Shown here: positions 1 to 64,000 of the stretch, piece by piece
Layout of the letters: the number at the start of each line of letters is the position of its first letter
Position numbering within the stretch: position 1 is the first letter of the stretch
Origin: an uncultured Clostridia bacterium
Lineage (GTDB): Bacteria; Bacillota; Clostridia; TANB77; CAG-508
NCBI GenBank assembly: GCA_934154805.1
Contig: CAKPGM010000001.1
Location: 6,177-70,176 of the forward strand
Length of the DNA stretch: 64,000 nucleotides
Reading direction: 5' to 3'
Notes under the pieces: generated by a model
The model's input: the letters and a program-made list of their open reading frames with translations, nothing else
Databases searched by the model: none
What the model was told of the DNA's origin: nothing
Position numbers and translations under genes: made by a program

Positions 1-364
1 TATTTATATACTTATTTAACATCAATTTCAAGTCATCTTTAGCCATTTTTTGTTCATTTTCGGTTTCTTCTTTTATTATACTTTCGTCTTCAATTCCTGT
101 AATTTCCACTTTATAATCAGGACTAAGTTTAGATATATCTTCATAATATTCATCTATTATATTTTTAACAGAGTAGTATTTAGCTGGTGATGTTACTGCT
201 TCTACGCTTTCATCAGGCTGAATTTCATCGATTTTTTCATATTTGTGTTCTTCTAATCCTACATTATTATTATCTTTATTTTTCTTTATTACTATATAAG
301 TTACTATTAACGTAATAATCAACAATATAATAATTATCAATATTATCTTCTTTAATTTATCCAA
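1..364 (-). CDS. hypothetical membrane-anchored protein (3' end beyond the window edge), last visible gene of the transfer cluster
   Basis: Absent from the ORF track. TTG start at 364-362 follows a GGAGAGGAG Shine-Dalgarno at 371-379. Translation LDKLKKIILIIIILLIITLIVTYIVIKKNKDNNN... gives one N-terminal TM helix and then an acidic soluble region. The frame stays open to position 1. Confidence 0.4.
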   Translation of the reverse strand, partial: MDKLKKIILIIIILLIITLIVTYIVIKKNKDNNNVGLEEHKYEKIDEIQPDESVEAVTSPAKYYSVKNIIDEYYEDISKLSPDYKVEITGIEDESIIKEETENEQKMAKDDLKLMLNKYIN

Positions 365-382
365 TTTTCTTCTCCTCTCCAA

Positions 383-562
383 TTATGGCATTATTATCCA
401 GCTAAATGATAATCTTCCTTTTACCACTTTATTAGCATCCGCTACTGATTTATAAGGTCCGTCATGTCCCCTAGCAGAGTCTAATATATAAAATTTATAT
501 CCTTGACTTTTGTATTGACTTGGTGCTGGAATAATTGCTAATATGTGTCCGAGATTCTCCTC
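383..562 (-). pseudogene. out-of-frame C-terminal remainder of the hydrolase at 495-3029
   Basis: The +1 frame, open from 562 to stop 383-385, reads EENLGHILAIIPAPSQYKSQGYKFYILDSARGHDGPYKSVADANKVVKGRLSFSWIIMP. The GH(I/V)xxI segment is where C39-like peptidases carry the catalytic His. That frame is closed by TAA TAG immediately upstream (568-563), so the shift lies at about 551-562. Confidence 0.55.
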
Positions 563-3029
563 CTATTACAGGATATCCTTTTTCCAACGCTTGTAATGCT
601 TCAGATTCTGTACATGCTTTTGAAGTAACACCATAATATTTTTTCAAAAAGTCACTTCCAAATATTTTGCTACTAGATCCTTCTCCTGGAACATAATAAC
701 TTCCATCAGGCCAATATCTCGCAATGTTTGCTACAACCGTAGTAGGAGTTATTGATGAATCACCTTTTAATCCTGCCAATATCATTGCTAGACTAGTAGG
801 TCCACAACCAGATCTTGGTATAGTAGATGTTCCATATGGTCCAGGGTAGTCTTTTTGTAGATAATGCGGATAGTTATATCCATCTGCTGATACAGTATCT
901 ACATCGAAGTTAGCACTTCCAGCAAAATCTTCTGGATGTAGTTCCATCGATATAGACTTGTTATATGATAATATGTATCTACCTTCTGAGAATAATATTC
1001 TTCTATCATATCCTCTATTTCCTTGAAAAGCCCTGCTAGAATTAAATACAGCATCACATGGTCCACCATTTTCCATATATGATTTAACTATACTTGATAT
1101 AAAATATCCTTGATATCTGATATCTGTTAGGCAGTCTATTTGGTAACTCATGAAATCATTTTCACTATATCCCATATCATTTATAGTCTTGATAACTTCT
1201 GCTCTTCTAGCTTCCCAAACATCTCTTGATACATTGTCTACTATATCGACTGGCATTGTTGATGTTCCAAAATTATGATACTTACTATCATCTACATTTA
1301 TTCCATATTGCTGAAAATAGTTCTTACAAGGTTGTATATTTACTCCATATCCATAGTTCATAGTTCCATTAGATGTTCCATCATCAGTCATATAATATAA
1401 GGTTTGATCTTGCGATATATATTTTGCCGTATTTTCTGTATACGCTGTTCCTTCCTTATTTCTGTATAACCATACTGCTGCATTTTCATGCAAACATGTC
1501 CAGTTCCAACCTATACTTCCGTTTGCTGGACTAGTTGTTTCAAATTCAAATAATCTCTGATCAAGTTGTTGTACTCCAAAGTCCTCATCAGTTGCTTTAT
1601 ATAATAGATATTTTATTAAGTCTATCATATCAACAGTCTTCCTACTATTTCCCAACATTTTAAACAACCAAGATGTAGTACTCATTATCTTACTTTTTGC
1701 ATTTCTAAACTCAGGTTTATTCAGTAATGTAACAAAATTATCTTCAGTTGAGTTTGGATCCGTTTTTTCTTCTATGACAGGCGTACCTTCTTTATATCTT
1801 TTTGATCCCATAGCCATTGTGTAATTAGTGCTTTTCTTTTCTCGTGTTGTATTTGGATCATTTGTAGCTTCAACTTTTGAATCAGTTTCTAGTACTGTAT
1901 TTGTTTCACCTGTTTGTGTTAGCCCCTGTATTTCTTGAGTATATTCTATGCTATATTTTGCAAACCAAACATCAGCATATGTAGGAACAACTTCTACTGT
2001 ATCTGTATTTGTTGTTACAACAGTTGTAACAGTTCTATCTTCTTTTGAAACATCCGTTACATAATCTCCCGTTTCTTCATCAAGATATGTATCTGTAATG
2101 GTGATTTCATAAGTTTCCACAGTTGTTTCGACTGTCGTCGTTAAATTGTCAAATACAGTTAATGTTATTTCACTATCTAATGCTAGTTTAGCTACTTCAT
2201 TTACAAATTCTTCTTCTGTACTTTTTACAAGTAGCGCCCACAAAAAGTCAAACGGCATAACAAAGCCATCTAACATATCTTTATAATCTATATACACTTC
2301 ATTAAGTGTAAATTCATAATCACTTCCACTCGATATTCCTGGTACATCCGAGGTAACTTCTGTTATAATCTCCACATATTGTGCAACAACAAGCTGTCCA
2401 TCGCTATTAACCGAATATTTAAATAATGCTGTTTTATCACCAGAAACTACTAATGAATGAAAATCCTCATAATTCATATATTCTAGCTCAATAGTTGCAT
2501 CATCAGTAGTTCCTATATTCGAGTTTGCAACGGTTCTTCTATTTACGGTTATTACTCCATTAAATTCATCTTGCTTTTTAGGATCTGCATCACCTATTTT
2601 AAAATTTTGAGTTACAAGTTCAGCCTTTAAAAAATTGGTTAGATATTCTTGTTGATTTTCCTTAGTAATGTATGTGTGCAATACACTTTCATCATCTTCT
2701 AACTTCTTTATTATTGTATCTACCAATTCTGGCATATCGAAATCATATCCTTCGTCATCTTCTTTTATTGGAAGATTTTCACCCAATTTTTCCTGTATAA
2801 CCTTTTCTATTGTACTTGGTACATTTCCTTTTTTTCCAGCTCTATAAGAACCGTTATGTATAACTACAATTTCAATTATTCCAGCTATCAATGTAGTTAT
2901 TAGCAATGCTATTAATATATATGGTAATATTTTAAGGGCTAATGCTAATAGCATCTTCGCAATAAATTTTCCTACTTTTTTTAATGTCTTTTTTGCCTGA
3001 TCAAAAAACTTACTTTCATTTTCTTCCAT
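495..3029 (-). CDS. conjugation-associated cell-wall hydrolase: N-terminal TM anchor, T/E/V-rich linker, C-terminal papain-like (C39_2/NlpC-type) peptidase; C-terminus interrupted by a frameshift
   Basis: 844-aa ORF with TM helix LLALALKILPYILIALLITTLIAGIIEIVVI. The C-terminal motif RSGCGPTSLAMILAGLKGD is typical of the C39-like catalytic Cys region. The gene lies at the end of the T4SS operon. The frame ends abruptly 8 codons after VIGGE. Confidence 0.6.
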   Translation of the reverse strand: MEENESKFFDQAKKTLKKVGKFIAKMLLALALKILPYILIALLITTLIAGIIEIVVIHNGSYRAGKKGNVPSTIEKVIQEKLGENLPIKEDDEGYDFDMPELVDTIIKKLEDDESVLHTYITKENQQEYLTNFLKAELVTQNFKIGDADPKKQDEFNGVITVNRRTVANSNIGTTDDATIELEYMNYEDFHSLVVSGDKTALFKYSVNSDGQLVVAQYVEIITEVTSDVPGISSGSDYEFTLNEVYIDYKDMLDGFVMPFDFLWALLVKSTEEEFVNEVAKLALDSEITLTVFDNLTTTVETTVETYEITITDTYLDEETGDYVTDVSKEDRTVTTVVTTNTDTVEVVPTYADVWFAKYSIEYTQEIQGLTQTGETNTVLETDSKVEATNDPNTTREKKSTNYTMAMGSKRYKEGTPVIEEKTDPNSTEDNFVTLLNKPEFRNAKSKIMSTTSWLFKMLGNSRKTVDMIDLIKYLLYKATDEDFGVQQLDQRLFEFETTSPANGSIGWNWTCLHENAAVWLYRNKEGTAYTENTAKYISQDQTLYYMTDDGTSNGTMNYGYGVNIQPCKNYFQQYGINVDDSKYHNFGTSTMPVDIVDNVSRDVWEARRAEVIKTINDMGYSENDFMSYQIDCLTDIRYQGYFISSIVKSYMENGGPCDAVFNSSRAFQGNRGYDRRILFSEGRYILSYNKSISMELHPEDFAGSANFDVDTVSADGYNYPHYLQKDYPGPYGTSTIPRSGCGPTSLAMILAGLKGDSSITPTTVVANIARYWPDGSYYVPGEGSSSKIFGSDFLKKYYGVTSKACTESEALQALEKGYPVIGGESRTHISNYSSTKSIQKSRI

Positions 3030-3039
3030 TTAAACTCTC

Positions 3040-3951
3040 CTAAATATTTACACTATATTCCATATTTGTATATGTTCCATCATTATTTTGTTTCTTTGCG
3101 TTCGAAAATACTATACACTTAAATTCTCTCTCATATGTATATGCATTAGTAAATTTTATAGCAACATTCATTGTTACACCTTTTCTAATATAAATTTGCT
3201 CTTTTGTCAAAGTATCATTTGTTACAGAATATTTTATATCATTATTATCCAGTAAATATAGTGTATTTGTATTTTTTAAGTCATCTAACAATACATCTGT
3301 ATCACCATTATTTGTTATCTGTAGATAATATCTTTCATATTTCATATGTGTGTCTTTTTTTGTAACCTTAAATACTATATTATCTTGTTTTGTTTCTTTA
3401 TTTACTTCCGAGCTTCCTATATAATTATTAATATTTAGTTTGTATTGATTATCTTCTGTTACAACAGAAATAAAATCTTGTATATTATTTTCTGCCGTTC
3501 CTCCTGTTAAAAGTACGTCTTCTTTTATATCCACTTTAAAAGTATTATTAATCCAATTTTGTATTGTATAAGATTTTTTCGACCCAAAATTTTTTTCGTA
3601 ATAGTTATTGTAAAAATTGTCATAGCTAGAGTACATTATGCTTTGACAGTCTTTGCTAAGCATATTATATGCTTCTTCTGATTTTCCTTCATTGCATAAT
3701 TTAATGAATTCTTCTATAACATCTTTATGCTTAGAAGTTAATTCTAAATCAGTTGTTGAATCTTCTGAAATGGCTGGGCGTAAATCAGAATCTATATGTC
3801 TGTTTTGTTCTATAATTTCATTTAAATTATCTTGATTAGATTCCTTTGCAAAGTAATTTAGCGTCTGAATAATTGCAATTATAAATATAATGGCTAATAT
3901 TACTAAAATTATTTGTTTTCGATTTTGATTTATTATTCTTCTTATATTCAT
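3040..3951 (-). CDS. TM-anchored transfer-cluster protein of unknown function (position and size compatible with a VirB8/TcpC-like component)
   Basis: 303-aa ORF with an N-terminal TM helix (QIILVILAIIFIIAIIQTL) followed by a soluble region. It sits between the VirB6-like gene and the hydrolase. The VirB8-like assignment rests on position and architecture only. Confidence 0.35.
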   Translation of the reverse strand: MNIRRIINQNRKQIILVILAIIFIIAIIQTLNYFAKESNQDNLNEIIEQNRHIDSDLRPAISEDSTTDLELTSKHKDVIEEFIKLCNEGKSEEAYNMLSKDCQSIMYSSYDNFYNNYYEKNFGSKKSYTIQNWINNTFKVDIKEDVLLTGGTAENNIQDFISVVTEDNQYKLNINNYIGSSEVNKETKQDNIVFKVTKKDTHMKYERYYLQITNNGDTDVLLDDLKNTNTLYLLDNNDIKYSVTNDTLTKEQIYIRKGVTMNVAIKFTNAYTYEREFKCIVFSNAKKQNNDGTYTNMEYSVNI

Positions 3952-4014
3952 ACTTTCCTCATTTCTTCTTATGCCAATTAAGCCAAAAGGAATACTCCTT
4001 TTGGTTTAATTGTT

Positions 4015-6708
4015 TTATTCTCCTTTTACAATTCTTATCTGATTCATAGCATTGTCTGCCGCTTTTTTTGCCTGTCTAGCCGACAATCCCTTTTTCTCAA
4101 ATTTTCTTGCTAATGCTTTTGTCGCATTATCTGTTTTGTTTGCTTCACGGAACGTTCCAGCATCATAATGTGTAGATAGATTTGCTATTTCTATTGCATA
4201 TTTTTGTGCAAATTCTTCTTGTCTGCTTAATTCTTGTTGCAATCTTTGTTGTTCTGCTTCATTATTTGCAGCTTGTGCTGACTGCAATTGCTCTCTAACA
4301 CTTGCTGTTCTATTCTCTTTGATGTCATATATTCTATCCATCTCTTTGATGTCTGTTACACCGGTTCTTCTATATTTAGCGTACTCTTGCATTCTCTTTT
4401 CAATTTCTCTATTACGCTCTGAACGTTTCATTTCAGGATTTTCTTTCATTATCTTATCTGCAACATGTTGTCTATTTCCTATATCATTCATAAATTCTGC
4501 ATCAGCTTGTCTATTTTGAGCTTCTTTTTTACCATACGTAATTTGATTATATGCATCGCTAAGTGAACTTGCTGTATTCTCAATTCCTCTTGCTGTTTTG
4601 TTTCCTATTGCCTTTCCTGCAATTCCTCCTAACATTGCGCCTTTCCACATATCGTTCATATTACCGCCGACAATTCCACCGGCTAAACCTATTGCTGATC
4701 CTCCTATTAGAGCAGATCCTCTTAATGCCACTCTACCAGCACCTAATGCTGCTCTCTTTAGTAAAGTTTTGCCTGTCTTTCCTACTGGTATATCGTATTT
4801 TTCTCTTAAGTATTTTGTAAAGTTGCTTTCAGTTTTTCCTGTATTTGGAACACTAGTTACATCTAAGTCATCTTGGTTTGTAATAGGTAATCCACTCTCT
4901 GAATCCTGCAAGCTTGGTCCAGAATTTGCTCCTAAATTTCCTAATTCTTCATCAGTATATTCTCTACCAAATCCTATGTATTCATCCTCTTCATTATTTG
5001 TATTATTAGTATTCTGATTATTAGTATCTTGATTTGCTCCCATAGTAGCTGTTGCAGCTGCCGCACCACTTCCTATTGCCAAGTTGCCATCTTCGGCAGC
5101 TAGTGCATCTAATCCGTCTCCTTCTACTATATTTGGATCTGTAACATTTTTGTCTTTTGTTCTAATTTTATTAGATCCGCCACTTTCTTTACTTTTCTCT
5201 TTACCTTTTCCTAATCTTTGTAGTGCTTGTGCAGCTAATGCTCCACCTGCGAATCCCCCCATTGCTGGAGCTGTTTCGCTTCTGATACCAAACATACTCT
5301 TAATCATTTTTTCTGCTGGTACAATGAATGCTAATACACACACAGCATATAATGGAGATTCTACAACTAAGTCGATTGCTGATGTTACAAGTATCGTGTA
5401 TAGGACCAAATGTATAATTGGTAACATTGCATTTACTAAATATTCTCTTAACCAATATTCAAAAGCTTGTGCCCTTGAATCTTTTACTTTATCTATAGGA
5501 TATGTAAGCGCTACAAGTGGTGCAATTATTGTTAAAAATGTTAATATTACTATCCTCTTCAAATATATAAAGAAGAAATATATTGTATAGAATGTTAATG
5601 CTAAATACATTATTGTATATGTTAATTTATTCCATCCATCCGGATTTTCTGATAATATTCTATTATATCCAATTAGGTTTGTTGGAAATATTCCAGGTAC
5701 ATCGCCAGTATATGCACCAGAATCCTGATCTTTGAGTTGTTCAGTTAGCTCTTTTACTCCTGCTCCCATACTTGGATTTGTAGCTACTGCATTATTATAT
5801 GCATCATTCCAACTGTATTTAACTGTATTTCCGTTTGTGTCTACTACATTGACCAAAATGGTATTAATTGTTTTTGAACTTGTTTTTGGATTATCTGTTA
5901 CAAATAGTTTTTGTATTTCTTTTACCATAGTCATCGAGAATACCATAATATAGTGTAAGAAAAATACTAGGCATAGAGCAATTACCCAATCAATAAACAT
6001 TTGCTTATATTTTGCCTTGTCTGACGCAACAGCAGAAGTTATCATTCTTATTGCGACATACACTAACACAGAAAGTAATCCAACAATTGCAATTAATCTA
6101 AGTCCTTGATACCAATTTGAAATTACTTTTTTTAGTTTTCCAGCCGTTGAATATTCTTCTCCTCCTATCATTGTGTCTTGATATTCCGAAGAAGTAGTAT
6201 CACCAAAAAAGTCTGCGTCTAGGAAAGCAACTCTTCCAGCAAATATTTCAATTGGAGTCACCTTAATATTTGGTGCAACTAAATCCGATTTCTTTTTTAA
6301 ATATCCCATACCTTCAGGAACTGCGTCAGTATTTCTTCCAACTATCATTACTTTCTTTTCTTTCATATTAGATGATGGATTATCAACATCAAATATTGCT
6401 CTAATGCTTGCTTCATCTGTTTTTCCATCACATTGGTCAAAAACTACATCTCTCAAAGCCTTGTATACTCCCGAGTCAGATTTATTTACGGCAGACCCTA
6501 ATAACGAATCACCAGTTCCTACTGTTTTTCCTATTAAATTATTTGCAACATCACCGAGTGCTCTTAATAAATCGCATATTGGTTCTATAAGTTCACCACC
6601 AAAATCTGCCTGACTATATGTTGGCATTACAAAGGTAAATGTTAGCATTACTATTAGTAGTGATATGATAATCTTTTGCTTTATGCTTTTAACTTTTTTG
6701 TCTTTCAT
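4015..6708 (-). CDS. VirB6/TrbL/TcpH-like polytopic T4SS membrane protein with a long C-terminal extension
   Basis: 897-aa ORF with a signal peptide or TM at the N-terminus and several internal TM helices (e.g. LRLIAIVGLLSVLVYVAIRMI, VIALCLVFFLHYIMVFSM, IMYLALTFYTIYFFFIYL, ILTFLTIIAPLVAL). It also has an N/T/Q low-complexity stretch (NQDTNNQNTNNTNNEEDE), a Gly-zipper segment (GSALIGGSAIGLAGGIVGG) and a charged coiled-coil tail. It lies directly downstream of the VirB4 gene. Confidence 0.55.
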   Translation of the reverse strand: MKDKKVKSIKQKIIISLLIVMLTFTFVMPTYSQADFGGELIEPICDLLRALGDVANNLIGKTVGTGDSLLGSAVNKSDSGVYKALRDVVFDQCDGKTDEASIRAIFDVDNPSSNMKEKKVMIVGRNTDAVPEGMGYLKKKSDLVAPNIKVTPIEIFAGRVAFLDADFFGDTTSSEYQDTMIGGEEYSTAGKLKKVISNWYQGLRLIAIVGLLSVLVYVAIRMITSAVASDKAKYKQMFIDWVIALCLVFFLHYIMVFSMTMVKEIQKLFVTDNPKTSSKTINTILVNVVDTNGNTVKYSWNDAYNNAVATNPSMGAGVKELTEQLKDQDSGAYTGDVPGIFPTNLIGYNRILSENPDGWNKLTYTIMYLALTFYTIYFFFIYLKRIVILTFLTIIAPLVALTYPIDKVKDSRAQAFEYWLREYLVNAMLPIIHLVLYTILVTSAIDLVVESPLYAVCVLAFIVPAEKMIKSMFGIRSETAPAMGGFAGGALAAQALQRLGKGKEKSKESGGSNKIRTKDKNVTDPNIVEGDGLDALAAEDGNLAIGSGAAAATATMGANQDTNNQNTNNTNNEEDEYIGFGREYTDEELGNLGANSGPSLQDSESGLPITNQDDLDVTSVPNTGKTESNFTKYLREKYDIPVGKTGKTLLKRAALGAGRVALRGSALIGGSAIGLAGGIVGGNMNDMWKGAMLGGIAGKAIGNKTARGIENTASSLSDAYNQITYGKKEAQNRQADAEFMNDIGNRQHVADKIMKENPEMKRSERNREIEKRMQEYAKYRRTGVTDIKEMDRIYDIKENRTASVREQLQSAQAANNEAEQQRLQQELSRQEEFAQKYAIEIANLSTHYDAGTFREANKTDNATKALARKFEKKGLSARQAKKAADNAMNQIRIVKGE

Positions 6709-6727
6709 ACATACTCCTTTTTTTGCT

Positions 6728-8689
6728 CTATTTTCTTTGCTTCTCTGCTAGTTTATTAATATTGGTTTCAACAAATTCGAATTCCTTTGCAGTTGGTGTT
6801 ATTTGCAAGATAGCTGTGTCTTTTCCAACCTTTAATAAACCTTCTCCTTTGTTACATGTTACTAAGAAACCTGCTTCTCCTTCACTTAATTTAAATACTT
6901 CTTTTAGGTATTTTATTTCTGATTTATCTTGTGCTAATAATAATTTTGTATCTGAAGATGTAAGAACTGCTTGAACTTCTGGTTTCTCATAGAAGTCTTG
7001 GAATCTTTGCGAGATAATTGCTAAAGATACATTTCTTTTTCTAGCACGTCTTGCCATTGTGTTTAAGAAGTCAACTGCTTCTGGATATGGCAATAACATC
7101 CACGCCTCATCCACAAGAACCCTCTTCTTAGCAGCTTTTTTTCTATCTTCACTATTTTTCTTAACATATTTTTCCCAAATCCATGATAGTAGTATTTGTT
7201 GTGCAAGTGGTCTTGCAAATCTCTCTTCTAGTTGTGATATATCTAGATTAATGAATAATGTTCCGTCTAATAAATCAAATGTAGATTGTCCATCAAAATA
7301 TGCCATTTGTCCATCATATTTTCTTATGTACTGTTTCATAACCTTTAACAGATAGCTATAGTGAAATCTATAGTCTGGGTTTTGGTTTTCCTCTGATTTT
7401 CTCAATAGTCTTTCATACCAAGATCCTATTGTTGGCATTTGTTTCTTTCTTCTTCCAAGCATATTACCAGAGCTTTCCATAGTGCTTTCATATATACTTG
7501 AAGGATCACTATTAATACCTGCTGCAGCATATTCTTCTGATACTGCTTCTGCTATTATTTGTTTTGTTAACTCATTTACTTCTTGGCTTCTTGTACTACC
7601 TCTTGCCATTGTTAACAACGCCTGTGTAACGTCCTCCACTTTGTTTTCTACATTTAGTATCGTTTTTTCTCTTCCTGTTATTTCGTCTTTTACCATCTCT
7701 GTTTCTATATCAAAAACATTTATTATAGTGTTCGATGTAGGGCTTAATATAACATTTGTTCCGCCAAGACTTTCTGCAACTATTCTATACTCGCCCTCAG
7801 CATCTAGTGCTAAACTTTGTATTCCCATTAGAACTGCAGATCTTGATATTAGAGTCTTCATTGTAACAGATTTACCAGCACCAGACTTAGCAAATATAAC
7901 CATGTTATAGTTTGTTAATGAATTGTGGAAATTATCAAATAATATTGGTACTCCAGTTTGTTTATTGAACCCTAGTGGTATTCCTGTTATATGTCCAACC
8001 TCCGATGTTGTAAATGGAAATACTGTTCCCATTGATCTATGGTCAAAAGTGTGAGTTCTCTTTATTTTATCAGAATTGAATGGCAAGTTTGATTTAAACG
8101 CTTCTTCTTGCATTCCCCAGGCACTCTTTATTCCTACTAATGATTTAGACATTTCAGAAGACAATAGTTTTGTTAGTTTATCTAAATCTTCCAAATTGTA
8201 AGCAAACAACGTTGCTACGATTGAAGCTGAATATAATTTATTAAAGCCTGCAGCTATTTCATCTCTTAATTGCTCTGCTTCAAATCTTTTTTGTGCTAAT
8301 GTACTTTCTCTATTTATATTTCCCTTATCTGCTGCCACAATTCTTTCTGTTTCAAGTTCATTTATTGTTCTATTTAATTCATTTTGAGAACTAGATTCTG
8401 GAATAGGATTTATATATATAGATGTATTTATATCTCCAAACAAGTACATATCTCTAAATAATTCAGGGAATGTACACATTCTTGGAAGTGCTGATATAAA
8501 GAAACTTCTTGCATATCTTTTTGTATTTGAAATTATCTCCAAGTGATCGATATTGCTAGCGTCTATTCCTGATGGTGCAATTAGTTCTTTTATTGTTTTT
8601 TTATGTAATATCTTTGGATCTTCTCCAACAGAATAATCATTTCTGTTTGCTTGAAGGTTATCTTGTGTTTTTTTCTTCTTATTGAACAT
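6728..8689 (-). CDS. virB4: VirB4/TraE-family conjugal transfer ATPase
   Basis: 653 aa. Walker A is FAKSGAGKSVTMK and Walker B-like is RVLVDEAWMLL. The N-terminal LIAPSGIDASNIDHLEI... resembles Gram-positive VirB4 (TcpF/Orf16-type). Its start overlaps the end of the upstream gene by 11 nt. Confidence 0.85.
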   Translation of the reverse strand: MFNKKKKTQDNLQANRNDYSVGEDPKILHKKTIKELIAPSGIDASNIDHLEIISNTKRYARSFFISALPRMCTFPELFRDMYLFGDINTSIYINPIPESSSQNELNRTINELETERIVAADKGNINRESTLAQKRFEAEQLRDEIAAGFNKLYSASIVATLFAYNLEDLDKLTKLLSSEMSKSLVGIKSAWGMQEEAFKSNLPFNSDKIKRTHTFDHRSMGTVFPFTTSEVGHITGIPLGFNKQTGVPILFDNFHNSLTNYNMVIFAKSGAGKSVTMKTLISRSAVLMGIQSLALDAEGEYRIVAESLGGTNVILSPTSNTIINVFDIETEMVKDEITGREKTILNVENKVEDVTQALLTMARGSTRSQEVNELTKQIIAEAVSEEYAAAGINSDPSSIYESTMESSGNMLGRRKKQMPTIGSWYERLLRKSEENQNPDYRFHYSYLLKVMKQYIRKYDGQMAYFDGQSTFDLLDGTLFINLDISQLEERFARPLAQQILLSWIWEKYVKKNSEDRKKAAKKRVLVDEAWMLLPYPEAVDFLNTMARRARKRNVSLAIISQRFQDFYEKPEVQAVLTSSDTKLLLAQDKSEIKYLKEVFKLSEGEAGFLVTCNKGEGLLKVGKDTAILQITPTAKEFEFVETNINKLAEKQRK

Positions 8690-9863
8690 CTTCTTTTGTC
8701 TCCTTTCTTTGTCTCTTTCTCTCTTTTCTTATTCTTTCTTGTGCATCCTCTGCAACTTCGTCTCCTAGCATGCCCGCATTTTCCTGAATATACATTTCTG
8801 CTAGACTGCTTACAATATCATCGATATTTTGTTTTTTCTCTGTGTATTTCTTTGCTTTTTCAGATTGTACTTCCATAACTTTTTCGTTTGCTTTTTGTTT
8901 TGCTTTTATTTCTATCTCCTCATCAAGTAATTGCATCTTCTTATCCATGTAATCTTGTGCTGTTAAATATAGCTCATCAAATCTTGCTCTTCTTGCTCTA
9001 TCTATTCCATAATCTTCAGATTCATCTCTATTGTATGCTACATATAATAAATCAGCTAATTCTGTAGAGTTTAATATTCTTCCTACTACTCCTGATACGC
9101 TTAAAGCTCTAATTACTGATTTAGATTTTGTATACAACTCTGAAAAAGCTCTCTCTCTAATTTCGTCTTTATCTAAATATCCTTCATCTCCAGTTTCAGA
9201 ATAGTATGAAAGAACAGCGTAATATTTTTCATTTAGTATATTTTTATTTAGACTCATTCTTTCTGTATTATAGATTATATCTTTTCCATATTCATATAGA
9301 TTTTTTTGTTTGATATATTCATAGTATTCTTTTCTTACTAAATCTTCCGATATATTAGGATTCTTTGCTATTTGTTCATATCTCATTTTTTGTTTAGCAT
9401 ATTCTTTTTCTATCTCATCAACCTTTTCCCTATAATTTTGCAAACTACTTTCAAGGTTAATTTTTCTTGTTTGTATGTATAATTGTATTGGTTCTTTTAA
9501 AGTGTTTAAAAATTGAGAAAAACCTTCTTCTACACCAACTTTTTCCTCTTGTGACATCAAATCATAGTTTATTCCTTGGCATTCAATAACCATTATAAAC
9601 CTTTTTCCATTCTTTTGGATAATCATATTGTCTTCTATTTTATCAAACTCCATAAAGTTGAATACTGAATCTATAGTATATTGCTTAATTTTTGACTTTG
9701 AATTTTTTGCATTCTCATCTTCAGTTTGTTTTAGACTTTCCTCACCTTTTTCTTTCATTTTCATCTTTAGGTATATAACAGCTAAAACAATCAGTAATAT
9801 TACCATTATTCCCGCAATTATTAATAGTGCTGTTGTTAATAAACTTATATTATTATTTGTCAT
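8679..9863 (-). CDS. T4SS-associated membrane-anchored coiled-coil protein (function unknown)
   Basis: The ORF track gives 8679-9887. I prefer the ATG at 9863 (MTNNNISLL...) because GGGGAGGA lies 6 nt upstream. One TM helix (LLTTALLIIAGIMVILLIVLAVIYL) is followed by K/E-rich coiled-coil sequence. The gene overlaps both neighbours, which suggests translational coupling. Confidence 0.5.
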   Translation of the reverse strand: MTNNNISLLTTALLIIAGIMVILLIVLAVIYLKMKMKEKGEESLKQTEDENAKNSKSKIKQYTIDSVFNFMEFDKIEDNMIIQKNGKRFIMVIECQGINYDLMSQEEKVGVEEGFSQFLNTLKEPIQLYIQTRKINLESSLQNYREKVDEIEKEYAKQKMRYEQIAKNPNISEDLVRKEYYEYIKQKNLYEYGKDIIYNTERMSLNKNILNEKYYAVLSYYSETGDEGYLDKDEIRERAFSELYTKSKSVIRALSVSGVVGRILNSTELADLLYVAYNRDESEDYGIDRARRARFDELYLTAQDYMDKKMQLLDEEIEIKAKQKANEKVMEVQSEKAKKYTEKKQNIDDIVSSLAEMYIQENAGMLGDEVAEDAQERIRKERKRQRKETKEDVQ

Positions 9864-10200
9864 CTGTATCCTCCCCATCATATACATATATTTTGTTTTT
9901 CTTTTGCTTAAATTTTATTGCTCTTATAATTACATCATCCAGCGTTTGTCCTGCATTCACTTTTGCCCATTTAACCCCCGATAAATTTGGTACTTTGAAA
10001 GTTCCAATAACAAACCCGATTAATGCAAATATTATTAGTAAGATTATTCCAATTTGTGTCAATTTTATTAATTTGAATATAAAAAATAGTATCAACCCTA
10101 CAATCGACAATCCTGCTGTAAACATTAGTGATTTTCTGGTAAATATAAATAATATTCTACCCTCGCCTTTCACATTTCTAGGTAAATTATATGTTCCCAT
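9853..10200 (-). CDS. PrgI/TcpE-family (VirB3-like) small T4SS membrane protein
   Basis: 115 aa. The N-terminus YNLPRNVKGEGRILFIFTRKSLMF is followed by two TM helices. It lies immediately upstream of the VirB4 region, which is the usual VirB3 position. Confidence 0.65.
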   Translation of the reverse strand: MGTYNLPRNVKGEGRILFIFTRKSLMFTAGLSIVGLILFFIFKLIKLTQIGIILLIIFALIGFVIGTFKVPNLSGVKWAKVNAGQTLDDVIIRAIKFKQKKNKIYVYDGEDTDDK

Positions 10201-10270
10201 CTTTTGATTTTTCTCCTTATTATAATTTCTCTTTTATATTATAACATATAAATAAGAAAAAAGTAACAAA

Positions 10271-10303
10271 ATAACAAAAAAAAGTGCATTTTATGCACTT
10301 TTT
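10271..10303 (-). terminator. intrinsic terminator/attenuator between the pilin genes and the rest of the T4SS operon
   Basis: A perfect 9-bp stem (aaagtgcat 10281-10289 / atgcacttt 10293-10301) with a 3-nt loop. On the minus-strand RNA it is followed by a U-run (plus-strand A-run 10276-10280 and beyond). It sits 54 nt after the stop of the third pilin gene. Confidence 0.6.
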
Positions 10304-10356
10304 AATATTTTTGTAATATTTTTGTAATATCTATGTAACGTTATCAAAAACAAAAA

Positions 10357-10728
10357 CTATTGAACATTTCCATTAATTGTGTTGTATACAATTTTTACTA
10401 TTGTTGTACCTGCAAATAATAGTAATGCACCAACAATATATGGTATCATAGTTTTCTTGTATTCTGCTTTTTGTTCAACACTACCAGTCATATATTTTAT
10501 ACCTATAACTAATATTACAACAATTGCTATGATTATACCAGCAACTTGAATTATATTAACTATTTTTCCACCAATCTCAGTTAACTTAGTTGTATCTCCT
10601 GCTTGTGCATTTTCCACACCATTAATAACTCCATTTACATCTGGTGCTGCTAGTACAACACTTGCTATAGATGCAACCATCATTATTGTTAATAATATAG
10701 TAGATATAATTTTTACTGTTTTCTTCAT
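10357..10728 (-). CDS. VirB2/TrbC-like pilin-type protein, paralog 3
   Basis: 123 aa: signal peptide (…SVVLA/AP), hydrophobic helix, charged loop IKYMTGSVEQKAEYKKTMIPYIVG, and a second hydrophobic helix. The topology matches VirB2. It lies upstream of the VirB3/VirB4-like genes. Confidence 0.5.
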   Translation of the reverse strand: MKKTVKIISTILLTIMMVASIASVVLAAPDVNGVINGVENAQAGDTTKLTEIGGKIVNIIQVAGIIIAIVVILVIGIKYMTGSVEQKAEYKKTMIPYIVGALLLFAGTTIVKIVYNTINGNVQ

Positions 10729-10793
10729 ATATATTCCTCCTTATCTTATTATTTTTATATAAACCTCTTACTGTCGTAAGAATGTTAATAACT

Positions 10794-11171
10794 TTACCAA
10801 TTTACTCCTTGTAGTAGATCTACTACTAATTTCCATATTCCAAACGCTCCAAATACTATAATACATCCTACAACATATGGAATAAGTTTTTCTTTTATTT
10901 GTGCTTTAGCTTCTACTGAACCTGTTACAAATTGCATTCCTATTATTATTCCTGCAATTATTGCTACTATTATTCCTATAAAGAGTAGTATTCCAAAAAC
11001 AGTATTCGATGTTTCTTTCACTTTGTCTTCGCTAACTGCCTTGCTTGGATCTCCCTGATTAATGAAGTTATCTCCTTTTTTTATAATATCATCTGGTCCA
11101 ATTGCTTTTACCTGGTATCCTGTTAACATTATAGTAGCAAATAATAATATAAATACTATAATTTTTTTCAT
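10794..11171 (-). CDS. VirB2/TrbC-like pilin-type protein, paralog 2 (most divergent)
   Basis: 125 aa with the same architecture. The loop motif is MQFVTGSVEAKAQIKEKLIPYVVG. Confidence 0.5.
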   Translation of the reverse strand: MKKIIVFILLFATIMLTGYQVKAIGPDDIIKKGDNFINQGDPSKAVSEDKVKETSNTVFGILLFIGIIVAIIAGIIIGMQFVTGSVEAKAQIKEKLIPYVVGCIIVFGAFGIWKLVVDLLQGVNW

Positions 11172-11184
11172 ATCTTTTCCTCTT

Positions 11185-11601
11185 TTATGTTATATTTTTA
11201 GAAGCAGTTTCATATATAATTTTAACTATTGTTGTTGTTACTGTTATTAATCCTACTCCTACAACAAACGGTACCATTGTTTTCTTATATTCCGCTTTTT
11301 GTTCAACACTACCTGTCATATATTTAATTCCTAGTAATCCTATAGAGATTAGAGCTATTATTATTCCAATCATTTGAATTACATTTATAATTGTTCCAAC
11401 TATTCCTAATGTTTTAGTATTGTTTTCAAGGTTGTCTTTTTTATAGTCATCAGTGTTTATTATCGTCTTTCCACTGCTTTTTATGCCGTCCCCTCCGTCA
11501 TCCGGCCTTGCATATACAACATTGCTAAATGTAGTTATTGACATTGTTATGGCAATCAAAATTATAATTATTTTGTTTATTATTCTAATATTTTTCACCA
11601 T
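11185..11601 (-). CDS. VirB2/TrbC-like pilin-type protein, paralog 1
   Basis: 138 aa with the same architecture. The loop motif IKYMTGSVEQKAEYKKTMVPFVVG is nearly identical to paralog 3. Confidence 0.5.
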   Translation of the reverse strand: MVKNIRIINKIIIILIAITMSITTFSNVVYARPDDGGDGIKSSGKTIINTDDYKKDNLENNTKTLGIVGTIINVIQMIGIIIALISIGLLGIKYMTGSVEQKAEYKKTMVPFVVGVGLITVTTTIVKIIYETASKNIT

Positions 11602-11782
11602 ATTTTTCTCTTTCTTTTCTTATATCTGTTTCTTGTATTATCAGTGCATATAGCACTCTATTTATAGAGTAGCATACATTACATCATTTGTCAATAAATT
11701 TTTTAACTTTTTGTATATGCTCTTTTACCCCATATCTCTATATATTATACCATATTTTGCCTAAAAAATCTATATTTTTTGT

Positions 11783-11932
11783 TTATTTTGTTGCCATCTG
11801 GGTTTGTATATAATACTTAGCAATAAGTTCATCCAACTCTACGCTTAACTGGTATATTATACTATAATCTTCTCCATTTATGATACTATCATTTAATTTT
11901 TCTCTTAATAAACAAATTTTTTCGTCTAACAT
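11783..11932 (-). CDS. Spo0E-family sporulation regulatory (aspartyl-phosphate phosphatase-like) small protein
   Basis: A 49-aa ORF below the track cut-off: MLDEKICLLREKLNDSIINGEDYSIIYQLSVELDELIAKYYIQTQMATK. It matches the Spo0E pattern (I..LR..L....I......I..LS.ELD.LI..Y). The SD AAGGGAGAAG lies just upstream of the ATG at 11932. Confidence 0.6.
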   Translation of the reverse strand: MLDEKICLLREKLNDSIINGEDYSIIYQLSVELDELIAKYYIQTQMATK

Positions 11933-12209
11933 TTCTTCTCCCTTCTTGTTATGGTCTAAATTTCAAAATATAATATAATTATATAAATACCATATTTTTT
12001 CTTCTTAGTCAACTATTTTTCTTTAATTTTCAAGGCATTTCAAGCTTTTTCGTACTACATTTTTTTGTGTAATTCTATATTATTTTTCTTTTTATTTTTT
12101 ATTTTTTCATTATTTTTGATAAATCATATTTTTTTGACAATTTTCTACATTTGCTTTTTAGGCAAAATAATATAATGTTTTACAATTAAAAACATTATAT
12201 TATTCCATA

Positions 12210-13490
12210 TTATTTATTTTTTCCTTTTACTACTGACAAAGCCATATTTTCTTCTTTGAATACCTCGTCTAATATTTCTTGTGTATATTTTTCATCTACT
12301 TCATTAAATTTGTCTATATAGTCAAAGCTGTTTATTCCTTTTACATAGTCCGCAGCAAACATCCTTCCTATATTCGCAACATCATTATATTCTACAACGT
12401 AATCTCCGTATAACTTCTTCTTTATTCTTTCAAAGTCTTGTTGATTTATTCCGTTTTGTTTTAGTTCCTCTATTTCTTTTACCAGTCTGTCAAGTATTTC
12501 TTGTGGTTTCTTTGATTGTCCCGATATTAAAATATGAGCATATTGTTTTGAGAATTCGTAGTCTAAATCTGGTCTTACAAATAGAGTTCCCTCTTGATAT
12601 AGTTGATTGTATAATTTTGAACTTTTTCCTATTAATAAATTTAATAGTATTTCTATTGCTATGTGTCTTTTTACTATTTCGTTATAATTTTCTATATTGT
12701 CTTTTATTCCTATCATAAATATAGGCATACTTACTTCCATTTCTTTCTCTGCATACTTTTTATTTATTTCTTTTTTATCTTGTGGATATATTCTTTTTAT
12801 TTCTCCTATTTTTTCTTTTGGAAGTAATCTCTTTTTTATTTCTTCAAGCATTGCCTCTGGTTCAAAGTCTCCCACAGCAACAAACACCATATTACTTGGA
12901 TGATAGAAATTGTTGTAACATTTAAATAAAACATCTGGTGTTATTTCTGCAATACTTTCTACTGTCCCTGCTATATCTACTTTTATCGGATTTTTTTCGT
13001 ATAAGCAATCCATTGCATTTACATATAGCTGCCAGCCCGGATCATCATCATACATTCCTATTTCTTGCCCTATGATCCCTTTTTCTTTTTCAACATTTTT
13101 GTCTGTAAAATATGGATGTTGTACATAATCCATTAGTTCGTCAAGTCCCTCATAGAAATGATCTGTACATTCGAATAAATATGCCGTGTGATCGTTTGTT
13201 GTGTAAGCATTTGCATCTATCCCTAACGCCATTAATACATATAAACTATCAACTCCATTTTCTTGTTCAAACATTTTGTGCTCCAGAAAATGTGCTACTC
13301 CATCTGGAATAAATATTTCTGTATTCGTTCTAGCATCAACAAATCTATTATCTATTGATCCAAATTTTGTTGCCCAAATTACATATTTTTTCTTTATTTC
13401 TTTTTTAGGAATAAGTATTACCTTCATTCCATTTTCAAGTTCTTCAGTAAAGCATTTTTCTTTTATGTTTTTGTTATCTATCTCTTTCAT
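12210..13490 (-). CDS. M16-family (pitrilysin/insulinase) zinc peptidase, catalytic subunit
   Basis: 426 aa with the inverted zinc motif HFLEH (HxxEH). It is paired with a second M16 gene. Confidence 0.85.
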   Translation of the reverse strand: MKEIDNKNIKEKCFTEELENGMKVILIPKKEIKKKYVIWATKFGSIDNRFVDARTNTEIFIPDGVAHFLEHKMFEQENGVDSLYVLMALGIDANAYTTNDHTAYLFECTDHFYEGLDELMDYVQHPYFTDKNVEKEKGIIGQEIGMYDDDPGWQLYVNAMDCLYEKNPIKVDIAGTVESIAEITPDVLFKCYNNFYHPSNMVFVAVGDFEPEAMLEEIKKRLLPKEKIGEIKRIYPQDKKEINKKYAEKEMEVSMPIFMIGIKDNIENYNEIVKRHIAIEILLNLLIGKSSKLYNQLYQEGTLFVRPDLDYEFSKQYAHILISGQSKKPQEILDRLVKEIEELKQNGINQQDFERIKKKLYGDYVVEYNDVANIGRMFAADYVKGINSFDYIDKFNEVDEKYTQEILDEVFKEENMALSVVKGKNK

Positions 13491-13503
13491 TTGTCCATCC
13501 TTT

Positions 13504-14757
13504 CTATTGATTTGTTAAGAAGTAAATTGTATTGATTTGTACACTTTTTGCTATTTTTACAATTTGTTCTTTTGTCACTTGCTCAATATTTCTTATATCT
13601 TCTTCCGCATCAATATTTTCTCTCATTAATTCTCTTCCAAAGCAATATGAAATTTCCGAATCTTGTTCATCTTGCATTGATTTTATACTAGCGATTATAA
13701 GCTCTTTTGCATTTTTTATATCTTTATCTGAAAATTCTCCTTGTTTCATATCTTCTATTTGTTTTTCTATTATTTCTAGTGCCTTGTCATAATTTTCTAT
13801 TTCTATTCCGCTTCTAATAATTATATTTCTTTTCTGTTTTATATACATAGAACCTGCACTGTATGCTAAACTTGCTTTTTCTCTTACATTTTGGAAGAGC
13901 TTAGAATTTGCACCTCCACCAAGTATTGCATTGTATACTGATGTTGCATTTTTATCGTTTTCTAAAACATCTAATCCGATTACTAGTTTTCCTTGAGATA
14001 CGTCCATTTTCTCTTTTACTACTTTTTCTATTACTCCAGTTTTCTCTTCTGTTTCTATATAAAATTGTTCTACTTCTCTGGCACTTAATTTTTCTGTATT
14101 TTTTTCTATTATTGAGTCTATTTCTTCTGTAAAATCGCCTGACGCAAATATATCTATTTTGCAGTTTTTTATTATGTTTAGATATGTTTCATATAGTTCT
14201 TTATTGGTAATTTTATCTAAATCTTCTGCATAACCATATGAATATAATCCATAAGGTTGATCTTTATACATTGTTTCTATACATCTTGTATAGGCATATG
14301 CTGATTTATTGTCTTTTTTTGCTTCAATCTTTTGTCTTAAGTTTTCTTTTTCGCTTTTAAAATATTCCTCATTAAATTGACCATTTTCAACTAGTGGATT
14401 AAATACTATATCGAATAATAGGTTTATACTTTGTAACAATATATTCTCTTGTTTATATGCGTATTTATCATTTAAAGATTCTATATAGAATTTAAATATG
14501 TGGTCATCTCCCAATTTGTCTACTCCACAATTTAATTCAGCTCCATAAAGTTCTTCTAGCTTTATACTTATTTCTTCTTGTGTCCTTAAGTTTTGTGTTC
14601 CTCTTTTTAATATTGCTAATATCAATGCTTTTTTTGTAATGTCTTCTCTTTCTAGTTTTGTTGTTAAGAATATTGATACCAAGTTTGTTTTAAATTTGCT
14701 AGTAGTTATTTTATGAAATTTTATTCCTTTTTTGTTTTCTTTAATGTTATATAACAT
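13504..14757 (-). CDS. M16-family peptidase-like protein, non-catalytic partner
   Basis: 417 aa with M16-like length and sequence character but no HxxEH motif. It lies directly upstream of the catalytic M16 gene, as in the ymfF/ymfH arrangement. Confidence 0.7.
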   Translation of the reverse strand: MLYNIKENKKGIKFHKITTSKFKTNLVSIFLTTKLEREDITKKALILAILKRGTQNLRTQEEISIKLEELYGAELNCGVDKLGDDHIFKFYIESLNDKYAYKQENILLQSINLLFDIVFNPLVENGQFNEEYFKSEKENLRQKIEAKKDNKSAYAYTRCIETMYKDQPYGLYSYGYAEDLDKITNKELYETYLNIIKNCKIDIFASGDFTEEIDSIIEKNTEKLSAREVEQFYIETEEKTGVIEKVVKEKMDVSQGKLVIGLDVLENDKNATSVYNAILGGGANSKLFQNVREKASLAYSAGSMYIKQKRNIIIRSGIEIENYDKALEIIEKQIEDMKQGEFSDKDIKNAKELIIASIKSMQDEQDSEISYCFGRELMRENIDAEEDIRNIEQVTKEQIVKIAKSVQINTIYFLTNQ

Positions 14758-14810
14758 TCGTTTTCCTCCTATCCGTTTATTCTTTTACATTTTGCCCAAT
14801 TATCTTATAT

Positions 14811-14856
14811 AAAATACAAAAACGCTCTCAAAATACAATAACATATTTTGAAAACG
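14811..14856 (-). terminator. intrinsic terminator of rpsU
   Basis: A 13-bp stem (14823-14835 / 14844-14856). On the minus RNA it contains two G-U pairs, which would be C-A mismatches on the plus strand. A U-run follows on the minus RNA (plus-strand aaaatacaaaaa, 14811-14822). Confidence 0.65.
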
Positions 14857-14876
14857 CCTTTATTGTTTATTTTAAA

Positions 14877-15047
14877 TTATATTTTTCTTTTTCTAGCTGC
14901 CTCTGATTTCTTTTTTCTTTTTACACTAGGTTTTTCATAATGTTCTCTTTTACGTACCTCTTGTAATACTCCATTTCTGGCACATTGTCTCTTAAATCTT
15001 TTTAAGGCATCTTCTATATTTCCATTATTTACTTTAACTTCTGACAT
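14877..15047 (-). CDS. rpsU: 30S ribosomal protein S21
   Basis: [56 protein letters not shown] chose the internal ATG at 15047 because GGAAGGAGGGG lies upstream. The track ORF starts 12 codons earlier. Confidence 0.9.
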
Positions 15048-15184
15048 TAATATTCCCCTCCTTCCGCTGCAAAAGCTATGCACTCGTTTGGGATTTTAAC
15101 TTCTTATTTTCTAAGAAAAAACCTTTACACGCATATTATTATAAACTAACAGCACCTAGATTGTCAATACTATTTACAATTTTT

Positions 15185-16354
15185 TTACAGTTTCTCAATA
15201 TCTGTATTTTCTTGTAATACCGCTATTTTTCTTTTTTTCTTCTCTTTTTCATCTATAAAATCTTCTATCATTATTTTTATCACTGTCACAATTGGAACTG
15301 ATAAGAACATTCCTAATACACCAAAGTATGCTCCACCAATGGTAACTGCAAGTATTACTAATAATTGACTTATCTCTAGAGAATCTCCTACTATTTTTGG
15401 ATTTATTATATTTGCATCTATTTGTTGTAATATAACTACTACAACTGCCATTAATACGGCCTTGCCAAATCCTCCTGTTAATATCGTAACAATTATTGCT
15501 ATTGATACTGCAACGATCGCTCCAAAGTATGGTATTAAATTAAATAGCCCTATTAAGAATCCTAGTAATACAGCATATTTTACTTTTAGAATTGTCATTG
15601 CTATTGAAACTAATATTCCAACTAATATTGCATCTAGTATTTGGCTTGTTAAAAATTTAAAGAATATCTCATTTCCTCTATTGAAATATTTTCTTATTTT
15701 CTGATATGATTCTTCATTACATATTGAATGAGTTAGTTTTGATAAAAATTTTATTATTCTATTTCTTTGTGATAATATGTATATTGAAACTATTACCGAA
15801 ATGAATATGTTAAATATAGTTTCTACTGCACTTATGATGCTTTTTATATAGCTTTGTATTTTTTCCATATTAATATATTGATTTAGGTCTATATCCTTAA
15901 TATTGTTCATTACTTCTACTGCTTTTTCACTTCTCAATATATTGTCTTCTGGTAATTCGCTTATTTTAGATGTTATTGAATTGTAGTAATTTGGTAAGTT
16001 TGTTAACAAATCCGTCAAACTTTGTATCACTATCGGAATTATAACATTTAATATTATAGTAATTATTATGATTGCTATTATGTATGTTATTAATATACTT
16101 ATTCCTCTTGAATGTTTATTAAAAAAGTTTTTCTTTTTAGTTTTCTTTAACAATCCTTCTATTTTTCTGCAAGGCAGATATAATATGTATGCAATTAATA
16201 TTCCAGCTAAGAATGGGGTTAAAACTCCTAGTAGGTTTTTAAGCCATATTCCTACAAATGATAATTTCCCAACTAAGTTATATAGTATAATTATTGCTAA
16301 TGCTAATGATAACCAATACAACCATTCTTTTATTCCTCTTTTTTCTTCTCTCAT
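15185..16354 (-). CDS. AI-2E family transporter (PerM/UPF0118)
   Basis: 389 aa, polytopic, with the characteristic family C-terminal half (IPYFGAIVAVSIAIIV..., INPKIVGDSLEISQLLVILAV). Confidence 0.8.
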   Translation of the reverse strand: MREEKRGIKEWLYWLSLALAIIILYNLVGKLSFVGIWLKNLLGVLTPFLAGILIAYILYLPCRKIEGLLKKTKKKNFFNKHSRGISILITYIIAIIIITIILNVIIPIVIQSLTDLLTNLPNYYNSITSKISELPEDNILRSEKAVEVMNNIKDIDLNQYINMEKIQSYIKSIISAVETIFNIFISVIVSIYILSQRNRIIKFLSKLTHSICNEESYQKIRKYFNRGNEIFFKFLTSQILDAILVGILVSIAMTILKVKYAVLLGFLIGLFNLIPYFGAIVAVSIAIIVTILTGGFGKAVLMAVVVVILQQIDANIINPKIVGDSLEISQLLVILAVTIGGAYFGVLGMFLSVPIVTVIKIMIEDFIDEKEKKKRKIAVLQENTDIEKL

Positions 16355-16372
16355 TTTATTTTATCCTTTCTA

Positions 16373-17128
16373 TTATATTTCTATATCTAATTCAACTGGA
16401 CAATGATCACTTCCAAAAACTTGGGTTAGTATTTTGCTATCTTTTATTTTTTCTTTGATTCTATCTGACACTATAAAATAATCAATTCTCCAACCTGCAT
16501 TTTTCTCTCTTGCATGGAACATATACGACCACCAACTGTATACATCTTTTGTATATGGATATAGATATCTGAACGAATCTACAAATCCACTATTTAAAAG
16601 CTCTGTCATTTTTTCTCTTTCTTCGTTTGTAAATCCTGCATTGTGTCTATTAGTAGAAGGATTTTTTAAATCTATCTCGTTGTGTGCAACATTTAGATCT
16701 CCACATAAAATTACTGGTTTTTTAGTATCTAGTTTCTTTAAGTATGACTTGAACTCATCTTCCCACTTCATTCTATAATCTAATCTTGTTAGTTCTCTTT
16801 GTGAATTTGGAGTGTAACAATCTACTAGATAAAATTTTGCATATTCTAATGTTATAACTCTACCTTCTTGATCGTGTTCTTCTCTTCCTATTCCATATTC
16901 TACTTTTATTGGTTTTATTTTTGAAAATACCGCTGTTCCTGAGTATCCTTTTTTTATCGCACTATTCCAGTATACATTGTAGCCTTCTGGCGCAAAATCA
17001 ATTTGTCCTTCTTGTAGTTTTGTTTCTTGAAGACAAAAAACATCTGCATTTATCTGTTCAAAGTTATCCAAGAAGCCCTTATTCATAATTGCTCTTAGTC
17101 CATTTACATTCCATGATATTAATTTCAT
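16373..17128 (-). CDS. xth: exodeoxyribonuclease III
   Basis: MKLISWNVNGLRA..., LQETK, CGDLNVAH and SDHCPV motifs. I chose the start at 17128, after AGGAAGGA. The track ORF starts 8 codons earlier. Confidence 0.9.
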   Translation of the reverse strand: MKLISWNVNGLRAIMNKGFLDNFEQINADVFCLQETKLQEGQIDFAPEGYNVYWNSAIKKGYSGTAVFSKIKPIKVEYGIGREEHDQEGRVITLEYAKFYLVDCYTPNSQRELTRLDYRMKWEDEFKSYLKKLDTKKPVILCGDLNVAHNEIDLKNPSTNRHNAGFTNEEREKMTELLNSGFVDSFRYLYPYTKDVYSWWSYMFHAREKNAGWRIDYFIVSDRIKEKIKDSKILTQVFGSDHCPVELDIEI

Positions 17129-17272
17129 ATTAAAATCCTTCCTACGGAACAAATAGTTTGAGTAACTTTTGTCCTTATAAAGTAATATATATTTTACTAT
17201 ATATATAAAGAAATAGCAAGCCTTTATGCTTGCTATTCTCGTTAAATTTTATTCGTATTATTAAAGTATATT

Positions 17273-18274
17273 TTAGAAATATACGTTACCTCCAATGTAT
17301 TCACCTGAAGCATGCCCTGCTGCTCTGAATGATAAATAATTATGATTTCTTTTACCATTTAAAGCATCTGATACTGCTTGTTTTACATAGTCTGCATAGT
17401 TACCATTTAATCTTCTTCTCCAATAGTTATCTATTGAATAACAGAATTGGTTTTTAGCTTTATATTGGCTTAATGGGTCTTGACCATTGCGTGCCCATTT
17501 TGCACTTTCAGCTCTGTTACATGCAGTAGTTATAACTGCTAAAGCTCCTTCGTAGCTAGAACTACATTCTTGGGCTGTTATAGCACATAGTAAGTCAAAT
17601 TCTTCATCTGAGTATGACCATACACCGTTGCTATAAGTAGCTGAATAACTTCTTGAGCTTCTGTTTGTAACAACATTTTTTCTAACTTCTACTATTTTGT
17701 CAACTGGTTCTTCTATTATGTTAGAAGCTATCTCAGTTCTTTCTATTTCTACATCGTTTTGGTATTTTATTTTATATGTTACTTCTCTTAAACCATCTTT
17801 ACCACGTTGAATTACAACTTCTCTTTTACTTGAATCATTGTTTGAAACATCTTTTGTAATTGTTTCATATGGTATTGTTTCTTGAACTGTTACTATTTTT
17901 TCTACTATAGAATCATATGAACTTAATAATGTTTCCATTGTTATTTTTTCAGATTTTTCTGATTCTTCTGCAATTTCAACTACTTGCTCATCTTCTGTTG
18001 TTATTTTTATGGTTTTATTGTCTAATAATTCATTATCTTTTCCAGGTATAACGCTTTCTTCTGGTAATATTATAATGTGGTTTTCTTCTAATATGTCTGC
18101 TACTTTTGTTTTTGTTGTTGTAACTTCCATTATATATCCATTTGAAAGAATTATTTTTACATTGTTGAGTTTAGCATTTGATGCTGTAACTCCTATTCCC
18201 ATTACGAATAATAGTATTAAGCATATACCAATTATTTTTTGTATTGGTAATTGTGCTTTTTTCACTTTCTTCAT
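17273..18274 (-). CDS. cell-wall hydrolase with N-terminal TM, DUF348-like and G5 domains and a C-terminal SleB-type hydrolase domain
   Basis: 333 aa. The G5-like segment is VQETIPYETITKDVSN...REVVIQRGKDGLREVTYKIKYQNDVEIERTEI. The C-terminus LLCAITAQECSSSYEGALAVITTACNRAES is typical of the SleB/CwlJ fold. Confidence 0.7.
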   Translation of the reverse strand: MKKVKKAQLPIQKIIGICLILLFVMGIGVTASNAKLNNVKIILSNGYIMEVTTTKTKVADILEENHIIILPEESVIPGKDNELLDNKTIKITTEDEQVVEIAEESEKSEKITMETLLSSYDSIVEKIVTVQETIPYETITKDVSNNDSSKREVVIQRGKDGLREVTYKIKYQNDVEIERTEIASNIIEEPVDKIVEVRKNVVTNRSSRSYSATYSNGVWSYSDEEFDLLCAITAQECSSSYEGALAVITTACNRAESAKWARNGQDPLSQYKAKNQFCYSIDNYWRRRLNGNYADYVKQAVSDALNGKRNHNYLSFRAAGHASGEYIGGNVYF

Positions 18275-18529
18275 ATATTTTTCGTTCCTCCTTTTGAAAC
18301 AACAATCTTATTGTAACATATTTTTCCATTCTTGTCAAATTTCTTATATTTTCTTGTTCTCTTACGGACGTTTGAGTTATACGTTTTCTGTGTTTTTTAC
18401 ACTTTGTCCTATTATATAATATTCAAGACTTTGAGCAATTATGATTATTTTTTTATTTTTTTATAATATATTGTAAATACTATACTAATATGATATATTA
18501 GTATTATAATTTTTATAGGAGGTAATGTT

Positions 18530-19090
18530 ATGACACCATGGATTATAGTTGGTATAGTATTACTTATTATAGTAATTGCCTTAATTGCTACATATAACAA
18601 TTTAGTTACAGCAAGACAAAGAGTAAGAAATGGTTGGAGCCAAATCGATGTCCAATTACAAAGAAGATTTGATTTAATTCCAAACTTAGTAGAATCTGTA
18701 AAAGGTTATATGGCTCACGAGACATCTGTATTAGAGAAAGTTACAGAACTTCGTACTTCTTGGGCTAATGCAAAATCAGTTTCTGAAAAAATTGATATAA
18801 ACAATCAACTTTCTGAAACATTAAAAACAATTATGGCAGTTTCTGAGAATTATCCTGATTTAAAGGCTAATGAAAACTTTATAGCTTTACAAGGAGAAAT
18901 TTCTAATACTGAAAATAAAATTTCTTATTCAAGACAATTTTATAATGACACTGTTACAAGATACAATACTATGAGAGAAACTTTCCCAACAAACATTGTT
19001 GCTTCTATGTTCCACTTCGAAGCAGAGAAATTATTCGAAGTTGATGCTCCAGAGGCTAGAAAAAATGTTAAAGTTGATTTCAACAAATAA
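18530..19090 (+). CDS. lemA: LemA family protein
   Basis: 186 aa with an N-terminal TM and [33 protein letters not shown], the characteristic LemA signature. Confidence 0.85.
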
Positions 19091-19133
19091 TAAAAAAATC
19101 TTTATTGAGGGATTTCCCACAATAAAGATTTTT

Positions 19134-19916
19134 TTATATATTAAATATTCTCAATGTATTCTGATACGTAATTTCTGCAACTTCTTCTATCTGGAGTTGT
19201 TTTATGTTAGCTATTTTTTCTGCAATATATTTCACATTTCTAGAATCATTCCTTGTACCTCTAACCGGCTCTGGTGCTAGATATGGGCTGTCTGTTTCTA
19301 TTAACATTCTATCATTTGGTACCATTTCTACTATCTCTTGTGCATTTTTCGAATTCTTAAATGTAACTGGTCCTGCAAAAGAAATATAAAATCCTAGTTT
19401 TAATGCTTCTTTTACCAATTCTCTGTTTAGCGGACAACAATGAAAAACTCCTTTTTTATTAACTGGATGTTGTTTTAAAATTTCTAAAGTGTCAGCCACT
19501 GCTTCTCTTGTGTGAATTGTAATTGGTAAATTAAGTTCATTGGCTAATTCTATTTGTTTGATGAAGGCCTGTTTTTGTATTTCTTTATTTTCTTTATTCC
19601 AATAATAATCTAATCCAATTTCTCCTATTCCAACTATTTTCTTGTTTTCTTCTCTGTTTATTATTCTTTCTAATTCCGCTATATCTTCTATGGTTTCTTG
19701 CATCGTTGTTTTCACATCATTTGGCGAAATTCCAACAGTGGTATAAATAAATTCGTATTTATTTGTTAAATCTATTGCATTCTTTGACGATTCTAAACTA
19801 TATCCTGCACTAATAAACTTATCTACACCACTATTGTAGATGCTTTGTATTACATCATCTCTGTCTTCATCAAACTTTTCATCATCATAATGTGCATGTG
19901 AATCAAATAGTTTCAT
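19134..19916 (-). CDS. tatD: TatD-family metal-dependent hydrolase
   Basis: 260 aa: MKLFDSHAHYDD, GEIGLDYYW, IHTREA and ETDSPYLAP motifs. Confidence 0.9.
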   Translation of the reverse strand: MKLFDSHAHYDDEKFDEDRDDVIQSIYNSGVDKFISAGYSLESSKNAIDLTNKYEFIYTTVGISPNDVKTTMQETIEDIAELERIINREENKKIVGIGEIGLDYYWNKENKEIQKQAFIKQIELANELNLPITIHTREAVADTLEILKQHPVNKKGVFHCCPLNRELVKEALKLGFYISFAGPVTFKNSKNAQEIVEMVPNDRMLIETDSPYLAPEPVRGTRNDSRNVKYIAEKIANIKQLQIEEVAEITYQNTLRIFNI

Positions 19917-19977
19917 TTTATTCTTCCTCCAAAATACAAATCAGGATGAAAAAGCTAATTTTCCATCCTTTTTCTTT

Positions 19978-20367
19978 TTAAATTATAATACTTACATTTG
20001 CTATAGCATAATCTTTCAGATGCGAAATGCTTATATCTTTATCAACTATCTTACTTAACTCTTTTTCCACCTTTTTATCCAAAGAGATAAACTCTAATTT
20101 AGGCTTTCCACTTGCACTATTAGTTATTTCTATGTTTTTCCAAGATAAAGAATACTTGTCACTTAATAGCTCCGAAACAGCTTTAAATGCCGCTTCTTTT
20201 GCTGCAAATCTTCCTGCATAATGTTGATATTTATTTACTTTTTTGCTATCACAATACTTTATTTCCTTATCTGTAAATACTCTATGTGCAAAATCTTCTC
20301 CTAAATCTTCTATTGATTGTTTAATTCTTTCGACCTCAATGACATCAACGCCAACTTTTATTTGCAT
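19978..20367 (-). CDS. acpS: holo-[acyl-carrier-protein] synthase
   Basis: 129 aa: VGVDVIEVERI... and FAAKEAAFKA motifs. Confidence 0.85.
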   Translation of the reverse strand: MQIKVGVDVIEVERIKQSIEDLGEDFAHRVFTDKEIKYCDSKKVNKYQHYAGRFAAKEAAFKAVSELLSDKYSLSWKNIEITNSASGKPKLEFISLDKKVEKELSKIVDKDISISHLKDYAIANVSIII

Positions 20368-20420
20368 ATATTTTTCTTCCTTTTCTACTCCCTAAAGAAC
20401 ATCTCTTTTGGGTGATTTAT

Positions 20421-21659
20421 TTAGAATAGTTTAAATATATTAATAATGTTGATTATTAATAATATTATTAATATCACTACTATTATTTTGTTTGTTTTTG
20501 CAGTTTTTTCTATATTTGAATTTTTGTATAATACATCATATTTTGCTTTTACTTGATGATATACTTCTTCTAACTTTAGTATAGAATTCCACTCATCTTC
20601 TAATGCACTTCCAGTATTATCATTTGTCGTTTCTTCTATCCATACCTTTTGAGTAAAATCAATGAATTTTTGTTTAGTTGCTTCAAATTTACGGTTTTGT
20701 TTAAATTCATTATTTACTTTTTTTAGACTTATTTTTTTATATAATTCAAATATATAGTCATATAAATATTGTCTTTCAAAGATATGCGGTAATTTTGTGT
20801 AATTCTCAGAATTCTTATCAGATGTCAATAAAACCGTTGCAATATTGCTACATCCATATAATTCATATTTTGATTTTTCTACTATTGCGGTTTTGTTTTT
20901 TGTTCCATTAGAAATACTCTCTACAACACTGTCTGCATTTTCTACATTTGCAAATTTGTAAAACTCTTTTCCTAGCAATTCGGTATTTGTTTTATCGTTC
21001 CAATCTTCTTGGTCTATACAAGCATACGAATATGTTATAAATCGTTCAGTATCTAGATTTAATTCTTTTGCTCCTTTGTTGTTGCCTGTGATTTCTTTAA
21101 TCAATGCTGTTATTTCTTTTATATCTTCAAACATATCTGTTTGTATTTTTATATTTTCATATCCTTTAAAGTCATACAATTTTGATTTTATATCTCTAAA
21201 TTTATAATTGAAGTTACATACATCTGCTAATGTGTTTTCTCCTTCTAACATAGTTTTCATTGATAAAAAACATATTCCGTTGTTAAAGCAAATAATTTCT
21301 ATCTTAGAAATGTTAAAGAATATTCCATCTTTCTTTCCTGCTTTTCCTTGTATGTCCTTTTTTAGATTATATTCAAAAATGGCACAAGGATATTTTCCAA
21401 GAACTGTTGCTTGCATATTTTTGTCTAGACTTTCAAATTTTGATATTCTCATTTTTGCAAAGTCCATAGACCAAAATATTGTATTTCTTACTTTTGGTAG
21501 GAAATATTCATACAAGTCTGCATCCTTGTCACTTTCAAAAAATTTAATTTTATAGTCTTTACTTGTTAATAGTTTTTGCAAATATCTTACATAGTTTTTT
21601 TCATTTACTACATACGGATATATAAAATATGTATATTGATATTTGGTCTTTAGTTCCAT
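20421..21659 (-). CDS. hypothetical protein with C-terminal TM anchor
   Basis: A 412-aa ORF in a tight operon-like arrangement. The C-terminal helix is IIVVILIILLIINIINIF. I recognise no family. Confidence 0.5.
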   Translation of the reverse strand: MELKTKYQYTYFIYPYVVNEKNYVRYLQKLLTSKDYKIKFFESDKDADLYEYFLPKVRNTIFWSMDFAKMRISKFESLDKNMQATVLGKYPCAIFEYNLKKDIQGKAGKKDGIFFNISKIEIICFNNGICFLSMKTMLEGENTLADVCNFNYKFRDIKSKLYDFKGYENIKIQTDMFEDIKEITALIKEITGNNKGAKELNLDTERFITYSYACIDQEDWNDKTNTELLGKEFYKFANVENADSVVESISNGTKNKTAIVEKSKYELYGCSNIATVLLTSDKNSENYTKLPHIFERQYLYDYIFELYKKISLKKVNNEFKQNRKFEATKQKFIDFTQKVWIEETTNDNTGSALEDEWNSILKLEEVYHQVKAKYDVLYKNSNIEKTAKTNKIIVVILIILLIINIINIFKLF

Positions 21660-21674
21660 ATTTTTCTCCTTTTT

Positions 21675-23222
21675 TTATTTTGTATAGTATCCGGCATTTA
21701 TGTCTTCAGCTAAATGCCAAACTCCTATAAAATCTATTATTGGATTGTTTTCTAATGTGTATTTTGGTTCAACTACTGTTTCGCCTTTTGAGTTTATTGC
21801 ACCCCATTTTCCATCTTTTTTCACTGCAACATATCCTGAATCATTTTGTTCTGTTGCATCATCATATATATAATTAATAACAACTACATTGTTTTTGTCA
21901 ACATATCCATATTTTCCATCTTTTTTAGATAAGAACAATGTATTTCCTTTTAGAATTTCTGTATTCTTTTTCTCTTCGAATTGGAAGTTATAGTATTTGT
22001 ATTCTGAATTCACTCTAACCTTCATGTACCCTTTAGATGTATTCATTTCTGATACAATTCCAGATAATTTTAGATTAAAGTTTCTATCAAATAAATCTGT
22101 TTCCACTTTATCAGAAGATCCTTCTATTATATCTGCAGTTTTAATATGTGTTAGGTTTTTGTAAGTAAAATCTATTTTTACTATATTCTTTGTGTCTATT
22201 ACTCCAAATCCAGTATCTTTTTCTGCTATATAATAGCTTTGAAATACACTTTTTAGGCTCTTATATTCAGTTGGTATTATTTCTGCACCTTTTGCATCTA
22301 CAACTCCATAGTTATCATCTTTTTTTACTATAATATATCCATTGCTATCTATTGCTATTGCATCGTCATAATTTAATGAGGCTGTTTCTTTTCCTTCACT
22401 TACTATTTTCCATTCTCCATCTTTTTTTGCTACATATGTATTATTTGAATATATATTTTTTATATCATCATATTCTACTTTTAGTAATTCTTTTTTATTT
22501 GTTCCTATTACTCCTAGTTTTCCATTTTCATCTTTTACTATATATCCATCTTCATATTTGTCTGTTAATGTTGTTATATTTGCATAACTGTTATCTATTA
22601 TTTGTGCTCCAATTGTACTTACAAGTCCTTCTTTACCATCTTTTTTTGTTACTAAACTATTGTTAGCTCCTATTATAGGTTCTATGCTATCATATTGACA
22701 ATCTAGTAGTACTTTTCCTGAAAAATCGATTAGTCCATATTTTCCGTCTTTCTTTACTCTTAAGCATCCTTTTTCATACCATATACTGTTTTGTTTGTCA
22801 TAGTTTTGTATCGCTTCTACTTGCTCATATTCACTAAATAGTTGCTCATTTTTTGCATTTACTACTTTTGTTTTATATGTGTTATTTGTATAGTCGACAT
22901 CATAAGTTACTACAAATATATCTTTTTCTTTGTCTGGTATTATCAACATTTCTTCATAACTTGGAGTAATAATTGTATCTCCTGATGAATTGATAACACC
23001 CCATTTATCGTTTTCTAGCACAGGATAATATGCTAGTGCTACCTTCTTTTCTTGTCTTGTATTGTCTGGTTTCATTAATCTAGCTATTATAATTATAAAC
23101 ATAATAATTACTAATAATGCTATTATTGTTGCTATTACTTTTTTTATATTTAGCTTATGTTCTGGATTATATCTTTTCCCTTTTCCCATAAAAACCTCTC
23201 CATTTTGTTTATAGTTCTTCAC
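21675..23222 (-). CDS. WG-repeat (KWG-type) membrane-anchored protein
   Basis: 515 aa with an N-terminal TM and repeated units: DKWGVINSSGD, GKYGLIDFSGKVLL, GKEGLVSTIG, GKLGVIGTN, NYGVVDAKG, GKYGYVDKNN, GKWGAINSKG. The exact start is uncertain, since an internal ATG at codon 12 is possible. Confidence 0.75.
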   Translation of the reverse strand: MKNYKQNGEVFMGKGKRYNPEHKLNIKKVIATIIALLVIIMFIIIIARLMKPDNTRQEKKVALAYYPVLENDKWGVINSSGDTIITPSYEEMLIIPDKEKDIFVVTYDVDYTNNTYKTKVVNAKNEQLFSEYEQVEAIQNYDKQNSIWYEKGCLRVKKDGKYGLIDFSGKVLLDCQYDSIEPIIGANNSLVTKKDGKEGLVSTIGAQIIDNSYANITTLTDKYEDGYIVKDENGKLGVIGTNKKELLKVEYDDIKNIYSNNTYVAKKDGEWKIVSEGKETASLNYDDAIAIDSNGYIIVKKDDNYGVVDAKGAEIIPTEYKSLKSVFQSYYIAEKDTGFGVIDTKNIVKIDFTYKNLTHIKTADIIEGSSDKVETDLFDRNFNLKLSGIVSEMNTSKGYMKVRVNSEYKYYNFQFEEKKNTEILKGNTLFLSKKDGKYGYVDKNNVVVINYIYDDATEQNDSGYVAVKKDGKWGAINSKGETVVEPKYTLENNPIIDFIGVWHLAEDINAGYYTK

Positions 23223-23327
23223 GCTTATAATATATCACAAAGCAATATAAAAATACAATATATAAACACAAAAAATGTAAAACATTTTAAGCTTCTGCCT
23301 ATCTTGTTTTACATTTTTATTTGTAAT

Positions 23328-25835
23328 CTATTTTTTTCTTTCCGACACTTTATACGCTAGTACTGTCATATCATCTTTTTCTTTGCCAAAATCATTGTCA
23401 ATGGCTTCTCTAAGAATCAGATCTGCGATTCTTTGTGCATCTTCAGAGTCAATCTCTTCAAGTGCTTCTTGAACCCAAAGTTCTTTGTTTATATATTCTT
23501 TGTTTGAATTTATTATTCCGTCACTGCACATTACTACTATATCACCATCTTGCAAGTCATATTCATATTCGACTAAATCTATGTTATTTAGTATTCCTGT
23601 TGGTAATGTAACTGATTTTAGTATTTCGACATTTTCGCCTCTCTTTATAAATGTTGGACAAGCTCCATTTTTTATAAATTTCATATCTCCTTTGAATAAA
23701 TCAAGAATGCTTACATCTAATGTTGCATACATATCATCATCAGTATTTGCAGATATTGTTGTGTTAATCAGTTTTAGTGCAGTATCATTATTAAACCCTG
23801 ACTTTAATAATCTTTCTAGCATTTTTATTGCTATTTTACTGCTCTTCCTTGCATCAGGTCCAGACCCCATTCCATCACTTAAAGCAAGTAAATATTTTCC
23901 ATCTTCCAATTTTGTTTGTACTGTTGTATCTCCAGATATTATAGAACCATCTTTCTTTGATTTTGCAAGCCCCACTTGAAGGCTATACAAATCTTCTGAT
24001 ACGAATGTAAATACACAAGTATCGTCATTTTCTCTTAATGCACATTTTTGTTTTTGAATTATCATCTTGTCTTTTAAAACTTTTTCCAAAACTTTTGCAA
24101 TTTTTTTGACACCACAAGCACTTCCATCCACAGAATTGCACACATTTGTGTATAAGTTTACTAAAAATCTTCCACTTTCTTCTCTTTTAATTGTAATATC
24201 TCTTAATGTTATTTCTTTTTCTTCTAATAATATTTTGATTTGGTCTTTTTGTATTTTGTATGGATCTTCTTCCTCTTTTGAAATTTGATTTGCTAAATTT
24301 GATAGCGCTTCTGACACTCCATTTAATTGATTTGACATTGTCTTTTTATTTTCATCCAGCCTTTTCTTCCATACGAAGTTTATCTTACTAATTCTATATG
24401 ATGAGTTTATTGTCCTTACCATCTCATCAATGTCACTTTGTGCAATGTAATCTTCCTCTTTAGCTTCTTGACTGAATCCCATTATATAATTATTATGGCT
24501 AGCAAATATTTCTACTATATCTTTTCTAGTTATTACTTCTTTTGCTGTTAATTTATCAAAGATTTCATCTAATATATTTTCGGTATTATTATATAAATCT
24601 GCATATAATAGATTATCTTCTTTTCCCTCTAAATTGTTTAATAATTCATCTTCAAATATCTCCTGATTTTCTTTTTCTTGTTTTTCAAGTTCTTCGTCAG
24701 TCACTATTGTCGCAGCTGCATTTTCATAGTCTTGAGCCATTTGTGAAATTGTATTTGACATATTTGTCAATTTGCTTATTGTTTCCTTGTTTTCTTCAAG
24801 AGTTCTTGTCGTTGTTTCTGGCAATAGTTTTTCATCACTTAAAATATCACTTACTTGTAATTTATATGTTTTTGGAATTGCAAGTAATCCTAAGGTTGCA
24901 ATTAATATTTCTTGGAACTTAATTACTTCTATTGTATTTCCATTTGCAACATATGATAAAACTATATTGCCTATTATAAATCCTATTGCTACTCCTATTT
25001 TTCCTAATTTATTTAATAGTCCTGCTAGTAATCCTGATATTGCATACGTTGCAAGCATAACTGGATCTGCTGAATTTAGTATTCCTAAAATGGTACCAAC
25101 TGTTATACCTGTTGTAGCTCCAACCAACATTCCATTTTTCCAGCCCATTATTAAGACCGTTAGTATACACAAAATGTTTCTTACAGAGAAGCCAAATATG
25201 CTAAGTTCTCCTAACGCATTTGCTGCTATTGTAAGCATTATGCTTAATCCCATTACTTCTTCTATTGAAAATACTCTTTTTTTCTTATAATCTTTTATTA
25301 AAATTATCGAGTTTACAAACATCTTATATGAAGCAAATGTTATTATCGAAAACATTATATTATATAAAAAGTCATATAATAAAAATCCATTGAATATCAT
25401 TTTTACAGTTTGAACTGCAAATACAGAAATTGCAATTGGTTCACCTACTCTTATTTGTTCATTTCTTTCGTCTTCTTCCATTGGTCTTTTTATTAGTACA
25501 AGTGCTATGAATATCAGCAACGTTAATAAATAGAATAATAATCCATTTCCGCCAAACTTAATAGTTGTTCCTATAGCAGTAATTAAGCACACTAAAGCAG
25601 CAGGTATTTTTGTTGCCATACTTGCTCCTACTATTGCAAATCCAAATGGCGTTATACCCGTAAAGATACTGCTATTATTTCCCCCTATAATTGATAGCAT
25701 AAATGATAATACATATATTATGCTATTCTGAATGTTAAAATTATTTTTTAATACCGACTTTACATCATCTTGATTATTTAGTTCAACATCCTCACCAAAA
25801 AATTTTTTTGTCTTTTCTGATATATTTTGAAACAT
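23328..25835 (-). CDS. spoIIE: stage II sporulation protein E (PP2C-type phosphatase with polytopic N-terminal domain)
   Basis: About 835 aa: roughly 10 N-terminal TM helices, a central region, and a C-terminal PP2C domain (GDTTVQ..., LSDGMGSGPDA, MCSDG, DDMTVL). I prefer the ATG at 25835 after AGAGGTGG. The track starts at the GTG at 25844. Confidence 0.9.
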   Translation of the reverse strand: MFQNISEKTKKFFGEDVELNNQDDVKSVLKNNFNIQNSIIYVLSFMLSIIGGNNSSIFTGITPFGFAIVGASMATKIPAALVCLITAIGTTIKFGGNGLLFYLLTLLIFIALVLIKRPMEEDERNEQIRVGEPIAISVFAVQTVKMIFNGFLLYDFLYNIMFSIITFASYKMFVNSIILIKDYKKKRVFSIEEVMGLSIMLTIAANALGELSIFGFSVRNILCILTVLIMGWKNGMLVGATTGITVGTILGILNSADPVMLATYAISGLLAGLLNKLGKIGVAIGFIIGNIVLSYVANGNTIEVIKFQEILIATLGLLAIPKTYKLQVSDILSDEKLLPETTTRTLEENKETISKLTNMSNTISQMAQDYENAAATIVTDEELEKQEKENQEIFEDELLNNLEGKEDNLLYADLYNNTENILDEIFDKLTAKEVITRKDIVEIFASHNNYIMGFSQEAKEEDYIAQSDIDEMVRTINSSYRISKINFVWKKRLDENKKTMSNQLNGVSEALSNLANQISKEEEDPYKIQKDQIKILLEEKEITLRDITIKREESGRFLVNLYTNVCNSVDGSACGVKKIAKVLEKVLKDKMIIQKQKCALRENDDTCVFTFVSEDLYSLQVGLAKSKKDGSIISGDTTVQTKLEDGKYLLALSDGMGSGPDARKSSKIAIKMLERLLKSGFNNDTALKLINTTISANTDDDMYATLDVSILDLFKGDMKFIKNGACPTFIKRGENVEILKSVTLPTGILNNIDLVEYEYDLQDGDIVVMCSDGIINSNKEYINKELWVQEALEEIDSEDAQRIADLILREAIDNDFGKEKDDMTVLAYKVSERKK

Positions 25836-26082
25836 CCTTACCACCTCTTACTTTTTTAACTTTCGTTTATGGCTATATTGTAGTACAAGCTATGCGATTT
25901 ATTTGTCGTTTTACGGACGAAAATCAAAAAAGTTTTTTACATATTGTGATATATTTTTATTATATTTTTTATTTTTTTATTTATATCTATTTTTTGTTAG
26001 GTATATTTTATCTTATTTTGTCCTAAAAAACAATACTTTGAAAGCAAATAAAAATAGAACTATTAAATAGTCCTATTACTTT

Positions 26083-27402
26083 TTATATTAAATGTGGTAG
26101 GAATAGTTTTGCTAATCCTAGGAACACTAAAAATCCTAATGTATCAGTAGTTGCTGTTAGGAATATTGATGATGATAATGCTGGATCCATTTTTATTTTA
26201 TCTAGTATTAATGGAATCAATAATCCAAATATTCCGGCTATTATTAAATTTCCTATTATTGCCAAACAAATAATTATTCCTAAATATAGATTATGGTATA
26301 TTAATCCAACTACACAACCTGTTATAGCTCCCACTATCAAGCCTTCTATAAAGCCTAATGCTATTTGTTTTAATATCATTCCTTTTGCATCTTTTAGCTT
26401 TATTTTTCCCATTGCAATATTTCTAATTATTATAGATATTGTCTGTGTACCTGCATTTCCACCCATTCCTGTTACTATTGACATTACTGCAGAAAGTGCA
26501 ACTACTTGTGCAATTGTTGACTCAAAAGCTCTTACCGTCATTGATGCTATAAATGCTGTTACTAGATTTATTAATAACCAAGGTGTTCTTAATTTTACAG
26601 ATTCTGCTAATGTACTGTCTAGTGTTTCTTCTTTAGCAACACCACCCATTTTTAAGACATCCTCTGTCTGCTCTTCTACGATAACGTCTACGATATCATC
26701 TATTGTTATTATTCCTAATATTGCATTCCTTTTATTTACTACTGGTATCGCTGTTAAGTCATATTTTGAAACTAATAGTGCAACTTCTTCCTGGTCAGTT
26801 TCTGGTTCTACGCTTATGAAGTGAGTATTTGTTATTTCTTCTAATTCTTGATCTTCTGGAGCTACTAATATATCTCTTAAAGAAGCTGTTCCAATTAGCT
26901 CTCTTTTTTTATTTGTAACAAAAATCGTTTCTATTAACTCGGTTTTAGGTGCTATTTGTTTTATTTTTCTTATTGCATCTGCAATTTTAAAGTCACTAAA
27001 CAAAGCAATATATTCTGTTGTCATAATTCCACCAGCGCAGTCATCCCTGTAGCCTAGTAGTTGTTTTATTATTTTTTTGTCTCCCTCTTTCATAAGGTTT
27101 ATTAGTTCTTTAGACCTTAGAGGCTTAAGTTCACCTAATATATCTACTATATCGTCCTTTGACATATAGCTAAATATGTTTAGAATCTTTTTGTTGTCTA
27201 AAAAGTCAATCATACTTAACTGAGTTTTTACTTCTGATTCTTCCAATATAGCTGCCAACTTTTCTGGATCTAAATCCTTACATAATTTTTCAATCTCTTC
27301 GTCTTCACAGTCTGAAAGTTGTGTTGCTATATCAACTGATGTTACATCATCTATTGGCCCCTGTATTTGTTCGTTTAAATCAACATTCTCTTCATTTTCC
27401 AT
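26083..27402 (-). CDS. mgtE: magnesium transporter MgtE
   Basis: 439 aa: MgtE N-domain, tandem CBS region (GGIMTTEYIAL...) and a C-terminal TM domain (GMGGNAGTQT, ATTDTLGF). Confidence 0.9.
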   Translation of the reverse strand: MENEENVDLNEQIQGPIDDVTSVDIATQLSDCEDEEIEKLCKDLDPEKLAAILEESEVKTQLSMIDFLDNKKILNIFSYMSKDDIVDILGELKPLRSKELINLMKEGDKKIIKQLLGYRDDCAGGIMTTEYIALFSDFKIADAIRKIKQIAPKTELIETIFVTNKKRELIGTASLRDILVAPEDQELEEITNTHFISVEPETDQEEVALLVSKYDLTAIPVVNKRNAILGIITIDDIVDVIVEEQTEDVLKMGGVAKEETLDSTLAESVKLRTPWLLINLVTAFIASMTVRAFESTIAQVVALSAVMSIVTGMGGNAGTQTISIIIRNIAMGKIKLKDAKGMILKQIALGFIEGLIVGAITGCVVGLIYHNLYLGIIICLAIIGNLIIAGIFGLLIPLILDKIKMDPALSSSIFLTATTDTLGFLVFLGLAKLFLPHLI

Positions 27403-27632
27403 TGTTATCTCCTTTTATTTAAATTTAAGAAGACAATGTAAAAAGTTCTATTATGTTATAGGCAAAACAAAAATGAGTGTTTCACCGATAGCTAATATTA
27501 CTTTTTTTATTTGTCTTTTTCAGCCCGTAACTCGGATCGTCACTCATTTTATCACCCCTTTATTTTTTACTACCTTTCTATTTTATCATATTTTCGATTT
27601 TTTTCAACCCTTTTTCCACATTTTATGTTATC

Positions 27633-28643
27633 CTATTTTATAACTTTTTCTGCAAAGCTATTATTTACTATTTTATCATATGGAGCTTTTTGTTTTAATT
27701 CACCTGCTTCTGTCATTATTAATTGTAATTTATCAAAAGCTTCTTCTTTAAGTACTGGTGTAGAATTCCAAGCATCTATATCTTTATAAGCTTGAACTGA
27801 TTTTTCTATTGACTCTACTGATGTACTTGGGAAATAACTTTGTATTTTTTCTGCAACTTCTCTTGCAGAATGAGCTTTTACCCATACTTGCCCTTTATAT
27901 ATTGCTCTTGTTATGCTTTCAATTGTGCCTGGATTATTTTCTATATAGCTCTTCTTAGCACAGTATGCTGTATATGGAACTTCTCCAGAGGCTTCTCCAA
28001 CAGATGCTACTATATATCCTTTTCCTGCATCTTGTGTCATTGAAGCTGTTGGCTCAAATAATGTTACATATTCAGCTGTTCCTCCTGTAAATGCTCCTGC
28101 CATTAAGTCAAATTTTATACTATCATCTAATATTAAATCTGTTTGTGGATTTATTCCGTTTTGCTTTAAAACATATTCTAATGTCATATATGGAACTCCA
28201 CCTTTTCTACCTGGGATTACAGTTTTTCCTTTTAAATCTTCCCAAGAGAAATTATCAGTCGGGTTTTTACTTACTAAAAACGAACCATCCCTTTTTGTTA
28301 ATTGTGCAAAGACTTCTACATAATCTGCCTTTCCTTCGTTATAAACATATATTGAAGCTTCTGGTCCGCAAAGTCCTATATCACTTTGCCCTGCAAGTAT
28401 TGCTGTCATAACATTGTCTGCTCCTTGACCAGTTGTTATTTCAATGTTTATTCCTTCTTCCTCAAAAAAGCCATTTGCTATTGCAGCATATTGAGGTGCA
28501 TAGAATACTGATCTTGTAACCTCGTTTAGTTTAATTGTTTTTAGCTCGTTGCTAATTTCTCCTTTTCGTGTAGACACAAATCCCAGAATGACAATTGCTG
28601 AAACTATTAATATACAGACAATTGTTATTATAACTTTTTTCAT
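27633..28643 (-). CDS. ABC transporter substrate-binding protein, NMT1/THI5-like (NitT/TauT family)
   Basis: 336 aa with an N-terminal anchor or signal, then SVFYAPQYAAIANGFFEEEGI... typical of NMT1/ThiY/SsuA-like binding proteins. It is the last gene of a 3-gene ABC operon. Confidence 0.8.
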   Translation of the reverse strand: MKKVIITIVCILIVSAIVILGFVSTRKGEISNELKTIKLNEVTRSVFYAPQYAAIANGFFEEEGINIEITTGQGADNVMTAILAGQSDIGLCGPEASIYVYNEGKADYVEVFAQLTKRDGSFLVSKNPTDNFSWEDLKGKTVIPGRKGGVPYMTLEYVLKQNGINPQTDLILDDSIKFDLMAGAFTGGTAEYVTLFEPTASMTQDAGKGYIVASVGEASGEVPYTAYCAKKSYIENNPGTIESITRAIYKGQVWVKAHSAREVAEKIQSYFPSTSVESIEKSVQAYKDIDAWNSTPVLKEEAFDKLQLIMTEAGELKQKAPYDKIVNNSFAEKVIK

Positions 28644-28717
28644 CTTAATCCTCCTATTTTTATCGCTTAGAACCGCCCAGAAGGATGCCCTTTGAGGGCG
28701 ATTTTTTAAGCGAGTTT

Positions 28718-29539
28718 TTATTTTACTATTTTTTTCTCTAAAATCACTATGCTTTCGTACATTATAGATGCCACTATCGCTAGTATAATAACACTTGTCA
28801 TTACCAAGTCTAATTTAAAGACTTGACCTCCATATACTATTAAATATCCAAGTCCTCCTTTTGACACTAAAAACTCTCCTGATATAACTCCAACTAAAGA
28901 TAAGCCAATATTTACTTTTAATGTATTGAACAATGTTGGAATGTTTGCTGGAATTACTATTTTGGTAAGTATTTGGAATTTGTTTGCATTAAATGTTTCT
29001 GCCATTTTTATCTTTTCTTTATCAGTTAGCAACAATCCATTTAGTATATCCAATATGGTTACTATTAAAGATATCGCCAGTGCCATTACTATTATAGACT
29101 GCATTCCTGCACCTACCCATATTATTATTACAGGTCCTAATGCTATCTTTGGAAGTGCATTTAGTACTACTAAAAAAGGCTCTGATACTTTTGATATAAA
29201 CGGAGACCACCATAAAATTATCGCAATTAATGCTCCCATTACTGTTCCTAACAAAAATCCAACTATTGTTTCTATACATGTAATTTGTAAATGTTCTAAT
29301 AAATTGTTAGAAGATAAATCTAAGAAAGTTCTTAGTATTCTTGAAGGTTGACTTGTTATGAAACTATCTATTTTTCCAGTATTTGCAAGTATTTCCCACA
29401 AAGCTGTAAAAATAACCAGTATAGCAATTTGCACAGCAAATATTTTTATTTTATTTGCTTTTATTTTTCGTAAATATTTTTTTCTGTCTATAGAAATTGC
29501 TGCCTTATTTTTTTCTTTTTGCTTCTTCATCTTTTTCAA
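28718..29539 (-). CDS. ABC transporter permease (NitT/TauT family)
   Basis: 273 aa, polytopic, binding-protein-dependent permease. Its start overlaps the end of the ATPase gene. Confidence 0.8.
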   Translation of the reverse strand: MKKMKKQKEKNKAAISIDRKKYLRKIKANKIKIFAVQIAILVIFTALWEILANTGKIDSFITSQPSRILRTFLDLSSNNLLEHLQITCIETIVGFLLGTVMGALIAIILWWSPFISKVSEPFLVVLNALPKIALGPVIIIWVGAGMQSIIVMALAISLIVTILDILNGLLLTDKEKIKMAETFNANKFQILTKIVIPANIPTLFNTLKVNIGLSLVGVISGEFLVSKGGLGYLIVYGGQVFKLDLVMTSVIILAIVASIMYESIVILEKKIVK

Positions 29540-30287
29540 GCTCCTTCCACATCAAGTTGAAATATTTACTAAACTTTGGACTCTCTCTACAATTTAATGG
29601 TGTTCTGTTTTCCATATCAAAGTCAATTTTATGAATTTCTTTCACTGTTGCAGGTCTCTGAGTCAGAACAACCACTCTATCAGACATACTAATCGCTTCT
29701 GATATATCGTGTGTAACCATTATTGCTGTTATATTTTCATTTTTTAGTATTTTATAAATATCTTCTGTTACTATTAATCTAGTCTGATAATCAAGCGCAG
29801 AAAACGCCTCATCTAGTAATAAAATATTTGGACGGATTGCAAGTGTTCTTATTAGTGCAACTCTTTGTCGCATTCCTCCAGACAATTGCGTTGGATATTT
29901 GTTTCTAAATTCATATAAATCATATTTCTTTAGAAGTTCTATTACATAAGCCTTGTTTTCCTCTGTAAGAGCTTTTTTTATTTCTAGCCCCAAAAGCACA
30001 TTTTTGTATATCGTTCTCCATTCTAATAGATTATCTCTTTGCAACATATATCCCATTTTTCCATCTATGTATATTTCCCCAGATGTTTTTTCTTCTAATC
30101 CTGCAATTATTGATAGTAACGTAGACTTTCCACATCCACTTGGTCCTATAATGCTTATAAACTCTCCTTCTTTCACATCAAAATTTATATTTGTTAAAGC
30201 TTCAACTTCTCCATTTTTTGATTGATATGTTTTATATACATTTTTTACCTCTAGTATTTTTTTGTCACCTGTATTAAAATTGCTCAC
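29505..30287 (-). CDS. ABC transporter ATP-binding protein (NitT/TauT family)
   Basis: 260 aa: Walker A GPSGCGKST, signature LSGGMRQR, Walker B LLLDEAFSALD. Confidence 0.9.
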   Translation of the reverse strand: MSNFNTGDKKILEVKNVYKTYQSKNGEVEALTNINFDVKEGEFISIIGPSGCGKSTLLSIIAGLEEKTSGEIYIDGKMGYMLQRDNLLEWRTIYKNVLLGLEIKKALTEENKAYVIELLKKYDLYEFRNKYPTQLSGGMRQRVALIRTLAIRPNILLLDEAFSALDYQTRLIVTEDIYKILKNENITAIMVTHDISEAISMSDRVVVLTQRPATVKEIHKIDFDMENRTPLNCRESPKFSKYFNLMWKELEKDEEAKRKK

Positions 30288-30358
30288 ATTTATCCCTCCA
30301 ATGTCAATTATCTTAATATATCTTATGTAGACTGTTTTTATTTGTTCTTATTTTGTAC

Positions 30359-30394
30359 AAAAAAACCAAGAGGTAGCTTCTTGCTATCTCTTGG
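30359..30394 (-). terminator. intrinsic terminator inside the 5' leader of the ABC operon (attenuator / riboswitch expression platform candidate)
   Basis: On the minus-strand RNA, ccaagag (30394-30388) pairs with cucuugg (30372-30366), with 4 further inner base pairs and a 5-nt loop. Seven U follow (plus-strand A-run 30359-30365). It lies 72 nt upstream of the ATPase start codon. Confidence 0.6.
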
Positions 30395-30857
30395 ACCTCT
30401 ATTAGTTCATTTTAAGCTAAATAAACAATGGCTTAATATTTATTTATATTATGTATTTATCTATATGATTTATCTATAAAATCACCTCCTGTATATATTT
30501 TGGTAAAGTGTCTATATTACTTATAAAGTGGGGTTAAAGCTTTTAAGTAATATTTCTCCATTTCATATGTTCATTATTATTTTTTCTTTGGATTTCTTCG
30601 AATTAAATCACTTTGATATCGAGAATTCTCTCTATACTACAGAATGTAAAATTCTAGATTAAGATAAACTTGTACAAATTTTAAAAATAAATGTTTTATA
30701 AAACTGTATATATAATATCATCAAACGTGCTATTTATCAAGCTTTTTCGTATGTGCTTTTTCTACACTTTTTACCAATTTTACATTCAAAACACTATTCT
30801 TACTTAATTATTTTTCTCTTTCGACCTTCTTTTTACCCATTTGTCGAATAATCACCA

Positions 30858-30886
30858 TTGAATTTTATTAGAAAATGCTGTATAAT
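30858..30886 (+). promoter_or_regulatory. sigma-A type promoter for the 30910-32951 operon
   Basis: TTGAAT (30858-30863), a 17-nt spacer ending in TG (extended -10), then TATAAT (30881-30886). It lies 24 nt upstream of the ATG at 30910, which is preceded by AAGGAGG. Confidence 0.65.
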
Positions 30887-30909
30887 ATATTAGATTTAAG
30901 GAGGAAACT

Positions 30910-31710
30910 ATGGATAGAATAGCAATATTTTCAGATGTGCATGGTAATATTACAGCATTAAATGCTGTTTTTGATGATATCGCTGCTAGAGGTATTTCTA
31001 GAATTTTTTGTCTTGGAGATAATCTTACAAAGGGTTGTAATCCAGACTTAGTTGTAGATGCCGTTAAAGAAAAATGCGAGGTTATTTTAAAAGGAAATTG
31101 TGATGAAATTATTACTTTACCTCATAATGCCAGTAAAAAATTTTGGACTACGGAGAAAATAGGTCCAGAGCGTGCTAATTTTATACATAATCTACCCGTC
31201 TCTACTGAGTTTTATATGAGTGGCAGACTTATTAGATTATTTCACGCATCTCCTCAAAGTCTTTTTCATATATATAATCCAATGTTTTCTAACGAGATCT
31301 CTGCATATAAAGATGTAGAATTATCTTCTCCTTTAGAATTATTTGAAAATACCGAATTTATTGGAAAAACAGAAAATGATCCTATTCCAGATGTTGTTGG
31401 TTATGGACATATACATACTCCAAATATTGTTCGTTATGGAAATAAATTAATTTTTAATACAGGAAGTGTTGGAACTCCAGTAGAAATGGTTAACAATAAT
31501 AATCCAGATGACAAGACTAATCGCTTTTCTACATTAAGTTCATATATTATATTAGAGGGTAATTATGATTCCAAGGAATTATCTTCGTTCTCTATCAACT
31601 TGGTAAGAGTTCCTTATGATATAGATAAAGAAGTTTCTTATTTAGAAAAATCTGATATGCCTTTCAAAGAGAAGGTTATTGAAGAATTAAGAACTGCAAG
31701 TTCTTTTTAA
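30910..31710 (+). CDS. metallophosphoesterase (calcineurin-like phosphoesterase superfamily)
   Basis: 266 aa: IAIFSDVHGN, CLGD and GHIHTP motifs. Confidence 0.8.
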   Translation: MDRIAIFSDVHGNITALNAVFDDIAARGISRIFCLGDNLTKGCNPDLVVDAVKEKCEVILKGNCDEIITLPHNASKKFWTTEKIGPERANFIHNLPVSTEFYMSGRLIRLFHASPQSLFHIYNPMFSNEISAYKDVELSSPLELFENTEFIGKTENDPIPDVVGYGHIHTPNIVRYGNKLIFNTGSVGTPVEMVNNNNPDDKTNRFSTLSSYIILEGNYDSKELSSFSINLVRVPYDIDKEVSYLEKSDMPFKEKVIEELRTASSF

Positions 31711-31727
31711 AATAATGAGGTGTTATT

Positions 31728-32951
31728 ATGGAAAATGAGCTGTGTAAAGCAAAGGAAATATTAAAAAAATATAATCAAGAACATTTATTGAATTTTTATG
31801 ATGAATTAACAGAAGATGAAAAAAAGATCCTAATTTCACAGATTAACTCTACAGACTTTAATAAGGTTAATAATTATTATAATGAGTCTGTTACTGCTAC
31901 AAATATATCTTCTGATAGAATATCGCCTATACCATACATTGCAAAAGATAAATTATCAAGCGAAGAAATCAGCAATTATACTAAGATTGGCGAGGATTCT
32001 ATAAAAAATGGTGAACTAGCTATAATTACTTTGGCAGGTGGTCAAGGCACACGACTTGGATATAAAGGTCCAAAAGGAACTTACGAAATTGAGGTCCCTC
32101 CAAAAAAATCTCTTTTTGAATTTGCATGTGATAATTTAAAAGAGGTTCAAAATAAATATAATATTTCATTATATTGGTACATAATGACAAGTCCTTCAAA
32201 TGATTTAGCTACTCGAAAGTATTTTGAAGAGCATAATTACTTTGACTATCCTAAAGAAAAAATTAAGTTTTTCGTACAAAATACTTTTCCAATTATAGAT
32301 ACAAATGCAAAAATCATCTTGGAAACTCCATACTCAATAAAGACAGGCTCTAATGGAAATGGAGATGTGTTTAAATCTTTTGCATCTAGTGGATTAATTG
32401 GAGATTTTGATAAAAATAATATCAAATGGATTTTTATTGGCGGGATTGATAATATTCTGTTAAAATTGGCAGATGCCTTATTCTTAGGACTTGCGATTTC
32501 TGGTAACTATCCAATAGCAAGTAAATCTATTAGAAAAACTGATTTTACATCTCCTGAGTGGATTTTTGCAAATGTAGATTCTAAACCAAGTATTGTAAAT
32601 CCAGAAAGTTTATCACCTGATGCTGATTTAAATTTATATAATCAAACTAATATGTTAGCGCACTTGTTTACAGCAGATGCTTTCATAAAATTAGTAACTG
32701 TCCCTCTGCCTTATCATAGAGCTTTTAAGAAAAATGTTTTTATAAACTCAGAAGGTATGAAAGAAGTTCCTTTAAGGCCTAACTCTTTTAAGTTTGAAAA
32801 ATTTATTTTCGATTCTTTCAGATTTTTTGATAAACTTCTTCTATTAGAAGTTCAGCCAAACGAAGAGTTTGCACCAATAAAAGCTTTTACAGGAAACGAA
32901 ACTCCTGAAACAGCATTGGAATTATATAAAAAATATTATAATTTAGAGTAA
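31728..32951 (+). CDS. UDPGP type 1 family (UAP-like) UDP-sugar pyrophosphorylase
   Basis: 407 aa with LAGGQGTRLGYKGPKGT, the nucleotide-binding signature of the UDP-GlcNAc / UTP-hexose-1-P uridylyltransferase family. Confidence 0.75.
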   Translation: MENELCKAKEILKKYNQEHLLNFYDELTEDEKKILISQINSTDFNKVNNYYNESVTATNISSDRISPIPYIAKDKLSSEEISNYTKIGEDSIKNGELAIITLAGGQGTRLGYKGPKGTYEIEVPPKKSLFEFACDNLKEVQNKYNISLYWYIMTSPSNDLATRKYFEEHNYFDYPKEKIKFFVQNTFPIIDTNAKIILETPYSIKTGSNGNGDVFKSFASSGLIGDFDKNNIKWIFIGGIDNILLKLADALFLGLAISGNYPIASKSIRKTDFTSPEWIFANVDSKPSIVNPESLSPDADLNLYNQTNMLAHLFTADAFIKLVTVPLPYHRAFKKNVFINSEGMKEVPLRPNSFKFEKFIFDSFRFFDKLLLLEVQPNEEFAPIKAFTGNETPETALELYKKYYNLE

Positions 32952-32975
32952 CACTTTTTTATATTTTGAATATTA

Positions 32976-33012
32976 TATAATACTATTATTTTTAATAGTA
33001 TTATATTTTTTA
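32976..33012 (+). terminator. AT-rich intrinsic terminator after the UDPGP gene
   Basis: A 13-bp perfect stem (tataatactatta 32976-32988 / taatagtattata 32993-33005) with a tttt loop, followed by a T-run. Confidence 0.5.
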
Positions 33013-33041
33013 TTTATGAATATATTTTAGTGGAGGGTTTT

Positions 33042-33203
33042 ATGGCTAATATGGATTTTAATGAACTTATGAAGATGATTTCTAAGATGGATAAAAAGGA
33101 GCTTGAAACAAAGATGAATCAAGTTTCTCAAATGTTAAATTCTAAAACGCCAGAAGAAATTATGAAAGAAATAAAAGAAAATACTAATAACAAAAATTAC
33201 TAG
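33042..33203 (+). CDS. small hypothetical protein (53 aa)
   Basis: Below the ORF-track cut-off. The ATG at 33042 follows TGGAGGG. Translation: MANMDFNELMKMISKMDKKELETKMNQVSQMLNSKTPEEIMKEIKENTNNKNY. Confidence 0.45.
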   Translation: MANMDFNELMKMISKMDKKELETKMNQVSQMLNSKTPEEIMKEIKENTNNKNY

Positions 33204-33234
33204 TATTTTGTTTGTGTTCTAGGTGGTGAAATAT

Positions 33235-33606
33235 ATGGCTGATATGTCTGAAATGTTAAAAAACTTTTCATCAATGATGGATGGTAAGGAAATTCCTGAT
33301 AATATAAAAGAAATGTTGAACTCTTTGTCAAATAATACTAATAACTCAAATTCAGAAACAAGTACTAGGTCTGATTCATCTAGCAATCCCGGTATAGATA
33401 TGGAGACTATGATGAAAATGCAAAAAATTATGAGTGCAATGAATAGTTCGTCTAACAATTCAGGGGCTAATTTATTACGCTCTCTAAAGCCGTATTTGAA
33501 TCCTAGCAGACAAGCAAAAGTAGATGAGTATATTCAATTGTTTAATATTGAGAAGGTTATTAATTTAATGAATCAATCTGGTGGTGACACGAAAAATGAT
33601 AGCTGA
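33235..33606 (+). CDS. hypothetical protein with low-complexity S/N middle region
   Basis: The track ORF is 33223-33606 (GTG). I prefer the ATG at 33235 after AGGTGGTGA. The C-terminus LLRSLKPYLNPSRQAKVDEYIQLFNIEKVINLM looks like a conserved helical module, but I cannot name a family. Confidence 0.5.
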   Translation: MADMSEMLKNFSSMMDGKEIPDNIKEMLNSLSNNTNNSNSETSTRSDSSSNPGIDMETMMKMQKIMSAMNSSSNNSGANLLRSLKPYLNPSRQAKVDEYIQLFNIEKVINLMNQSGGDTKNDS

Positions 33607-34045
33607 TTATCCTTATTTTGGTTTTCCTAATTATATAAGACATATGAATTCCGGACTTTGTCCTCCTAGCGCATCAAAAATTATGCCTAATACTGCAGAA
33701 TTTTCTAACAGAGATTATTCTAGAAGGAATTTTTCTAATAAAGGTTATCCTAATTCTGTGAAGAATACACAAAATAGCAGACCAAATTATCAGTTTTTTA
33801 ATACTGCTACTCAATTTAAGTCTGCACCTTTTAATAGGCAAAGAAGGAATTATTCTATAAATCACATTCCAGTTAATACAAAAAAAGAGAAACATCAATC
33901 TGATAATGTTCCTGTATTTAATCTTTTAGGAATTAATCTTTATTTTGATGATGTTCTTCTTATTTTGGTAATATTCTTTTTGTATAATGAGAATGTAAAC
34001 GATCCTTATTTGTTTATTACTCTTATTTTATTGCTATTGACTTAA
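33581..34045 (+). CDS. hypothetical protein with C-terminal TM helix (start uncertain)
   Basis: A 154-aa track ORF overlapping the previous gene. An internal ATG at 33596 is possible. The body is N/R/S/F-rich, and the C-terminus is DVLLILVIFFLYNENVNDPYLFITLILLLL. Confidence 0.4.
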   Translation: MVTRKMIADYPYFGFPNYIRHMNSGLCPPSASKIMPNTAEFSNRDYSRRNFSNKGYPNSVKNTQNSRPNYQFFNTATQFKSAPFNRQRRNYSINHIPVNTKKEKHQSDNVPVFNLLGINLYFDDVLLILVIFFLYNENVNDPYLFITLILLLLT

Positions 34046-34106
34046 ATTATAACAGAAGTATACATATATCATATACTTCTGTTTTTAATAGATCTCACAA
34101 TTATTT

Positions 34107-34721
34107 TTATTGCATCTCTAAGCTTCCTTTTTCATCTAAGAACGCATAAGTTTTGTTATCTTCTTGTATTTCCTCTTTCTCTCTTTCTTTTATAACATTA
34201 GCAATTCTTAACTGTGGAGCATCTATTGAAGATGCAGCTATTATTGCATTTTTATTTCCTTTTGCTCCTGCATGTGCTAATCCTCTTAGTGCTCCTAAGA
34301 TTACAATATTATCTCCTGCTATAACTTCTGCTCCATCATTGACGTCTCCCATTATAACTAAGCTTCCCTCAAATTCAATTTTTTGTCCAGATCTTACTGC
34401 TCCTCTGTGAAATTTTGTTTCAGAAATTGCAATTTCTTTATTATATGTTTTAACTATCCCGTGAAGACCTAATGTTCTTGGACTTTCAAACTTTATTTTT
34501 ACATCAATATATTTTTTTATCAAATCTTGAACTTCATCTATTTCTTTGTTTTTTAGTACTTTACCAGTTATTACTATTGGAGTATGCTCTCCTTTGTATA
34601 ATTTTTTTAAATCCGGCATTTTCTTCCTTAATGCATACATTATATCTTCTTGTGAAGCTTCCTCATTTAGTCTTATTGTAATGTTATCTTTTTTTAAATT
34701 AATACTTATACTACTTCTCAT
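34107..34721 (-). CDS. minC: septum site-determining protein MinC
   Basis: 204 aa. The C-terminal beta-helix motif is GAVRSGQKIEFEGSLVIMGDVNDGAEVIAGDNIVILGALRGLAHAG. Confidence 0.85.
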   Translation of the reverse strand: MRSSISINLKKDNITIRLNEEASQEDIMYALRKKMPDLKKLYKGEHTPIVITGKVLKNKEIDEVQDLIKKYIDVKIKFESPRTLGLHGIVKTYNKEIAISETKFHRGAVRSGQKIEFEGSLVIMGDVNDGAEVIAGDNIVILGALRGLAHAGAKGNKNAIIAASSIDAPQLRIANVIKEREKEEIQEDNKTYAFLDEKGSLEMQ

Positions 34722-34735
34722 TTTTTCTACATCCT

Positions 34736-36826
34736 TTAATTTATTATTTGAATCGTTGGAATTGCCTGTGTATCCTCATATACTTGTAATGTATTCATTC
34801 CAAAATATTGTGCTATTATATCTCTTGCAACTTCTGCAGTGTATCCACCGCTTCCTCCGTTTCTTACAAATACTACTATTGCTATTTCCGGATTATCAAA
34901 TGGTGCAAATCCCACAAACCACGCATTAGTTTTGCCTTCAACACCTGTTTGAGCTGAACCAGTCTTACCTCCTACTTCTATATCAAAATCTCTAAAAGTA
35001 GAATATGCTGTTCCGCCTGATTCGCTAGTAACACCTCTCATACCTTCTAAAATAGCTTGTATGTTTTCTTCGTTAAAGTTCATTTCTTCTGTATCATCAG
35101 CTGTTAATCCTAATTTTTCGCTTACTTTACTTTCGTATTCATTTCTTGGAACTTCACTTCCATCAGGTCTTATTATAGACTTTACAACAGTAATGTCTAG
35201 TTTTCTTCCTCTATTTGCAATCATTCCAACATATTTTGCCATTTGTAATGGAGTAAATGTATTATAGCTTTGTCCTATCGCAGCAGATATTGTTTCTCCT
35301 GGATTCCAAGCTCTATTTTCTTGTCTTGCAATTTCATTGCTTGCTAGTACTCCTGGTATTTCTCCTTTTAATTCAATTCCCGTCTTATGTCCTAAACCTA
35401 AATAATATGAATATTTTGCTAAATTGTCTATTCCAACTCTATCTCCGACTTCATAAAAGAAATAGTTACAAGAACGTTCTATTGCATTTGATACATCTAA
35501 GTATCCGTGTCCTCTTGTGTACCAACATTTCCAACTACTATTATATTTTCTATAAACACCTGTATCTCTGATTTTCTCTTTAGTTGTTATTGCTCCTGTT
35601 TCAAGTCCTGCAAGTGCTGTTACCATTTTATATGTAGAACCAGGCGAATACATTGCTGATATTGCTTTGTTCTCTAATGGTTTAGTGTCTCCATTTATAT
35701 AATAATTCCAAGTGTTATTGTCTATTCCATTTACAAATGCTGAAGGATCATAATCAGGATAACTAGCCATTGCTAGTACCTCTCCTGTTTTTACATTTAG
35801 TACTACTGCTGCTCCTGCATCAGCTGGACTCGTTTTCGAAAACGCTCCTCCTGCAATTCGTTCAATATTACTCTTCAAAGCTTGTTCTGTAACAGCTTGT
35901 AATTTAGAATCTATTGTTAAAATTACGTCATTACCAGCAACCGCTTCTTGAGAAATATATTCATTGGTTATAGTTCCTTCCACATCCATATCAATTTGCT
36001 TAATACCATTTTGTCCTTTTAAGTACTCCTCAAACACATACTCAATTCCAGATTTTCCTATTATATCGTTTTGGTCATATGTATCTTCGTTTCCTTTAAG
36101 TTCTTCTTCCTCTATTCTTCCAATTCTTCCTATAATATGTGAAGCAGTATTTCCTAAAGGATATACTCTTTTAGGTTCTTCCACTACTTCGACTCCCGAG
36201 AACTCTGAACTTCTTTCTTTTATCTCTAACAACGTGTTCCTACTTATGTTTTCTGCTATTTGTATAGATTTCGTATTACTATATCCTTGATAAGATATTT
36301 CGTATCTTATAGATATTATTTTTCTGGCATCTTCAACATTTTCTTCTGTTACTTCATATTTATTTCTAAAATAATTAAATACTTCTTCTGCTGTTGCATT
36401 TTCATCTATATTATTAGCTTTTTTCCACTTTCTTTGCGATTCTTCTTCTGTTAATTTAAATCTATATGGATTAACATCTACAAGGAAATTATCCACATAT
36501 TTGTCACCATTTTTGGATAACAAATTTATCAGTCTTAATATTGTTTCATTTAGTGTTTGATTGCTAACTTTTGTTTTATATAAAACTATTGTGTCTTGTG
36601 ATTCTACCCTTGCAAGTGATGTTCCTGAGCTGTCTTTTATGTTTCCTCTATCTGCTTTTAAAATACTTTCCCTTGTAAGTCTTACATTTGAAGTTTCTCT
36701 GTATTCTGCCCCATGTATAATCTGCAAATTAAATAGCTGAGCTAATAGTGCAATTCCTATTAAGTATACAAAAATGGTTATAACATTGTATCTTATTCTA
36801 TTATTTTTGTCTTTTCCTTTTCCCAA
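34736..36826 (-). CDS. mrdA: penicillin-binding protein 2 (elongation-specific class B transpeptidase)
   Basis: 696 aa with an N-terminal TM and the SxxK (SPGSTYK), SxN (SCN) and KTG (KTGSAQ) motifs. It lies downstream of mreBCD. Confidence 0.85.
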   Translation of the reverse strand: MGKGKDKNNRIRYNVITIFVYLIGIALLAQLFNLQIIHGAEYRETSNVRLTRESILKADRGNIKDSSGTSLARVESQDTIVLYKTKVSNQTLNETILRLINLLSKNGDKYVDNFLVDVNPYRFKLTEEESQRKWKKANNIDENATAEEVFNYFRNKYEVTEENVEDARKIISIRYEISYQGYSNTKSIQIAENISRNTLLEIKERSSEFSGVEVVEEPKRVYPLGNTASHIIGRIGRIEEEELKGNEDTYDQNDIIGKSGIEYVFEEYLKGQNGIKQIDMDVEGTITNEYISQEAVAGNDVILTIDSKLQAVTEQALKSNIERIAGGAFSKTSPADAGAAVVLNVKTGEVLAMASYPDYDPSAFVNGIDNNTWNYYINGDTKPLENKAISAMYSPGSTYKMVTALAGLETGAITTKEKIRDTGVYRKYNSSWKCWYTRGHGYLDVSNAIERSCNYFFYEVGDRVGIDNLAKYSYYLGLGHKTGIELKGEIPGVLASNEIARQENRAWNPGETISAAIGQSYNTFTPLQMAKYVGMIANRGRKLDITVVKSIIRPDGSEVPRNEYESKVSEKLGLTADDTEEMNFNEENIQAILEGMRGVTSESGGTAYSTFRDFDIEVGGKTGSAQTGVEGKTNAWFVGFAPFDNPEIAIVVFVRNGGSGGYTAEVARDIIAQYFGMNTLQVYEDTQAIPTIQIIN

Positions 36827-36843
36827 TAGCTCACCTTCTTCTT

Positions 36844-37377
36844 TTAAAAATATCTTGTTAATATAAATTTATCGTCAAATAAATTTTCTAGATAATATCC
36901 TGCCTTTTTTATTATTGGATATATTATTATTGTTATTAATTCATTAAATACTAATTCTACTAGCAATATCTTTAAGAATGCTAATATTTCTATGTCTGCA
37001 CTAGTTCTTAACATTGTTAATAGATATACAGCTAATTCATATAACGCAGTTGTTCCCAGAACCATTAAGCATACTATAAATCTACTATCTTTAGAGAAGT
37101 TTTTACTCAAAATTTCTCCAAGCATTCCAATTACTCCTAGTACTAGTGCTGATATTCCTACTGTCTTTCCTAGTACAATGTCTAGATATAGTCCAAATCC
37201 AAGACCACATATAAGTCCTGCTTTTCTTTTTACGAATAATCCTATAAACAATACTAAGATAACGTAAATGTTCGGCATTATTCCTGCTATATTAAACCAT
37301 ATAAAGAAGTTGGATTGTAGAAAATATATTATGAAAAATGTTAATATTAAAAATACTATTGCAAGTGGTTTTTTCAT
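36844..37377 (-). CDS. mreD: rod shape-determining protein MreD
   Basis: 177 aa, polytopic, directly after mreC. Confidence 0.75.
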   Translation of the reverse strand: MKKPLAIVFLILTFFIIYFLQSNFFIWFNIAGIMPNIYVILVLFIGLFVKRKAGLICGLGFGLYLDIVLGKTVGISALVLGVIGMLGEILSKNFSKDSRFIVCLMVLGTTALYELAVYLLTMLRTSADIEILAFLKILLVELVFNELITIIIYPIIKKAGYYLENLFDDKFILTRYF

Positions 37378-37391
37378 CTTATCCTTCCTTT

Positions 37392-38207
37392 TTAATGTAA
37401 TATTACTAATACAGTTTCTAATTTATCAAAATTTACTGCTGGTTCTATTAATATATATCTATTTGTTAGATTTTTTGTTGGAATAACTTGCTTTACATTT
37501 CCTATTGTAATTCCCTTTGGATATATTCCACCAAGTCCTGATGTTTCTACCTTATCCCCCTCTAACAACGTTGCTGTTGTCGAGATATAGCTTCCTTTTA
37601 ACATATCTCTATTTTCTAGATTTCCTTTTACCACAACAGAATCTCTTGCTGTTCCTACAACACTACTTACAGCACTTGAGGTATCTACTAATGTTTGTAC
37701 TTTTGCTGTACTTGCTGTAACAGATATAACATGTCCTACTAATCCCTCATCTGCTATTACTGGTTGATTTACTTGTATTCCGTCTTTTTCTCCTATATTT
37801 ATTACTATAATGTTGCTATAATTTCCTGTACTTTTGTTTATTACATATCCTGGAACAGTGGTATATTCTTTATATTTATCCTTTAGATTGACATACTCTT
37901 TTAATGTTTCGTTTTCTGATTTGATTACCTCTAATTCTCTTAATGATTTTTCTAGTTCACTATTTTTTTCTTTTAGAGTTTTGTTTTCTTCTTTTAATGT
38001 TGTTAAATCTGAAAAAAATGCATCATTTTTCTTTACTTTATTTTTTATATAAGTCATACCATTTTGAACAGGCATAACAAAAGAACTCAAGGCTCCTCCT
38101 ATATGAGAAAAGTCTTCAATTTTTATGTTTGAAATTATTACAATTATAATCAATATAACAACCGTAACTATTATTCCAATTATTCCTGTTTTTTTATTTT
38201 TATACAT
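37392..38207 (-). CDS. mreC: rod shape-determining protein MreC
   Basis: 271 aa: N-terminal TM, a coiled coil (LKEENKTLKEKNSELEKSLRELE), and a beta-rich C-terminus (GLVGHVISV..., GGIYPKGITIG). Confidence 0.85.
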   Translation of the reverse strand: MYKNKKTGIIGIIVTVVILIIIVIISNIKIEDFSHIGGALSSFVMPVQNGMTYIKNKVKKNDAFFSDLTTLKEENKTLKEKNSELEKSLRELEVIKSENETLKEYVNLKDKYKEYTTVPGYVINKSTGNYSNIIVINIGEKDGIQVNQPVIADEGLVGHVISVTASTAKVQTLVDTSSAVSSVVGTARDSVVVKGNLENRDMLKGSYISTTATLLEGDKVETSGLGGIYPKGITIGNVKQVIPTKNLTNRYILIEPAVNFDKLETVLVILH

Positions 38208-38227
38208 TTTCTTCTCCTAGATAAATA

Positions 38228-39256
38228 TTATTTTTTCCTTTTTAATAACGCTGTTCTTAATTTATCCATATCTTCTATTGTTTTGCTTGTACCATTTGCA
38301 ACACAGTCTAGAGGTCTTTCTGCTATATATACCGGTATCTCTGTTTTTTGTGAAATTACCGTATCTATATTTTTTATTAAAGCTCCTCCTCCTGTTAGCA
38401 CTATTCCTCTTTCTATTATGTCAGAAACTAATTCTGGTGGAGTTTTTTCTAGTGTTGATCTTATTAAATCTACTATTCTTTCTATTATTGGTGCCATTGC
38501 TTCTTGTACTTGCTCTGATGTTATAATCTTATTTTCTGGAAGTCCTGTTGTTAGCTCACGTCCTCTTATTTCCATTGACTTTTGTGTTACTAATGGCATT
38601 GCACAGCCTAATTCTAACTTAACTTGTTCAGCTGTTGTATAACCTATTGCTAAGTTTAAATTATTTTTTGTGTAGTTTATTATCTCATCATCAATTGCAT
38701 CTCCAGCGATTTTTATAGAATCACTTACGACAATTCCACCAAGTGAAATTACTGCAACTTCTGTTGTTCCTGCGCCTATATCAACAACCATATTACCTGT
38801 TGGTTCTGCAACATCAAGTCCAGCTCCAATAGCTGCTGCCATTGGTTCTTCTATTAAAAATACTTCTCTCGCTCCTGCTTGTGAAACGGCTTCTTCTACT
38901 GCTCTTTCTTCCACCTCAGTTATTCCAGAAGGAACTCCAACTACGACTCTTGGTCTGCCAGCATTATATCTCTTACATACCTTTGTTATAATGTTTTTTA
39001 TCATTAATTGGGTTGCTGTAAAATCTGCAATAACGCCATCTTTCATTGGCCTTACTGCTCTAATTTGCTCAGGAGTTCTTCCTATCATTTCTTTAGCTTC
39101 GTGTCCTGTAGCTACTATTTCATTATTCTGTCTTTTAATTGCCACAACTGCAGGCTCATTTAAAACTATTCCTTTTCCTTTTATTGTTAATAAAATATTC
39201 GATGTTCCTAGGTCCATTCCTATATCTTTTGACCCTACTAATGAAAAAATACCCAT
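38228..39256 (-). CDS. mreB: rod shape-determining protein MreB
   Basis: 342 aa: actin-like ATPase motifs DLGTSN, VDIGAGTTEVAV and LTGGGALIKN. Confidence 0.95.
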   Translation of the reverse strand: MGIFSLVGSKDIGMDLGTSNILLTIKGKGIVLNEPAVVAIKRQNNEIVATGHEAKEMIGRTPEQIRAVRPMKDGVIADFTATQLMIKNIITKVCKRYNAGRPRVVVGVPSGITEVEERAVEEAVSQAGAREVFLIEEPMAAAIGAGLDVAEPTGNMVVDIGAGTTEVAVISLGGIVVSDSIKIAGDAIDDEIINYTKNNLNLAIGYTTAEQVKLELGCAMPLVTQKSMEIRGRELTTGLPENKIITSEQVQEAMAPIIERIVDLIRSTLEKTPPELVSDIIERGIVLTGGGALIKNIDTVISQKTEIPVYIAERPLDCVANGTSKTIEDMDKLRTALLKRKK

Positions 39257-39951
39257 TATTCTTTTCCTATCCTTTCCAATCTAAAAATACTCTCATATCT
39301 ATCATTTGCAATTATTATGTGATCTATAAATTCTATTCCCAACTGACAGGTTATGTTATATAATTTTCTTGTTAACTGTATGTCTTGTTGACTTGGCAGT
39401 GTACTTCCAGCTGGATGATTATGTACTAATATGATTTTCGAAGCTCCTATTTTTATAGGTTCTGCCAATATATCTTTTAAGTCTATTGCTATAAAGCTAG
39501 TCCCACCTTGTGAAACATCTATAATTTTTAGCAATATATTTCTTGTATTTAAAGCTAATACTTTTAGTTTTTCTCTCTTTTCATATCTCATTTCATTTGT
39601 TAATAATTGATATACATCATATGGACGATTTATCTTTATTACTTCTTTATTTATTGGTCTTGCCATTCTTTTGTTTAGTTCGCATATAGCTTTAATTTGT
39701 ATAGCTTTTACTATTCCTATACCCTTTATCTTTGTTAAATCCTCTATTGAAACATCTTGCAAAAATTGTATATTCTCCTTGCCGTTTGTTTCTATAGATA
39801 AAACTTCTTGTGCAAGCTCTACTGATGTTTTTTCTTTTGTCCCTGTTTTTATTATTATTCCCAATAACTCAGAATTTGATAAATTTTCTATTCCATACAT
39901 TTGTGCTTTTTCGTAGGGCCTTTCTAATGTTGGTAGTTTTTTTATTGTCAA
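39256..39951 (-). CDS. radC: RadC-family JAB-domain protein
   Basis: 231 aa with a helix-hairpin-helix segment (KIKGIGIVKAIQI) and the JAMM motif HNHPAGSTLPSQQD. Confidence 0.85.
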   Translation of the reverse strand: MTIKKLPTLERPYEKAQMYGIENLSNSELLGIIIKTGTKEKTSVELAQEVLSIETNGKENIQFLQDVSIEDLTKIKGIGIVKAIQIKAICELNKRMARPINKEVIKINRPYDVYQLLTNEMRYEKREKLKVLALNTRNILLKIIDVSQGGTSFIAIDLKDILAEPIKIGASKIILVHNHPAGSTLPSQQDIQLTRKLYNITCQLGIEFIDHIIIANDRYESIFRLERIGKE

Positions 39952-39973
39952 TTCAATTCCTTTCTACCACTGT

Positions 39974-40228
39974 CTATAAAGCTTTTCTATATATTATCAT
40001 AGATATAATTACTCCTATTATGCTTGCTATATTTATTTTAAAGATTACTGCAAAAGTTAATCTTACAACTCCTAAGTCTAGTTGTAATGGTTCTGTTAGT
40101 CCAAATTCTTGTCCATAAGATAACCACCATAAGAAATTAACACCTTCTGTTAATTGTCCTATTAGTCCTCCTATTACAAGTCCTGCTAAAATAAATAATA
40201 CACATACCCAAGTACTTTTGTTTTTCAT
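39974..40228 (-). CDS. DUF4321-family small membrane protein
   Basis: 84 aa with two hydrophobic segments: CVLFILAGLVIGGLIGQL... and ...INIASIIGVIISMIIY. It occupies the usual position upstream of radC/mreB. Confidence 0.6.
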   Translation of the reverse strand: MKNKSTWVCVLFILAGLVIGGLIGQLTEGVNFLWWLSYGQEFGLTEPLQLDLGVVRLTFAVIFKINIASIIGVIISMIIYRKAL

Positions 40229-40518
40229 CTTAATTCCTCCTATGTTACTTTATAATCTTACGGAAATGCTGTTTAAAACACTTTTACCTCTTGTATTATA
40301 TATTGAAAAGTACTTTTTTTCAATACTTATACCGAAATATATTTTTTTATTTTTGCCATTTTTCGCTTTATTTTTTTATTATTATATGATATATTATCAA
40401 TTACACTTTTCCGATTTGAGTAATATAATATATTGAGTATCGTTTTTTCCAAATTTTACTCATTCCAATACTTGTATTTTAGTAGTATAATATAAGTATA
40501 CACTTAGGGAGGTATCTA

Positions 40519-41145
40519 ATGAAATTCGAAAAGGTAAATAATGATAAGATAAAAATAACATTAAGTATGGATGACTTAAAAGCTAATGATATAGATTTCC
40601 ATTCTTTTATGGCAAATTCTCAAGAAACAGAATCTTTATTTTTAGCCGTTTTAGATAAAGCAGAAAGAGATTATGGTTTTTCTACCGACAATTACGATCT
40701 TAAAGTAGAAACACTTGCATTAGATAGTGGAAGTTTTATTGTAACAATAACTAGAAGCCGTTCTGAAGATAGAAAAAATATAATTCCAAAAAAGAGGTTT
40801 AAGGTTTCTAGAAAATCACCTAGCAATTCTTTTCCCTCTCTAATATATAGATTTTCAACTTTTGAAGATTTTTGCCAGTTTGTTGAATCTTTATCTTCTA
40901 TTAATTTATATGATGTAGATAAGATATCAAAGATTTCAATGCTATATAGTTATAATAATTCATTTTATTTAGTATTGGATAATATAAATTCTAAATATCC
41001 TAACCTAAATACATTTTCATCAATCATAACCGAATTTGCTACATATGTTAATGGCTCTCCAGTATTTATAGCAAAACTATATGAATCTGGCAAATTAATT
41101 ATAAAAAATCACGCAATAAGGGTTTGTAATAAATATTTTTCTTAA
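40519..41145 (+). CDS. mecA: adaptor protein MecA (ClpC adaptor family)
   Basis: 208 aa. The N-terminus MKFEKVNNDKIKITLSMDDLKANDIDFHSFMANSQETESLFLAVLDKAERDYGF follows the MecA pattern. Confidence 0.75.
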   Translation: MKFEKVNNDKIKITLSMDDLKANDIDFHSFMANSQETESLFLAVLDKAERDYGFSTDNYDLKVETLALDSGSFIVTITRSRSEDRKNIIPKKRFKVSRKSPSNSFPSLIYRFSTFEDFCQFVESLSSINLYDVDKISKISMLYSYNNSFYLVLDNINSKYPNLNTFSSIITEFATYVNGSPVFIAKLYESGKLIIKNHAIRVCNKYFS

Positions 41146-41154
41146 ATACTAAAT

Positions 41155-41225
41155 GACAGACTTTTTCTCTGAAGTCTGCCATTTTTATTTTAAAAGATGT
41201 AGATAATGTCATATCTACATCTTTT
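41155..41225. terminator. two adjacent hairpins forming a convergent/bidirectional terminator region (mecA / M23 peptidase)
   Basis: Hairpin 1 is 41155-41180, followed by a T-run at 41182-41186 (plus direction). Hairpin 2 has a 13-bp perfect stem, aaaagatgtagat 41192-41204 / atctacatctttt 41213-41225, and abuts the stop of the minus-strand gene at 41230. Confidence 0.55.
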
Positions 41226-41229
41226 ACTT

Positions 41230-42153
41230 TTAATATACATAGTTTTGTGGATCTTGTGCCACTCCATTAACTCTTACTTCAAAATGTAAATGATTACCGT
41301 AAGATCTTCCAGTATTTCCTACAAATGCTATAACTTGTCCTTGTGATACCTGTTGTCCTACCGTTACATTTAGACTATTGCAATGTCCATATAATGTTTG
41401 TACACCATTTCCATGAGATATTAATAAATGTCTACCATATCCTCCACCCCATTCATCATCTACAACATCAGTAACTGTTCCTGCTGCTACTGCTTGTATT
41501 GGAGTGTCTTTTGCTGCTCCTATATCTATTCCTGTATGGCTTCTTCCCCATCTTCCACCAAATCTTGAAGTTACTACTCCTGATATTGGTCTTATTAGAG
41601 CAATTCCTAATTCTATTTTTTCACCTGATGTATTTACTCCAGATACTCCGATTCCACTTGCTCTAACTTTAACAACTTTTTTCTTATATAAAGATGATAC
41701 ACAAGTCTCTACATCTGTAAATTCAGCCTTCGTAGTGTTATATTTTTCTGCTATTGTTATCTTTTCAGCGTTTGTACTTTCTTTATCTTTTAGCTGTTGT
41801 ATAACATCCTCTGCTTCTTCAAATTTAGAAACATTGTATTTTTCTTCTCCATCTTCTAGTATAGCATAATATCTATAATATACAGTTCCATCGCCTACTA
41901 TTTTGTTGTATATCTCTTCGTCGTTTGTTTCAACATCTCTTTTTAATAAGCAAAGGTTATATTCTGGCATATTATCTATTTGCATAAATGCAACATTTTC
42001 TCCATCACCTTTTCTCATTGCCTCGTTAATTCGTAATTGTAATTGGCTTTTATTTTGAGTGTATCCTATAAATTCATCATTTAGTGTTACACTATAGGTT
42101 GGTTTATATATGTAAAGAGTTAGTCCTGTTAACATTACTCCCGCTATTACCAT
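41230..42153 (-). CDS. M23-family (LytM-type) peptidoglycan endopeptidase
   Basis: 307 aa: HTGIDIGA and GNHLHFEV motifs. The reading frame stays open upstream of the ATG (…VKKSLSHLRKSVKVVII), so the true start may be a non-ATG codon near 42230, after AGGAG. Confidence 0.8.
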   Translation of the reverse strand: MVIAGVMLTGLTLYIYKPTYSVTLNDEFIGYTQNKSQLQLRINEAMRKGDGENVAFMQIDNMPEYNLCLLKRDVETNDEEIYNKIVGDGTVYYRYYAILEDGEEKYNVSKFEEAEDVIQQLKDKESTNAEKITIAEKYNTTKAEFTDVETCVSSLYKKKVVKVRASGIGVSGVNTSGEKIELGIALIRPISGVVTSRFGGRWGRSHTGIDIGAAKDTPIQAVAAGTVTDVVDDEWGGGYGRHLLISHGNGVQTLYGHCNSLNVTVGQQVSQGQVIAFVGNTGRSYGNHLHFEVRVNGVAQDPQNYVY

Positions 42154-42305
42154 TATTATTACTACTTTTACTGATTTTCTTAAATGTGATAAGGATTTTT
42201 TTACTATATTTATGATAAACAGCTCCTATCTTTTTAATTTTTACTTTTTATATTTTATATTAAATTGCTTTTTTTCTCAAGTACTACTTTACATAATTTT
42301 AGATT

Positions 42306-42906
42306 TTATTTTTCTTCTTTTACGGATTCAATCTCTTCGTCTGTCGCTCCAGAGTATTTTTTTATTAACTCTATTTCCAAATTATCTTTCAACATTCTTT
42401 TAATAATTTCTGTTTTTGTTTCTTTTACTCCGTAATTCTTTTCCTATTTCTGTTCCTTCTCTAATTCCAGTATTGTATAGTGCTTTTTCATCCATTATGG
42501 CTTTTTGTCTTAGTTCTGCTAGTCTCTCCATTTTCTCATCTTCGCTCATTTCTCTTACTGTTATTACTGCTTTTTTTACATCTTCATTCTTTTCCATAAT
42601 TTCTTTAACCTCCTCAGAGTTCGGATCTTCTAAAAACATTACCCATTGGTTCTTCTTATTATTCTTATCATTTTGGTATGCTTCTCTTACTCTTTTTAAG
42701 TTAATTATACGTATTTCAAACACGTCTGTCAACACTTTCTCTGGCTTTTCTTTTTCTCTTACGTTCCATATTGTTTCCATTCTTTTTAACTCTTTCGTTA
42801 CATCTATTTCAAAATCTGTTATTGCTATTATTACTACTTTTCTTGCTTTATTATATGTATCTCCTCTCTGTATTTGCTTGGCATATATTCTTAAAATTCG
42901 ACATGT
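42306..42906 (-). pseudogene. decayed Rpn-family (YhgA-like, PD-(D/E)XK) recombination-promoting nuclease / putative transposase gene
   Basis: The frame of track ORF 42400-42780 stays open upstream without an ATG (…RILRIYAKQIQRGDTYNKARKVVIIAITDFEIDVTKELKR-METIW…) until a stop at 42907-42909, so the nuclease N-terminus is missing. After ...EIGKE, the +1 frame continues with family-typical sequence (KNYGVKETKTEIIKRMLKDNLEIELIKKYSGATDEEIESVKEEK) to a stop at 42306-42308. This implies a 1-nt indel in the A-run near 42445. Confidence 0.55.
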
Positions 42907-43029
42907 TTATAGAAACTGAAAATAAGTTTATCTATTTTCTATTAGCCTTCATACTTGATCACTGGTTTTATAAAAAATAAATAAACTTATTTTTGACGAC
43001 ACAAACAAAGCCTGTTATTATACAGTCCT

Positions 43030-43383
43030 TTAATCTTCTTTCATCTTACTTAGTATTGTTGACATACTATTGCAAAACAAGATCATATCATCTATATTTT
43101 TATTGTCACATTTTCTCATTATATTTTCTAGTTCTTTATTGATTTCTTTTGACTTTAATTCTTTGTTAGTCATTTTATCAAAAAATATGATCCTATCTAA
43201 TGAGAGTTGCAATACCGTACAAATTTTTAAAACTGTTTCTACACTAGGTTTTGTTTTTCCTCTTTCTATATTGCTATAAAAGTTATTAGAAATATCTGCC
43301 TGCTCTGCAACCTCTGTTTGCTTCATATTTAGTTCTTCTCTCTTTTGTTTAAACATTTTTCTTAATTCTTCATAATAGTTCAT
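43030..43383 (-). CDS. XRE-family helix-turn-helix transcriptional regulator
   Basis: 117 aa. HTH_3 motif: LNMKQTEVAEQADISNNFYSNIERGKTKPSVETVLKICTVLQLSLD. Confidence 0.8.
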   Translation of the reverse strand: MNYYEELRKMFKQKREELNMKQTEVAEQADISNNFYSNIERGKTKPSVETVLKICTVLQLSLDRIIFFDKMTNKELKSKEINKELENIMRKCDNKNIDDMILFCNSMSTILSKMKED

Positions 43384-43526
43384 AGTAAATAAGCCTCTCT
43401 AAATATATTCCTTATAATGATTTTATAATTTTATTGATTCGAAATAAATATTCTACAAGTCTATTGCATTATATCTATAAGTATGTTATTATAAATAAAA
43501 AAATATACTTATGGAGAATTTATATT

Positions 43527-43790
43527 ATGAATATAGATACTTTAAATAGTTTTATAGAAAACAGAATTCAAGACAATTATTCTATCTTACTTGATAATTT
43601 AAAATACATATCTCTTAATGATGTGTACACAAATAAATACCAATCCTTTATATCTAAAATTTCAGATGATGATAAAACATTGTTCAATGAACTTATAGAT
43701 ATTAAGAGCAGTCTTTTTACAGAGGAAATTTATCTATCTTATATTGTGGGACTTCACGATGGATTCGAATTTAATAAAGGAATTAAATAA
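43527..43790 (+). CDS. small hypothetical protein (87 aa)
   Basis: The ATG at 43527 follows GGAGA. The track ORF begins earlier, at 43434. Its end, ...YLSYIVGLHDGFEFNKG, loosely resembles the end of ORF 63048-63338. Confidence 0.45.
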   Translation: MNIDTLNSFIENRIQDNYSILLDNLKYISLNDVYTNKYQSFISKISDDDKTLFNELIDIKSSLFTEEIYLSYIVGLHDGFEFNKGIK

Positions 43791-43808
43791 CAAAAGAAAG
43801 GAAATGTT

Positions 43809-44210
43809 ATGAGCAAATTATATGATACATATAAGAATTTAAAGCTATGCGAAAACAATTATATTTATCTGTTCAAATCTGGTATTTTTTATATTTTACT
43901 AGCTGATGATGCTAAGCGTGTTTCTCTTTCTTTAGGACTAAAACTTACTAAGTTTAATGATGAGGTTCTAAAATGTGGCTTTCCTATTTCTGCAAAAGAT
44001 AAATATTTTCAGTTACTTAAAAATCATAATTTTGATTTTAAAATAATAGACAATAATACATCTTATAATATATGTGAATATACAGTAAAAAATGGATTTC
44101 AGGAAATGTTAGATACAATTTTAAAGGTGGATACTAATAATTTATCAATTAAAGAAGCTTATGAATTTATAGACAAAATAAAAAATATGGCTAACGCTTT
44201 ATCGCATTAG
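43809..44210 (+). CDS. small MutS-domain-I-like protein (MSL-like), copy B
   Basis: 133 aa. YDTYKNLKLCENNYIYLFKSGIFYILLADDAKRVSLSLGLKLTKFNDEVLKCGFPISAKDKYFQLLKNHNFDFKIID aligns by eye with the E. coli MutS N-terminus ([46 protein letters not shown]...[28 protein letters not shown]). Its 3' end overlaps the RT gene's 3' end by 4 nt, in convergent orientation. Confidence 0.6.
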   Translation: MSKLYDTYKNLKLCENNYIYLFKSGIFYILLADDAKRVSLSLGLKLTKFNDEVLKCGFPISAKDKYFQLLKNHNFDFKIIDNNTSYNICEYTVKNGFQEMLDTILKVDTNNLSIKEAYEFIDKIKNMANALSH

Positions 44211-45151
44211 CTCTTTTTCAATAGGTTTTTATAACAAGTTATGCTGTTAGTTAGATTAATTAAATCTATTTTTTTGTTTTCATATAGATATTTCTTGTAT
44301 TTTATTTTTCTTTTCATACTTCTATATTTTGCATATCCTCCCCTCTTATTGCGTCCTAAAAATATAAAATTATTCGTGTTTTTATATATTCTGCTTTTTC
44401 TATTTAGAACTAACTTTTCTTTATTTAAAAATATTTTAATCTTTTCAAAACACTCTTTTAGATATTCTTTTGAAGGATGAAACAACAAAAAGTCGTCCTG
44501 ATATCTTACATAATATTTTATTTTTAAATCTTCTTTTATATAATGATCTAAATCATTTAAGTAAAACACTGCTAAAACTTGACTAGTCATATTGCCTATT
44601 CCCAGTCCATTTTCTTCACTATCAATTATCTTAAACACAATATTGAGCGCATCTTTATCCTTTATTCTTTTGACTATTTTCTCTTTTAATCTCGTATGAT
44701 CTATACTCGCAAAGAATTTACTAATATCGCATTTTAATATATAATAGTCTTTGTACTTTATATTACACTTTCTAATAAAGTTTCTCTCAAGTCTCAATCC
44801 CTCTTTTGTTCCTCGATCTTTAATACTTGCTACATTCTCTGGTATTAAGCAAGGATTTAAAGTCGGATAAAGTATCTGTCTACTTACTAAATGATTTATA
44901 ATTTTATCTTGTAAATTTTGACTCACTATCCTTCGCTCTTTTGGTTCATATATTTTAAAAACTGTATATGGTCCAACTTCATAGTTTTTATTTATCATAA
45001 TATCGTATATTCTGCTTATATAAACACACTTATATTCTTTATATTTTCTTACTTTTCTTTTGTTTTTTGTATTTTTACATACTTCATCAAAAGCCTGCAT
45101 TATATTTTCCATCTTACAAACATATTGATATAAATTATTTTTTCTTTTCAT
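44207..45151 (-). CDS. DGR-type reverse transcriptase
   Basis: 314 aa: EPKERRIVS (motif 2), GLGIGNMTSQVLAVFYLN (the I/LGxxxSQ motif diagnostic of DGR RTs), and VRYQDDFLLF (the catalytic YxDD box). It has no maturase or endonuclease extension. It lies 208 nt downstream of the TR. Confidence 0.9.
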   Translation of the reverse strand: MKRKNNLYQYVCKMENIMQAFDEVCKNTKNKRKVRKYKEYKCVYISRIYDIMINKNYEVGPYTVFKIYEPKERRIVSQNLQDKIINHLVSRQILYPTLNPCLIPENVASIKDRGTKEGLRLERNFIRKCNIKYKDYYILKCDISKFFASIDHTRLKEKIVKRIKDKDALNIVFKIIDSEENGLGIGNMTSQVLAVFYLNDLDHYIKEDLKIKYYVRYQDDFLLFHPSKEYLKECFEKIKIFLNKEKLVLNRKSRIYKNTNNFIFLGRNKRGGYAKYRSMKRKIKYKKYLYENKKIDLINLTNSITCYKNLLKKS

Positions 45152-45358
45152 TAGTTTACTCCTTTATAATAATAAAAAGAAGTAGTTATAAAACTACTTC
45201 AAAAACAGTTCTAAAATATAATCCCTTTCGCAAATGCTACTAACAATCATATTTATCTATTTTTATTTATAACATATATATGTTAAAGGACTACGGTTTG
45301 TTTCTATATTATCTCTTATATGATATATTAGCATATAACCACAGTGTATAGAAGCTAT

Positions 45359-45502
45359 GGGGCGGACACCAAAGCCGTTAGCATTCCAGTTACCGTTCGA
45401 GTTGAACATATTGTTGCCAGCGTTGACATTGCCGTTATTAACATCACCAGGACCGAAGTTAGCATTGTCAGAGTTAGCATTAACAGCGGGCGAAGCTAGC
45501 CA
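45359..45502 (-). ncRNA. DGR template repeat (TR)
   Basis: 144 nt that align without gaps to 46556-46699. TR differs from VR at 23 positions, and 21 of those are adenines in the TR sense strand (T on the plus strand). It lies between avd and the RT. Confidence 0.9.
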
Positions 45503-45523
45503 CATCAACCAAGCCCTATAAAA

Positions 45524-45871
45524 CTAATTTATATTAATAGTTTTTTTCCATCCAGTTGCATATTTTATTATATCATCTAATTTTTGCCCAAATTTTACAT
45601 ATCTTTTGCTATTTATGATCTCTTTGTCATAGCATAGATTTAGTAAAAAATCTATGACTTTAACTTTTGCAATTATGTTTTCTATTAGATCTTCTCTTTT
45701 ATCTTGAGAAGTAAGATTCGCTTTATATGCAAGTTCTAACAACTCATAGCTTTCTTCTTTTAATTTGCTTTTTATTTCTATATCTTTTTTAGGAAAATTA
45801 TTTAGATGTACATCCATATAAACTATTAATTCTCTAATGTAATTTATTACTTTAAATTTTTCTTCTTTCAT
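45524..45871 (-). CDS. avd: DGR accessory variability determinant (Avd; four-helix-bundle, 23S-rRNA-IVS protein family)
   Basis: 115 aa, basic and helical (…INYIRELIVYMDVHLNNFPKKDIEIKSKL…AKVKVIDFLLNLCYDKEII…KFGQKLDDIIKYATGWKK). It lies immediately upstream of the TR and overlaps the preceding gene by 20 nt. Confidence 0.75.
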   Translation of the reverse strand: MKEEKFKVINYIRELIVYMDVHLNNFPKKDIEIKSKLKEESYELLELAYKANLTSQDKREDLIENIIAKVKVIDFLLNLCYDKEIINSKRYVKFGQKLDDIIKYATGWKKTININ

Positions 45872-46301
45872 TTATTAAACTCTCTATTTGGCTTATTAAT
45901 TCCTTATCTTTGTTATAAGTATTTAAATAATTTGTTATTTTCTCTATTCTTATTTTGATTGCATTTTCTGCCTTTCCCAACTCATAATATTTTTCATAAT
46001 TATTCAAATTCTTAAAGTTACTGTTTTCTCGTTCTTCATAGTTATTTCTTCTGTCTAGCACTATGTAATTTATTTTTTTACTTTCTAGTTGAGCTATTAC
46101 TTTATTATATGCCGATTTTGGAAAAGAACATGAATAGATATTGTTTTCTAAAATTTTTATTTTGTATTTTTCTAGATAACTAATTATAAAAGTATCTTTT
46201 CCATAGCAATAATAAAATGAACCTATTTCTATGAGTACTATATAATTTTTGCATATTTGTTTTACATTTTGTACCATATTTATTATTTTTTCTATCTTCA
46301 T
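45852..46301 (-). CDS. small MutS-domain-I-like protein (MSL-like), copy A
   Basis: 149 aa. KQICKNYIVLIEIGSFYYCYGKDTFIISYLEKYKIKILENNIYSCSFPKSAYNKVIAQLESKKINYIVLD follows the same pattern as copy B and MutS domain I. It sits between the DGR target gene and avd. Confidence 0.55.
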   Translation of the reverse strand: MKIEKIINMVQNVKQICKNYIVLIEIGSFYYCYGKDTFIISYLEKYKIKILENNIYSCSFPKSAYNKVIAQLESKKINYIVLDRRNNYEERENSNFKNLNNYEKYYELGKAENAIKIRIEKITNYLNTYNKDKELISQIESLINERRKI

Positions 46302-46393
46302 TTGTTCCTCTTTTAAAGCGAGCCCCCAGAAGTCACGAGGCCTTCTTGGGGCTTTTGCTGTTTATGTTTTGCATTCAAACAAGTTATTACTTA

Positions 46394-47746
46394 TTAGCTG
46401 GCTCCTCCACCTGAATTCCCGTAATTGCCTGCCTCTCCGTTTGTTGCATTTCCATTTGCTACAGCATCATTATTTGAGTATGCTGACCAATCGTCTTCTT
46501 TTCCATCTATTACGTGCAAATCTTCAATAGTGATATTAGAATTTAGATAAACTAGGGGGCGGACACCAAAGCCGTCAGCAAACCAGCCACCGCCCGAGAT
46601 GAACATATCGACGCCAGCGAAGACACCGCCGTTACCCACATCACCAGGACCGAAGATAGCATCGTCAGAGTAAGCATAAACACCGGGCGAAGCTAGCCAG
46701 TAAGACTTTGCATAATTTGCATCACTTGTTGTTCCACTAAACAATATTGTTTTTAATGCATCATCAATTGTTAGGTTACCCCATTGATAATAATATGCTG
46801 TTGCTGGTTCTGTTTTTGTACCTTCTGTTGCATTTGTTTTATTATTTATATAACTCTCTGGGGTATAATCACTTGATTTATATGTATATTGATTTCCTAA
46901 TACTCCCCATTTGTCTATATTAGTGTTTGAGTCTGTATTTGCATATACCTTTTGGTTAGTATAATCTACTGTCACTCCTATTAATCTATTGATTTCTTCT
47001 GCTGTCAAACTTTGTGCTGTTCCTAAACTTGTGCTATATATCCCACTTATATTTTTTAATATTGTTTTGCAATTTACATATGAATATGCTCCTTTTAAAA
47101 CCAGATATGGTGACTTTTCCCAATCTTCTGCTGTAGTATCTGTTTTCATTTCCTTTTTTATTGGACTTTGTGAGATCAACATTAGTTTTTCACCTGTTTT
47201 ATCTAGTCCTAACACTTGCCAATATGTGTTTTTTGTTGCTGTATATTTTTGGTCTGCCCATCCATTTTCATTTGTTACTGTTGTATAAGTCTTACTTTCA
47301 TCCACATAATCATTATAATTTAAATAATCCCCGACTTTTATATTTCCATCTTTAAACGCTTGTACTAAAGTTTTAGCATCTGATGGGAATCTTACTGTTT
47401 CTTTCCCTATTACTAGCTCTTTTGTGTCTTTTATGGTATTAATATCATCTTCACTTATTAGCCCTCTATCTTTTAATCTTGTTAAAAAGTCATCCATACT
47501 TTCGTGTGACCCTGCACCATTATCTGATGCAAATTTTTCAGCTTCCCATAGGCTTATTTCATCTCTTATTGAGCCAGCTCTACTTGCGTTTCTTGCATCT
47601 TTTGATTTCTGGATTATACCATTTTGATCAACTAACAAATTGATACTTACACCCGCCAGTATCAAAAGTACTACAATTGTTACTACTAGTGCTATTAATG
47701 TTATAGCATTTTGGTTCTTTAGCTTAATGTTTTTACTTTGTTTCAT
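46394..47746 (-). CDS. DGR variable (target) protein: pilin-like N-terminal hydrophobic segment and C-terminal variable ligand-binding (C-type-lectin-fold-like) region
   Basis: I chose the start at 47746 (MKQSKNIKLKNQNAITLIALVVTIVVLLILAGVSI…) after GGAGG. The track ORF starts 15 codons earlier. The C-terminal sequence YWLASPGVYAYSDDAIFGPGDVGNGGVFAGVDMFISGGGWFADGFGVRP is encoded by the VR. Confidence 0.85.
   Translation of the reverse strand: MKQSKNIKLKNQNAITLIALVVTIVVLLILAGVSINLLVDQNGIIQKSKDARNASRAGSIRDEISLWEAEKFASDNGAGSHESMDDFLTRLKDRGLISEDDINTIKDTKELVIGKETVRFPSDAKTLVQAFKDGNIKVGDYLNYNDYVDESKTYTTVTNENGWADQKYTATKNTYWQVLGLDKTGEKLMLISQSPIKKEMKTDTTAEDWEKSPYLVLKGAYSYVNCKTILKNISGIYSTSLGTAQSLTAEEINRLIGVTVDYTNQKVYANTDSNTNIDKWGVLGNQYTYKSSDYTPESYINNKTNATEGTKTEPATAYYYQWGNLTIDDALKTILFSGTTSDANYAKSYWLASPGVYAYSDDAIFGPGDVGNGGVFAGVDMFISGGGWFADGFGVRPLVYLNSNITIEDLHVIDGKEDDWSAYSNNDAVANGNATNGEAGNYGNSGGGAS
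46556..46699 (-). repeat. DGR variable repeat (VR) inside the target gene
   Basis: It is the counterpart of TR 45359-45502 at a constant offset of 1197 nt. 14 of the 15 Asn (AAY) codons in the TR are replaced in the VR by Y, D, I, G, F or V codons. Confidence 0.9.
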
Positions 47747-47844
47747 TTGTTTACCTCCATATATTCTTAAAAATTTGGTTATTATATTCATATCTTATAT
47801 CAACAATTTCCTTTTGTAAATACTTTTCGAGATTTTTTCTTATT

Positions 47845-47867
47845 TTTATGCGTTTTATTCGCATAAA
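47845..47867. promoter_or_regulatory. inverted repeat (candidate operator) in the divergent target/XRE control region
   Basis: tttatgcg (47845-47852) and cgcataaa (47860-47867) form perfect 8-bp arms with a 7-nt spacer. The repeat lies in the 165-bp region between the divergent DGR target gene and the XRE gene. Confidence 0.3.
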
Positions 47868-47911
47868 AAATCATTTATTGTTGAATAATATACTGATATA
47901 TTTATTAGTAG

Positions 47912-48256
47912 GTGATTATTTTGGATTCAGATAAGATAAAAATAGGCAAAGCTTTAAAGAAATATAGAATGATAAAAGGTTATACTCAAGAGGATGTAGC
48001 TGATATTACAGGTCTTGCTCCTAGATATATTAGTCAAATTGAAAGAGGTTTCTCTTCTGGTAGTATTTCTACGTTGATCAAATTATGTGATGCTTATGGG
48101 ATTACTCCTAATCACGTCTTATACACTATGACTAACAATCCCGATGATTGTTCTAGTTACAATTCTATTTCTGGTTATAATGAGCTAAATAAAAAGAATC
48201 GTTTTGTCGTAGATTCTTTAATAGATATATTAATAAAGCAACAAGGCAAAAAATAA
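47912..48256 (+). CDS. XRE-family helix-turn-helix transcriptional regulator
   Basis: 114 aa. HTH_3 motif: GYTQEDVADITGLAPRYISQIERGFSSGSISTLIKLCDAYGITPNHVL. The start is non-ATG: either the GTG at 47912 or the TTG at 47921, after AGGTGA. Confidence 0.75.
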   Translation: MIILDSDKIKIGKALKKYRMIKGYTQEDVADITGLAPRYISQIERGFSSGSISTLIKLCDAYGITPNHVLYTMTNNPDDCSSYNSISGYNELNKKNRFVVDSLIDILIKQQGKK

Positions 48257-48291
48257 ATTTAAAAAAGAGGATATAACATCCCCTTTTTTAT

Positions 48292-48534
48292 TTATTGTAG
48301 ATCATTTTTGACTGTCATTATTTCTGTTTGTGTTGCTTGTGCTGCTGGTTTGTAGTATCCTTTTGCTTGTGCTATTTTAAACAACTCATATTGAAAACTT
48401 TCATCATTATTTCTTATCTGTTGTATTGTTTGTCTTAGTTGCATATTTTCTGTTTCAATTATTACTCCTTGGTATGTTTTTAGCTCAGATTTAACTCCAT
48501 CTAATATGTCATTAACCATTGTTTTTTCGTCCAT
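48292..48534 (-). CDS. CotF-like spore coat protein
   Basis: 80 aa. The Coat-F pattern is MVNDILDGVKSELKTYQGVIIETENMQLRQTIQQIRNNDESFQYELFKIAQAKGYY. Confidence 0.65.
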   Translation of the reverse strand: MDEKTMVNDILDGVKSELKTYQGVIIETENMQLRQTIQQIRNNDESFQYELFKIAQAKGYYKPAAQATQTEIMTVKNDLQ

Positions 48535-48545
48535 GCTCTTACCTC

Positions 48546-48734
48546 CTAATTATTTAAAAATGACATTAATTTTTGTTTTGTGTTTAGTGCATCTTGTGCA
48601 GATTTTGTGAATACCTGCTTAATTTGTGGATCAACTGCCTGTGATGCATATGCGTTTAATTTTTGGTATGATGTTTCGTGTACACCTATTAAATGTCTTA
48701 AATTTTGTAATTCTACTTGACTTAAATTTGCCAT
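48546..48734 (-). CDS. small spore-coat-associated protein (usual partner of the CotF-like gene)
   Basis: 62 aa, helical, directly upstream of the CotF-like gene in the same orientation. The assignment rests mostly on context. Confidence 0.4.
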   Translation of the reverse strand: MANLSQVELQNLRHLIGVHETSYQKLNAYASQAVDPQIKQVFTKSAQDALNTKQKLMSFLNN

Positions 48735-48837
48735 GTTTATCCTTCCTTTCTGACTTAGATAATTTTATTATGCTCTTCAATTTTAGTTTTATTCAAAAAA
48801 AATTATATGATTTTTTTATCATATAATTTTTTGTTTT

Positions 48838-51153
48838 TTATTTTATTATTTCTAAGCCAGCAAATTTTGCCATTAACCTCTTATGTCCAACCTTGTCAAA
48901 TTCTAGGTCTACCTTGATATCGTCTCCTTCTTGTTCTAGTTTTGTTATTGTACCTTCTCCAAATTTCTTATGATATACTCTTTGACCAACTTGGTATTTG
49001 CTTAGGTCTACATTACTGTTTTGGTTATTTTGTTTTATTGAATTTAAGAAACTCTCTGCTGTTCTAAATTGGAACCCTGCAGTCTTGTTTTCTTGTAATA
49101 TTTTCGCAGTGTTCTTCTTGTCCTCTTCATCCATTTTGTATGTTTTTACAGTTTGTCCTTTTCCATAGCTCCATCTATAACCAGAATCTTTGAATTCATC
49201 TTCCTTAGAGTTACTGTTTACCATCTCAGCATAGCCTTCTAACAACTCTTCTGGAATCTCTTGAACAAATCTTGATACTTGATTATAGCTTGTTGCTCCA
49301 AATATTGTTCTGTGTTTAGCACAAGTTAGATACAAATATTGTTTTGCTCTAGTTATTCCTACATAAAATAGTCTTCTTTCTTCTTCAAGTGCTTGTGGTT
49401 CTCCTATTGATTTATATCCTGGGAATATTCCTTCTTCCATTCCCACTAGGAATACAACTGGGAATTCAAGTCCTTTTGCACTATGTAAAGTCATCAATGT
49501 TACAGAGTCTTCTTGATCTTCCATTCCATCTATGTCGCTTGAAAGTGTTATGTTTTCTAAGAATTCAGCCAAAGTATTGTCCGCTTCTTGTTCTTCAAAT
49601 TCTATTGCAACTGTTAAAAACTCCTCTAGGTTTTCTATCCTTGTTTCGGCTTCCACACTATTTTCAAGTTCTAGTGCCTTTGTATATCCTGTTTTGTTTA
49701 AGGTTTCTTTTATTAAATCAGAGATTTTAATTTTATCTTTCTGCTCTCTTAGATATTCAATTTGCTCGATAAACTCCCTTGAATATGCATACACTCTGCT
49801 CAATTCATATTTTTCTGCATCTTTTATTATTTCGTACATTGGTATACCAGAGTTCTCTGATATTTCTTGAACCCTGTCTAAACTCGTTTTACCTATTCCT
49901 CTTTTTGGTTCATTAATTATTCTTTTTAAAGATAAATTATCTGCTGTATTATGAATTAATCTTAAATATGCAATTATGTCTTTTATTTCTTTTCTTTCGT
50001 AGAATTTTAAGCCTCCAATTACTTTATATGGTAAACCTTCTCTCATTAATATATCTTCTATTGCTCTTGATTGAGCATTCATTCTATATAATACAACAAA
50101 GTCCGAATTTTTATAGTATTCCTCTCTTTTTAGATGTTCTATTTGCTCTACTATGTATCTTGCTTCATCATATTCATCCTCTCCATTGTAAATACAAGGG
50201 ATTTTTCCTTCTTCGTTTTGTGTCCACAATTTTTTGTCATATTTATTTTCGTTGTGCTTAATTACTGCGTTTGCAGCTTTTAAGATATTGCCTGTACATC
50301 TATAATTCTGCTCTAATTTTATTATCTTAGTTCCTGGAAAGTCTCTTTCAAAGTTTAGTATATTGCTAATGTCAGCTCCTCTAAAACTATAAATTCCTTG
50401 GTCATTATCACCTACGGCTGTTATATTTCCATATTTTGATGCCAACATTGATACCAACATAAATTGTGCTTTGTTTGTATCTTGGTACTCATCTACTAAT
50501 ACATATTGGAATTTTTCTGTGTAATAATCTAGTACATCTGGATTTTCTGTTAGTATTTTTATTGTAAGATTTATTATATCATCAAAGTCTAAAGCATTGT
50601 TTTCTTTTAATTTTTGTTGATATAATGCATATAATTCTGCAATTTTTTCTCTTCTAAAATCTCCAGCATATTTCACTCCATATGCCTTTGGTTCTAGCAT
50701 TTCATTTTTACCATTACTTATTTCTGTAAGTACTCCTCTGTCTGTGAATAGCTTATCATCTACTTTTAGTGCTTTTATACATTCTTTTATTAATGTTTTT
50801 TGGTCTGATGTATCAAATATTACAAAGTCTGTTTTATATCCCACTCTATCTATGTATCTTCTTAATATTTTTACGCAAATTGAGTGGAAAGTTCCCATCC
50901 ATAGGTCTTTTGCTGCATCTCCAATTAGTTTTTCTATTCTTTCTTTCATCTCGTTTGCAGCTTTATTTGTAAATGTTATTGCAAGTATATTCCAAGGTTT
51001 TACCCCATTTGCTATCTCATACGCAATTTTATGCGTTAATACTTTTGTTTTTCCGCTTCCAGCACCAGCGATTACAAGGCAAGGTCCCTCTGTTGCTAGT
51101 ACCGCTTCTTTTTGTTTATCATTTAATCCTTCAATTATTTCTTCTTTGTTCAT
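48838..51153 (-). CDS. pcrA: ATP-dependent DNA helicase PcrA (UvrD/Rep superfamily 1)
   Basis: 771 aa: AGAGSGKTKVLTHKIAY (motif I), VDEYQDTN (motif II), QNYRC and TLHSAKGLEF. Confidence 0.9.
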   Translation of the reverse strand: MNKEEIIEGLNDKQKEAVLATEGPCLVIAGAGSGKTKVLTHKIAYEIANGVKPWNILAITFTNKAANEMKERIEKLIGDAAKDLWMGTFHSICVKILRRYIDRVGYKTDFVIFDTSDQKTLIKECIKALKVDDKLFTDRGVLTEISNGKNEMLEPKAYGVKYAGDFRREKIAELYALYQQKLKENNALDFDDIINLTIKILTENPDVLDYYTEKFQYVLVDEYQDTNKAQFMLVSMLASKYGNITAVGDNDQGIYSFRGADISNILNFERDFPGTKIIKLEQNYRCTGNILKAANAVIKHNENKYDKKLWTQNEEGKIPCIYNGEDEYDEARYIVEQIEHLKREEYYKNSDFVVLYRMNAQSRAIEDILMREGLPYKVIGGLKFYERKEIKDIIAYLRLIHNTADNLSLKRIINEPKRGIGKTSLDRVQEISENSGIPMYEIIKDAEKYELSRVYAYSREFIEQIEYLREQKDKIKISDLIKETLNKTGYTKALELENSVEAETRIENLEEFLTVAIEFEEQEADNTLAEFLENITLSSDIDGMEDQEDSVTLMTLHSAKGLEFPVVFLVGMEEGIFPGYKSIGEPQALEEERRLFYVGITRAKQYLYLTCAKHRTIFGATSYNQVSRFVQEIPEELLEGYAEMVNSNSKEDEFKDSGYRWSYGKGQTVKTYKMDEEDKKNTAKILQENKTAGFQFRTAESFLNSIKQNNQNSNVDLSKYQVGQRVYHKKFGEGTITKLEQEGDDIKVDLEFDKVGHKRLMAKFAGLEIIK

Positions 51154-51239
51154 ATGTAATCCTTTCGTTTTATATTCGAAAGTTATTATATATTTTCAAC
51201 TAATAAAAGTCAATACTTCCGTAAAAACATTTGTTCTTA

Positions 51240-51998
51240 TTAAATACTTACTGCAATCAGTCCTAATATAAATCCTATTATACTACCAATTGCAGGAAAT
51301 CTACCTTTATATAATGAATTCGATTCCGGTATTAGCTCCCCAGAAACTATGTACAACATTGCTCCTGCTGCAAATGTTAGGCAAATAGAAATTACATTCT
51401 CCGATATTCCACCTATTATTTTTCCCACAAATGCTCCTATTCCTGTTGTTACACCAGACAAAACCACGTAGAATAAAACTTTACCAGATCTCATTCCTCC
51501 ATTTTTCATCGGTACTGCCATTGATATTCCTTCTGGTATATCATGTATACAAATTGCAACAGCTAATGAATATCCCAAGGTTAAAGACGCACCAAATCCA
51601 GAGCCTATTGCTAATCCTTCTGGGAAATTATGTAGTGCCAAGCCTATGCTAGTAACTATTCCCGTTCTTAGTAATTCTCTTTTGGTATCTATTTTAGAAT
51701 TTTTCATTTTAAACTTTTTATCAACTGCTACATTACAAATCATCATACATATTATACCTAAAAGTATTCCTATTATCGCATTAGGAACAGATGAAATTTG
51801 TAATGCTTCTGGAATTAAATCAAAGCTTAATATTGCAGTCATTAATCCAGATGCAAAAGATAATATAAAGCTCAAAAATTTATTTGATGGATTTTTAAAT
51901 TTTATGCCTATTATTCCTCCTAATGTAGTTCCAAATGTACCAAAGAAAAGCCCTAATAGTGTAACTTTTAATAATTCATTCAATTTACTCACTTCCAA
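51240..51998 (-). CDS. ZIP-family divalent metal transporter (ZupT-like)
   Basis: 252 aa, polytopic: HNFPEGLAIG and HDIPEGISM motifs. Confidence 0.8.
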   Translation of the reverse strand: MEVSKLNELLKVTLLGLFFGTFGTTLGGIIGIKFKNPSNKFLSFILSFASGLMTAILSFDLIPEALQISSVPNAIIGILLGIICMMICNVAVDKKFKMKNSKIDTKRELLRTGIVTSIGLALHNFPEGLAIGSGFGASLTLGYSLAVAICIHDIPEGISMAVPMKNGGMRSGKVLFYVVLSGVTTGIGAFVGKIIGGISENVISICLTFAAGAMLYIVSGELIPESNSLYKGRFPAIGSIIGFILGLIAVSI

Positions 51999-52096
51999 TT
52001 CGCTTTTTCTAATTTATATTCAGTAAAAACTTGATTATGAAACGAATTGATTTGTGGATAAAAAATATAGGCCCTTTTATTTGGCCTATACTTTAT

Positions 52097-52537
52097 TTAT
52101 TTTTGCTCTTTTTTTGTTTCTTCTGACTTGTTTAATTTTTTGTTAATATCAGTTGTATTTCTGCAAATAACTAGTGTTACTAATAATAATTCATATACTA
52201 CTCTTGCTGCTACATTTCCAAATATCAACATCATTAAGAATGCTAAGAAGCTTGTTGATATTAGTCCAAATGATCCTAATGTTATAAATAATGCTGCAAT
52301 TAGGTATAAGATTTTTAGTAAGTTTTCTATCATCATTTTTTTGAATGTTAAGAAATCATACATCCATCCTAAGAAACCTGTAAATTTTCCCTCATTCTTT
52401 TTGCTTAAAAATGTGAAGTATAATACTATACCTCCAACTACTGCAAGTATAGCTGCTATAATTGTCCATATTGCACTAGATGCAACCCTTGTTGTGGTCA
52501 ATGTTGGATTTATTCCGTAACTACTATACATTTTCAA
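52097..52537 (-). CDS. hypothetical membrane protein
   Basis: 146 aa with 3-4 hydrophobic helices. I cannot name a family. Confidence 0.5.
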   Translation of the reverse strand: MKMYSSYGINPTLTTTRVASSAIWTIIAAILAVVGGIVLYFTFLSKKNEGKFTGFLGWMYDFLTFKKMMIENLLKILYLIAALFITLGSFGLISTSFLAFLMMLIFGNVAARVVYELLLVTLVICRNTTDINKKLNKSEETKKEQK

Positions 52538-52654
52538 ATCCCCCTTTCAATGTTCTGCATACATAATACTACATTTTTTTACATTTTTCAACATATTTTA
52601 AATTAAAAAATGAATACTAATAAATTGTATTCATTTTCTATTATTTATATTCTA

Positions 52655-53716
52655 TTATTCGTCTGATCCTTTTAGCTTTTCTGCTCTGTCCGCAGCTGTT
52701 AAATTATCTATCATTTCATCTAAATTTCCATTTAAGAAATCTTCCATTTGATAAATGCTTAAACCAATTCTATGGTCTGTTATACGTCCTTGTGGATAAT
52801 TGTATGTACGAATTTTTTCACTTCTATCTCCACTTCCAATTTGACTCTTTCTTTCACTTGCAAGTTTCGAATCTCTTTCTTGTCTTTCTTTTTCATATAA
52901 TCTTGATTGCAATAACTTCATAGCATATTCTCTATTTTGAGTTTGTGAACGTTCTGTTTGGCACTCTGCTACAGTTCCTGTTGGAATATGTATTAATCTT
53001 ACTGCTGATGATGTTTTATTTACGTGTTGTCCTCCAGCACCTGATGCTCTGAATACTTCTAATTTTATATCTGCTGGATTTATGTTTATTTGTACATCAT
53101 CTACTACTGGCAAAACTGCAACTGTTGCTGTTGATGTATGGATTCTTCCACTCGCTTCTGTTTCTGGAACTCTTTGTACTCTATGAACTCCGCTTTCGTA
53201 TTTTAGTCTACTATAAGCTCCTTTACCAGAAATCATAAAAGAAATTTCTTTGTATCCGCCTAATCCTGTTTCATTTTCATTTAGCACTTCTAGTTTCCAA
53301 TGTTTTCTTTCTGCATACATTGAGTACATTCTGAACAATGTTCCTGCAAATAGAGCTGCTTCATCTCCACCAGCTCCTCCTCTGATTTCACATATTATGT
53401 TTTTGTCATCATCTGGATCCTTTGGAATTAATAATATTTTTAGCTCTTCTTCTAGTTTAGGTAACTGTTCTCTATTTTCTCTTGCTTCCTCTTCTGCAAG
53501 TTCTTTCATTTCTGGATCTTTCATTAATTCTTCAGCATCTGCTAAACTTTGTTTTACCTTTTTATATTCTTTATATTTTAAAACTACTTCTTCAATTTCA
53601 GCATGTTCCTTCATATATTGTGTCCATTCACTTGTTTTTGCAATTATTTCAGGATCAGCTATTTTTTCAGTAAGTTCTTCATATCTCTGCTCTACAGCAT
53701 CTAATTTTTGAAACAT
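52655..53716 (-). CDS. prfA: peptide chain release factor 1
   Basis: 353 aa with the GGQHVNKT motif, a PET-type (PxT) stop-codon recognition tripeptide in [17 protein letters not shown], and typical RF1 length. Confidence 0.95.
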
Positions 53717-53856
53717 AAAATCTCTCCTTTATTTTTATAAGCCTAATTATTATATATCAAAATAGCTTTAATTTCAATATTTTAAATAGAATTTTGCCAA
53801 TTATAGCTTAATACTTAAAACAAGAGGGGAAAAAATCCCCTCTGTATGCAACATCT

Positions 53857-54138
53857 CTATTGCCCCATAATTTCCTGTAACATTTTGATTCGTCTTTGTT
53901 TTTCTGCATAATCTCTGCAGTAAACAGTAACTACATCGCCATTGTTATGCTTCACAATGAGAATGTCCCCTTCTCTGGCTCCTTTTGCATAGAGCTCTAA
54001 TTCAGTCACCGGAATGTCTACCATTGCGGTTTCTTTATCCTCAAAGTCCATCTTCTTGCTTTCCATAACATCCACGAGCTCAAGTTCGCAAACTGCGTAC
54101 TCTCCCTCTATTCTGTCTATTGATGCATAACTAATCAT
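53857..54138 (-). CDS. DUF3006-family small protein
   Basis: I chose the start at 54138 (MISYASIDRIEGEYAVCELE…), which overlaps the stop of the upstream MBL gene (ATGATTAG). It is the usual partner of ComEC-type MBL hydrolases. Confidence 0.6.
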   Translation of the reverse strand: MISYASIDRIEGEYAVCELELVDVMESKKMDFEDKETAMVDIPVTELELYAKGAREGDILIVKHNNGDVVTVYCRDYAEKQRRIKMLQEIMGQ

Positions 54139-55123
54139 TTTTTGCACTCCTTTCAGCCAGTTCAGTACCACTAAGGTAGTCCCCTGCCGAACAGTCAAAA
54201 GTAACATTGTTGAAAGTTATTGTTGCCACAACCGTACCATTTTCATCAGTCCGATAAACTGGAATCTCTCTTTCCTTGAGTTTATCCATCGTTTCTTTAA
54301 TAGGATGATTATACTTGTTTCCAAGTTTTGCTGAAATCAAAGCATAATCAGGTGAAATTGCATCTAAGAATTCTTCACTTGTTGAAGTATCACTTCCGTG
54401 ATGACCAACTTTCAGGATTTCTGCATCCAGATCAATTCCAGAATTAACAATTGCTTCCTCTACTTCTTTTTCAGCATCTCCAGTCATAATAACATCCATC
54501 TCACCGAAGGATACTTTTAAAACTATCGAATAGTTATTTAAATCACCATTCTTAACCTCCCATATTGGTCCAATTATTCTTATAGTTGCATCTCCTAGAT
54601 GATATATCTCTCCAACCCTGGAATACTCCAGGTTATATTCACCCGTTTTTAACTCCTTCATCAGCTTAAGGTACCAGTTGGTAGTAACTTCACCGTCTTT
54701 TACTTCAGGTAAAATCACTTTACCTATTTCAAAGTTGGTAATCACATCATACATGCCACCCATGTGGTCGTCATGAGGATGAGTTCCAAATAGGTAATCA
54801 ATTTTCGTGATCCCCTTATCCTTTAGATATTTTACAACATCCTTTCCTGTTGACCGTGTTCCACAGTCGACAAGACAAGTCTTGCCATCCTGTTCAAGCA
54901 AAAATGAATCTGCTTGTCCGCAGTCAATCATCGTAAGTTTAAGCTCACCTTGAGGTTTTTGTACTTCCGAAGAAGATGTCTGTCCATTGGGTTGAGTTCC
55001 AGTATTGCTGGGTTCGCTTTCGCCTACTTGGTTGGCGGTTACCACGGCAGCAATTAGTAGAAACGCAATTGTTACTATGGCTTTAGATAGTCGCTTTTTC
55101 CGATCGTTATTGGCATGTGCCAT
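54131..55123 (-). CDS. secreted/anchored MBL-fold metallo-hydrolase (ComEC/Rec2 C-terminal-domain-like)
   Basis: I chose the start at 55123 (MAHANNDRKKRLSKAIVTIAFLLIAAVV…) after AAAGGAGGAA. It has the HPHDDHMGG (HxHxDH) motif. The sequence is visibly richer in G+C than its surroundings. Confidence 0.75.
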   Translation of the reverse strand: MAHANNDRKKRLSKAIVTIAFLLIAAVVTANQVGESEPSNTGTQPNGQTSSSEVQKPQGELKLTMIDCGQADSFLLEQDGKTCLVDCGTRSTGKDVVKYLKDKGITKIDYLFGTHPHDDHMGGMYDVITNFEIGKVILPEVKDGEVTTNWYLKLMKELKTGEYNLEYSRVGEIYHLGDATIRIIGPIWEVKNGDLNNYSIVLKVSFGEMDVIMTGDAEKEVEEAIVNSGIDLDAEILKVGHHGSDTSTSEEFLDAISPDYALISAKLGNKYNHPIKETMDKLKEREIPVYRTDENGTVVATITFNNVTFDCSAGDYLSGTELAERSAKND

Positions 55124-55190
55124 ATACGATTCCTCCTTTACAAATTTTATGTAAATAATTATACCAGATTTTATTTGCAAAAGCAACCAC

Positions 55191-55658
55191 TTAGTCTTTA
55201 TTTATCATATGTACAGGGAATTTTCCTTGTTTTAATATCTCTTTTATTATTGATGGTTTTACTGGATAATCATCTATCTTATCTATATCTACCCATTCAT
55301 ATTGCAAATAGTCTTTACCCTCTTTATTCTTCAATGTATATTCAATTTTCTTATCTTCTTCATTTACAAATTCCGCTCTATGAATGAATAACATCTCATG
55401 ATACTTAGCACCTTTCATCTCAAAAAAGTTTTCTATTACGCCTCCATGTTCTATTATCTCAGCTTCTTTTCCAAGTTCCTCTTCAATTTCTCTTTTTACG
55501 GTAGTTGCTGAATCTTCGCCGATTTCAACTCTTCCTCCTATAAAAGTATAGTGATTCGAGTTAAGATTTCTGTGTGTTAAGACTTTGTTGTTATGAATTA
55601 TAATTCCAGCAGCTCTTACATTTAACTTGTAGTCCTCTACTTCAATCGTTAAATCCAT
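55191..55658 (-). CDS. NUDIX hydrolase
   Basis: 155 aa. Nudix box: GGRVEIGEDSATTVKREIEEELG. Confidence 0.85.
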   Translation of the reverse strand: MDLTIEVEDYKLNVRAAGIIIHNNKVLTHRNLNSNHYTFIGGRVEIGEDSATTVKREIEEELGKEAEIIEHGGVIENFFEMKGAKYHEMLFIHRAEFVNEEDKKIEYTLKNKEGKDYLQYEWVDIDKIDDYPVKPSIIKEILKQGKFPVHMINKD

Positions 55659-55812
55659 TTTATTTAATTCCTTTCCCAGGCTTTTATTTATAAAACAAAT
55701 TTGAAATTTACCGGCATACTCTTGGTATGTTAATAAATTTCAAATGTTAGTCTTATATTCTTTCGCCTTTTACTAATCAGCATTATATCACATTATTTGC
55801 TTTATGCAATGG

Positions 55813-56745
55813 TTATCTATCAGAATCATTATATTCTATCATATCAGTATCATATACAACTGGTTCTCCTGGCTTTAGTGTTTCTTCCTTTATGTTTTTA
55901 TGATCTGTTATTCCTCCAACACCATCAAACAATCTTCTCTGGTTAGGCTTTTGAAGAATTCCAATATTTCCATATAGAATATCTTTGCATTTAATCTTAG
56001 ATTCCTTAAGTTTATTTATCAACTCTTGCCTTTGCTCTTCTGTTACGTTTTTAGTATCAACCTTGTCTTGTACCTCAACAATTAAAATATCTTTGCCCTC
56101 TTTGTCTGAGATTCTCTCTCTCAACAAAGGTTGCAAAATATTAGGATGATATGGTATTTCAAACTTATCTCTAGTTTCACCCAACTTTATGACATATCCA
56201 TTTGTCTCTATTGCATCACTATAAGTGCCCTCATCTTCGATTTTCTTTAACTCTTTTCCTTCCGAAACTTCTTTAATGATTTCTTCAACAAATATCGAAA
56301 CATCTCCCTTAATAATTCCACCTAATGTTGATTCTCGAATTAGTCCCTGTCTATAAAGATTATATGAATATTCGTTTCGCTCCAACATTTCTTGCTTTTT
56401 CTCATCACTAAGCAAATCAATAAAATCTACGATATCTTCTCCATCCAACCTTGCAATGACTTGTGTTGCATTATTGGTTAATGTATCTTGCCCCTCTGGC
56501 ACATCCGAAATCATCTCTGCAATATCCAGAATCTCATCTTTTAACGCTCTTTGTAAAATGTGAGAAAATTGGCTTAATACCGTATTTTCATATCCACTAC
56601 TTAACAACTTTTCTATGATTGGAACAAGCAATCCATATTTGTAAAACTCCTTGTCGTCTAGTAACTGGCTTAGTTTATCACTTAATACTTGTGCACCACT
56701 CGGATTTTCTAATAATTCATTTAAATATTCTTCCTTTTTATCCAT
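55813..56745 (-). CDS. hypothetical protein
   Basis: A 310-aa acidic soluble ORF with normal coding character. I recognise no motif. Confidence 0.45.
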   Translation of the reverse strand: MDKKEEYLNELLENPSGAQVLSDKLSQLLDDKEFYKYGLLVPIIEKLLSSGYENTVLSQFSHILQRALKDEILDIAEMISDVPEGQDTLTNNATQVIARLDGEDIVDFIDLLSDEKKQEMLERNEYSYNLYRQGLIRESTLGGIIKGDVSIFVEEIIKEVSEGKELKKIEDEGTYSDAIETNGYVIKLGETRDKFEIPYHPNILQPLLRERISDKEGKDILIVEVQDKVDTKNVTEEQRQELINKLKESKIKCKDILYGNIGILQKPNQRRLFDGVGGITDHKNIKEETLKPGEPVVYDTDMIEYNDSDR

Positions 56746-56760
56746 CAGTTTGCTCCTCTT

Positions 56761-57180
56761 TTATTCATCATATAAAATCATTCCAGCACCTAAATCATCA
56801 TTTGGTCTTGATATAAATCCAAACCTCTCATAAAAACTCTCTCTGCCCTTTGATGCTCCTAAATATGTTCTTATCTCTGGATTCACTTTTTTATACTCGT
56901 TGATTTTCTCTAATAGCGTGTTCATTATCCCTGTGCCAATTTTCTTGCCCTGATACTCCGGAATAATCATTACATCTTGAATATACAGAAATATAGTTTT
57001 ATCTCCAATAATTCTGCCATAACCAATAAGCTTTTCCCCATCATATGCACAAATTGAGCATAAAGTATTGCTTAACGCTTCTTCCACTATTTCATTTATT
57101 CTCTTTCCCCAACCAACCGCTTCAGTAAGCATATTAAACTCATCAGCAGTAGGTGTTCTCTGTATATAAGTTATCTGCAT
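56761..57180 (-). CDS. GNAT-family N-acetyltransferase
   Basis: 139 aa. The acetyl-CoA binding region is VMIIPEYQGKKIGTGIMNTLL. Confidence 0.8.
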   Translation of the reverse strand: MQITYIQRTPTADEFNMLTEAVGWGKRINEIVEEALSNTLCSICAYDGEKLIGYGRIIGDKTIFLYIQDVMIIPEYQGKKIGTGIMNTLLEKINEYKKVNPEIRTYLGASKGRESFYERFGFISRPNDDLGAGMILYDE

Positions 57181-57245
57181 TTTCTCCTCCTAAAATTAAT
57201 ATAAAAAATCTGCTTCATATGACTAGATTTTATCAGCCTCTTGTA

Positions 57246-58094
57246 TTATCTGATAATCTCACTTTCAAAAAATTGTTCTTGAAAATTTGTAAACTGTCTA
57301 ATCTCTTCATCTGTAAGGTTCTTGTCTTCTGGAACAATTATTAATTTGTCATCATCATCATTTGTTCTATGAATCACAGCTATGCACTTTCCTGAAAACT
57401 CTTGCACAGGCTTATTCACACCTAACACATAAGCATCCAGCTCTTCTCCATCGCCACTTACTGTATTCGGAACATAACCATAATTTGCCTCATATACAAA
57501 TCCATGCTTTGGATGCTTGCTATTTAAAGGTCTATCTATTCTCACGCTTACATTCTTTCCTATGAATCCATAAGACTCTCTTTGTTCAGTTTTCAAAGCC
57601 AATTCATATTCATCTCGTCCAAAGTCAACTGTTGGCACGATCTCTTGATTATTAAACATTTCCATAAATTCATCTATACTTACCCACTTAAAATCTGTAG
57701 CCTCTCCATCTGGGAAGGTAATCTCTTCATCATTTATATCACGTTTAAACAGCCACAAATCTTTGAAATTTGCAGGGACCATTTCACGCTTTACCTCTTT
57801 TAGGAAAATAGCTTCTGGTTTCGAAAATTTAATTCCTAACTCCTCTCTTACTTCTCTTAGAATTCCCTCTAAGCTTGTTTCTCCCTTCAAAGCAGAACCA
57901 CCGTTACATTCCCACATTCCACCAAACTTCTTAAATGGAGCTCTCTTACTAATCAATATTTCATTTTTTGTGTTTAAAATAATGGCTTGTACCACCAAAT
58001 GATATTCTCCATCTTTAAACTCATAAACTCCTCTTTCTGCCGTTCTTCCTGTCTTCTTTTTGTTTCCGTCATATATATCCCAAAGCTCCGCCAT
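57246..58094 (-). CDS. fusion protein: N-terminal NUDIX hydrolase and C-terminal family-I inorganic-pyrophosphatase-like domain
   Basis: 282 aa. The Nudix box is GGSALKGETSLEGILREVREELG. The C-terminus, YEANYGYVPNTVSGDGEELDAYVLGVNKPVQEFSGKCIAVIHRTNDDDDKLIIVP, aligns with E. coli PPase [59 protein letters not shown]. Confidence 0.7.
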   Translation of the reverse strand: MAELWDIYDGNKKKTGRTAERGVYEFKDGEYHLVVQAIILNTKNEILISKRAPFKKFGGMWECNGGSALKGETSLEGILREVREELGIKFSKPEAIFLKEVKREMVPANFKDLWLFKRDINDEEITFPDGEATDFKWVSIDEFMEMFNNQEIVPTVDFGRDEYELALKTEQRESYGFIGKNVSVRIDRPLNSKHPKHGFVYEANYGYVPNTVSGDGEELDAYVLGVNKPVQEFSGKCIAVIHRTNDDDDKLIIVPEDKNLTDEEIRQFTNFQEQFFESEIIR

Positions 58095-58251
58095 AAAATC
58101 CTCCTTTTAGGTTTATTCTTTCCACAATTATAGCACAAGATGTGGATTAATGGAATGAGATTGTAATTTTTTATTCTCTTTAGCTAAAAGTAACCACCCC
58201 CATAGAAATCGACAAGTGTCGTTTTCTATGAGAGGCGGTTTGGGATGCAAC

Positions 58252-58467
58252 TCACTTATACTGAGCGTGGTGGCGTACTGCCACAAAACCTTTTTCGGTT
58301 TTGTCCAGATAGGCTTCTAATTCAACCCAGCCATGCGCACCATCGTGCACATTCCGAATATCATCCAGAACCTTCTGAGCTTCCTTTTCAGTTGCATATG
58401 CGTGTGCAGAACGGAAGACTTCTTCGTATGCGAGGTTTTTGCCATTATAAGTTTCGGGTGTTTTCAT
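58252..58467 (-). CDS. small hypothetical protein in a G+C-rich patch
   Basis: A 71-aa ORF preceded by an AGGAGGAAAT SD. It overlaps an antisense ORF (58245-58487), which I regard as spurious. Confidence 0.45.
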   Translation of the reverse strand: MKTPETYNGKNLAYEEVFRSAHAYATEKEAQKVLDDIRNVHDGAHGWVELEAYLDKTEKGFVAVRHHAQYK

Positions 58468-58556
58468 CGAAATTTCCTCCTATTTAGGTAATACATATAT
58501 TATACCATATTTTTGTATTTTTTTCAAATTTATGTTAATCTGTCTATACAATATAT

Positions 58557-59336
58557 TCACATCGCTCTCCTGCCATAAGTCGATTTTCTCTTTACTTTTG
58601 CAGTTCTACTTGAATTCATTATAATCAAGTTTGTTAAAATCTTTATCAGCCTCGGATATGTATAAGAATTGCTAATTGACATCATTTTTACTTTTTTAAT
58701 AATGTGTATTATATATGCAATGCCAACAATAGTCATCGCAAAAATCATAATATAGGCAATGTTTATTATACTTTCTTCTAGCTCAGTTTTGCTTATTGCT
58801 GTATAAATATTAATTATATTAAAAGTAATTGGCACAGCATATACTCCAATCACTATTTGTGAAAAACTCGAGTCATCATATTTATCTTTTTTCTTGTTAT
58901 TCTTTAAATAATCTCTTAGTTCTTTCATGCATTCAGAATTGTACATGCCATTTTGAATTAGAATACTTTTGACTAACTTTATCTCACTGTTTAAAATTAT
59001 CTTCCTGTTATATTGGATAACATCATAATACTTGTCTTTAGAAAACATTTTATAATGTTTTCCTCCCAGTTTTTTGCTCTTATCATACAAGATATTATTA
59101 AATTTCCAGAAAATATATACAATAGTAGCACTAATTGCAGTAGCCATAAACAAAAAATTCGCCCATATCACTTTCTGAAGTATACACGTAATACAAAAAT
59201 AAAATATTCCTATCACTATCACTTTATCCACTACTTTTCTCATCTCTGTAGTCGCCATTACATTTAAACTGTTTTCTTCAAATATTCTTACTACTTCATC
59301 TGTTACTTGTGCACTTTTAATCTTATATTTATTCAT
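58557..59336 (-). CDS. hypothetical polytopic membrane protein
   Basis: 259 aa with about 4 TM helices (VIVIGIFYFCITCILQ, FLFMATAISATIVYIFW, VIGVYAVPITFNIINIY, IAYIMIFAMTIVGIAYIIHII). Its start overlaps the stop of the upstream gene by 8 nt. Confidence 0.5.
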   Translation of the reverse strand: MNKYKIKSAQVTDEVVRIFEENSLNVMATTEMRKVVDKVIVIGIFYFCITCILQKVIWANFLFMATAISATIVYIFWKFNNILYDKSKKLGGKHYKMFSKDKYYDVIQYNRKIILNSEIKLVKSILIQNGMYNSECMKELRDYLKNNKKKDKYDDSSFSQIVIGVYAVPITFNIINIYTAISKTELEESIINIAYIMIFAMTIVGIAYIIHIIKKVKMMSISNSYTYPRLIKILTNLIIMNSSRTAKVKRKSTYGRRAM

Positions 59337-60315
59337 TTACAATCACCACTCTTCCATCTTTGCAAATTCGTACTTTATTCTGCTGTATCAATTGTTGTCC
59401 TATACTTTCGATAATTTGATAAAATCTATCCTTTTGCATATCTAACTTTTTTGTAATATTCCTTAGTCCGTATTCTCTGTTTTTCATAATTGCATTTATA
59501 TTTAATTGAATATTATCAATAATCAGCTTCTCAATTTTTCTCCATTTTATAGGATATATCCAACTGTCGATCTTGTCCACATATTCCATTTCATCATACA
59601 TTCCAACAAAATCCATCAGAGCTGATATACTAGTTTCTTTAAACGATTTTATTACCGCTCCCAGCATCTGGTATCTAGCTTTAAAAAGCAGTTTTCCTAT
59701 TAATCTCTCTTTATCAAAAGCCAAATTCTTTTCTATCTTCCCTTGTTTTAGAATATAATCCATTCCTATATCAATCATTTCCTCCTTGCTCACTCTAGAG
59801 CCATACAAAACCTGCATTTTGTTGGCAGTCTTTGTAATTTTTTTGTATAAATCTGTATAATTTTCATCTATAAAATCCTTAGATAATGCTGGACTTTCTC
59901 CTATCCAAATTCCTTCCTTATTCATCGATAAAATATATGAATTCTCATAATAACAAATCTTAAAATTGTATATATACGTTAGGAAATCATCTATCTCAAT
60001 TCCGTACTTTTCACAAATATTATAAACTTCTTGTTTCTTGTACATCCTGCTACCGTACTTTTGCAAATACTTTAATTCAATTTTTATAAGATTCACTAAT
60101 TCTCTCTTTGTATACTCCTGATTCATTCGAATAGTCGTCCAAGATTCTGGCGTTTTATATTTTGCATTTTTGTAACATCCTAGTATTAATATTAAATCTT
60201 TCAAGTCGATCTTTTCATTTTCAGAAATTTTAATAAGTCGTTTTATCGTTATCCTTTGTCCATTTTCTAGTTCATATTTCTTTTGAATCTTGTTTCTTAG
60301 TTCAAACCTTTCCAT
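59329..60315 (-). CDS. hypothetical soluble protein (possible regulatory / sigma-like helical protein)
   Basis: 328 aa, helical and K/E/I-rich. A C-terminal HTH-like segment (EYGLRNITKKLDMQKDRFYQIIESIGQQL) is only suggestive. It is translationally coupled to the membrane protein downstream. Confidence 0.4.
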   Translation of the reverse strand: MERFELRNKIQKKYELENGQRITIKRLIKISENEKIDLKDLILILGCYKNAKYKTPESWTTIRMNQEYTKRELVNLIKIELKYLQKYGSRMYKKQEVYNICEKYGIEIDDFLTYIYNFKICYYENSYILSMNKEGIWIGESPALSKDFIDENYTDLYKKITKTANKMQVLYGSRVSKEEMIDIGMDYILKQGKIEKNLAFDKERLIGKLLFKARYQMLGAVIKSFKETSISALMDFVGMYDEMEYVDKIDSWIYPIKWRKIEKLIIDNIQLNINAIMKNREYGLRNITKKLDMQKDRFYQIIESIGQQLIQQNKVRICKDGRVVIVNE

Positions 60316-60738
60316 ATTTTTTGCTCCTTTTATTGTAAAATATAAAAGCAGAATGCATTTATCTGCATCTGCTTTCTTTGGTTTTCTTGTTTTATATTCT
60401 AGAGTTTGGGTTATTATATCATATGGAATAGCTTTCTATGAGATTATATATTAAATTGTTATAAAGATGTTTGATGTGATGGATTTGAGGTTGGTGGCGC
60501 CTTCGGGTTATGAGCGGATATAGGGGCTTTTTTTGTAATATTTTATTTCAAAATGGTGTAAAGTGTTGTGGTTGTAAGCGTTAACTTGGTATATTTTAGT
60601 GTAAATTATTTTGCATTATTTTCTCGTTTTGTCCATTTTTGAAACTTTCGCCACTTTTTCGCCACCTTTTTTGATGGGAATTTATGGATAAAATATGCAA
60701 AAAGCAGATTGATTACCTACTTTATTTATATTCTTAGT

Positions 60739-61413
60739 TTAATTACTTTTACCATCTCTTTTATTTATACCCTCTATTTTATTATCTGGTAAAAAATTAT
60801 ATATATCATCTATTTCCTTTGGCTCGATTATCATTTTCTCAACTATTATATTCATTAACTTAAATAATGCTATTGCTATATCTTTATTATCATCAATATT
60901 TATCTGTCCCGGATGTACAGCTTCATTCCCAATAATTCTTATTGCATCCATAGACTTTTGCAAAGAAGATGGTAATCCATTCTTTACTAAATCTTTTATT
61001 GTTTCATCTATTTTAGTTTTTTCATCTTTTCCAGCTATTTGATTGCATAATTTTTGCAATGCTAATCTTAATATTGCACATGAACCTTTAGGAGATAAAT
61101 TAAAAATGTTTCTTGCCTCTTCATATAATTCCTTGATATTATTAGGCATTTCATCTATCGGTAATTCTATATTTGACTTTAATGGCCATATTAATTGTTC
61201 TTCGAGCCAAAAACTAATAAATCCACATTGTTGACATCTACAAGCAGAAATATATCTGACATCATCTCCATTTTTATATGAATGCATTGTGCCTGTAGTA
61301 TAATTAATCATTGTTTTATCCCAATCATGATTTGAATATGCACCACACTTAAAACAAGTGAATCCTTTTTTCTTATACTCTGCTTCTACAAAATTTCTTT
61401 CCAAAAATAACAC
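60739..61413 (-). CDS. zinc-ribbon and DUF4145 domain protein
   Basis: 224 aa. N-terminal CxxC…CxxC (CFKCGAY…CRCQQCGF). The C-terminal segment SCAILRLALQKLCNQIAGK…AIRIIGNEAVHPGQI is typical of DUF4145. Confidence 0.65.
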   Translation of the reverse strand: MLFLERNFVEAEYKKKGFTCFKCGAYSNHDWDKTMINYTTGTMHSYKNGDDVRYISACRCQQCGFISFWLEEQLIWPLKSNIELPIDEMPNNIKELYEEARNIFNLSPKGSCAILRLALQKLCNQIAGKDEKTKIDETIKDLVKNGLPSSLQKSMDAIRIIGNEAVHPGQINIDDNKDIAIALFKLMNIIVEKMIIEPKEIDDIYNFLPDNKIEGINKRDGKSN

Positions 61414-61454
61414 ATCCTTTAATTTTTCTATATTTTACTTACTATAAACTCTAT

Positions 61455-62537
61455 TTAATTTACCCATCTATATCTTTGCTTTAGTTCTCCCATCATATTC
61501 CATCCTAATTTTCCATCGTGTTGTAATCTTCCAACAACAATACCTGGGTGTATATCATTCTCTTTTGCAAACTTTATAATTCTCTCTTTTGTATAATTAT
61601 TTTCTTCAACAAAATCTTTATATATATTGTCATCCAATATCATATTTCTAGAATAATTGTCAGCTTCTAATTCCATTTCTTTATCTTCTGTATCTTCAGT
61701 ATCAATAAAATTTTTAGATTTCTTTGCGTGTAACATTAAATGTCCTACTTCATGGAAAAATGCAAACCAAAAATGATCATTTGAACAATACCTTAAACTT
61801 ATCTGAATTAATGGATTTTCTCCAATCCACGTAAATGCTCCTCTAACTTTACTATTTGGAACTGCTTCTTCCATTACAAAATAGACTCCATTTTCATTGC
61901 AAATTTCTTTTATTTTCTTAAAAATATCTACATCATCTTTTTTTATTAAACTTTTAATTTCCAATATTGCCTTCTCGAAATTTTCTTTATTATATTCTTC
62001 CACATTTTGTTTACGTGCTTCTAATTCGCACTTTCTGATCCAAACTAATAATGGCTCTATTTGATATCCATCTTCTTTAAAAGAATATTCATAAACTCTA
62101 CTTGAATAAACTGACAATATATTCTCCACATTTTTTACACCAAAAAACTTAAGTAACTCATATACCTTTTCACTTTTTGATGATCTTTCTGGTAAATCTA
62201 ACCATTTCTTTTTTCTCATAAAATCTATTTGGTACTTTTGACATATTTCATCTAAATTTTCTTTTTTTAATTTTTCTAATTCTTTTTCTTTTTCTAAAAA
62301 ACCTCTATATTTTATCTCATACCCCATTAAAACTTCATACTTTATATTTATTACTTTTTCTAAAGCCATAGCCATATCCATTGTTAATAGGACTTTATTA
62401 TTCAATAACTCACTAATATGTTTTTCACTAACATTTAATCTTATTGCTAATTCTTTTTGACTTATACTATATATTTCTAATCTTTCTTTTATTAATTCTG
62501 AAGTTGGTACAAAATAATTTGTTACTAAACTTCCCAT
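61455..62537 (-). CDS. higA: HigA-type HTH antitoxin fused to an ImmA/IrrE-family zinc metallopeptidase domain
   Basis: 360 aa. The N-terminal HTH is SISQKELAIRLNVSEKHISELLNNKVLLTMDMAMALEKV. The C-terminal HEVGHLMLH is an HExxH motif. It lies directly downstream of the higB-like gene. Confidence 0.7.
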   Translation of the reverse strand: MGSLVTNYFVPTSELIKERLEIYSISQKELAIRLNVSEKHISELLNNKVLLTMDMAMALEKVINIKYEVLMGYEIKYRGFLEKEKELEKLKKENLDEICQKYQIDFMRKKKWLDLPERSSKSEKVYELLKFFGVKNVENILSVYSSRVYEYSFKEDGYQIEPLLVWIRKCELEARKQNVEEYNKENFEKAILEIKSLIKKDDVDIFKKIKEICNENGVYFVMEEAVPNSKVRGAFTWIGENPLIQISLRYCSNDHFWFAFFHEVGHLMLHAKKSKNFIDTEDTEDKEMELEADNYSRNMILDDNIYKDFVEENNYTKERIIKFAKENDIHPGIVVGRLQHDGKLGWNMMGELKQRYRWVN

Positions 62538-62567
62538 ATTCTCTCCTCACATTCTTTTAAAAACTTT

Positions 62568-62894
62568 TTAATTATGATAATTTGTTATTTCTAATATATC
62601 TATTTCTTTTATCAAACTTTTATCGTATGGCATTTCATACCCTTTTGGTTTAATTATTATTCTCCATTTAGCATCAATACATACAGCATAGCATCCTTCA
62701 TAATTACCTTCTAACAAATGGCATCTCTCTGGCTTATCTACAGGAACCATGGAAAGATTGTCTACAGTTTGAAGTGTATTGATTCTTAACATTAATCTTT
62801 TACTAATTTCATTATATTCTTTTTTTATATTTTTTTCACTTGATAAAATCTTTTCTAATTTATTATTGGGTACATTAATCTTCATATACAACAT
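62568..62894 (-). CDS. higB: HigB-like (plasmid maintenance system killer / RelE superfamily) toxin
   Basis: 108 aa. …RLMLRINTLQTVDNLSMVPVDKPERCHLLEGNYEGCYAVCIDAKWRIII… matches the HigB pattern (H.LkGdl.g.ysi.i...wRi.f). The start may instead be the ATG at 62885. Confidence 0.65.
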   Translation of the reverse strand: MLYMKINVPNNKLEKILSSEKNIKKEYNEISKRLMLRINTLQTVDNLSMVPVDKPERCHLLEGNYEGCYAVCIDAKWRIIIKPKGYEMPYDKSLIKEIDILEITNYHN

Positions 62895-63047
62895 CTATGC
62901 AGTCAAAATATAAATTCTCTTTCACTCTGATTCCTCCTTTCTGTTTTTATTTTAACACAGTTTACCTTGAAGGTAAAGAGTTTTTAAATAAAAACTTGAC
63001 ATTTTTTTATTTTTAAGTGATTAATAACAATTTAAAGGAGGTGTCTT

Positions 63048-63338
63048 ATGGGTAATTTAAGAATGGTCAATGATGATTTATTAAAAGATTGGCTTTACTT
63101 TAGAGATGAAGATTTATGTTCACTTGTTAATGTAGAAGATAGAAAACATATGATTAAATTTGATGAAATTTCTGATAGTATTTTAAAAAGTATTCCTAAA
63201 CAAAATAGACCTTTTGTCCAAAAACAACTAAATAAGCTGGATGATAATTTTATGGATTATGTTGGCTATTGGAATGAAAAGTATTTTAGAAATGGTTTCT
63301 GTGACGCTGTGAAACTTATTTCTGGTTGCTTTAACTAA
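63048..63338 (+). CDS. hypothetical protein
   Basis: A 96-aa ORF preceded by AAAGGAGG and followed by a terminator hairpin. Confidence 0.5.
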   Translation: MGNLRMVNDDLLKDWLYFRDEDLCSLVNVEDRKHMIKFDEISDSILKSIPKQNRPFVQKQLNKLDDNFMDYVGYWNEKYFRNGFCDAVKLISGCFN

Positions 63339-63352
63339 TAAACCATAAAAAT

Positions 63353-63381
63353 ATCCCAAGGATTTATCTTTTCCTTGGGAT
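63353..63381 (+). terminator. intrinsic terminator after 63048-63338
   Basis: A 9-bp stem, atcccaagg (63353-63361) / ccttgggat (63373-63381), followed by a T-rich tract. Confidence 0.55.
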
Positions 63382-63499
63382 TTATAATTTAGTAGTTGGC
63401 TAGCGACCTACAATTTTAATATTCATTCTATCTCATTTTTTTACTTTTTAAATACTTTGATAAATATTAGATATATTTCATAGGTTAAATGATTCTATT

Positions 63500-63700
63500 T
63501 TATTCCTCTACTTCTTCTACAATACTTAATTCTATAAAATCTTCTTCTGGTGATGTTTTATAGCAACGTCTTAGATAATAATGCCCACCGTCTACACTAC
63601 AAGCTTCGCATTTACATGTTACAAAATTATGAACATTTTTTGATTCTATTATTTCTCCACAATGTTTACATTGTATTTTGTTTGATATAATTTTTTCCAT
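63500..63700 (-). CDS. small zinc-ribbon protein
   Basis: 66 aa with CKHCGE…CKCEAC cysteine pairs. Confidence 0.5.
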   Translation of the reverse strand: MEKIISNKIQCKHCGEIIESKNVHNFVTCKCEACSVDGGHYYLRRCYKTSPEEDFIELSIVEEVEE

Positions 63701-63806
63701 AATTACCTCTTTTCGCTGTCATTATATATTATTATTTTTAATATATCCAGCTAATTTGCAAAACATTATTATTTAATTTTACCACTGCCACATGGACAGT
63801 ATAAAC

Positions 63807-64000
63807 TTAATCTAATTTATAGTCTTCATCTTCTTCTGCAACCATTAATTCATCTCTGTCAATTTCTTCTTGACTATATCTAATTCCTTCATCTAATACA
63901 TTTTCTTCCATTATTGAACTTGATTTATAAATTGTATAAATCATATCACTTTCTGATGCAATCTCCATTGCTGCATCTTTCTTGGCATTAACAACTGCAT
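63807..64000 (-). CDS. hypothetical acidic protein, 5' end beyond the window edge
   Basis: Open frame reading …AVVNAKKDAAMEIASESDMIYTIYKSSSIMEENVLDEGIRYSQEEIDRDELMVAEEDEDYKLD, with its stop at 63807-63809. Only the C-terminal part is visible. Confidence 0.4.
   Translation of the reverse strand, partial: AVVNAKKDAAMEIASESDMIYTIYKSSSIMEENVLDEGIRYSQEEIDRDELMVAEEDEDYKLD

What the first reader, a model, noticed from the sequence alone, without database searches (positions are those of the whole stretch)
44207..47746. Complete diversity-generating retroelement: target - MSL - avd - TR - RT
All canonical DGR parts lie in one minus-strand cassette:
- a target gene (46394-47746) carrying a C-terminal VR
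- an Avd-like four-helix-bundle gene (45524-45871)
- a 144-nt TR (45359-45502)
- an RT (44207-45151) with the DGR-diagnostic GIGNMTSQ motif and a YQDD catalytic box

DGRs are easily missed by standard annotation. Here the TR is even called as an 81-aa ORF in the track. The cassette implies targeted protein hypervariation in this spore-former.
Basis: partly seen in the sequence, partly recalled or inferred. Interest (0 to 1): 0.85.

Follow-up and report, generated by a model that had tools for sequence, protein, structure and literature searches.

The report
Active diversity-generating retroelement in gut Clostridia
This is a genuine, complete diversity-generating retroelement that rewrites the tip of one pilin-like surface protein in an uncultured gut Clostridia bacterium; it belongs to a known kind of system, but public metagenomes show it has been diversifying in nature.

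Summary
TR (45359-45502) and VR (46556-46699) are a 144-nt repeat pair. They differ at 23 positions, and 21 of these are TR adenines (Fisher p = 2e-14).

Public assemblies carry the identical RT. In them the TR is constant, apart from one polymorphic site, while seven VR alleles differ almost only at TR-adenine positions. VR diversity is 40 times that of the rest of the cassette.

- **RT:** it matches the Bordetella phage DGR RT far better than any group II intron or retron RT.
- **Avd and MSL:** both are present, matching Architecture D of Wu et al. 2018.

New details found here:
- A conserved, covarying RNA follows the TR. It has a 10-bp duplex bracketing the TR, a stem-loop just 3' of the TR, and a probable priming duplex. 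These resemble the Bordetella DGR RNA elements.
- A second MutS-domain-I gene abuts the RT.
- The target has a type IV pilin-like N-terminus. Its variable domain has no Pfam, PDB or Foldseek match, although the structure model is confident.

Verdict: a new member of a known kind. Interest is moderate.

The parts
47912..48256 (+). HTH_3 (XRE-family) regulator, divergently transcribed from the target gene; a probable regulator of the cassette (inferred).
   Evidence: Pfam HTH_3, E = 1.2e-13. The same gene lies next to the target in L020, L021, L032, L049, L050 and L061.
46394..47746 (-). Target gene, 450 aa. It has a pilin-like N-terminal hydrophobic helix (KNQNA|ITLIALVVTIVVLLILAGV), an extracellular region with no family assignment, and the VR near the C-terminus.
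   Evidence: N_methyl is weak in the window protein (15.4 bits against a cut-off of 21.2) but is found in 23 of 60 family members. AlphaFold2 model: pLDDT 91.6. No PDB or BFVD fold match. No Pfam hit.
46556..46699 (-). Variable region (VR), codons 350-397 of the target. The last 12 nt (46567-46556, GGTGTCCGCCCC) form a G+C-rich, IMH-like element shared with the TR.
   Evidence: 21 of 23 mismatches to the TR lie at TR adenines. Seven alleles occur among strains with the identical RT protein. Diversity is 40 times that of the rest of the cassette.
46321..46353 (-). G+C-rich hairpin (AGCCCCAAGAAG / CTTCTGGGGGCT) between the target stop codon and MSL1. It may be a terminator or attenuator.
   Evidence: Sequence read. 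The terminator scan reports a hairpin here on the opposite strand. Its function is inferred.
45852..46301 (-). MSL1, a stand-alone MutS domain I protein (149 aa). Its 3' end overlaps the start of avd.
   Evidence: Pfam MutS_I, 30.4 bits against a cut-off of 20.6. It lies directly upstream of avd in most of the 80 related loci. The G-x-F-[YF] and C-G-F-P motifs are conserved, but the MutS Glu of Phe-x-Glu is mostly lost.
45524..45871 (-). avd, the DGR accessory variability determinant (115 aa, pI 8.8).
   Evidence: Pfam bAvd, 41.1 bits against a cut-off of 40. PHROG 3206 'Avd protein of DGR', E = 2.2e-19. NCBIfam DivGenRetAVD scores 43.9 bits, below its cut-off of 80.
45507..45516 (-). Upstream arm (GGGCTTGGTT) of a long-range RNA duplex that brackets the TR. 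It starts 8 nt after the avd stop codon.
   Evidence: It pairs with 45288-45298. The pair is 99.4% base-paired across 17 loci, with changes on both sides that keep pairing at five of ten positions; 0 of 2000 shuffles reach this value.
45359..45502 (-). Template repeat (TR). It has 34 adenines and 15 AAY codons. No codon can mutate to a stop. About 10^19 protein variants are possible.
   Evidence: The TR is constant across strains except for position 45485, which is T here and in L012 and A elsewhere.
45167..45358 (-). Structured spacer RNA 3' of the TR. Its elements are: P1 45353-45347/45308-45302 (TTCTATA/TATAGAA, the candidate template:primer duplex); P2 hairpin 45338-45329/45325-45316; the downstream arm of the bracketing duplex, 45298-45288; P3 hairpin 45285-45280/45275-45270, followed by an A-rich tract; P4/P5 45263-45236/45231-45202; and a terminator-like hairpin 45200-45179 with a T-run.
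   Evidence: RNAalifold predicts 44 pairs, 21 with compensatory changes. 96.4% of cells are paired, against 84.4% in shuffles and 39-57% in slid controls. A covariance model finds exactly one copy, just 3' of the TR, in 37 related loci. No Rfam family matches. Only 3 substitutions in about 190 nt separate it from the lineage whose RT is 92% identical.
44207..45151 (-). DGR reverse transcriptase (314 aa, pI 9.8), with GIGNMTSQ at 184-191 and YQDD at 217-220.
   Evidence: 50 of 80 loci with related RTs carry an adenine-biased TR/VR pair.
43809..44210 (+). MSL2, a second stand-alone MutS domain I protein (133 aa). It is convergent with the RT and overlaps its 3' end by 4 nt.
   Evidence: Pfam MutS_I, 35.5 bits. 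It aligns to Taq MutS residues 19-101. It abuts the RT in about 15 related species, either convergent or co-directional upstream.
43527..43790 (+). DUF6809-like small acidic protein (87 aa), upstream of MSL2 on the same strand. Whether it belongs to the cassette is uncertain.
   Evidence: Pfam DUF6809, 24.2 bits, below the cut-off of 27. It is found next to MSL2 only in the window species, group B, L020 and L021.
43030..43383 (-). Second HTH_3 regulator, at the other edge of the island.
   Evidence: Pfam HTH_3, E = 1e-16. It holds the same position in L020, L021 and in all loci of groups A and B.

Best explanation
This is a chromosomal diversity-generating retroelement (DGR) of the MSL-containing type. 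It diversifies 19 codons near the C-terminus of one pilin-like surface protein. The likely mechanism follows; each step is marked as shown or inferred.

1. **Transcript (inferred).** An RNA running from just after the avd stop codon, through the TR, to the hairpin and T-run at 45200-45179 folds into a conserved structure.
2. **RNA structure (shown by covariation).** A 10-bp duplex brackets the TR. A stem-loop sits about 20 nt 3' of the TR. An invariant 7-bp helix, TTCTATA/TATAGAA, lies immediately 3' of the last base shared by TR and VR.
3. **Priming (inferred by analogy).** As in the Bordetella phage element, the RT with Avd binds this RNA. It primes cDNA synthesis from an adenosine of the invariant GAAAC that ends the 7-bp helix.
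4. **Copying (pattern shown, enzymology inferred).** The RT copies the TR faithfully, except that it inserts any base opposite adenine.
5. **Homing (orientation shown, mechanism inferred).** The cDNA is complementary to the sense strand of the VR. That strand is the lagging-strand template here, because the target is co-directional with replication. The cDNA replaces the VR between the shared 5' homology and the G+C-rich GGTGTCCGCCCC element.
6. **MSL role (speculative).** The two MutS-domain-I proteins probably act on the mismatched cDNA:VR heteroduplex, for example by shielding it from mismatch repair.
For: **Repeat pair and coding logic**
- Mismatches between TR and VR are adenine-specific: 21 of 23, p = 2e-14.
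- The TR has 15 AAY codons. No stop codon is reachable, and about 10^19 protein variants are possible.

**Natural variation**
- Seven VR alleles occur among strains with the identical RT protein, and four more in the lineage whose RT is 92% identical. Substitutions fall at TR adenines.
- VR diversity is 0.168 per site, against 0.0042 for the rest of the cassette.

**Proteins**
- The RT is closest to bRT (8ub7, E = 1.8e-28). bRT F66, R74 and I76, the IGxxxSQ motif and the catalytic Asp residues are matched in the alignment.
- Avd passes the Pfam cut-off and matches the PHROG 'Avd protein of DGR'.
- 50 of 80 related RT loci have adenine-biased TR/VR pairs, and MSL1-avd lies beside the RT, or beside the TR on the other strand, in most of them.

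**RNA**
- The spacer RNA shows covariation.
- One model hit per locus always follows the TR, even where the TR lies downstream of the RT.
- These elements match those described for the Bordetella DGR RNA and predicted in 207 other DGRs (bioRxiv 10.1101/2023.10.23.563531).
- In every locus, exact TR/VR homology ends at ...TAG. The first constant difference lies immediately 5' of the 7-bp helix.
- An AbiEii toxin-antitoxin pair sits exactly between the terminator-like hairpin and the RT ribosome-binding site in the sister lineage, and its VRs still vary.

**Orientation**
- Plus-strand GC skew is -0.22 across the whole window, so the target is co-directional with replication. That is the orientation reported to favour DGR editing (PMC12875486).
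Against: - No direct evidence of activity exists for this particular strain. Its cassette is identical over 3585 nt to that of one public contig (L012).
- The differences between strains show past diversification, not its rate.
- Two of the 23 TR/VR mismatches are not at adenines.
- Some natural alleles carry a 2-nt insertion in the VR that truncates the target (L011, L017). This could be an RT error or an assembly artefact.
- The NCBIfam Avd model scores below its curated cut-off (43.9 against 80).
- The variable domain could not be assigned to the C-type lectin or Ig folds typical of DGR targets.
- The priming site, the ends of the transcript and any role for the MSL proteins are inferred only.
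Confidence: 0.93

Rival explanations
1. The element is a decayed DGR relic. The parts are recognisable but no longer active, and the VR alleles are old polymorphisms kept by recombination or selection.
For: The window's cassette is identical over 3585 nt to that of one other public contig. Frameshifted VR alleles exist (L011, L017, L002). The hairpin and T-run between the TR and the RT could limit RT expression.
Against: All ORFs are intact, and the RT protein is identical in 23 or more contigs. Strains that differ by only 2-3 substitutions outside the VR over 3.4 kb carry 23-28 differences inside it, all of the A-to-N type. Old polymorphism would require comparable divergence in the flanks. 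The spacer RNA is under strong purifying selection.
Confidence: 0.05
2. The repeat pair is an ordinary duplication or gene-conversion tract, and the neighbouring RT belongs to a different retroelement: a group II intron, a retron or a defence RT.
For: The NCBIfam scan lists group II intron, Drt3a and retron models as weak hits, all far below their cut-offs. PADLOC lists generic RT and DRT models.
Against: The adenine bias has p = 2e-14. bRT scores 103 bits, against 37 bits or less for every other solved RT. No group II intron or retron RNA is found by Rfam at E <= 1. Avd is present. Related RTs are linked to adenine-biased repeats in 50 of 80 loci.
Confidence: 0.01
3. The DGR belongs to a prophage or other mobile element and diversifies a phage receptor-binding protein, not a cellular surface protein.
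For: Many DGRs are phage-borne. HTH_3 regulators and a truncated PD-(D/E)XK Rpn-family transposase-like gene flank the island. Phage DGR RTs are distant relatives, all below 60% identity.
Against: No phage structural, integrase or lysis genes adjoin the island. It sits between PcrA-CotF and M23-MecA-RadC-MreB at the same chromosomal site in lineages whose RTs are 77-100% identical. The target has a pilin-like membrane anchor, not a tail-fibre architecture, and has no PHROG match.
Confidence: 0.02

Closest known systems
Bordetella phage BPP-1 DGR (bRT, Avd, TR-Sp RNA, Mtd)
   Same: - The RT is of the same clade, with the IGxxxSQ motif, and Avd is present.
- The TR lies between avd and the RT.
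- TR-to-VR differences are adenine-specific, the codons are AAY, and a G+C-rich element ends the VR.
- The RNA has a duplex pairing sequences upstream and downstream of the TR, a stem-loop just 3' of the TR, and a short helix next to the 3' end of the copied region.
   Different: - It is chromosomal, not phage-borne.
- The catalytic box is YQDD (bRT: YMDD in the alignment).
- It has two extra MutS-domain-I genes.
- The target is a pilin-like membrane-anchored protein, and its variable domain is not recognisably the Mtd C-type lectin fold.
- The spacer is longer (about 190 nt), with extra helices P3-P5.
MSL-containing DGRs (Architecture D of Wu et al. 2018, PMC5758913), including the Legionella pneumophila DGR
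   Same: A small MutS-like accessory gene occurs together with avd, and there is no HRDC gene. The gene order is target, MSL, avd, TR, RT.
   Different: - Here a second MSL paralogue abuts the RT, in either orientation in related species, sometimes with a DUF6809 gene.
- The Legionella target LdtA is a lipoprotein of the DUF1566/CLec2 type, whereas this target has a pilin-like N-terminus and no DUF1566 match.
- Wu et al. listed only 16 MSL-containing DGRs. Here the association holds in most of 80 species-level loci from gut Clostridia and Bacilli.
Gut Bacteroides DGRs that diversify Type V pilus adhesins (bioRxiv 10.1101/2024.11.15.621889)
   Same: Both are gut-commensal chromosomal DGRs that diversify a pilus-related surface protein. 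Both show natural VR variation between strains.
   Different: The phylum differs. The pilus system differs too: here only a type IV pilin-like N-terminal motif, with Ala in place of Glu5, and no assembly genes were found in the window ORFs scanned. The RT clade and the accessory genes also differ.

Membership tests
Diversity-generating retroelement | Reverse transcriptase of the DGR clade (motif [LIV]GxxxSQ, Y-x-DD box; closer to bRT than to group II intron or retron RTs). | tested here: met
   GIGNMTSQ and YQDD are present. bRT 8ub7 scores 103 bits, E = 1.8e-28, against 37 bits or less for all other solved RTs. PHROG 1423, E = 1e-81. No formal phylogeny was built.
Diversity-generating retroelement | A TR/VR near-repeat pair whose differences lie almost only at TR adenines. 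| tested here: met
   21 of 23 mismatches lie at the 34 adenines and 2 at the 110 other positions; p = 2.1e-14.
Diversity-generating retroelement | The VR lies at the 3' end of a protein-coding target gene. TR adenines sit in the first two codon positions (AAY), so stop codons are avoided. | tested here: met
   The VR covers codons 350-397 of 450. 33 of the 35 adenines of the commonest TR allele are in codon positions 1-2; the window's TR has 34. There are 15 AAY codons, and no codon can become a stop.
Diversity-generating retroelement | The VR varies between individuals at TR-adenine positions, while the TR stays constant. | tested here: met
   Seven VR alleles occur among contigs with the identical RT protein. 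33 of 37 variable columns are TR adenines, and the TR has one polymorphic site. VR diversity is 40 times that of the flanks.
Diversity-generating retroelement | The Avd accessory protein. | tested here: met
   Pfam bAvd, 41.1 bits against a cut-off of 40. PHROG 'Avd protein of DGR', E = 2.2e-19. NCBIfam scores below its cut-off.
Diversity-generating retroelement | A G+C-rich IMH at the 3' end of the VR, with a related but different IMH* after the TR. | tested here: met
   Both copies share GGTGTCCGCCCC. After it, the flanks match at 9 of 15 positions (CTAGTTTATCTAAAT against ATAGCTTCTATACAC). Its function could not be tested.
Diversity-generating retroelement | DGR RNA elements around the TR: an upstream/downstream duplex, a stem-loop just 3' of the TR, and a template:primer helix. 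| tested here: met
   Covariation supports them. A covariance model finds one copy per locus, directly 3' of the TR. The identification with the Bordetella elements is by position and shape only.
Diversity-generating retroelement | Variable residues displayed on a C-type lectin or Ig-like fold. | tested here: inconclusive
   The AlphaFold2 model is confident (pLDDT 91.6). The best Foldseek E-value is 0.67 against the PDB and 0.069 against BFVD. There is no Pfam hit at E <= 10, and the PDB profile search found nothing for this domain. Only the whole chain could be searched, because the model coordinates could not be cropped.
Diversity-generating retroelement | RT-dependent, adenine-mutagenic cDNA synthesis and retrohoming. 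| not testable with these tools
   This needs experiment or read-level data.
MSL-type DGR (Architecture D, Wu et al. 2018) | A small MutS-like (MutS domain I) accessory gene together with avd, and no HRDC gene. | tested here: met
   MSL1 matches MutS_I at 30.4 bits against a cut-off of 20.6, and MSL2 at 35.5 bits. MSL1-avd adjacency holds across the RT clade. No HRDC hit was found among the scanned ORFs.
Type IV pilin / pseudopilin | A class III signal peptide: a basic leader, Gly at -1, a hydrophobic N-terminal helix, and Glu at +5. | tested here: not met
   The window has ...KNQNA|ITLIALVV.... Position -1 is Ala here but Gly in at least 90% of the family. Position +5 is Ala throughout the close family (A1) and in at least 90% of the wider one (A4). 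N_methyl scores 15.4 bits against a cut-off of 21.2 in the window protein and matches 23 of 60 family members at E <= 0.01. PDB pilin N-termini match only at E = 0.08-1.2. It resembles a pilin N-terminus but cannot be filed as one.
Group II intron | Intron RNA domains and a maturase (X) or endonuclease domain in the RT. | tested here: not met
   No Rfam match at E <= 1 in 42.5-48.8 kb except a chance CRISPR-DR hit. The TIGR04416 model scores 77 bits against a cut-off of 300. The RT is only 314 aa.

The most novel reading that the evidence does not exclude
Two readings go beyond 'another DGR', and the evidence excludes neither.

(a) The variable residues are displayed on a scaffold that is neither the C-type lectin nor the Ig fold known for DGR targets. 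That scaffold would define a very large, unannotated family of pilin-like surface proteins in gut Firmicutes: 14,227 clusters at 50% identity, with no Pfam domain.

(b) The two stand-alone MutS-domain-I proteins are dedicated heteroduplex-handling factors. They keep the mismatch-wedging Phe but have lost the Glu. They would protect or bias the resolution of the heavily mismatched cDNA:VR intermediate, and so explain how this DGR clade evades host mismatch repair.
Probability: 0.25. Interest if true: 0.7.

Novelty: new member of a known kind. Interest (0 to 1): 0.42.

Why it matters
DGRs are the only known natural system of targeted protein hypermutation in prokaryotes, and the human gut holds the highest known density of them. 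This element is a clean natural example from an uncultured Clostridia lineage.

- **Complete parts list.** Public metagenomes already show the diversification, so nothing needs to be assumed about whether the element has worked.
- **A testable RNA model.** The covarying RNA gives a prediction of the priming site in a DGR clade far from the Bordetella phage prototype.
- **A system for the MSL question.** The MSL genes have had no assigned function since 2018. Here there are two paralogues and a conserved gene order to work with.
- **An annotation gap.** The target family is very large and has no annotation.

None of this overturns current understanding. It extends it.

Tried and rejected
- **First structure prediction.** An alignment of 27 close homologues (74-93% identical) gave pLDDT 42.6 and was unusable. 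A second run with 60 diverse representatives gave pLDDT 91.6.
- **Sequence and profile searches of the PDB with the target.** They returned only sub-significant matches to pilin N-termini.
- **Foldseek with the good model.** It gave no significant hit against the PDB or BFVD. I could not crop the model to the variable domain, so a weak C-type lectin resemblance may have been missed.
- **Pfam, NCBIfam, PHROGs and PADLOC.** None gave a hit for the target's extracellular region.
- **Rfam.** Nothing relevant. A CRISPR-DR26 hit at 47588-47612 scores 28.3 bits against a gathering score of 39 and lies inside the target ORF, so I treat it as chance.
- **Hairpin directly 3' of the VR.** I looked for one like the Bordetella cruciform and found none within the coding region by reading the sequence. 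One repeat call failed on a strand argument.
- **MAFFT on the long-range duplex.** It mis-aligned a 0/1-nt bulge, so I counted the pairs with my own script instead of the pair-counting tool.
- **Supplementary tables of Wu et al. 2018.** They are not held, so I could not check the VR class of known MSL-type DGRs.
- **Type IV pilus genes.** None were found among the ten ORFs scanned in 51-62.5 kb. The rest of the window was not scanned.

Full report
**1. The observation**

Between 43.5 and 48.5 kb the only long direct repeat is 45347-45502 with 46544-46699. On the minus strand the well-matched core is 144 nt: TR 45359-45502 and VR 46556-46699.

- The two copies differ at 23 positions.
- 21 of these fall on the 34 TR adenines (A to G, T or C).
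- Only 2 fall on the 110 other bases (TR C45486/VR G46683; TR T45440/VR G46637).
- Fisher's exact test gives p = 2.1e-14.
- No other VR-like copy exists anywhere in the 64-kb window.

The VR is in frame at codons 350-397 of a 450-aa ORF (46394-47746). A GGAGG lies 8-9 nt before the ATG at 47746, and public gene calls use that start.

In the same frame the TR reads WLASPAVNANSDNANFGPGDVNNGNVNAGNNMFNSNGNWNANGFGVRP.
- The window's TR has 34 adenines. Of the 35 adenines in the commonest TR allele, 33 are in codon positions 1 and 2.
- There are 15 AAY codons.
- No codon can mutate to a stop.
- About 10^19 protein variants are possible.

The 81-aa ORF at 45263-45508 is this TR reading frame run on into the spacer.

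**2. The proteins**

- **RT (44207-45151, 314 aa).** It matches Pfam RVT_1 and carries GIGNMTSQ (184-191) and YQDD (217-220).
- **RT against solved structures.** The best match is chain 8ub7_A, the 328-aa Bordetella phage DGR RT, at 103 bits and E = 1.8e-28. bRT F66, R74 and I76, the IGxxxSQ motif and the catalytic aspartates are matched in the alignment.
- **Other solved RTs.** The next best scores 37 bits. Group II intron RTs score about 28-32 bits, chains labelled retron-type RT 29-32 bits, and Drt3a 20.6 bits.
- **RT against other libraries.** PHROG 1423 matches at E = 1e-81. Phage relatives are all below 60% identity and include crAss-like and Bordetella DGR phages.
- **Avd (45524-45871).** It passes the Pfam bAvd cut-off (41.1 against 40) and matches PHROG 3206 'Avd protein of DGR' at E = 2.2e-19. 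It falls short of the NCBIfam cut-off.
- **MSL1 (45852-46301).** It is a stand-alone MutS domain I protein, the 'MSL' accessory gene that defines Architecture D of Wu et al. 2018 (PMC5758913).

**3. Natural variation**

The exact RT protein is encoded on at least 23 public contigs, mostly human gut metagenomes including Hadza samples, plus the assembly GCA_964311525.1. Ten of these were fetched (L010-L019).

- Across them the TR is constant, except for position 45485 (T in the window and L012, A elsewhere).
- Eight of the ten VRs align without an indel. Together with the window's they form seven alleles. Of 37 variable columns, 33 are TR adenines.
- Over the 3585 nt from the target start to the RT stop, strains differ from the window at 25-31 positions, and 23-28 of these lie in the 144-nt VR.
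- L012 is identical to the window over these 3585 nt.
- L015 is an exception: the N-terminal half of its target gene is divergent.
- Mean pairwise diversity is 0.168 per site in the VR and 0.0042 elsewhere, a 40-fold difference.
- A sister lineage with an RT 92% identical (L001-L009) has its own TR and four further VR alleles. All of their differences from that TR are at adenines.
- Two alleles (L011/L017, and L002) carry an indel in the VR that truncates the target.

**4. The clade**

A scan of one genome per species found 327 relatives of the RT. The best 80 loci were kept, with 37-96% identity. All come from uncultured gut Clostridia, Bacilli and related bins.

- 50 of the 80 have an adenine-biased TR/VR pair within the fetched DNA.
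- MSL1-avd lies directly upstream of the RT, or with the TR and target on the opposite strand, in most of them.
- The island occupies the same chromosomal site in the window species and in lineages whose RTs are 96%, 92% and 77% identical. That site lies between PcrA-CotF on one side and M23 peptidase-MecA-RadC-MreB on the other.
- No phage genes adjoin it.

**5. The RNA**

The 192 nt between the TR and the RT ribosome-binding site are far better conserved than their surroundings. Only 3 substitutions separate the window from the lineage whose RT is 92% identical, although the TR itself differs at about 15% of positions there. Nucleotide identity remains 75-88% in species whose RTs are only 63-77% identical.

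RNAalifold on 17 loci predicts 44 pairs, 21 with compensatory changes. Counting those pairs gives 96.4% of cells paired. Column shuffles give 84.4% (0 of 500 reach the observed value), and versions with the partners slid by 1-3 columns give 39-57%.

Elements in window coordinates, minus strand:
- **P1:** 45353-45347 with 45308-45302 (TTCTATA/TATAGAA). It is almost invariant and is followed by an invariant AAC.
- **P2:** hairpin 45338-45329 with 45325-45316, covarying.
- **P3:** hairpin 45285-45280 with 45275-45270, covarying, followed by the A-rich tract TAAATAAAAATAGAT.
- **P4/P5:** 45263-45236 with 45231-45202.
- **Terminator-like hairpin:** 45200-45179, with a T-run.

In addition, GGGCTTGGTT (45516-45507, starting 8 nt after the avd stop codon) pairs with AACCG(T)AGTCC (45298-45288).
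- This duplex is 99.4% paired in 17 loci.
- Five of its ten positions show changes on both sides that keep the pair.
- 0 of 2000 shuffles reach the observed value (my own count, because MAFFT mis-set a one-base bulge).

A covariance model of P1-P3 finds exactly one hit in the window (45255-45358) and one in each of 37 related loci, 25 of which were not used to build it. The hit always lies directly 3' of the TR, including loci where the TR lies downstream of the RT (L030, L055). Rfam has no matching family.

These features correspond to what Handa et al. describe for the Bordetella DGR RNA and predict for 207 other DGRs (bioRxiv 10.1101/2023.10.23.563531):
- a stem-loop of about 9 bp just downstream of the TR;
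- a duplex between sequences upstream and downstream of the TR;
- a short template:primer helix at the 3' end of the copied region.

Across the 13 loci compared, exact TR/VR identity stops at ...TAG in all but three (L028, L036, L061). The next base, C (A in three loci) in the TR and T in the VR, lies immediately 5' of P1. The adenine four bases upstream (45358) is already mutated in the VR. I therefore infer that cDNA synthesis starts within 45357-45354, primed from an adenosine of the invariant GAAAC at the 3' end of P1. This is an inference by analogy, not a demonstration.

In the sister lineage an AbiEii toxin gene and its 180-aa partner are inserted exactly between the terminator-like hairpin and the RT ribosome-binding site, yet the VRs still vary. 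This natural insertion marks the 3' limit of the functional RNA. It also shows that the RT does not need to be adjacent to the TR.

**6. Orientation**

The plus strand has a GC skew of -0.17 to -0.30 in every 8-kb block, and most long ORFs are on the minus strand. The minus strand is therefore the leading strand, and the target gene is co-directional with replication. In that orientation the cDNA is complementary to the lagging-strand template. A 2026 study of the reconstituted Bordetella element found this orientation to be edited 8- to 25-fold more efficiently (PMC12875486).

**7. Extra parts**

- **MSL2.** A second MutS-domain-I protein (43809-44210, plus strand) overlaps the 3' end of the RT by 4 nt. 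In about 15 related species a homologue abuts the RT, either convergent or co-directional just upstream.
- **Gene order.** The order MSL2, RT, TR, avd, MSL1, target is kept; only the orientation of the RT flips.
- **MSL motifs.** Both MSL families keep G-x-F-[YF] and C-G-F-P, the counterparts of the MutS GDFYE and AG(I/V)P motifs. The Glu of the MutS Phe-x-Glu mismatch-recognition motif is usually replaced.
- **What is known about MSL.** Wu et al. listed MSL in 16 DGRs and assigned it no function. MutS itself was reported as not required for the Bordetella element.
- **Proposed role.** A role in binding or protecting the mismatched heteroduplex is my speculation.
- **Other flanking genes.** A DUF6809-like ORF (43527-43790) precedes MSL2 only in the closest relatives. 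HTH_3 regulators flank the island at 43030-43383 and 47912-48256, and the latter accompanies the target in several species.

**8. The target**

The family is very large. 6248 proteins in the 90%-identity collection scored E <= 0.001, with only the top 8000 candidates scored. 14,227 representatives at 50% identity scored E <= 0.001.

**N-terminus**
- The N-terminal consensus is K-G|ITLIALVITIIVLLILAGV.
- Gly at -1 is at least 90% conserved in the family, but the window has Ala.
- Position +5 is Ala throughout the close family (A1) and in at least 90% of the wider one (A4), not the Glu of type IV pilins.
- Pfam N_methyl matches 23 of 60 members but is below threshold in the window protein.
- PDB pilins match only the N-terminus, at E = 0.08-1.2.

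**Extracellular region**
- The remaining roughly 320 residues have no Pfam, NCBIfam, PHROG or PDB sequence match, even at E <= 10.
- With 60 diverse homologues AlphaFold2 gives a confident model (pLDDT 91.6, pTM 0.82). The VR maps onto a set of beta-strands at 349-401.
- Foldseek finds nothing significant in the PDB (best E = 0.67) or in BFVD (best E = 0.069).
- I could not crop the model, so a remote C-type lectin relationship is not excluded. The fold criterion is inconclusive.
- One survey mentions 'G-type pilin' domains among rare VR-bearing domains (PMC11661182).

**9. Verdict**

This is a complete DGR of the MSL-containing type and has evidently been active in nature. It is a new member of a known kind.

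The points beyond routine are:
- the covariation-supported RNA architecture, with a predicted priming site;
- the second MSL paralogue;
- the very large, unannotated pilin-like target family, whose variable scaffold could not be assigned to a known fold.

Noticed in passing
window 43809-44210 (+) and 43527-43790 (+); L020-L061: A second MutS-domain-I paralogue (MSL2) abuts the RT, preceded in the closest relatives by a DUF6809-like ORF. In related species MSL2 is either convergent with the RT or co-directional just upstream of it. The gene order MSL2, RT, TR, avd, MSL1, target is kept.
   Followed up: partly
L001-L009 (for example L001:4576-5939), between the counterparts of window 45167 and 45151: In the sister lineage (RT 92% identical) an AbiEii toxin gene and a 180-aa partner are inserted exactly between the hairpin and T-run that end the spacer RNA and the RT ribosome-binding site. 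The VRs of these loci still differ from one another at TR adenines.
   Followed up: partly
L011 and L017 (VR near locus position 4510); L002 (2926-3198): Some natural VR alleles carry an indel that truncates or splits the target gene; L011 and L017 have a 2-nt insertion at the TTAATAA site. It could be an RT slippage product giving a null allele, or a metagenome assembly artefact.
   Followed up: partly
window 45485-45486 and 46682-46683: The only polymorphic TR site (45485: T here and in L012, A in the other strains) sits next to one of the two non-adenine TR/VR mismatches (TR C45486, VR G46683). The VR carries the same T as this strain's TR. The order of events is unexplained.
   Followed up: no
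window 42400-42780 (-): A PD-(D/E)XK Rpn-family transposase-like gene is truncated to 126 aa here and in L012. It is 264-276 aa in other strains of the same species (L010, L011, L013-L016).
   Followed up: no
L015:983-2335 against window 46991-47766: One strain with the identical RT protein has 56 substitutions in the target gene outside the VR; those printed lie in its N-terminal half. Other strains have at most 3 outside the VR. This looks like recombination or mosaicism in the non-variable part of the target.
   Followed up: no
L001:1-563 against window 48838-51153: The neighbouring PcrA/UvrD helicase carries an intein in the sister lineage (1133 aa, Pfam Intein_splicing). The window species has none (771 aa).
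   Followed up: no
window 60739-62537 (-): A DUF4145 protein lies next to a protein with Peptidase_M78 (ImmA/IrrE-like) and HTH_3 domains. This may be a small defence or mobile-element remnant. It is unrelated to the DGR.
   Followed up: no
window 47588-47612 (+): A weak Rfam CRISPR-DR26 hit (28.3 bits against a gathering score of 39, E = 0.1) lies inside the target ORF. There is no repeat array, so it is judged to be chance.
   Followed up: yes
L020 (contig CAVFFR010000005.1): The species-representative genome closest to the window (RT 96% identical, same synteny) is labelled 'Bacteroidaceae bacterium'. Its gene content (Coat_F, MecA) matches the window's and points to Clostridia, as does the window's low G+C (29.6%). 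The bin is probably mislabelled.
   Followed up: no

What the first reader, a model, noticed from the sequence alone, without database searches (positions are those of the whole stretch)
43809..46301. Two paralogous MutS-domain-I-like mini-proteins bracket the DGR reverse transcriptase
ORFs 45852-46301 (149 aa, between the target and avd, overlapping avd by 20 nt) and 43809-44210 (133 aa, convergent with the RT, 3' ends overlapping by 4 nt) both look like the N-terminal mismatch-binding domain of MutS. The resemblance spans …lf..G.FY…DA…lt…cGfP…Y…L….g…v.i.d.

In both, the Phe of the MutS Phe-X-Glu mismatch-wedge motif is retained (GIFYI, GSFYY), but the Glu is replaced. They have no ATPase domain.

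I recall that DGR surveys mention a MutS-like ('MSL') accessory ORF in some Firmicutes DGRs, but I cannot verify that here. I do not recall two copies in one locus, one in an apparently separate convergent unit with an 87-aa partner gene.

A standalone mismatch-binding module next to an error-prone RT suggests a role in recognising, protecting or shielding the A-mismatched cDNA:target heteroduplex from repair.
Basis: partly seen in the sequence, partly recalled or inferred. Interest (0 to 1): 0.85.

Follow-up and report, generated by a model that had tools for sequence, protein, structure and literature searches.

The report
Two MutS-like accessory genes in one DGR
A mutation-generating retroelement (DGR) in a gut Clostridia chromosome carries two different stripped-down copies of the mismatch-sensing domain of the repair protein MutS; one copy is a known kind of DGR helper gene, but the two-copy layout recurs in many related genomes and appears undescribed.

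Summary
ORFs 45852-46301(-) and 43809-44210(+) both pass Pfam's MutS_I threshold. Their AlphaFold models (pLDDT 92) superpose on MutS/MSH domain I at about 1.5 Å. The wedge Phe is invariant in both families and the Glu of Phe-X-Glu is never kept. They sit in an active DGR: target with VR, MSL1, Avd, TR and RT, with 22 of 24 TR/VR differences at TR adenines.

A MutS-like (MSL) DGR accessory gene is already published (Wu et al. 2018), so one copy is ordinary. The new points are:
- The two copies belong to two deeply diverged subfamilies (26% identity).
- MSL1 always overlaps avd. MSL2 sits beside the RT or Avd-RT.
- Both occur together in 14-17 of 69 species-level MSL2 DGR loci and in about half of MSL1 DGRs.
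- The pairing is found at several chromosomal sites and in two RT orientations.
- Both genes are under purifying selection.
- A DUF6809 gene and XRE-type HTH genes recur next to MSL2.

Function is untested. The best inference is ATPase-less mismatch binders that travel with the RT-Avd particle and protect the mismatch-dense cDNA:VR heteroduplex from host mismatch repair. I rate this a new variant of a known kind, of moderate interest.

The parts
43030..43383 (-). XRE-family HTH gene (117 aa), divergent from the DUF6809-MSL2 unit; a putative regulator
   Evidence: HTH_3 E=1e-16. An HTH gene flanks the MSL2 side in many dual loci.
43527..43790 (+). 87-aa DUF6809-like gene immediately upstream of MSL2
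   Evidence: PF20648 scores 24.2 bits, below the gathering threshold of 27. Its homologue in L055 scores 27.7 bits and passes. It recurs next to MSL2 in either orientation. dN/dS is 0.04-0.22. A GGAG motif lies 10 nt upstream of the ATG.
43809..44210 (+). MSL2: 133-aa MutS-domain-I mini-protein, convergent with the RT with a 4-nt 3' overlap
   Evidence: MutS_I 35.5 bits. The AF2 model has pLDDT 92.4 and its Foldseek hits are all MutS/MSH domain I. The family has 304 homologues. 69 of 80 species-level loci lie next to a DGR RT. dN/dS is 0.11-0.18.
44207..45151 (-). DGR reverse transcriptase (314 aa)
   Evidence: RVT_1 E=7.5e-15. phrog_1423 reverse transcriptase E=1e-81.
45179..45200 (-). Hairpin followed by a T-run in the TR-RT spacer
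   Evidence: Terminator-like consensus hit. Its function was not tested.
45355..45502 (-). Template repeat (TR)
   Evidence: The TR/VR alignment shows 24 mismatches, 22 at TR adenines. The TR is conserved while the VR varies among strains.
45524..45871 (-). avd (115 aa)
   Evidence: bAvd PF22296 scores 41.1 bits (threshold 40). phrog_3206 'Avd protein of DGR' E=2e-19.
45852..46301 (-). MSL1: 149-aa MutS-domain-I mini-protein whose 3' end overlaps the avd start by 20 nt
   Evidence: MutS_I 30.4 bits. The AF2 model has pLDDT 92.2 and its Foldseek hits are all MutS/MSH domain I. The MSL1/avd overlap is -20 nt in 36 of 64 and -29 nt in 12 of 64 distinct loci. dN/dS is 0.06-0.13.
46321..46353 (-). 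GC-rich hairpin downstream of the target gene and VR (12-bp stem with one mismatch, 9-nt loop)
   Evidence: Read from the sequence, with a partial hit. GC-rich inverted repeats downstream of the IMH (the sequence at the 3' end of VR that directs retrohoming) are a described DGR feature (PMC5758913).
46394..47791 (-). DGR target (variable) protein, 465 aa, with the VR at 46552-46699 near its C-terminus and a pilin-like N-terminal hydrophobic segment
   Evidence: N_methyl scores 15.4 bits, below threshold.
47912..48256 (+). Second XRE-family HTH gene (114 aa), divergent from the target operon
   Evidence: NCBIfam and PHROG HTH regulator hits. A homologue lies next to the target gene in dual loci at other chromosomal sites.

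Best explanation
Shown: the region is one active chromosomal DGR of an uncultured, low-GC, spore-forming gut Clostridia bacterium. It encodes two members of the MSL (MutS-like) class of DGR accessory proteins, from two deeply diverged subfamilies.
- MSL1 is basic (pI about 9) and has Tyr, Asn or His at the MutS Glu38 position. It is always part of a target-MSL1-Avd-TR module and overlaps avd.
- MSL2 is near-neutral and has Ile at that position. It sits beside the RT, or upstream of Avd-RT in DGRs with a single MSL.
- In the window the RT gene has the opposite orientation to the commoner dual layout (MSL2-RT operon). This leaves DUF6809-MSL2 as a separate unit convergent with the RT.
- Two XRE-type HTH genes flank the cassette.

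Inferred mechanism: each MSL is made in step with its neighbour (Avd or RT) and joins the RT-Avd-TR RNA particle. After the adenine-mutagenised cDNA pairs with VR, the conserved Phe wedge lets the MSLs bind the mismatch-dense heteroduplex. They lack Glu38, the connector and clamp domains and the ATPase, so they cannot license repair. They would therefore occlude host MutS and let the mutations survive until replication fixes them. The two subfamilies would act together, possibly as an asymmetric pair like the two domain I copies of a MutS dimer, or at two successive steps. DUF6809 and the HTH proteins most likely regulate expression.
For: Identity:
- Pfam, PDB-profile and structural matches to MutS domain I.
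- The Phe36 equivalent is invariant in 119 of 119 MSL2 and 84 of 84 MSL1 homologues. The Glu38 equivalent is never Glu.

DGR linkage:
- 69 of 80 species-representative MSL2 loci lie next to a DGR RT.
- MSL1 is always found as target-MSL1-Avd-TR.

Recurrence of the dual layout:
- 14 species-level loci, plus 3 probable ones truncated by contig ends.
- 11 of about 22 informative MSL1 clusters.
- It occurs at chromosomal sites unrelated to the window's mecA-pcrA site and with the RT in either orientation.

Gene coupling: the MSL1/avd overlap is stereotyped at -20 nt; the median MSL2-to-RT gap is 0 and the median MSL2-to-Avd gap is -4.

Selection and activity:
- dN/dS is 0.06-0.18 for both MSLs.
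- VR differs between near-identical strains at TR-adenine positions while TR is conserved.

Literature:
- MSL is a recognised accessory gene, and some DGR RTs carry a C-terminal MutS_I-like extension (PMC5758913).
- Deleting host mutS raises retrohoming 5-10 fold, in an all-or-nothing pattern (bioRxiv 10.1101/2024.11.15.621889).
- E. coli DGR reconstitutions co-express a dominant-negative MutL to suppress MMR or delete mutS.
- F36 is needed for mismatch binding, and E38 for discrimination and for signalling to the ATPase (PMC3848065).
Against: - No experiment or computation here shows DNA or mismatch binding, interaction with Avd or RT, or any effect on mismatch repair.
- An isolated domain I lacks the clamp that gives MutS its affinity.
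- DGRs with only MSL1 or only MSL2 and an intact RT exist, so neither paralogue is strictly required and a heterodimer is not obligatory.
- About 6 MSL2 genes stand alone in housekeeping contexts with no RT within up to 10 kb (as far as the contig extends).
- MSL2 is split into two ORFs in one lineage, L115/L116.
- I could not check whether these hosts encode MutS and MutL.
- mutS was reported as not required for retrohoming by the Bordetella phage DGR.
Confidence: 0.45

Rival explanations
1. The MSLs are integration or annealing factors, not repair shields. They recognise or stabilise the kinked, mismatched cDNA:VR heteroduplex or D-loop, or counteract MutS-dependent anti-recombination, so that homeologous cDNA can pair with and replace VR.
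For: The same structural evidence applies: a conserved Phe wedge and a domain I fold. The genes are tightly coupled to Avd and RT, the cDNA-producing machinery. The integration step of retrohoming is still unexplained. Giant proteins combine 4-6 MutS_I domains with an ArdC-N ssDNA-binding domain, which hints at a role with incoming single-stranded DNA.
Against: Nothing here separates this from the shield model. Most DGRs retrohome without any MSL (16 of 372 carried one in Wu et al.), so MSL cannot be a core integration factor.
Confidence: 0.25
2. The MSLs are structural or chaperone subunits of the RT-Avd-TR RNA particle. The MutS domain I fold has been reused as a protein- or RNA-binding scaffold with no mismatch recognition. 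The two subfamilies are specialised for different partners, MSL1 for Avd and MSL2 for RT.
For: Each subfamily has its own partner adjacency and gene overlap. The C-terminal helical extensions differ and do not align with each other. The Glu38 position differs systematically between them. RT-MutS_I fusions are reported.
Against: Strict invariance of the wedge Phe across 203 homologues is most simply explained by retained base-stacking with DNA. BPP-1 RT-Avd works without any such subunit.
Confidence: 0.15
3. The DUF6809-MSL2 unit (with its HTH) is not part of this DGR. It is a neighbouring or relic module, for example a leftover from a second DGR, or a redundant duplicate with no distinct role.
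For: In the window it is a separate convergent transcription unit. Orphan MSL2 genes exist. L019 carries MSL2-Avd-RT plus Avd-MSL1-target, as if two cassettes had merged. MSL1-only DGRs have an intact RT. MSL2 is disrupted in L115/L116.
Against: MSL2 abuts the RT in every dual locus, in two orientations and at unrelated chromosomal sites. In the commoner layout it overlaps the RT start. It is under purifying selection, with dN/dS 0.11-0.18. No second RT, TR or VR lies nearby in the window.
Confidence: 0.08

Closest known systems
MSL (MutS-like) DGR accessory proteins, Architecture D of Wu et al. 2018 (NAR 46:11; PMC5758913); Msl of the Bacteroides Bfr/Bth/Bun DGRs (Macadangdang et al. 2024 bioRxiv)
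   Same: Small proteins (112-283 aa) homologous to the MutS mismatch-recognition domain. They are encoded inside DGR cassettes that also carry avd and have no HRDC gene. Their function is unknown.
   Different: Here two MSL genes from two diverged subfamilies (26% identity, different C-terminal helices, pI and Glu38-position residue) sit in one cassette. Each is coupled to a different partner gene, and DUF6809 and HTH genes recur alongside. The survey text reports doubled avd and HRDC genes but not doubled MSL. Its supplementary tables could not be read.
Bacterial MutS (E. coli or Taq MutS) domain I, and the asymmetric MSH2-MSH6 / MSH2-MSH3 heterodimers
   Same: The domain I fold matches at rmsd about 1.4-2 Å. 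The wedge Phe is conserved and aligns with F36. Two non-identical domain I copies acting on one DNA is how MutS dimers and MSH heterodimers work (PMC3848065).
   Different: There are no connector, core, clamp, ATPase or HTH domains. Glu38 is always replaced. These proteins are therefore not repair-competent MutS proteins. Pairing of MSL1 with MSL2 is only a hypothesis.
Engineered mismatch-repair suppression in DGR and retron recombineering (dominant-negative MutL E32K, ΔmutS)
   Same: This achieves what the MSLs are proposed to achieve: letting mismatched cDNA:target heteroduplexes escape repair.
   Different: These are artificial, genome-wide interventions. An MSL would be a natural factor encoded by the element and presumably acting locally.
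DGR RTs with a C-terminal MutS_I-like extension (three RTs in Wu et al. 2018)
   Same: They link MutS domain I physically to the DGR RT, matching the MSL2-RT adjacency and overlap seen here.
   Different: Here MSL2 is a separate gene, and in the window it lies on the opposite strand from the RT.

Membership tests
DGR MSL accessory protein (Wu et al. 2018) | Small protein (112-283 aa) | tested here: met
   149 aa and 133 aa. Family members are 120-153 aa.
DGR MSL accessory protein (Wu et al. 2018) | Detectable homology to MutS (mismatch-binding domain I) | tested here: met
   PF01624 scores 30.4 and 35.5 bits against a gathering threshold of 20.6. The PDB profile hit to E. coli MutS residues 15-94 has E=3.7e-6. 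Foldseek top hits are all MutS/MSH domain I.
DGR MSL accessory protein (Wu et al. 2018) | Encoded within a DGR cassette (RT, TR/VR) that also has avd and no HRDC gene | tested here: met
   RT, Avd and TR/VR are confirmed. None of the cassette proteins hit HRDC. 69 of 80 MSL2 loci lie next to a DGR RT, and MSL1 is always next to avd.
MutS mismatch-repair protein family | Phe-X-Glu mismatch-recognition motif | tested here: not met
   Phe is invariant, but Glu is replaced in all 203 homologues examined: Ile, Leu or Val in nearly all MSL2 (one Thr), and mainly Tyr, Asn or His in MSL1.
MutS mismatch-repair protein family | Connector, core/lever, clamp and ABC ATPase domains (II-V) | tested here: not met
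   The proteins are 133 and 149 aa. Only two helices follow domain I, and there are no other MutS Pfam domains.
Diversity-generating retroelement | RT plus a TR/VR pair whose differences lie at TR adenines, with the VR at the 3' end of a target gene | tested here: met
   22 of 24 mismatches lie at TR adenines, which make up 36 of 148 positions. The VR is in the C-terminal part of the 465-aa target. VR varies between strains while TR stays constant.
DUF6809 (PF20648) | Score at or above the Pfam gathering threshold (27 bits) | tested here: inconclusive
   The window protein scores 24.2 bits, below threshold. The related 147-aa protein in L055 scores 27.7 bits. The precomputed annotation lists PF20648 for the identical protein P0121.
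MSL1/MSL2 heterodimer (mini-MutS) hypothesis | Physical interaction between the two paralogues, or with Avd or RT | not testable with these tools
   No multimer prediction was available. The only support is gene adjacency and overlap and co-occurrence.

The most novel reading that the evidence does not exclude
MSL1 and MSL2 form an asymmetric, ATPase-less 'mini-MutS' pair. It is delivered by the RT-Avd particle and clamps the adenine-mismatched cDNA:VR heteroduplex. This would make it a retroelement-encoded, locally acting anti-mismatch-repair device. The flanking HTH and DUF6809 genes would switch its expression. The same domain would be reused in tandem in giant ArdC-containing mobile-element proteins to protect incoming DNA.
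Probability: 0.2. Interest if true: 0.8.

Novelty: new variant of a known kind. Interest (0 to 1): 0.55.

Why it matters
How mutagenised cDNA replaces VR and escapes mismatch repair is the main open step in DGR biology. It also limits engineered DGR mutagenesis, which currently depends on dominant-negative MutL or ΔmutS hosts. MSL is the one natural accessory factor that points at mismatch handling, and its function is still untested.

This work shows that MSL comprises two specialised subfamilies with different partners, Avd and RT. They are often kept together under purifying selection. That yields concrete, separable experiments: each paralogue alone or both together, in mutS+ versus ΔmutS hosts. 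It also yields compact candidate parts (133-149 aa) for element-local suppression of repair in DGR or retron editing tools.

Tried and rejected
1. The search for related loci with the mixed MSL1+MSL2 alignment failed because no stretch was conserved enough. I used the MSL2 alignment alone for genomes and the MSL1 alignment for metagenomes.
2. The homologue search for the 87-aa DUF6809 protein returned only near-identical proteins, a limit of the word index. More distant relatives were found by iterated HMM searches on the fetched loci.
3. The promoter scan was uninformative in this AT-rich DNA: 35 sites against 37 expected.
4. I considered whether the RT gene is a phase-variable invertible segment, given its opposite orientations in type C and type D loci. 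No good inverted repeats flank the RT, and the two orientations belong to different species lineages. I rejected this as a switch and treat it as an evolutionary inversion.
5. I tested whether the N-terminal extensions of longer MSL2 proteins (P0223, P0237, P0257) are DUF6809 fusions. Neither Pfam nor my own HMM found a match.
6. Rpn-like PDDEXK_2/Transposase_31 genes near the DGR occur in only 20 of 183 loci, at variable distances. That is too weak to call an association.
7. The neighbour-joining tree of MSL2 scatters the dual-locus copies. A 130-aa protein cannot resolve whether the dual layout arose once or several times.
8. MSL1-type genes were not found in viral contigs. MSL2-type genes were found in 9.
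Full report
**1. What is in the sequence**

The window is low-GC DNA (about 25-35% GC) from a spore-forming Clostridia chromosome. It carries SpoIIE, PBP, MreBCD, MecA and PcrA. On the minus strand between 44207 and 47791 lies a complete DGR:
- a 465-aa target gene (46394-47791);
- a 149-aa ORF (45852-46301), here called MSL1;
- avd (45524-45871; bAvd 41.1 bits);
- a template repeat;
- a 314-aa RT (44207-45151; RVT_1 E=7.5e-15).

TR (45355-45502) and VR (46552-46699) differ at 24 positions. 22 of these are TR adenines, although A makes up only 36 of the 148 positions. A GC-rich hairpin (46321-46353) follows the target gene.

On the plus strand, converging on the RT, are an 87-aa ORF (43527-43790) and a 133-aa ORF (43809-44210), here called MSL2. 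The end of MSL2 overlaps the end of the RT by 4 nt. XRE-type HTH genes flank the whole cassette at 43030-43383(-) and 47912-48256(+).

**2. Are they MutS domain I?**

Yes, by three independent lines.
- Pfam MutS_I is above the gathering threshold for both: 30.4 and 35.5 bits against 20.6.
- A profile of MSL2 homologues hits E. coli MutS residues 15-94 in the PDB with E=3.7e-6. It places the MSL Phe on F36 and an Ile on E38.
- AlphaFold2 models built from family alignments are confident (pLDDT 92.2 and 92.4). Every Foldseek PDB hit with E<=1e-3 (49 and 54 hits) is domain I of MutS, MSH3 or MSH6, typically at 1.4-2 Å over 70-90 columns.

After domain I each protein has only two long helices. These C-terminal parts do not align between the two families.

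Across all retrieved homologues the wedge Phe is invariant (119 of 119 and 84 of 84). The Glu position is never Glu. It is Ile in 111 of 119 MSL2 proteins. In MSL1 it is Tyr in 60, Asn in 12 and His in 8. In MutS, F36 stacks on the mismatched base. E38 is needed to discriminate mismatches and to signal to the ATPase (PMC3848065).

**3. Two subfamilies, not a recent duplication**

MSL1 and MSL2 share 26% identity (hhalign 97.3% probability). They form two clean groups in a joint alignment. MSL1 proteins are basic (pI 9.1±0.8), while MSL2 proteins are near neutral (7.5±1.4). A profile of both families finds 705 cluster representatives at E<=1e-10 among 1.84 billion proteins. Almost all are standalone proteins of 120-150 aa.

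**4. Genomic context elsewhere**

*MSL2-centred survey.* I took 80 species-representative genome loci found with the MSL2 alignment. All are uncultured gut Clostridia MAGs. I annotated them with HMMs built here. The loci fall into these classes:

| Layout | Loci |
|---|---|
| MSL2-Avd-RT, then a convergent target (single MSL in the canonical position) | 40 |
| MSL2 convergent on RT-Avd-target (single MSL) | 11 |
| Both MSL1 and MSL2 (dual) | 14 |
| MSL2-RT with the contig ending before MSL1 could appear | 3 |
| Other | 1 |
| No RT nearby | 11 |

Of the 11 loci without an RT, 5 are truncated contigs. About 6 are genuine orphans in housekeeping neighbourhoods. So 69 of 80 MSL2 genes are DGR-linked.

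*MSL1-centred survey.* I took 80 metagenome loci, which collapse to 30 clusters at 90% identity.
- MSL1 always appears as target-MSL1-Avd-TR.
- 11 of about 22 informative clusters also carry MSL2 next to the RT.
- 6 of those 11 have an MSL2-RT operon convergent on the TR (type C).
- 5 have the window's layout, with the RT co-directional with Avd and MSL2 convergent on it (type D).
- MSL1-only DGRs with an intact RT also exist.

*Other context points.*
- The window's orthologous locus between mecA and pcrA keeps the full layout even at 55% (MSL2) and 70% (MSL1) identity.
- Dual loci of type C, and some of type D, sit at unrelated chromosomal sites.
- Gene spacing is stereotyped. MSL1 overlaps avd by 20 nt in 36 of 64 and by 29 nt in 12 of 64 distinct loci. 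The median MSL2-to-RT gap is 0 and the median MSL2-to-Avd gap is -4.
- MSL1-type genes were absent from viral contigs, while MSL2-type genes occurred in 9. Standalone MutS-I proteins are also present among predicted phage structures.

**5. Are the genes functional and is the element active?**

Against close orthologues, dN/dS is as follows:

| Gene | dN/dS |
|---|---|
| MSL2 | 0.11-0.18 |
| MSL1 | 0.06-0.13 |
| DUF6809 | 0.04-0.22 |
| Avd | 0.01-0.04 |
| RT | 0.02 |

In strains whose TRs are 98-99.5% identical to the window's, the VRs differ from one another specifically at TR-adenine positions. So the dual-MSL element has been diversifying in natural populations.

**6. The partner gene**

The 87-aa protein is DUF6809-like. 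It scores 24.2 bits, just under the threshold. Its relative in L055 scores 27.7 bits and passes. Related proteins share a C-terminal '(Y/H)L(S/A)YK(I/V)G-L-DG' motif, and some have an extra N-terminal domain. They lie beside MSL2 in at least 20 loci, on either strand, usually with an HTH gene next to them.

One library protein, P0260, is an HTH_26-MSL fusion. No paper in the library mentions DUF6809. I read these genes as regulators of the MSL2/RT side of the cassette. That reading is inference only.

**7. Mechanism**

Nothing here measures function. The inference rests on five points:
- the wedge Phe is retained while everything that lets MutS license repair is lost;
- each MSL is coupled to Avd or to RT, and RT-MutS_I fusions are published;
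- retrohoming must create a heteroduplex dense in mismatches;
- deleting host mutS raises Bacteroides DGR output 5-10 fold, with an all-or-nothing pattern;
- engineered DGR systems co-express dominant-negative MutL to suppress MMR or delete mutS.

The most economical reading is that the MSLs are element-encoded mismatch binders that keep host MutS off the intermediate.

Three rivals remain. The MSLs could have a heteroduplex-stabilising or integration role. They could be purely structural subunits of the particle. Or the DUF6809-MSL2 unit could be unrelated to the DGR. The last is poorly supported, given the recurrent adjacency of MSL2 to the RT.

Several facts argue against an obligate heterodimer: single-MSL DGRs exist, orphan MSL2 genes exist, and MSL2 is disrupted in one lineage (L115/L116).

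**8. Comparison with what is known, and novelty**

MSL was defined by Wu et al. (2018). It occurred in 16 of 372 DGRs, at 112-283 aa, always with avd and never with HRDC, and was named Architecture D. It is also noted in the Legionella and Bacteroides DGRs. Both window proteins meet every defining feature of MSL. Both fail the defining features of a repair-competent MutS.

The text of that survey reports doubled avd and doubled HRDC genes but not doubled MSL. Its supplementary tables were not available. No later paper in the library describes MSL subfamilies or tests MSL function.

The finding is therefore a new variant of a known kind: a recurrent two-subfamily MSL architecture with partner-specific coupling and associated DUF6809 and HTH genes. 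A DGR specialist would find it useful rather than startling. Its value is that it turns the question of what MSL does into separable, testable parts.

Noticed in passing
P0224 (2323 aa) and P0255 (1756 aa), from the representative-protein search; not in the window: These giant proteins combine DUF285 (BspA-like repeats), 4-6 tandem MutS_I domains and an ArdC N-terminal (anti-restriction, ssDNA-binding) domain. This looks like a second mobile-element use of ATPase-less MutS domain I, possibly acting on incoming DNA.
   Followed up: partly
P0260 (202 aa), from the representative-protein search: This predicted protein is a fusion of a Cro/C1-type HTH (HTH_26) with an MSL2-type MutS_I domain. It mirrors the HTH genes found next to MSL2 in many loci. 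It could be a real fusion or two adjacent in-frame genes merged by the gene caller.
   Followed up: partly
window 43030-43383(-) and 47912-48256(+); also L004, L014, L055, L061, L084, L129, L162: Two XRE-family HTH genes bracket the DGR cassette. One diverges from the target operon and the other lies beside DUF6809/MSL2. The arrangement recurs in dual-MSL loci at other chromosomal sites, which suggests dedicated transcriptional control of the DGR.
   Followed up: partly
window 46394-47791(-), N-terminus: The DGR target protein starts with a prepilin-like segment (…NAITLIALVVTIVVLLILAGV…; Pfam N_methyl 15.4 bits, below threshold). The diversified protein may be a type IV pilin-like or pseudopilin surface protein.
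   Followed up: no
window 42400-42780(-); L001 10315-11508; L008 9209-10075; L060, L078, L131: Rpn-like PD-(D/E)XK (PDDEXK_2 / Transposase_31) genes or fragments lie within a few kb of the DGR in 20 of 183 loci. The window copy is a 126-aa C-terminal fragment. This may only reflect a high copy number of the family in these genomes.
   Followed up: partly
L019 10001-12868: One species carries MSL2-Avd-RT convergent on target-MSL1-Avd-TR, so it has two avd genes as well as two MSL genes. This may be an intermediate showing how the dual layout arose by merging two cassette types.
   Followed up: no
L115 2206-2671 and L116 2659-2859: MSL2 is split into two ORFs in this lineage while MSL1, Avd and RT stay intact. 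This is either a frameshifted pseudogene or an assembly error.
   Followed up: no
L017, L027, L050, L085, L089, L092: Orphan MSL2-type genes have no RT within up to 10 kb (as far as the contig extends). Several lie next to DNA-metabolism genes: an AddA/UvrD-like helicase in L017, a PHP-domain DNA polymerase III alpha in L089, and MutS2 in L085. They may serve a DGR elsewhere in the genome or have another role.
   Followed up: partly
L103 1981-2181 versus window 46517-46717: A strain with an MSL1 100% identical to the window's has a 42-nt in-frame gap inside its VR relative to the TR and to the other VRs. This is either a real deletion or an assembly collapse.
   Followed up: no
window 495-9887(-): This is a cluster of large genes. 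It includes a TraG/VirB4-like P-loop ATPase (6728-8689), an 844-aa protein with a C39-like peptidase domain (495-3029), and an 897-aa protein with no Pfam hit (4015-6708). It may be a secretion or conjugation-like system.
   Followed up: no
window 44190-44211(-) and 45179-45200(-): A terminator-like hairpin for the RT transcript lies inside the 3' end of the convergent MSL2 gene. A second hairpin with a T-run sits in the TR-RT spacer, the region where the BPP-1 spacer RNA recruits RT-Avd.
   Followed up: no
L014 (CAVFFR010000005.1): The closest genome-collection match (90% MSL2 identity, same synteny) is labelled 'Bacteroidaceae bacterium'. Its gene content (MreBCD, MecA, PcrA, with a sporulation-type neighbourhood) is Clostridia-like, so this is probably a mis-binned or mislabelled MAG.
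   Followed up: no

Follow-up and report, generated by a model that had tools for sequence, protein, structure and literature searches.

To our knowledge, no natural system other than diversity-generating retroelements (DGRs) carries out targeted hypermutation of proteins in prokaryotes, and their known density is highest in the human gut. The prototype, that of Bordetella phage BPP-1 (mtd-avd-TR-brt), places the target gene with its variable repeat (VR) before avd, the template repeat (TR) and the reverse transcriptase (RT) gene. A second group, Architecture D of Wu et al. 2018, comprises the DGRs that contain a MutS-like (MSL) gene, the Legionella DGR included (PMC5758913). Msl is also present in the Bacteroides DGRs Bfr, Bth and Bun; DGRs of this genus diversify the tip adhesins of type V pili, and host MutS limits their retrohoming, which provides a rationale for MSL (bioRxiv 10.1101/2024.11.15.621889). 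The cassette of Treponema denticola uses HRDC, and its target TvpA is a lipoprotein whose C-type lectin domain is of the FGE-sulfatase type (PMC5758913).

The stretch of DNA analysed here (hereafter the window; 64,000 nucleotides from an uncultured Clostridia bacterium) very probably carries a chromosomal DGR of the MSL/Avd type that was active in the recent past of the population. The mechanism is already well known and the locus adds no new one; its use is as a specimen of a DGR that is unusually clean and informative. Its genes and repeats are as follows.

47912-48256, plus strand: XRE-type HTH regulator, divergent from the target gene (Pfam HTH_3, E 1.2e-13); left edge of a nearly invariant island
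46394-47746, minus strand: target (variable protein) gene, 450 aa, with the VR internal and 53 codons from VR end to stop
46556-46699, minus strand: VR, 48 codons, aa 350-397 of the 450-aa target
45852-46301, minus strand: MSL1, 149 aa, stand-alone MutS domain I, the mismatch-binding domain (Pfam MutS_I 30.4 bits, cut-off 20.6)
45524-45871, minus strand: Avd accessory protein, 115 aa (Pfam bAvd 41.1 bits, cut-off 40)
45359-45502, minus strand: TR, 144 nt with 34 sense adenines and 15 AAY codons, non-coding, between avd and RT
44207-45151, minus strand: DGR reverse transcriptase of 314 aa carrying the motifs IGNMTSQ and YQDD (Pfam RVT_1 55.6 bits, above the cut-off)
43809-44210, plus strand: MSL2, 133 aa, stand-alone MutS domain I (Pfam MutS_I 35.5 bits, cut-off 20.6)
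43434-43790, plus strand: DUF6809-like small ORF upstream of MSL2 (Pfam DUF6809 24.2 bits, below the cut-off of 27)

The minus strand thus reads target with VR, MSL1, Avd, TR, some 180-200 nt of structured RNA ending in a terminator, and RT, on which the second MSL gene converges; all cassette genes are intact. This is the BPP-1 order of target/VR, avd, TR and RT, although the window DGR is chromosomal and has two extra MutS-domain-I genes. The RT also has its closest solved relative in common with that system: the best structure match is 8ub7 with its sibling entries, a 328-aa RT that we take, from entry family and length, to be the Bordetella phage bRT (E 1.8e-28, the next RT type following at 2.5e-8). 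In the alignment IGNMTSQ stands opposite IGSLTSQ and YQDD opposite YMDD, the catalytic YQDD being kept. The I/LGxxxSQ motif is specific to DGR RTs, and by its sequence the RT next to the template would belong to the DGR clade. NCBIfam DivGenRetAVD also matches the Avd protein (E 2.3e-11), although its 43.9 bits fall short of the cut-off of 80. Like the MSL-containing DGRs, and in keeping with the definition of Architecture D, the cassette combines a small MutS-like accessory gene with avd and yields no Pfam match to HRDC. The two MSL proteins are 26% identical. MSL1 adjoins Avd in most related loci. In related loci MSL2 is the gene immediately 5' of the RT and shares its strand; it aligns with residues 19-101 of Thermus MutS and keeps the Phe of the Phe-x-Glu motif, with the Glu replaced. 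Two paralogous MSL genes, one by avd and one by the RT, characterize the family of the window, and the 16 MSL DGRs described in PMC5758913 may include such arrangements. The HTH regulator occupies the same place in L001, L002, L013, L030, L031 and L042, and the DUF6809-like ORF was detected in L001 and L002 only; neither shows any difference among strains.

An earlier note on this DNA had claimed a repeat pair whose mismatches concentrate on the adenines of one copy, and a recount returned the same figures. Over 144 nt (45359-45502 versus 46556-46699, constant offset 1197) there are 23 mismatches and no gaps, and 21 of them fall on plus-strand T, that is sense-strand A, of the 45359-45502 copy (hypergeometric P of 21 or more on A, 2.1e-14). 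The changes at TR adenines are 12 A>G, 9 A>T and no A>C. As in BPP-1, these A-specific differences fall on AAY codons: in the frame of the VR, 14 of the 15 in the TR are changed, to Y, Y, D, I, G, G, F, V, D, I, G, G, F and D, the very list given before. A first- or second-position adenine occurs in the TR at 18 of the 48 VR codons. The two exceptions to the adenine rule are also exactly those noted earlier: 45440 (VR 46637; sense T>G, GTT>GTG, silent) and 45486 (VR 46683; sense C>G, GCT>GGT, Ala>Gly). The latter is private to the window, since all other cluster members listed have Ala at that codon. Either the transfer was imperfectly clean or a point mutation came later. The G+C content is 49% in the TR and 58% in the VR, against 29.6% in the whole window. 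The next best ungapped plus-strand match to the repeat in the whole window has 62 of 144 identities compared with 121 for the VR, and blastn on both strands found two copies and no third in the window. An 80/81-aa ORF spanning the TR is a ghost of the target reading frame. The complete cassette, together with the behaviour of relatives and strains, bears out the direction proposed earlier, with 45359-45502 as template and 46556-46699 as the variable copy.

Comparison of the VR across related genomes and metagenomes, which the earlier note had suggested, gave the pattern predicted for a DGR. The near relative L001 has an RT 96% identical to that of the window, with PcrA-to-M23 synteny kept, and its TR differs from that of the window at 19 positions. 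Each of the two VRs tracks its own TR at non-adenine positions, while adenines stay in both TRs and the VRs differ there. The note had held that a TR co-varying with its VR would speak against a DGR, yet this non-adenine co-variation supports TR-to-VR transfer: co-variation counts against a DGR only at adenine positions, and there the TRs keep A and the VRs differ. More widely, a TR/VR pair with A bias is present at 50 of the 80 RT-related loci, and among 63 target homologues the 18 adenine codons have an entropy of 2.75 bits, compared with 0.30 for the remaining 30 codons of the VR and 0.37 outside it. In six members of the 90% cluster all 402 non-VR residues are the same as in the window protein, and 13-17 of the 18 adenine codons differ.

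Contigs from other gut metagenomes carry the same island, of 4.9 kb from the HTH regulator to DUF6809, with 2-3 differences outside the VR where flanking genes differ by about 2-4%. The target genes of four such contigs show no difference from the window in 1209 nt outside the VR and 23-28 differences in the 144-nt VR (16-19%), and their TRs differ from the window TR at 1-2 positions. In three sister strains the mismatches between their own TR and VR are all at A (17/17, 25/25 and 26/26), A>C included. VR turnover on a near-identical island, together with non-A changes of the TR mirrored in the VR, supports what would be unidirectional TR-to-VR transfer with adenine mutagenesis, and these population data suggest that it took place recently. 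As a natural experiment in unrelated gut metagenomes, such turnover offers a clean gauge of DGR activity against background divergence.

The same data bear on the possibility that the cassette once diversified the VR and is now inactive, the TR/VR mismatches being old. The two non-A differences in the window VR would suit such a fossil, as would the terminator that separates the TR RNA from the RT and, in the related contig L081, an RT called at 319 aa with no Pfam match on record. We nevertheless find a fossil very unlikely: the VR differs at 23-28 positions among strains despite an otherwise identical target and nearly identical island, each such strain has its own mismatches entirely at A, the genes are all intact with YQDD kept in the RT, and compensatory changes maintain the RNA structure described below. 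The points that weigh against an active DGR at the level of the cassette are the terminator ahead of the RT, which bears on how the RT is expressed, the two non-A VR differences and the lack of an inverted repeat after the IMH.

Hardly credible, too, is a DGR carried by a prophage that, like BPP-1, would switch host range by varying a phage receptor-binding protein. Most described human-gut DGRs are viral (PMC8144416), and the weak Foldseek matches of the target model are to phage DUF6273 proteins (E about 1-2). However, the locus is flanked by housekeeping genes (MreB/C, PBP2, MinC, RadC, MecA, M23 peptidase, PcrA, CotF, RF-1 and SpoIIE), is syntenic in two related genomes and has no phage structural genes nearby; 2.9 million viral contigs yielded an RT relative of 41% identity at best, whereas those in cellular genome bins range over 53-96%, and the N-terminus of the target is a membrane/pilin-type helix, unlike tail-fibre architecture. 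To segmental duplication of the 3' part of the gene followed by drift, or to pilin-style gene conversion from a silent cassette, we attach practically no weight: the target is pilin-like, classical pilin variation uses silent donor copies and the donor copy lies close to the gene, but drift would spread mismatches over all bases where 21 of 23 affect a single base of one copy (P = 2e-14), conversion would reproduce the donor where the VR departs from a single donor precisely at adenines, to any of the other three bases, and the window has one donor-like copy only, flanked by RT and Avd.

A chromosomal DGR remains the preferred reading, and the 3' end of the repeat has the appearance expected of one. 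Two features are involved.

46536-46574, minus strand: IMH-like VR end, made up of 19 GC-rich nt free of A (46556-46574) and then some 20 nt (46536-46555) whose differences from the TR flank are fixed
46322-46352, minus strand: GC-rich hairpin GCCCCAAGAAGGC...CTTCTGGGGGC, after the stop codon of the target and ahead of MSL1

The last 19 sense nt of the repeat (45359-45377, CGGCTTTGGTGTCCGCCCC) contain no A, are GC-rich and are the same in both copies, as previously described. Past this point similarity declines without vanishing: 11 of the next 20 nt still match in the window, and across the family the flanks follow a fixed pattern (TR GTAGCTTCTATAAACTGTGG versus VR GTAGTTTCTCTAAAATCTGA, 15/20 matching). 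This relation of the flanks is IMH/IMH*-like, its function being a predicted one, and the A-free GC-rich end is best read as a putative IMH in the VR and IMH* in the TR, serving as transfer boundary and homing site. BPP-1 likewise has a GC-rich A-free IMH ending the VR and a non-identical IMH* after the TR. Of the cDNA priming and homing role proposed earlier for this end, the homing or boundary part stands; priming, to judge from the Bordetella phage element, is more likely a matter for the structured RNA just downstream of the TR. Unlike in BPP-1, the VR is internal, 53 codons before the stop, so the IMH-like end lies in coding sequence (GFGVRP-LVYLNSN), and V395, R396 and P397 are invariant in the target family. 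A further difference from BPP-1 is that the GC-rich inverted repeat directly after the IMH is missing: folding the 116 nt downstream from the VR end gave z = -0.25. Efficient homing of the Bordetella phage and Legionella elements requires that inverted repeat, which is not universal and occurs in 34% of DGRs (PMC5758913). About 200 nt further along, past the stop codon, lies the conserved GC-rich hairpin, whose form CCAAGAAGGCC..GGxCTTCTTGG recurs in 10 of 12 loci examined, with its sequence conserved across the family. It may correspond, in a shifted position, to the inverted repeat of DGRs, or may act as an attenuator; a terminator-like match at 46322-46352 is on the opposite strand.

Immediately 3' of the TR is a structured RNA, composed as follows.

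45179-45358, minus strand: structured spacer RNA, directly 3' of the TR, with IMH*-like AUAGCUUCUAUA
45347-45353 with 45302-45308, minus strand: helix 1, 7 bp, no compensatory change
45316-45338, minus strand: helix 2, hairpin
45270-45285, minus strand: helix 3, hairpin, then an A-rich run
45202-45265, minus strand: helices 4-6
45179-45200, minus strand: intrinsic terminator between the TR RNA and the RT gene
45507-45517 with 45287-45298, minus strand: long-range RNA duplex, its 5' strand (AGGGCUUGGUU) just upstream of the TR

RNAalifold on the spacer returned 44 pairs, 23 of them with compensatory changes and 95.7% of cells paired; slid controls did not exceed 57% paired cells or 9 compensatory pairs. 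The long-range duplex forms 11 bp in 20 of 20 loci, and cognate strands pair at a mean of -13.2 kcal/mol versus -9.0 for non-cognate ones, with none of 5000 permutations as good. We consider it a candidate counterpart of the 'cPRT Stop' duplex, an element defined in the Bordetella phage RNP (bioRxiv 10.1101/2023.10.23.563531). In the RNA 3' of the TR, elements with covariation support match those defined by cryo-EM in the Bordetella phage DGR, and likely counterparts can be named for the template:primer duplex, for the stem-loop just downstream of the TR and for the upstream/downstream 'Stop' duplex with its adjacent stem-loop and adenosines. Such counterparts of three cryo-EM elements would be independent comparative evidence that the priming/stop architecture is conserved in distant Bacillota. 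The pairing of helix 1, which lacks compensatory changes, is not covariation-supported. A covariance model of the spacer (R1) gave one match per locus, beside the TR wherever a TR was detected and irrespective of gene order, in 47 of 81 sources. The sequence of the spacer RNA is unrelated to that of BPP-1; R1 found no match among 80 phage DGR loci, and Rfam models matched nothing in the window.

These elements suggest the following cycle. A single transcript would run through the 3' end of avd, the 144-nt TR and some 180 nt of structured spacer to the terminator at 45179-45200, and would be bound by RT (44207-45151) and Avd. The spacer would fold back onto the sequence just past the TR, likely through the invariant 7-bp helix UUCUAUA/UAUAGAA, which would set an adenosine near 45302 as primer opposite a template base near 45354. 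The TR would be copied to cDNA faithfully at G, C and U and with a random base opposite A, and the cDNA would replace the homologous 144 nt of the target (46556-46699), the A-free GC-rich IMH being the 3' limit of transfer. Some 18 codons, mostly AAY, would be rewritten in the ectodomain of a pilin-like surface protein, presumably on its ligand-binding face, while scaffold codons and the TR would stay constant through the cycle. The probable task of both MutS-domain-I proteins is to keep host mismatch repair away from the heavily mismatched cDNA:VR heteroduplex, and the two-MSL family is a good place to probe the idea that MSL counteracts this repair during retrohoming.

The target itself has at its N-terminus a hydrophobic helix like that of type IV pilins, then an ectodomain of some 330 aa and finally a short, disordered tail rich in Gly and Asn. 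Family profiles searched against the PDB matched type IV pilin N-termini only (best E 0.008), and Pfam N_methyl reaches 15.4 bits on the target, below the cut-off of 21.2. The N-terminal motif of the family is K-G-ITLIALV, with Ala in place of the conserved Glu5, and the window protein has N-A where the family has K-G. The class III signal of type IV pilins and pseudopilins has Glu at +5 and Gly at -1, and their first residue is N-methylated. With N_methyl below cut-off and both K-G and Glu5 replaced, yet with PDB matches to pilins only, the protein is pilin-like without being classifiable as a pilin. A Pfam scan of the larger ORFs of the window, roughly 30 in number, found neither a prepilin peptidase nor pilus assembly genes. 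The AF2 model of aa 121-450 has a pLDDT of 95.3; Foldseek searches of the model against PDB and BFVD gave no match at E <= 0.001, and the protein has no Pfam domain. The VR region of one relative matches the C-terminal end of DUF6273 at 23.8 bits, barely over the cut-off of 23.5. Unlike in BPP-1, the target is not Mtd-like and has no detected C-type lectin match; DGR targets typically display their variable residues on a C-type lectin (or Ig) fold, and that the former is unconfirmed by Foldseek or Pfam is, with the lack of compensatory change in helix 1, a further point against the active-DGR reading.

In its setting the target resembles those of the Bacteroides type V pilus DGRs: the host is a gut commensal, the element is chromosomal, the target is of surface-filament type and its variable part is distal. 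The phylum is another one, however, the N-terminus is type-IV-like and not type V, incorporation into a pilus is putative, and pilus assembly genes do not adjoin the target. Like the TvpA DGR, the window DGR is chromosomal and acts on a cell-surface protein of a host-associated bacterium (PMC5758913), but the anchor of its target is pilin-like, neither FGE-sulfatase nor DUF1566 matches that target, and its cassette has MSL. Modular Gram-positive type IV pilins, such as Streptococcus sanguinis PilB (PMC8179133), share a pilin-type helix followed by a large grafted globular module, possibly ligand-binding; the target differs in lacking Glu5, in its subthreshold N_methyl and in having no prepilin peptidase or assembly genes in the window, and the likeness is a resemblance only. 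A bolder proposal, which we consider rather doubtful, is that the family forms a new Glu5-less, tip-type modular class of type IV pilins or pseudopilins with a ligand-binding module of a fold new among DGR targets, that the paired MSLs are a dedicated anti-mismatch-repair device and that the 4.9-kb island recombines between strains as a unit. The family comprises 342 clusters at 50% identity from uncultured gut Clostridia and Bacilli, and is a widespread, unannotated group of pilin-like surface proteins whose fold is confidently predicted and unmatched. A 465-aa version of the window protein, starting at an upstream ATG, is absent from the public collection in which the 450-aa product is found exactly.

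The two copies of the repeat, the template region (TR, 45359-45502, minus strand) and the variable region (VR, 46556-46699, minus strand), give a gap-free 144-nt alignment, with the offset fixed at 1197 nt throughout. Our recount gives 23 mismatches, 21 of them at a plus-strand T of the TR, that is, at a sense (minus-strand) adenine (A>G in 12 cases, A>T in 9 and A>C in none). Given that 34 of the 144 TR nt are adenines, at least 21 of 23 mismatches would fall on A by chance with a probability of 2.1e-14. The two non-adenine differences lie at 45440 (silent) and 45486 (Ala>Gly). Read in the VR frame, the TR contains 15 AAY codons, 14 of which are changed in the VR, and the 3'-most 19 sense nt of the repeat are A-free and the same in both copies. 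The earlier note had proposed the pair from the sequence, and every number given in it, down to the residues replacing the 14 AAY codons, is borne out by the recount. No further repeat-like sequence was found within the 64-kb window.

The minus-strand surroundings of the pair form a complete diversity-generating retroelement (DGR) cassette, in which the order of transcription is as follows, with the flanking features given last.

Features of the DGR cassette
46394-47746, minus strand: target gene, 450 aa, containing the VR (first in order)
46322-46352, minus strand: GC-rich hairpin, after the target stop and before the MSL1 start (second)
45852-46301, minus strand: MSL1, MutS-domain-I protein, 149 aa (third; MutS_I above the Pfam cut-off)
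45524-45871, minus strand: Avd (fourth; bAvd above the Pfam cut-off)
45359-45502, minus strand: TR (fifth)
between TR and RT, minus strand: non-coding stretch of about 200 nt (sixth)
44207-45151, minus strand: reverse transcriptase (RT), 314 aa (seventh; RVT_1 above the Pfam cut-off)
43809-44210, plus strand: MSL2, second MutS-domain-I protein, convergent to the RT (MutS_I above the Pfam cut-off)
preceding MSL2: DUF6809-like ORF
at either end of the cassette: XRE-type regulators

Among solved structures the RT is closest to a 328-aa reverse transcriptase (entries 8ub7-8ube; E 1.8e-28, the next RT type reaching 2.5e-8), with its IGNMTSQ and YQDD motifs aligned opposite IGSLTSQ and YMDD. We take this protein to be the Bordetella phage bRT. 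The locus combines an adenine-specific TR/VR relation, a complete gene set and a terminator-like hairpin, and shows the DGR-defining features among those examined; its architecture is of the MSL/Avd type. An inverted repeat after the GC-rich, A-free VR end (IMH) is optional in DGRs generally, and no hairpin or inverted repeat was found directly 3' of the IMH here. Of the 12 related loci examined, 10 have the GC-rich hairpin (46322-46352 here) with its sequence (CCAAGAAGGCC...GGxCTTCTTGG) conserved; it could be an attenuator, a site for protein binding or a displaced form of the inverted repeat known from DGRs. The TR is also spanned by an 81-aa ORF (45263-45508, minus strand; TTG start), a reading of the TR in the target frame (MMWLASPAVNANSDNANFGPG...). 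This ORF appears in public gene calls as an 80-aa protein (e.g., 5742-5984 of the sister-strain contig L081); very probably it is not a real gene.

Across 63 target homologues (74-93% identical), the 18 codons for which the TR has an adenine in first or second position show a column entropy of 2.75 bits; the remaining 30 VR codons show 0.30 bits, and columns outside the VR 0.37. Twenty-three members make up the target's own 90% cluster, and six of them have all 402 non-VR residues in common with the window's protein while differing at 13-17 of the 18 adenine codons. At the DNA level, four contigs of such members, from Hadza and other gut metagenomes, match the window at all 1209 nt of the non-VR target sequence, and differ from it at 23-28 positions of the 144-nt VR and at 1-2 of the TR. 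The sister strains' own TR/VR mismatches fall at adenines in 17 of 17, 25 of 25 and 26 of 26 cases, A>C included; pooled over four VRs, 140 template adenines comprise 51 kept as A, 51 changed to G, 26 to T and 12 to C. Outside the VR, a 4.9-kb stretch (43434-48256, from the divergent HTH gene to DUF6809) carries only 2-3 differences in L081, L083 and L084, sister-strain contigs from unrelated gut metagenomes. Its flanks differ more, by about 2% in PcrA and about 4% in the HTH gene on the opposite side (43030-43383). Such uniformity of the island between its flanks suggests a recent sweep or the recombinational exchange of the island as one unit. The VR turns over rapidly on this otherwise near-invariant island. 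A 126-aa ORF at 42400-42780, whose match to PDDEXK_2 (PD-(D/E)XK transposase-like) is confined to the C-terminal end of the profile (positions 137-226 of 229), had no match in L001, the closest related locus, which is syntenic; it is a probable insertion remnant adjoining the island.

The TR itself is polymorphic among the sister strains (L081-L085) at two sites, T18A (window 45485) and G82A (window 45421), each of which gains or loses a mutable adenine. Position 18 is T in the window and A in L001 and the four sister-strain contigs examined. The TR of L084 has an extra A (GCT>ACT) opposite a G in its own VR, consistent with mutagenesis at the new site. The Ala>Gly change at 45486 is private to the window, since Ala stands at this codon in all the other cluster members listed. 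The same 90% cluster includes a 52-aa fragment annotated as a Lactiplantibacillus plantarum hypothetical protein (WP_211760043.1), which probably derives from a contaminating contig in that assembly.

A scan for RT relatives, with one genome per species, returned 327 stretches, of which the best 80 were taken further; almost all of these belong to gut Clostridia/Bacilli genome bins, including Clostridium sp. CAG:508, and 50 of the 80 contain an adenine-biased repeat pair. Two layouts occur among the related loci, one co-directional as in the window, the other with MSL2-RT convergent to target-MSL1-Avd-TR. In L001, the closest locus, the RT is 96% identical to that of the window and the PcrA-to-M23 synteny is kept, and the L001 TR differs from the window TR at 19 positions. 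At non-adenine positions, the VR base in each locus is that of its own TR (e.g., CGCCCGCT versus CCTCTGCA), whereas at adenine positions the A is kept in both TRs and the VRs diverge. As read from the sequences, this pattern is the one that one-way TR-to-VR copying leaves, and it supports such transfer at non-adenine positions between lineages. The earlier note would have taken a TR co-varying with the VR in related genomes as a refutation; that argument is reversed here. It left adenine and non-adenine positions unseparated, and the non-adenine co-variation between the window and L001 is what TR-to-VR copying leaves behind. L001 (CAVFFR010000005.1) is labelled "Bacteroidaceae bacterium", yet it is syntenic with the window, which is low in GC and Clostridia-like, and protein identities between the two are 78-99% (97% for PcrA). 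The label of the bin is probably wrong.

By analogy with the Bordetella phage element, the RT-Avd complex would bind the TR-spacer RNA, cDNA synthesis would be primed in cis from a spacer adenosine, adenines would be misread during copying, and the VR would be replaced by the cDNA with the GC-rich IMH as 3' limit (PMC6182149; bioRxiv 10.1101/2023.10.23.563531; PMC5758913). This mechanism is already known, and existing catalogues list thousands of gut DGRs (PMC8144416). The locus is of note for its strain-level natural experiment, its RNA architecture, its twin MSL genes and an unannotated pilin-like target whose fold is unmatched.

Sequence conservation across the family extends over the approximately 180 nt 3' of the TR, both where an RT follows and where it does not. 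RNAalifold predicts 44 pairs in this spacer RNA, 23 of them with compensatory changes, and the paired fraction of cells is 95.7%. In slid controls this fraction never exceeds 57%, and no more than 9 pairs are compensatory. Covariation thus supports the predicted helices other than helix 1, with 8 pairs covarying in the 10-bp helix 2, while helix 1 (UUCUAUA with UAUAGAA) is invariant and shows no compensatory change. An intrinsic terminator (45179-45200) ends the element just 5' of the RT ribosome-binding site. Furthermore, the 11 nt lying just 5' of the TR (AGGGCUUGGUU, 45507-45517) can form a long-range duplex with AACCG(U)AGUCCU (45287-45298) in 20 of 20 loci; cognate strands have a mean energy of -13.2 kcal/mol versus -9.0 for non-cognate ones, none of 5000 permutations was as good, and the first pair shows clear A-U to U-A swaps. 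A pseudoknot between ACUGUGG (after helix 1) and CCGUAGU, 85.7% paired and without significant covariation (63-91 of 500 shuffles equal it), was given up for the long-range duplex, which draws on the same 3' strand and passes the permutation test. By eye, no consistent complementarity was found between the GC-rich TR end and the conserved GAAAGGGA loop. A covariance model built from 16 sequences had matches in 47 of the 81 sources searched, with a single copy per locus. At every locus with a detected TR this copy adjoins it, even where the TR comes after the RT. The model had no match in 80 phage DGR loci, and no Rfam family was found in the whole window at gathering thresholds.

The layout of this RNA matches that seen by cryo-EM in the Bordetella phage RNP, where a 7-bp duplex of the TR-region end with the spacer places the priming adenosine, a stem-loop just 3' of the TR binds Avd, and a "Stop" duplex pairs TR-upstream with TR-downstream sequence, followed by a stem-loop and adenosines (bioRxiv 10.1101/2023.10.23.563531). 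On this comparison, helix 1 is a candidate for the priming duplex, with a candidate primer near 45302 and template base near 45354, helix 2 may be the Avd-binding stem-loop, and the long-range duplex, followed by helix 3 and an A-rich run, would correspond to the "Stop" element.

The target family shares an N-terminal motif, K-G-ITLIALVvTIvVLLILAG, and when its profiles were run against PDB sequences, the matches were confined to the N-termini of type IV pilins (geopilin, PilE1, MshA and PilA5, with a best E of 0.008). The target is thus pilin-like, though not classifiable as a pilin, because Pfam N_methyl is below threshold, the family lacks Glu5, and the window copy has N-A in place of K-G. 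A published study of TANB77 pilins deals with Tad-type pilins and mentions neither the target protein nor DGRs (PMC11680825). The family comprises 342 clusters at 50% identity (E <= 1e-3). A structure model from the 63 close homologues alone reached a pLDDT of 43.8; with a diverse alignment from a representative search, residues 121-450 were modelled at pLDDT 95.3 and pTM 0.93. Foldseek found no match to this model in PDB or BFVD with E <= 0.001, and phage DUF6273 proteins were the sole recurrent weak matches. No Pfam domain matches the target family, and Pfam scans of the VR domain alone, the TR-encoded version and 86 family members found no lectin-type domain; the VR region of one relative matches the end of DUF6273, barely over the cut-off. 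In the model, the VR would encode a run of beta strands (residues 229-275). A further 53 codons, mostly modelled with confidence, lie 3' of the VR, which is therefore internal, and the IMH is under coding constraint: it encodes GFGVRP, with V, R and P invariant. Internal VRs are reported to be rare among lectin-type targets (PMC5758913).

Two MSL paralogues per cassette are conserved in this DGR family. MSL2 aligns with residues 19-101 of Thermus MutS, and in both proteins the Phe of the mismatch-contacting Phe-x-Glu is kept while the Glu is replaced (GIFYI in MSL2, GSFYY in MSL1, GDFYE in MutS). MSL accessory genes are already known from 16 DGRs, which are grouped as Architecture D (PMC5758913). 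Msl is also present in three Bacteroides DGRs, and in Bacteroides deletion of the host mutS raises retrohoming 5- to 10-fold (bioRxiv 10.1101/2024.11.15.621889). The MSL proteins, as stand-alone mismatch-binding domains, may shield the cDNA:VR heteroduplex from mismatch repair.

The wider window encodes MreB/C, PBP2, MinC, RadC, MecA, an M23 peptidase, PcrA, CotF, RF-1 and SpoIIE, and is ordinary chromosome rather than prophage. The best viral relative of the RT is 41% identical, and the DGR locus is cellular. The window contains no tRNA genes and so gives no attachment-site clue. A promoter scan found 35 candidates against 36.6 expected from shuffles, and hence we claim no promoter. On the plus strand, GC skew (about -0.2; -0.22) and AT skew (about -0.2) hold in every 8-kb block, and long ORFs are nearly all on the minus strand. 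The window as a whole appears to belong to a single replichore; given the GC skew throughout, the minus strand is probably leading, which would make the target co-directional with replication. The co-directional orientation was reported to be favoured in a reconstituted BPP-1 element (PMC12875486), and the window target would share it.

Elsewhere in the window, a conjugation- or type-IV-secretion-like cluster (495-11601) includes a VirB4/TraG-type P-loop ATPase (6728-8689) and large proteins (844 and 897 aa), of which one carries a C39-like peptidase domain. At its end (10357-11601) lie three small proteins, paralogues of one another, each with two hydrophobic segments. They have a KYMTGSVEQKAEYKK motif in common, and we take them to resemble TrbC/VirB2-type pilins.
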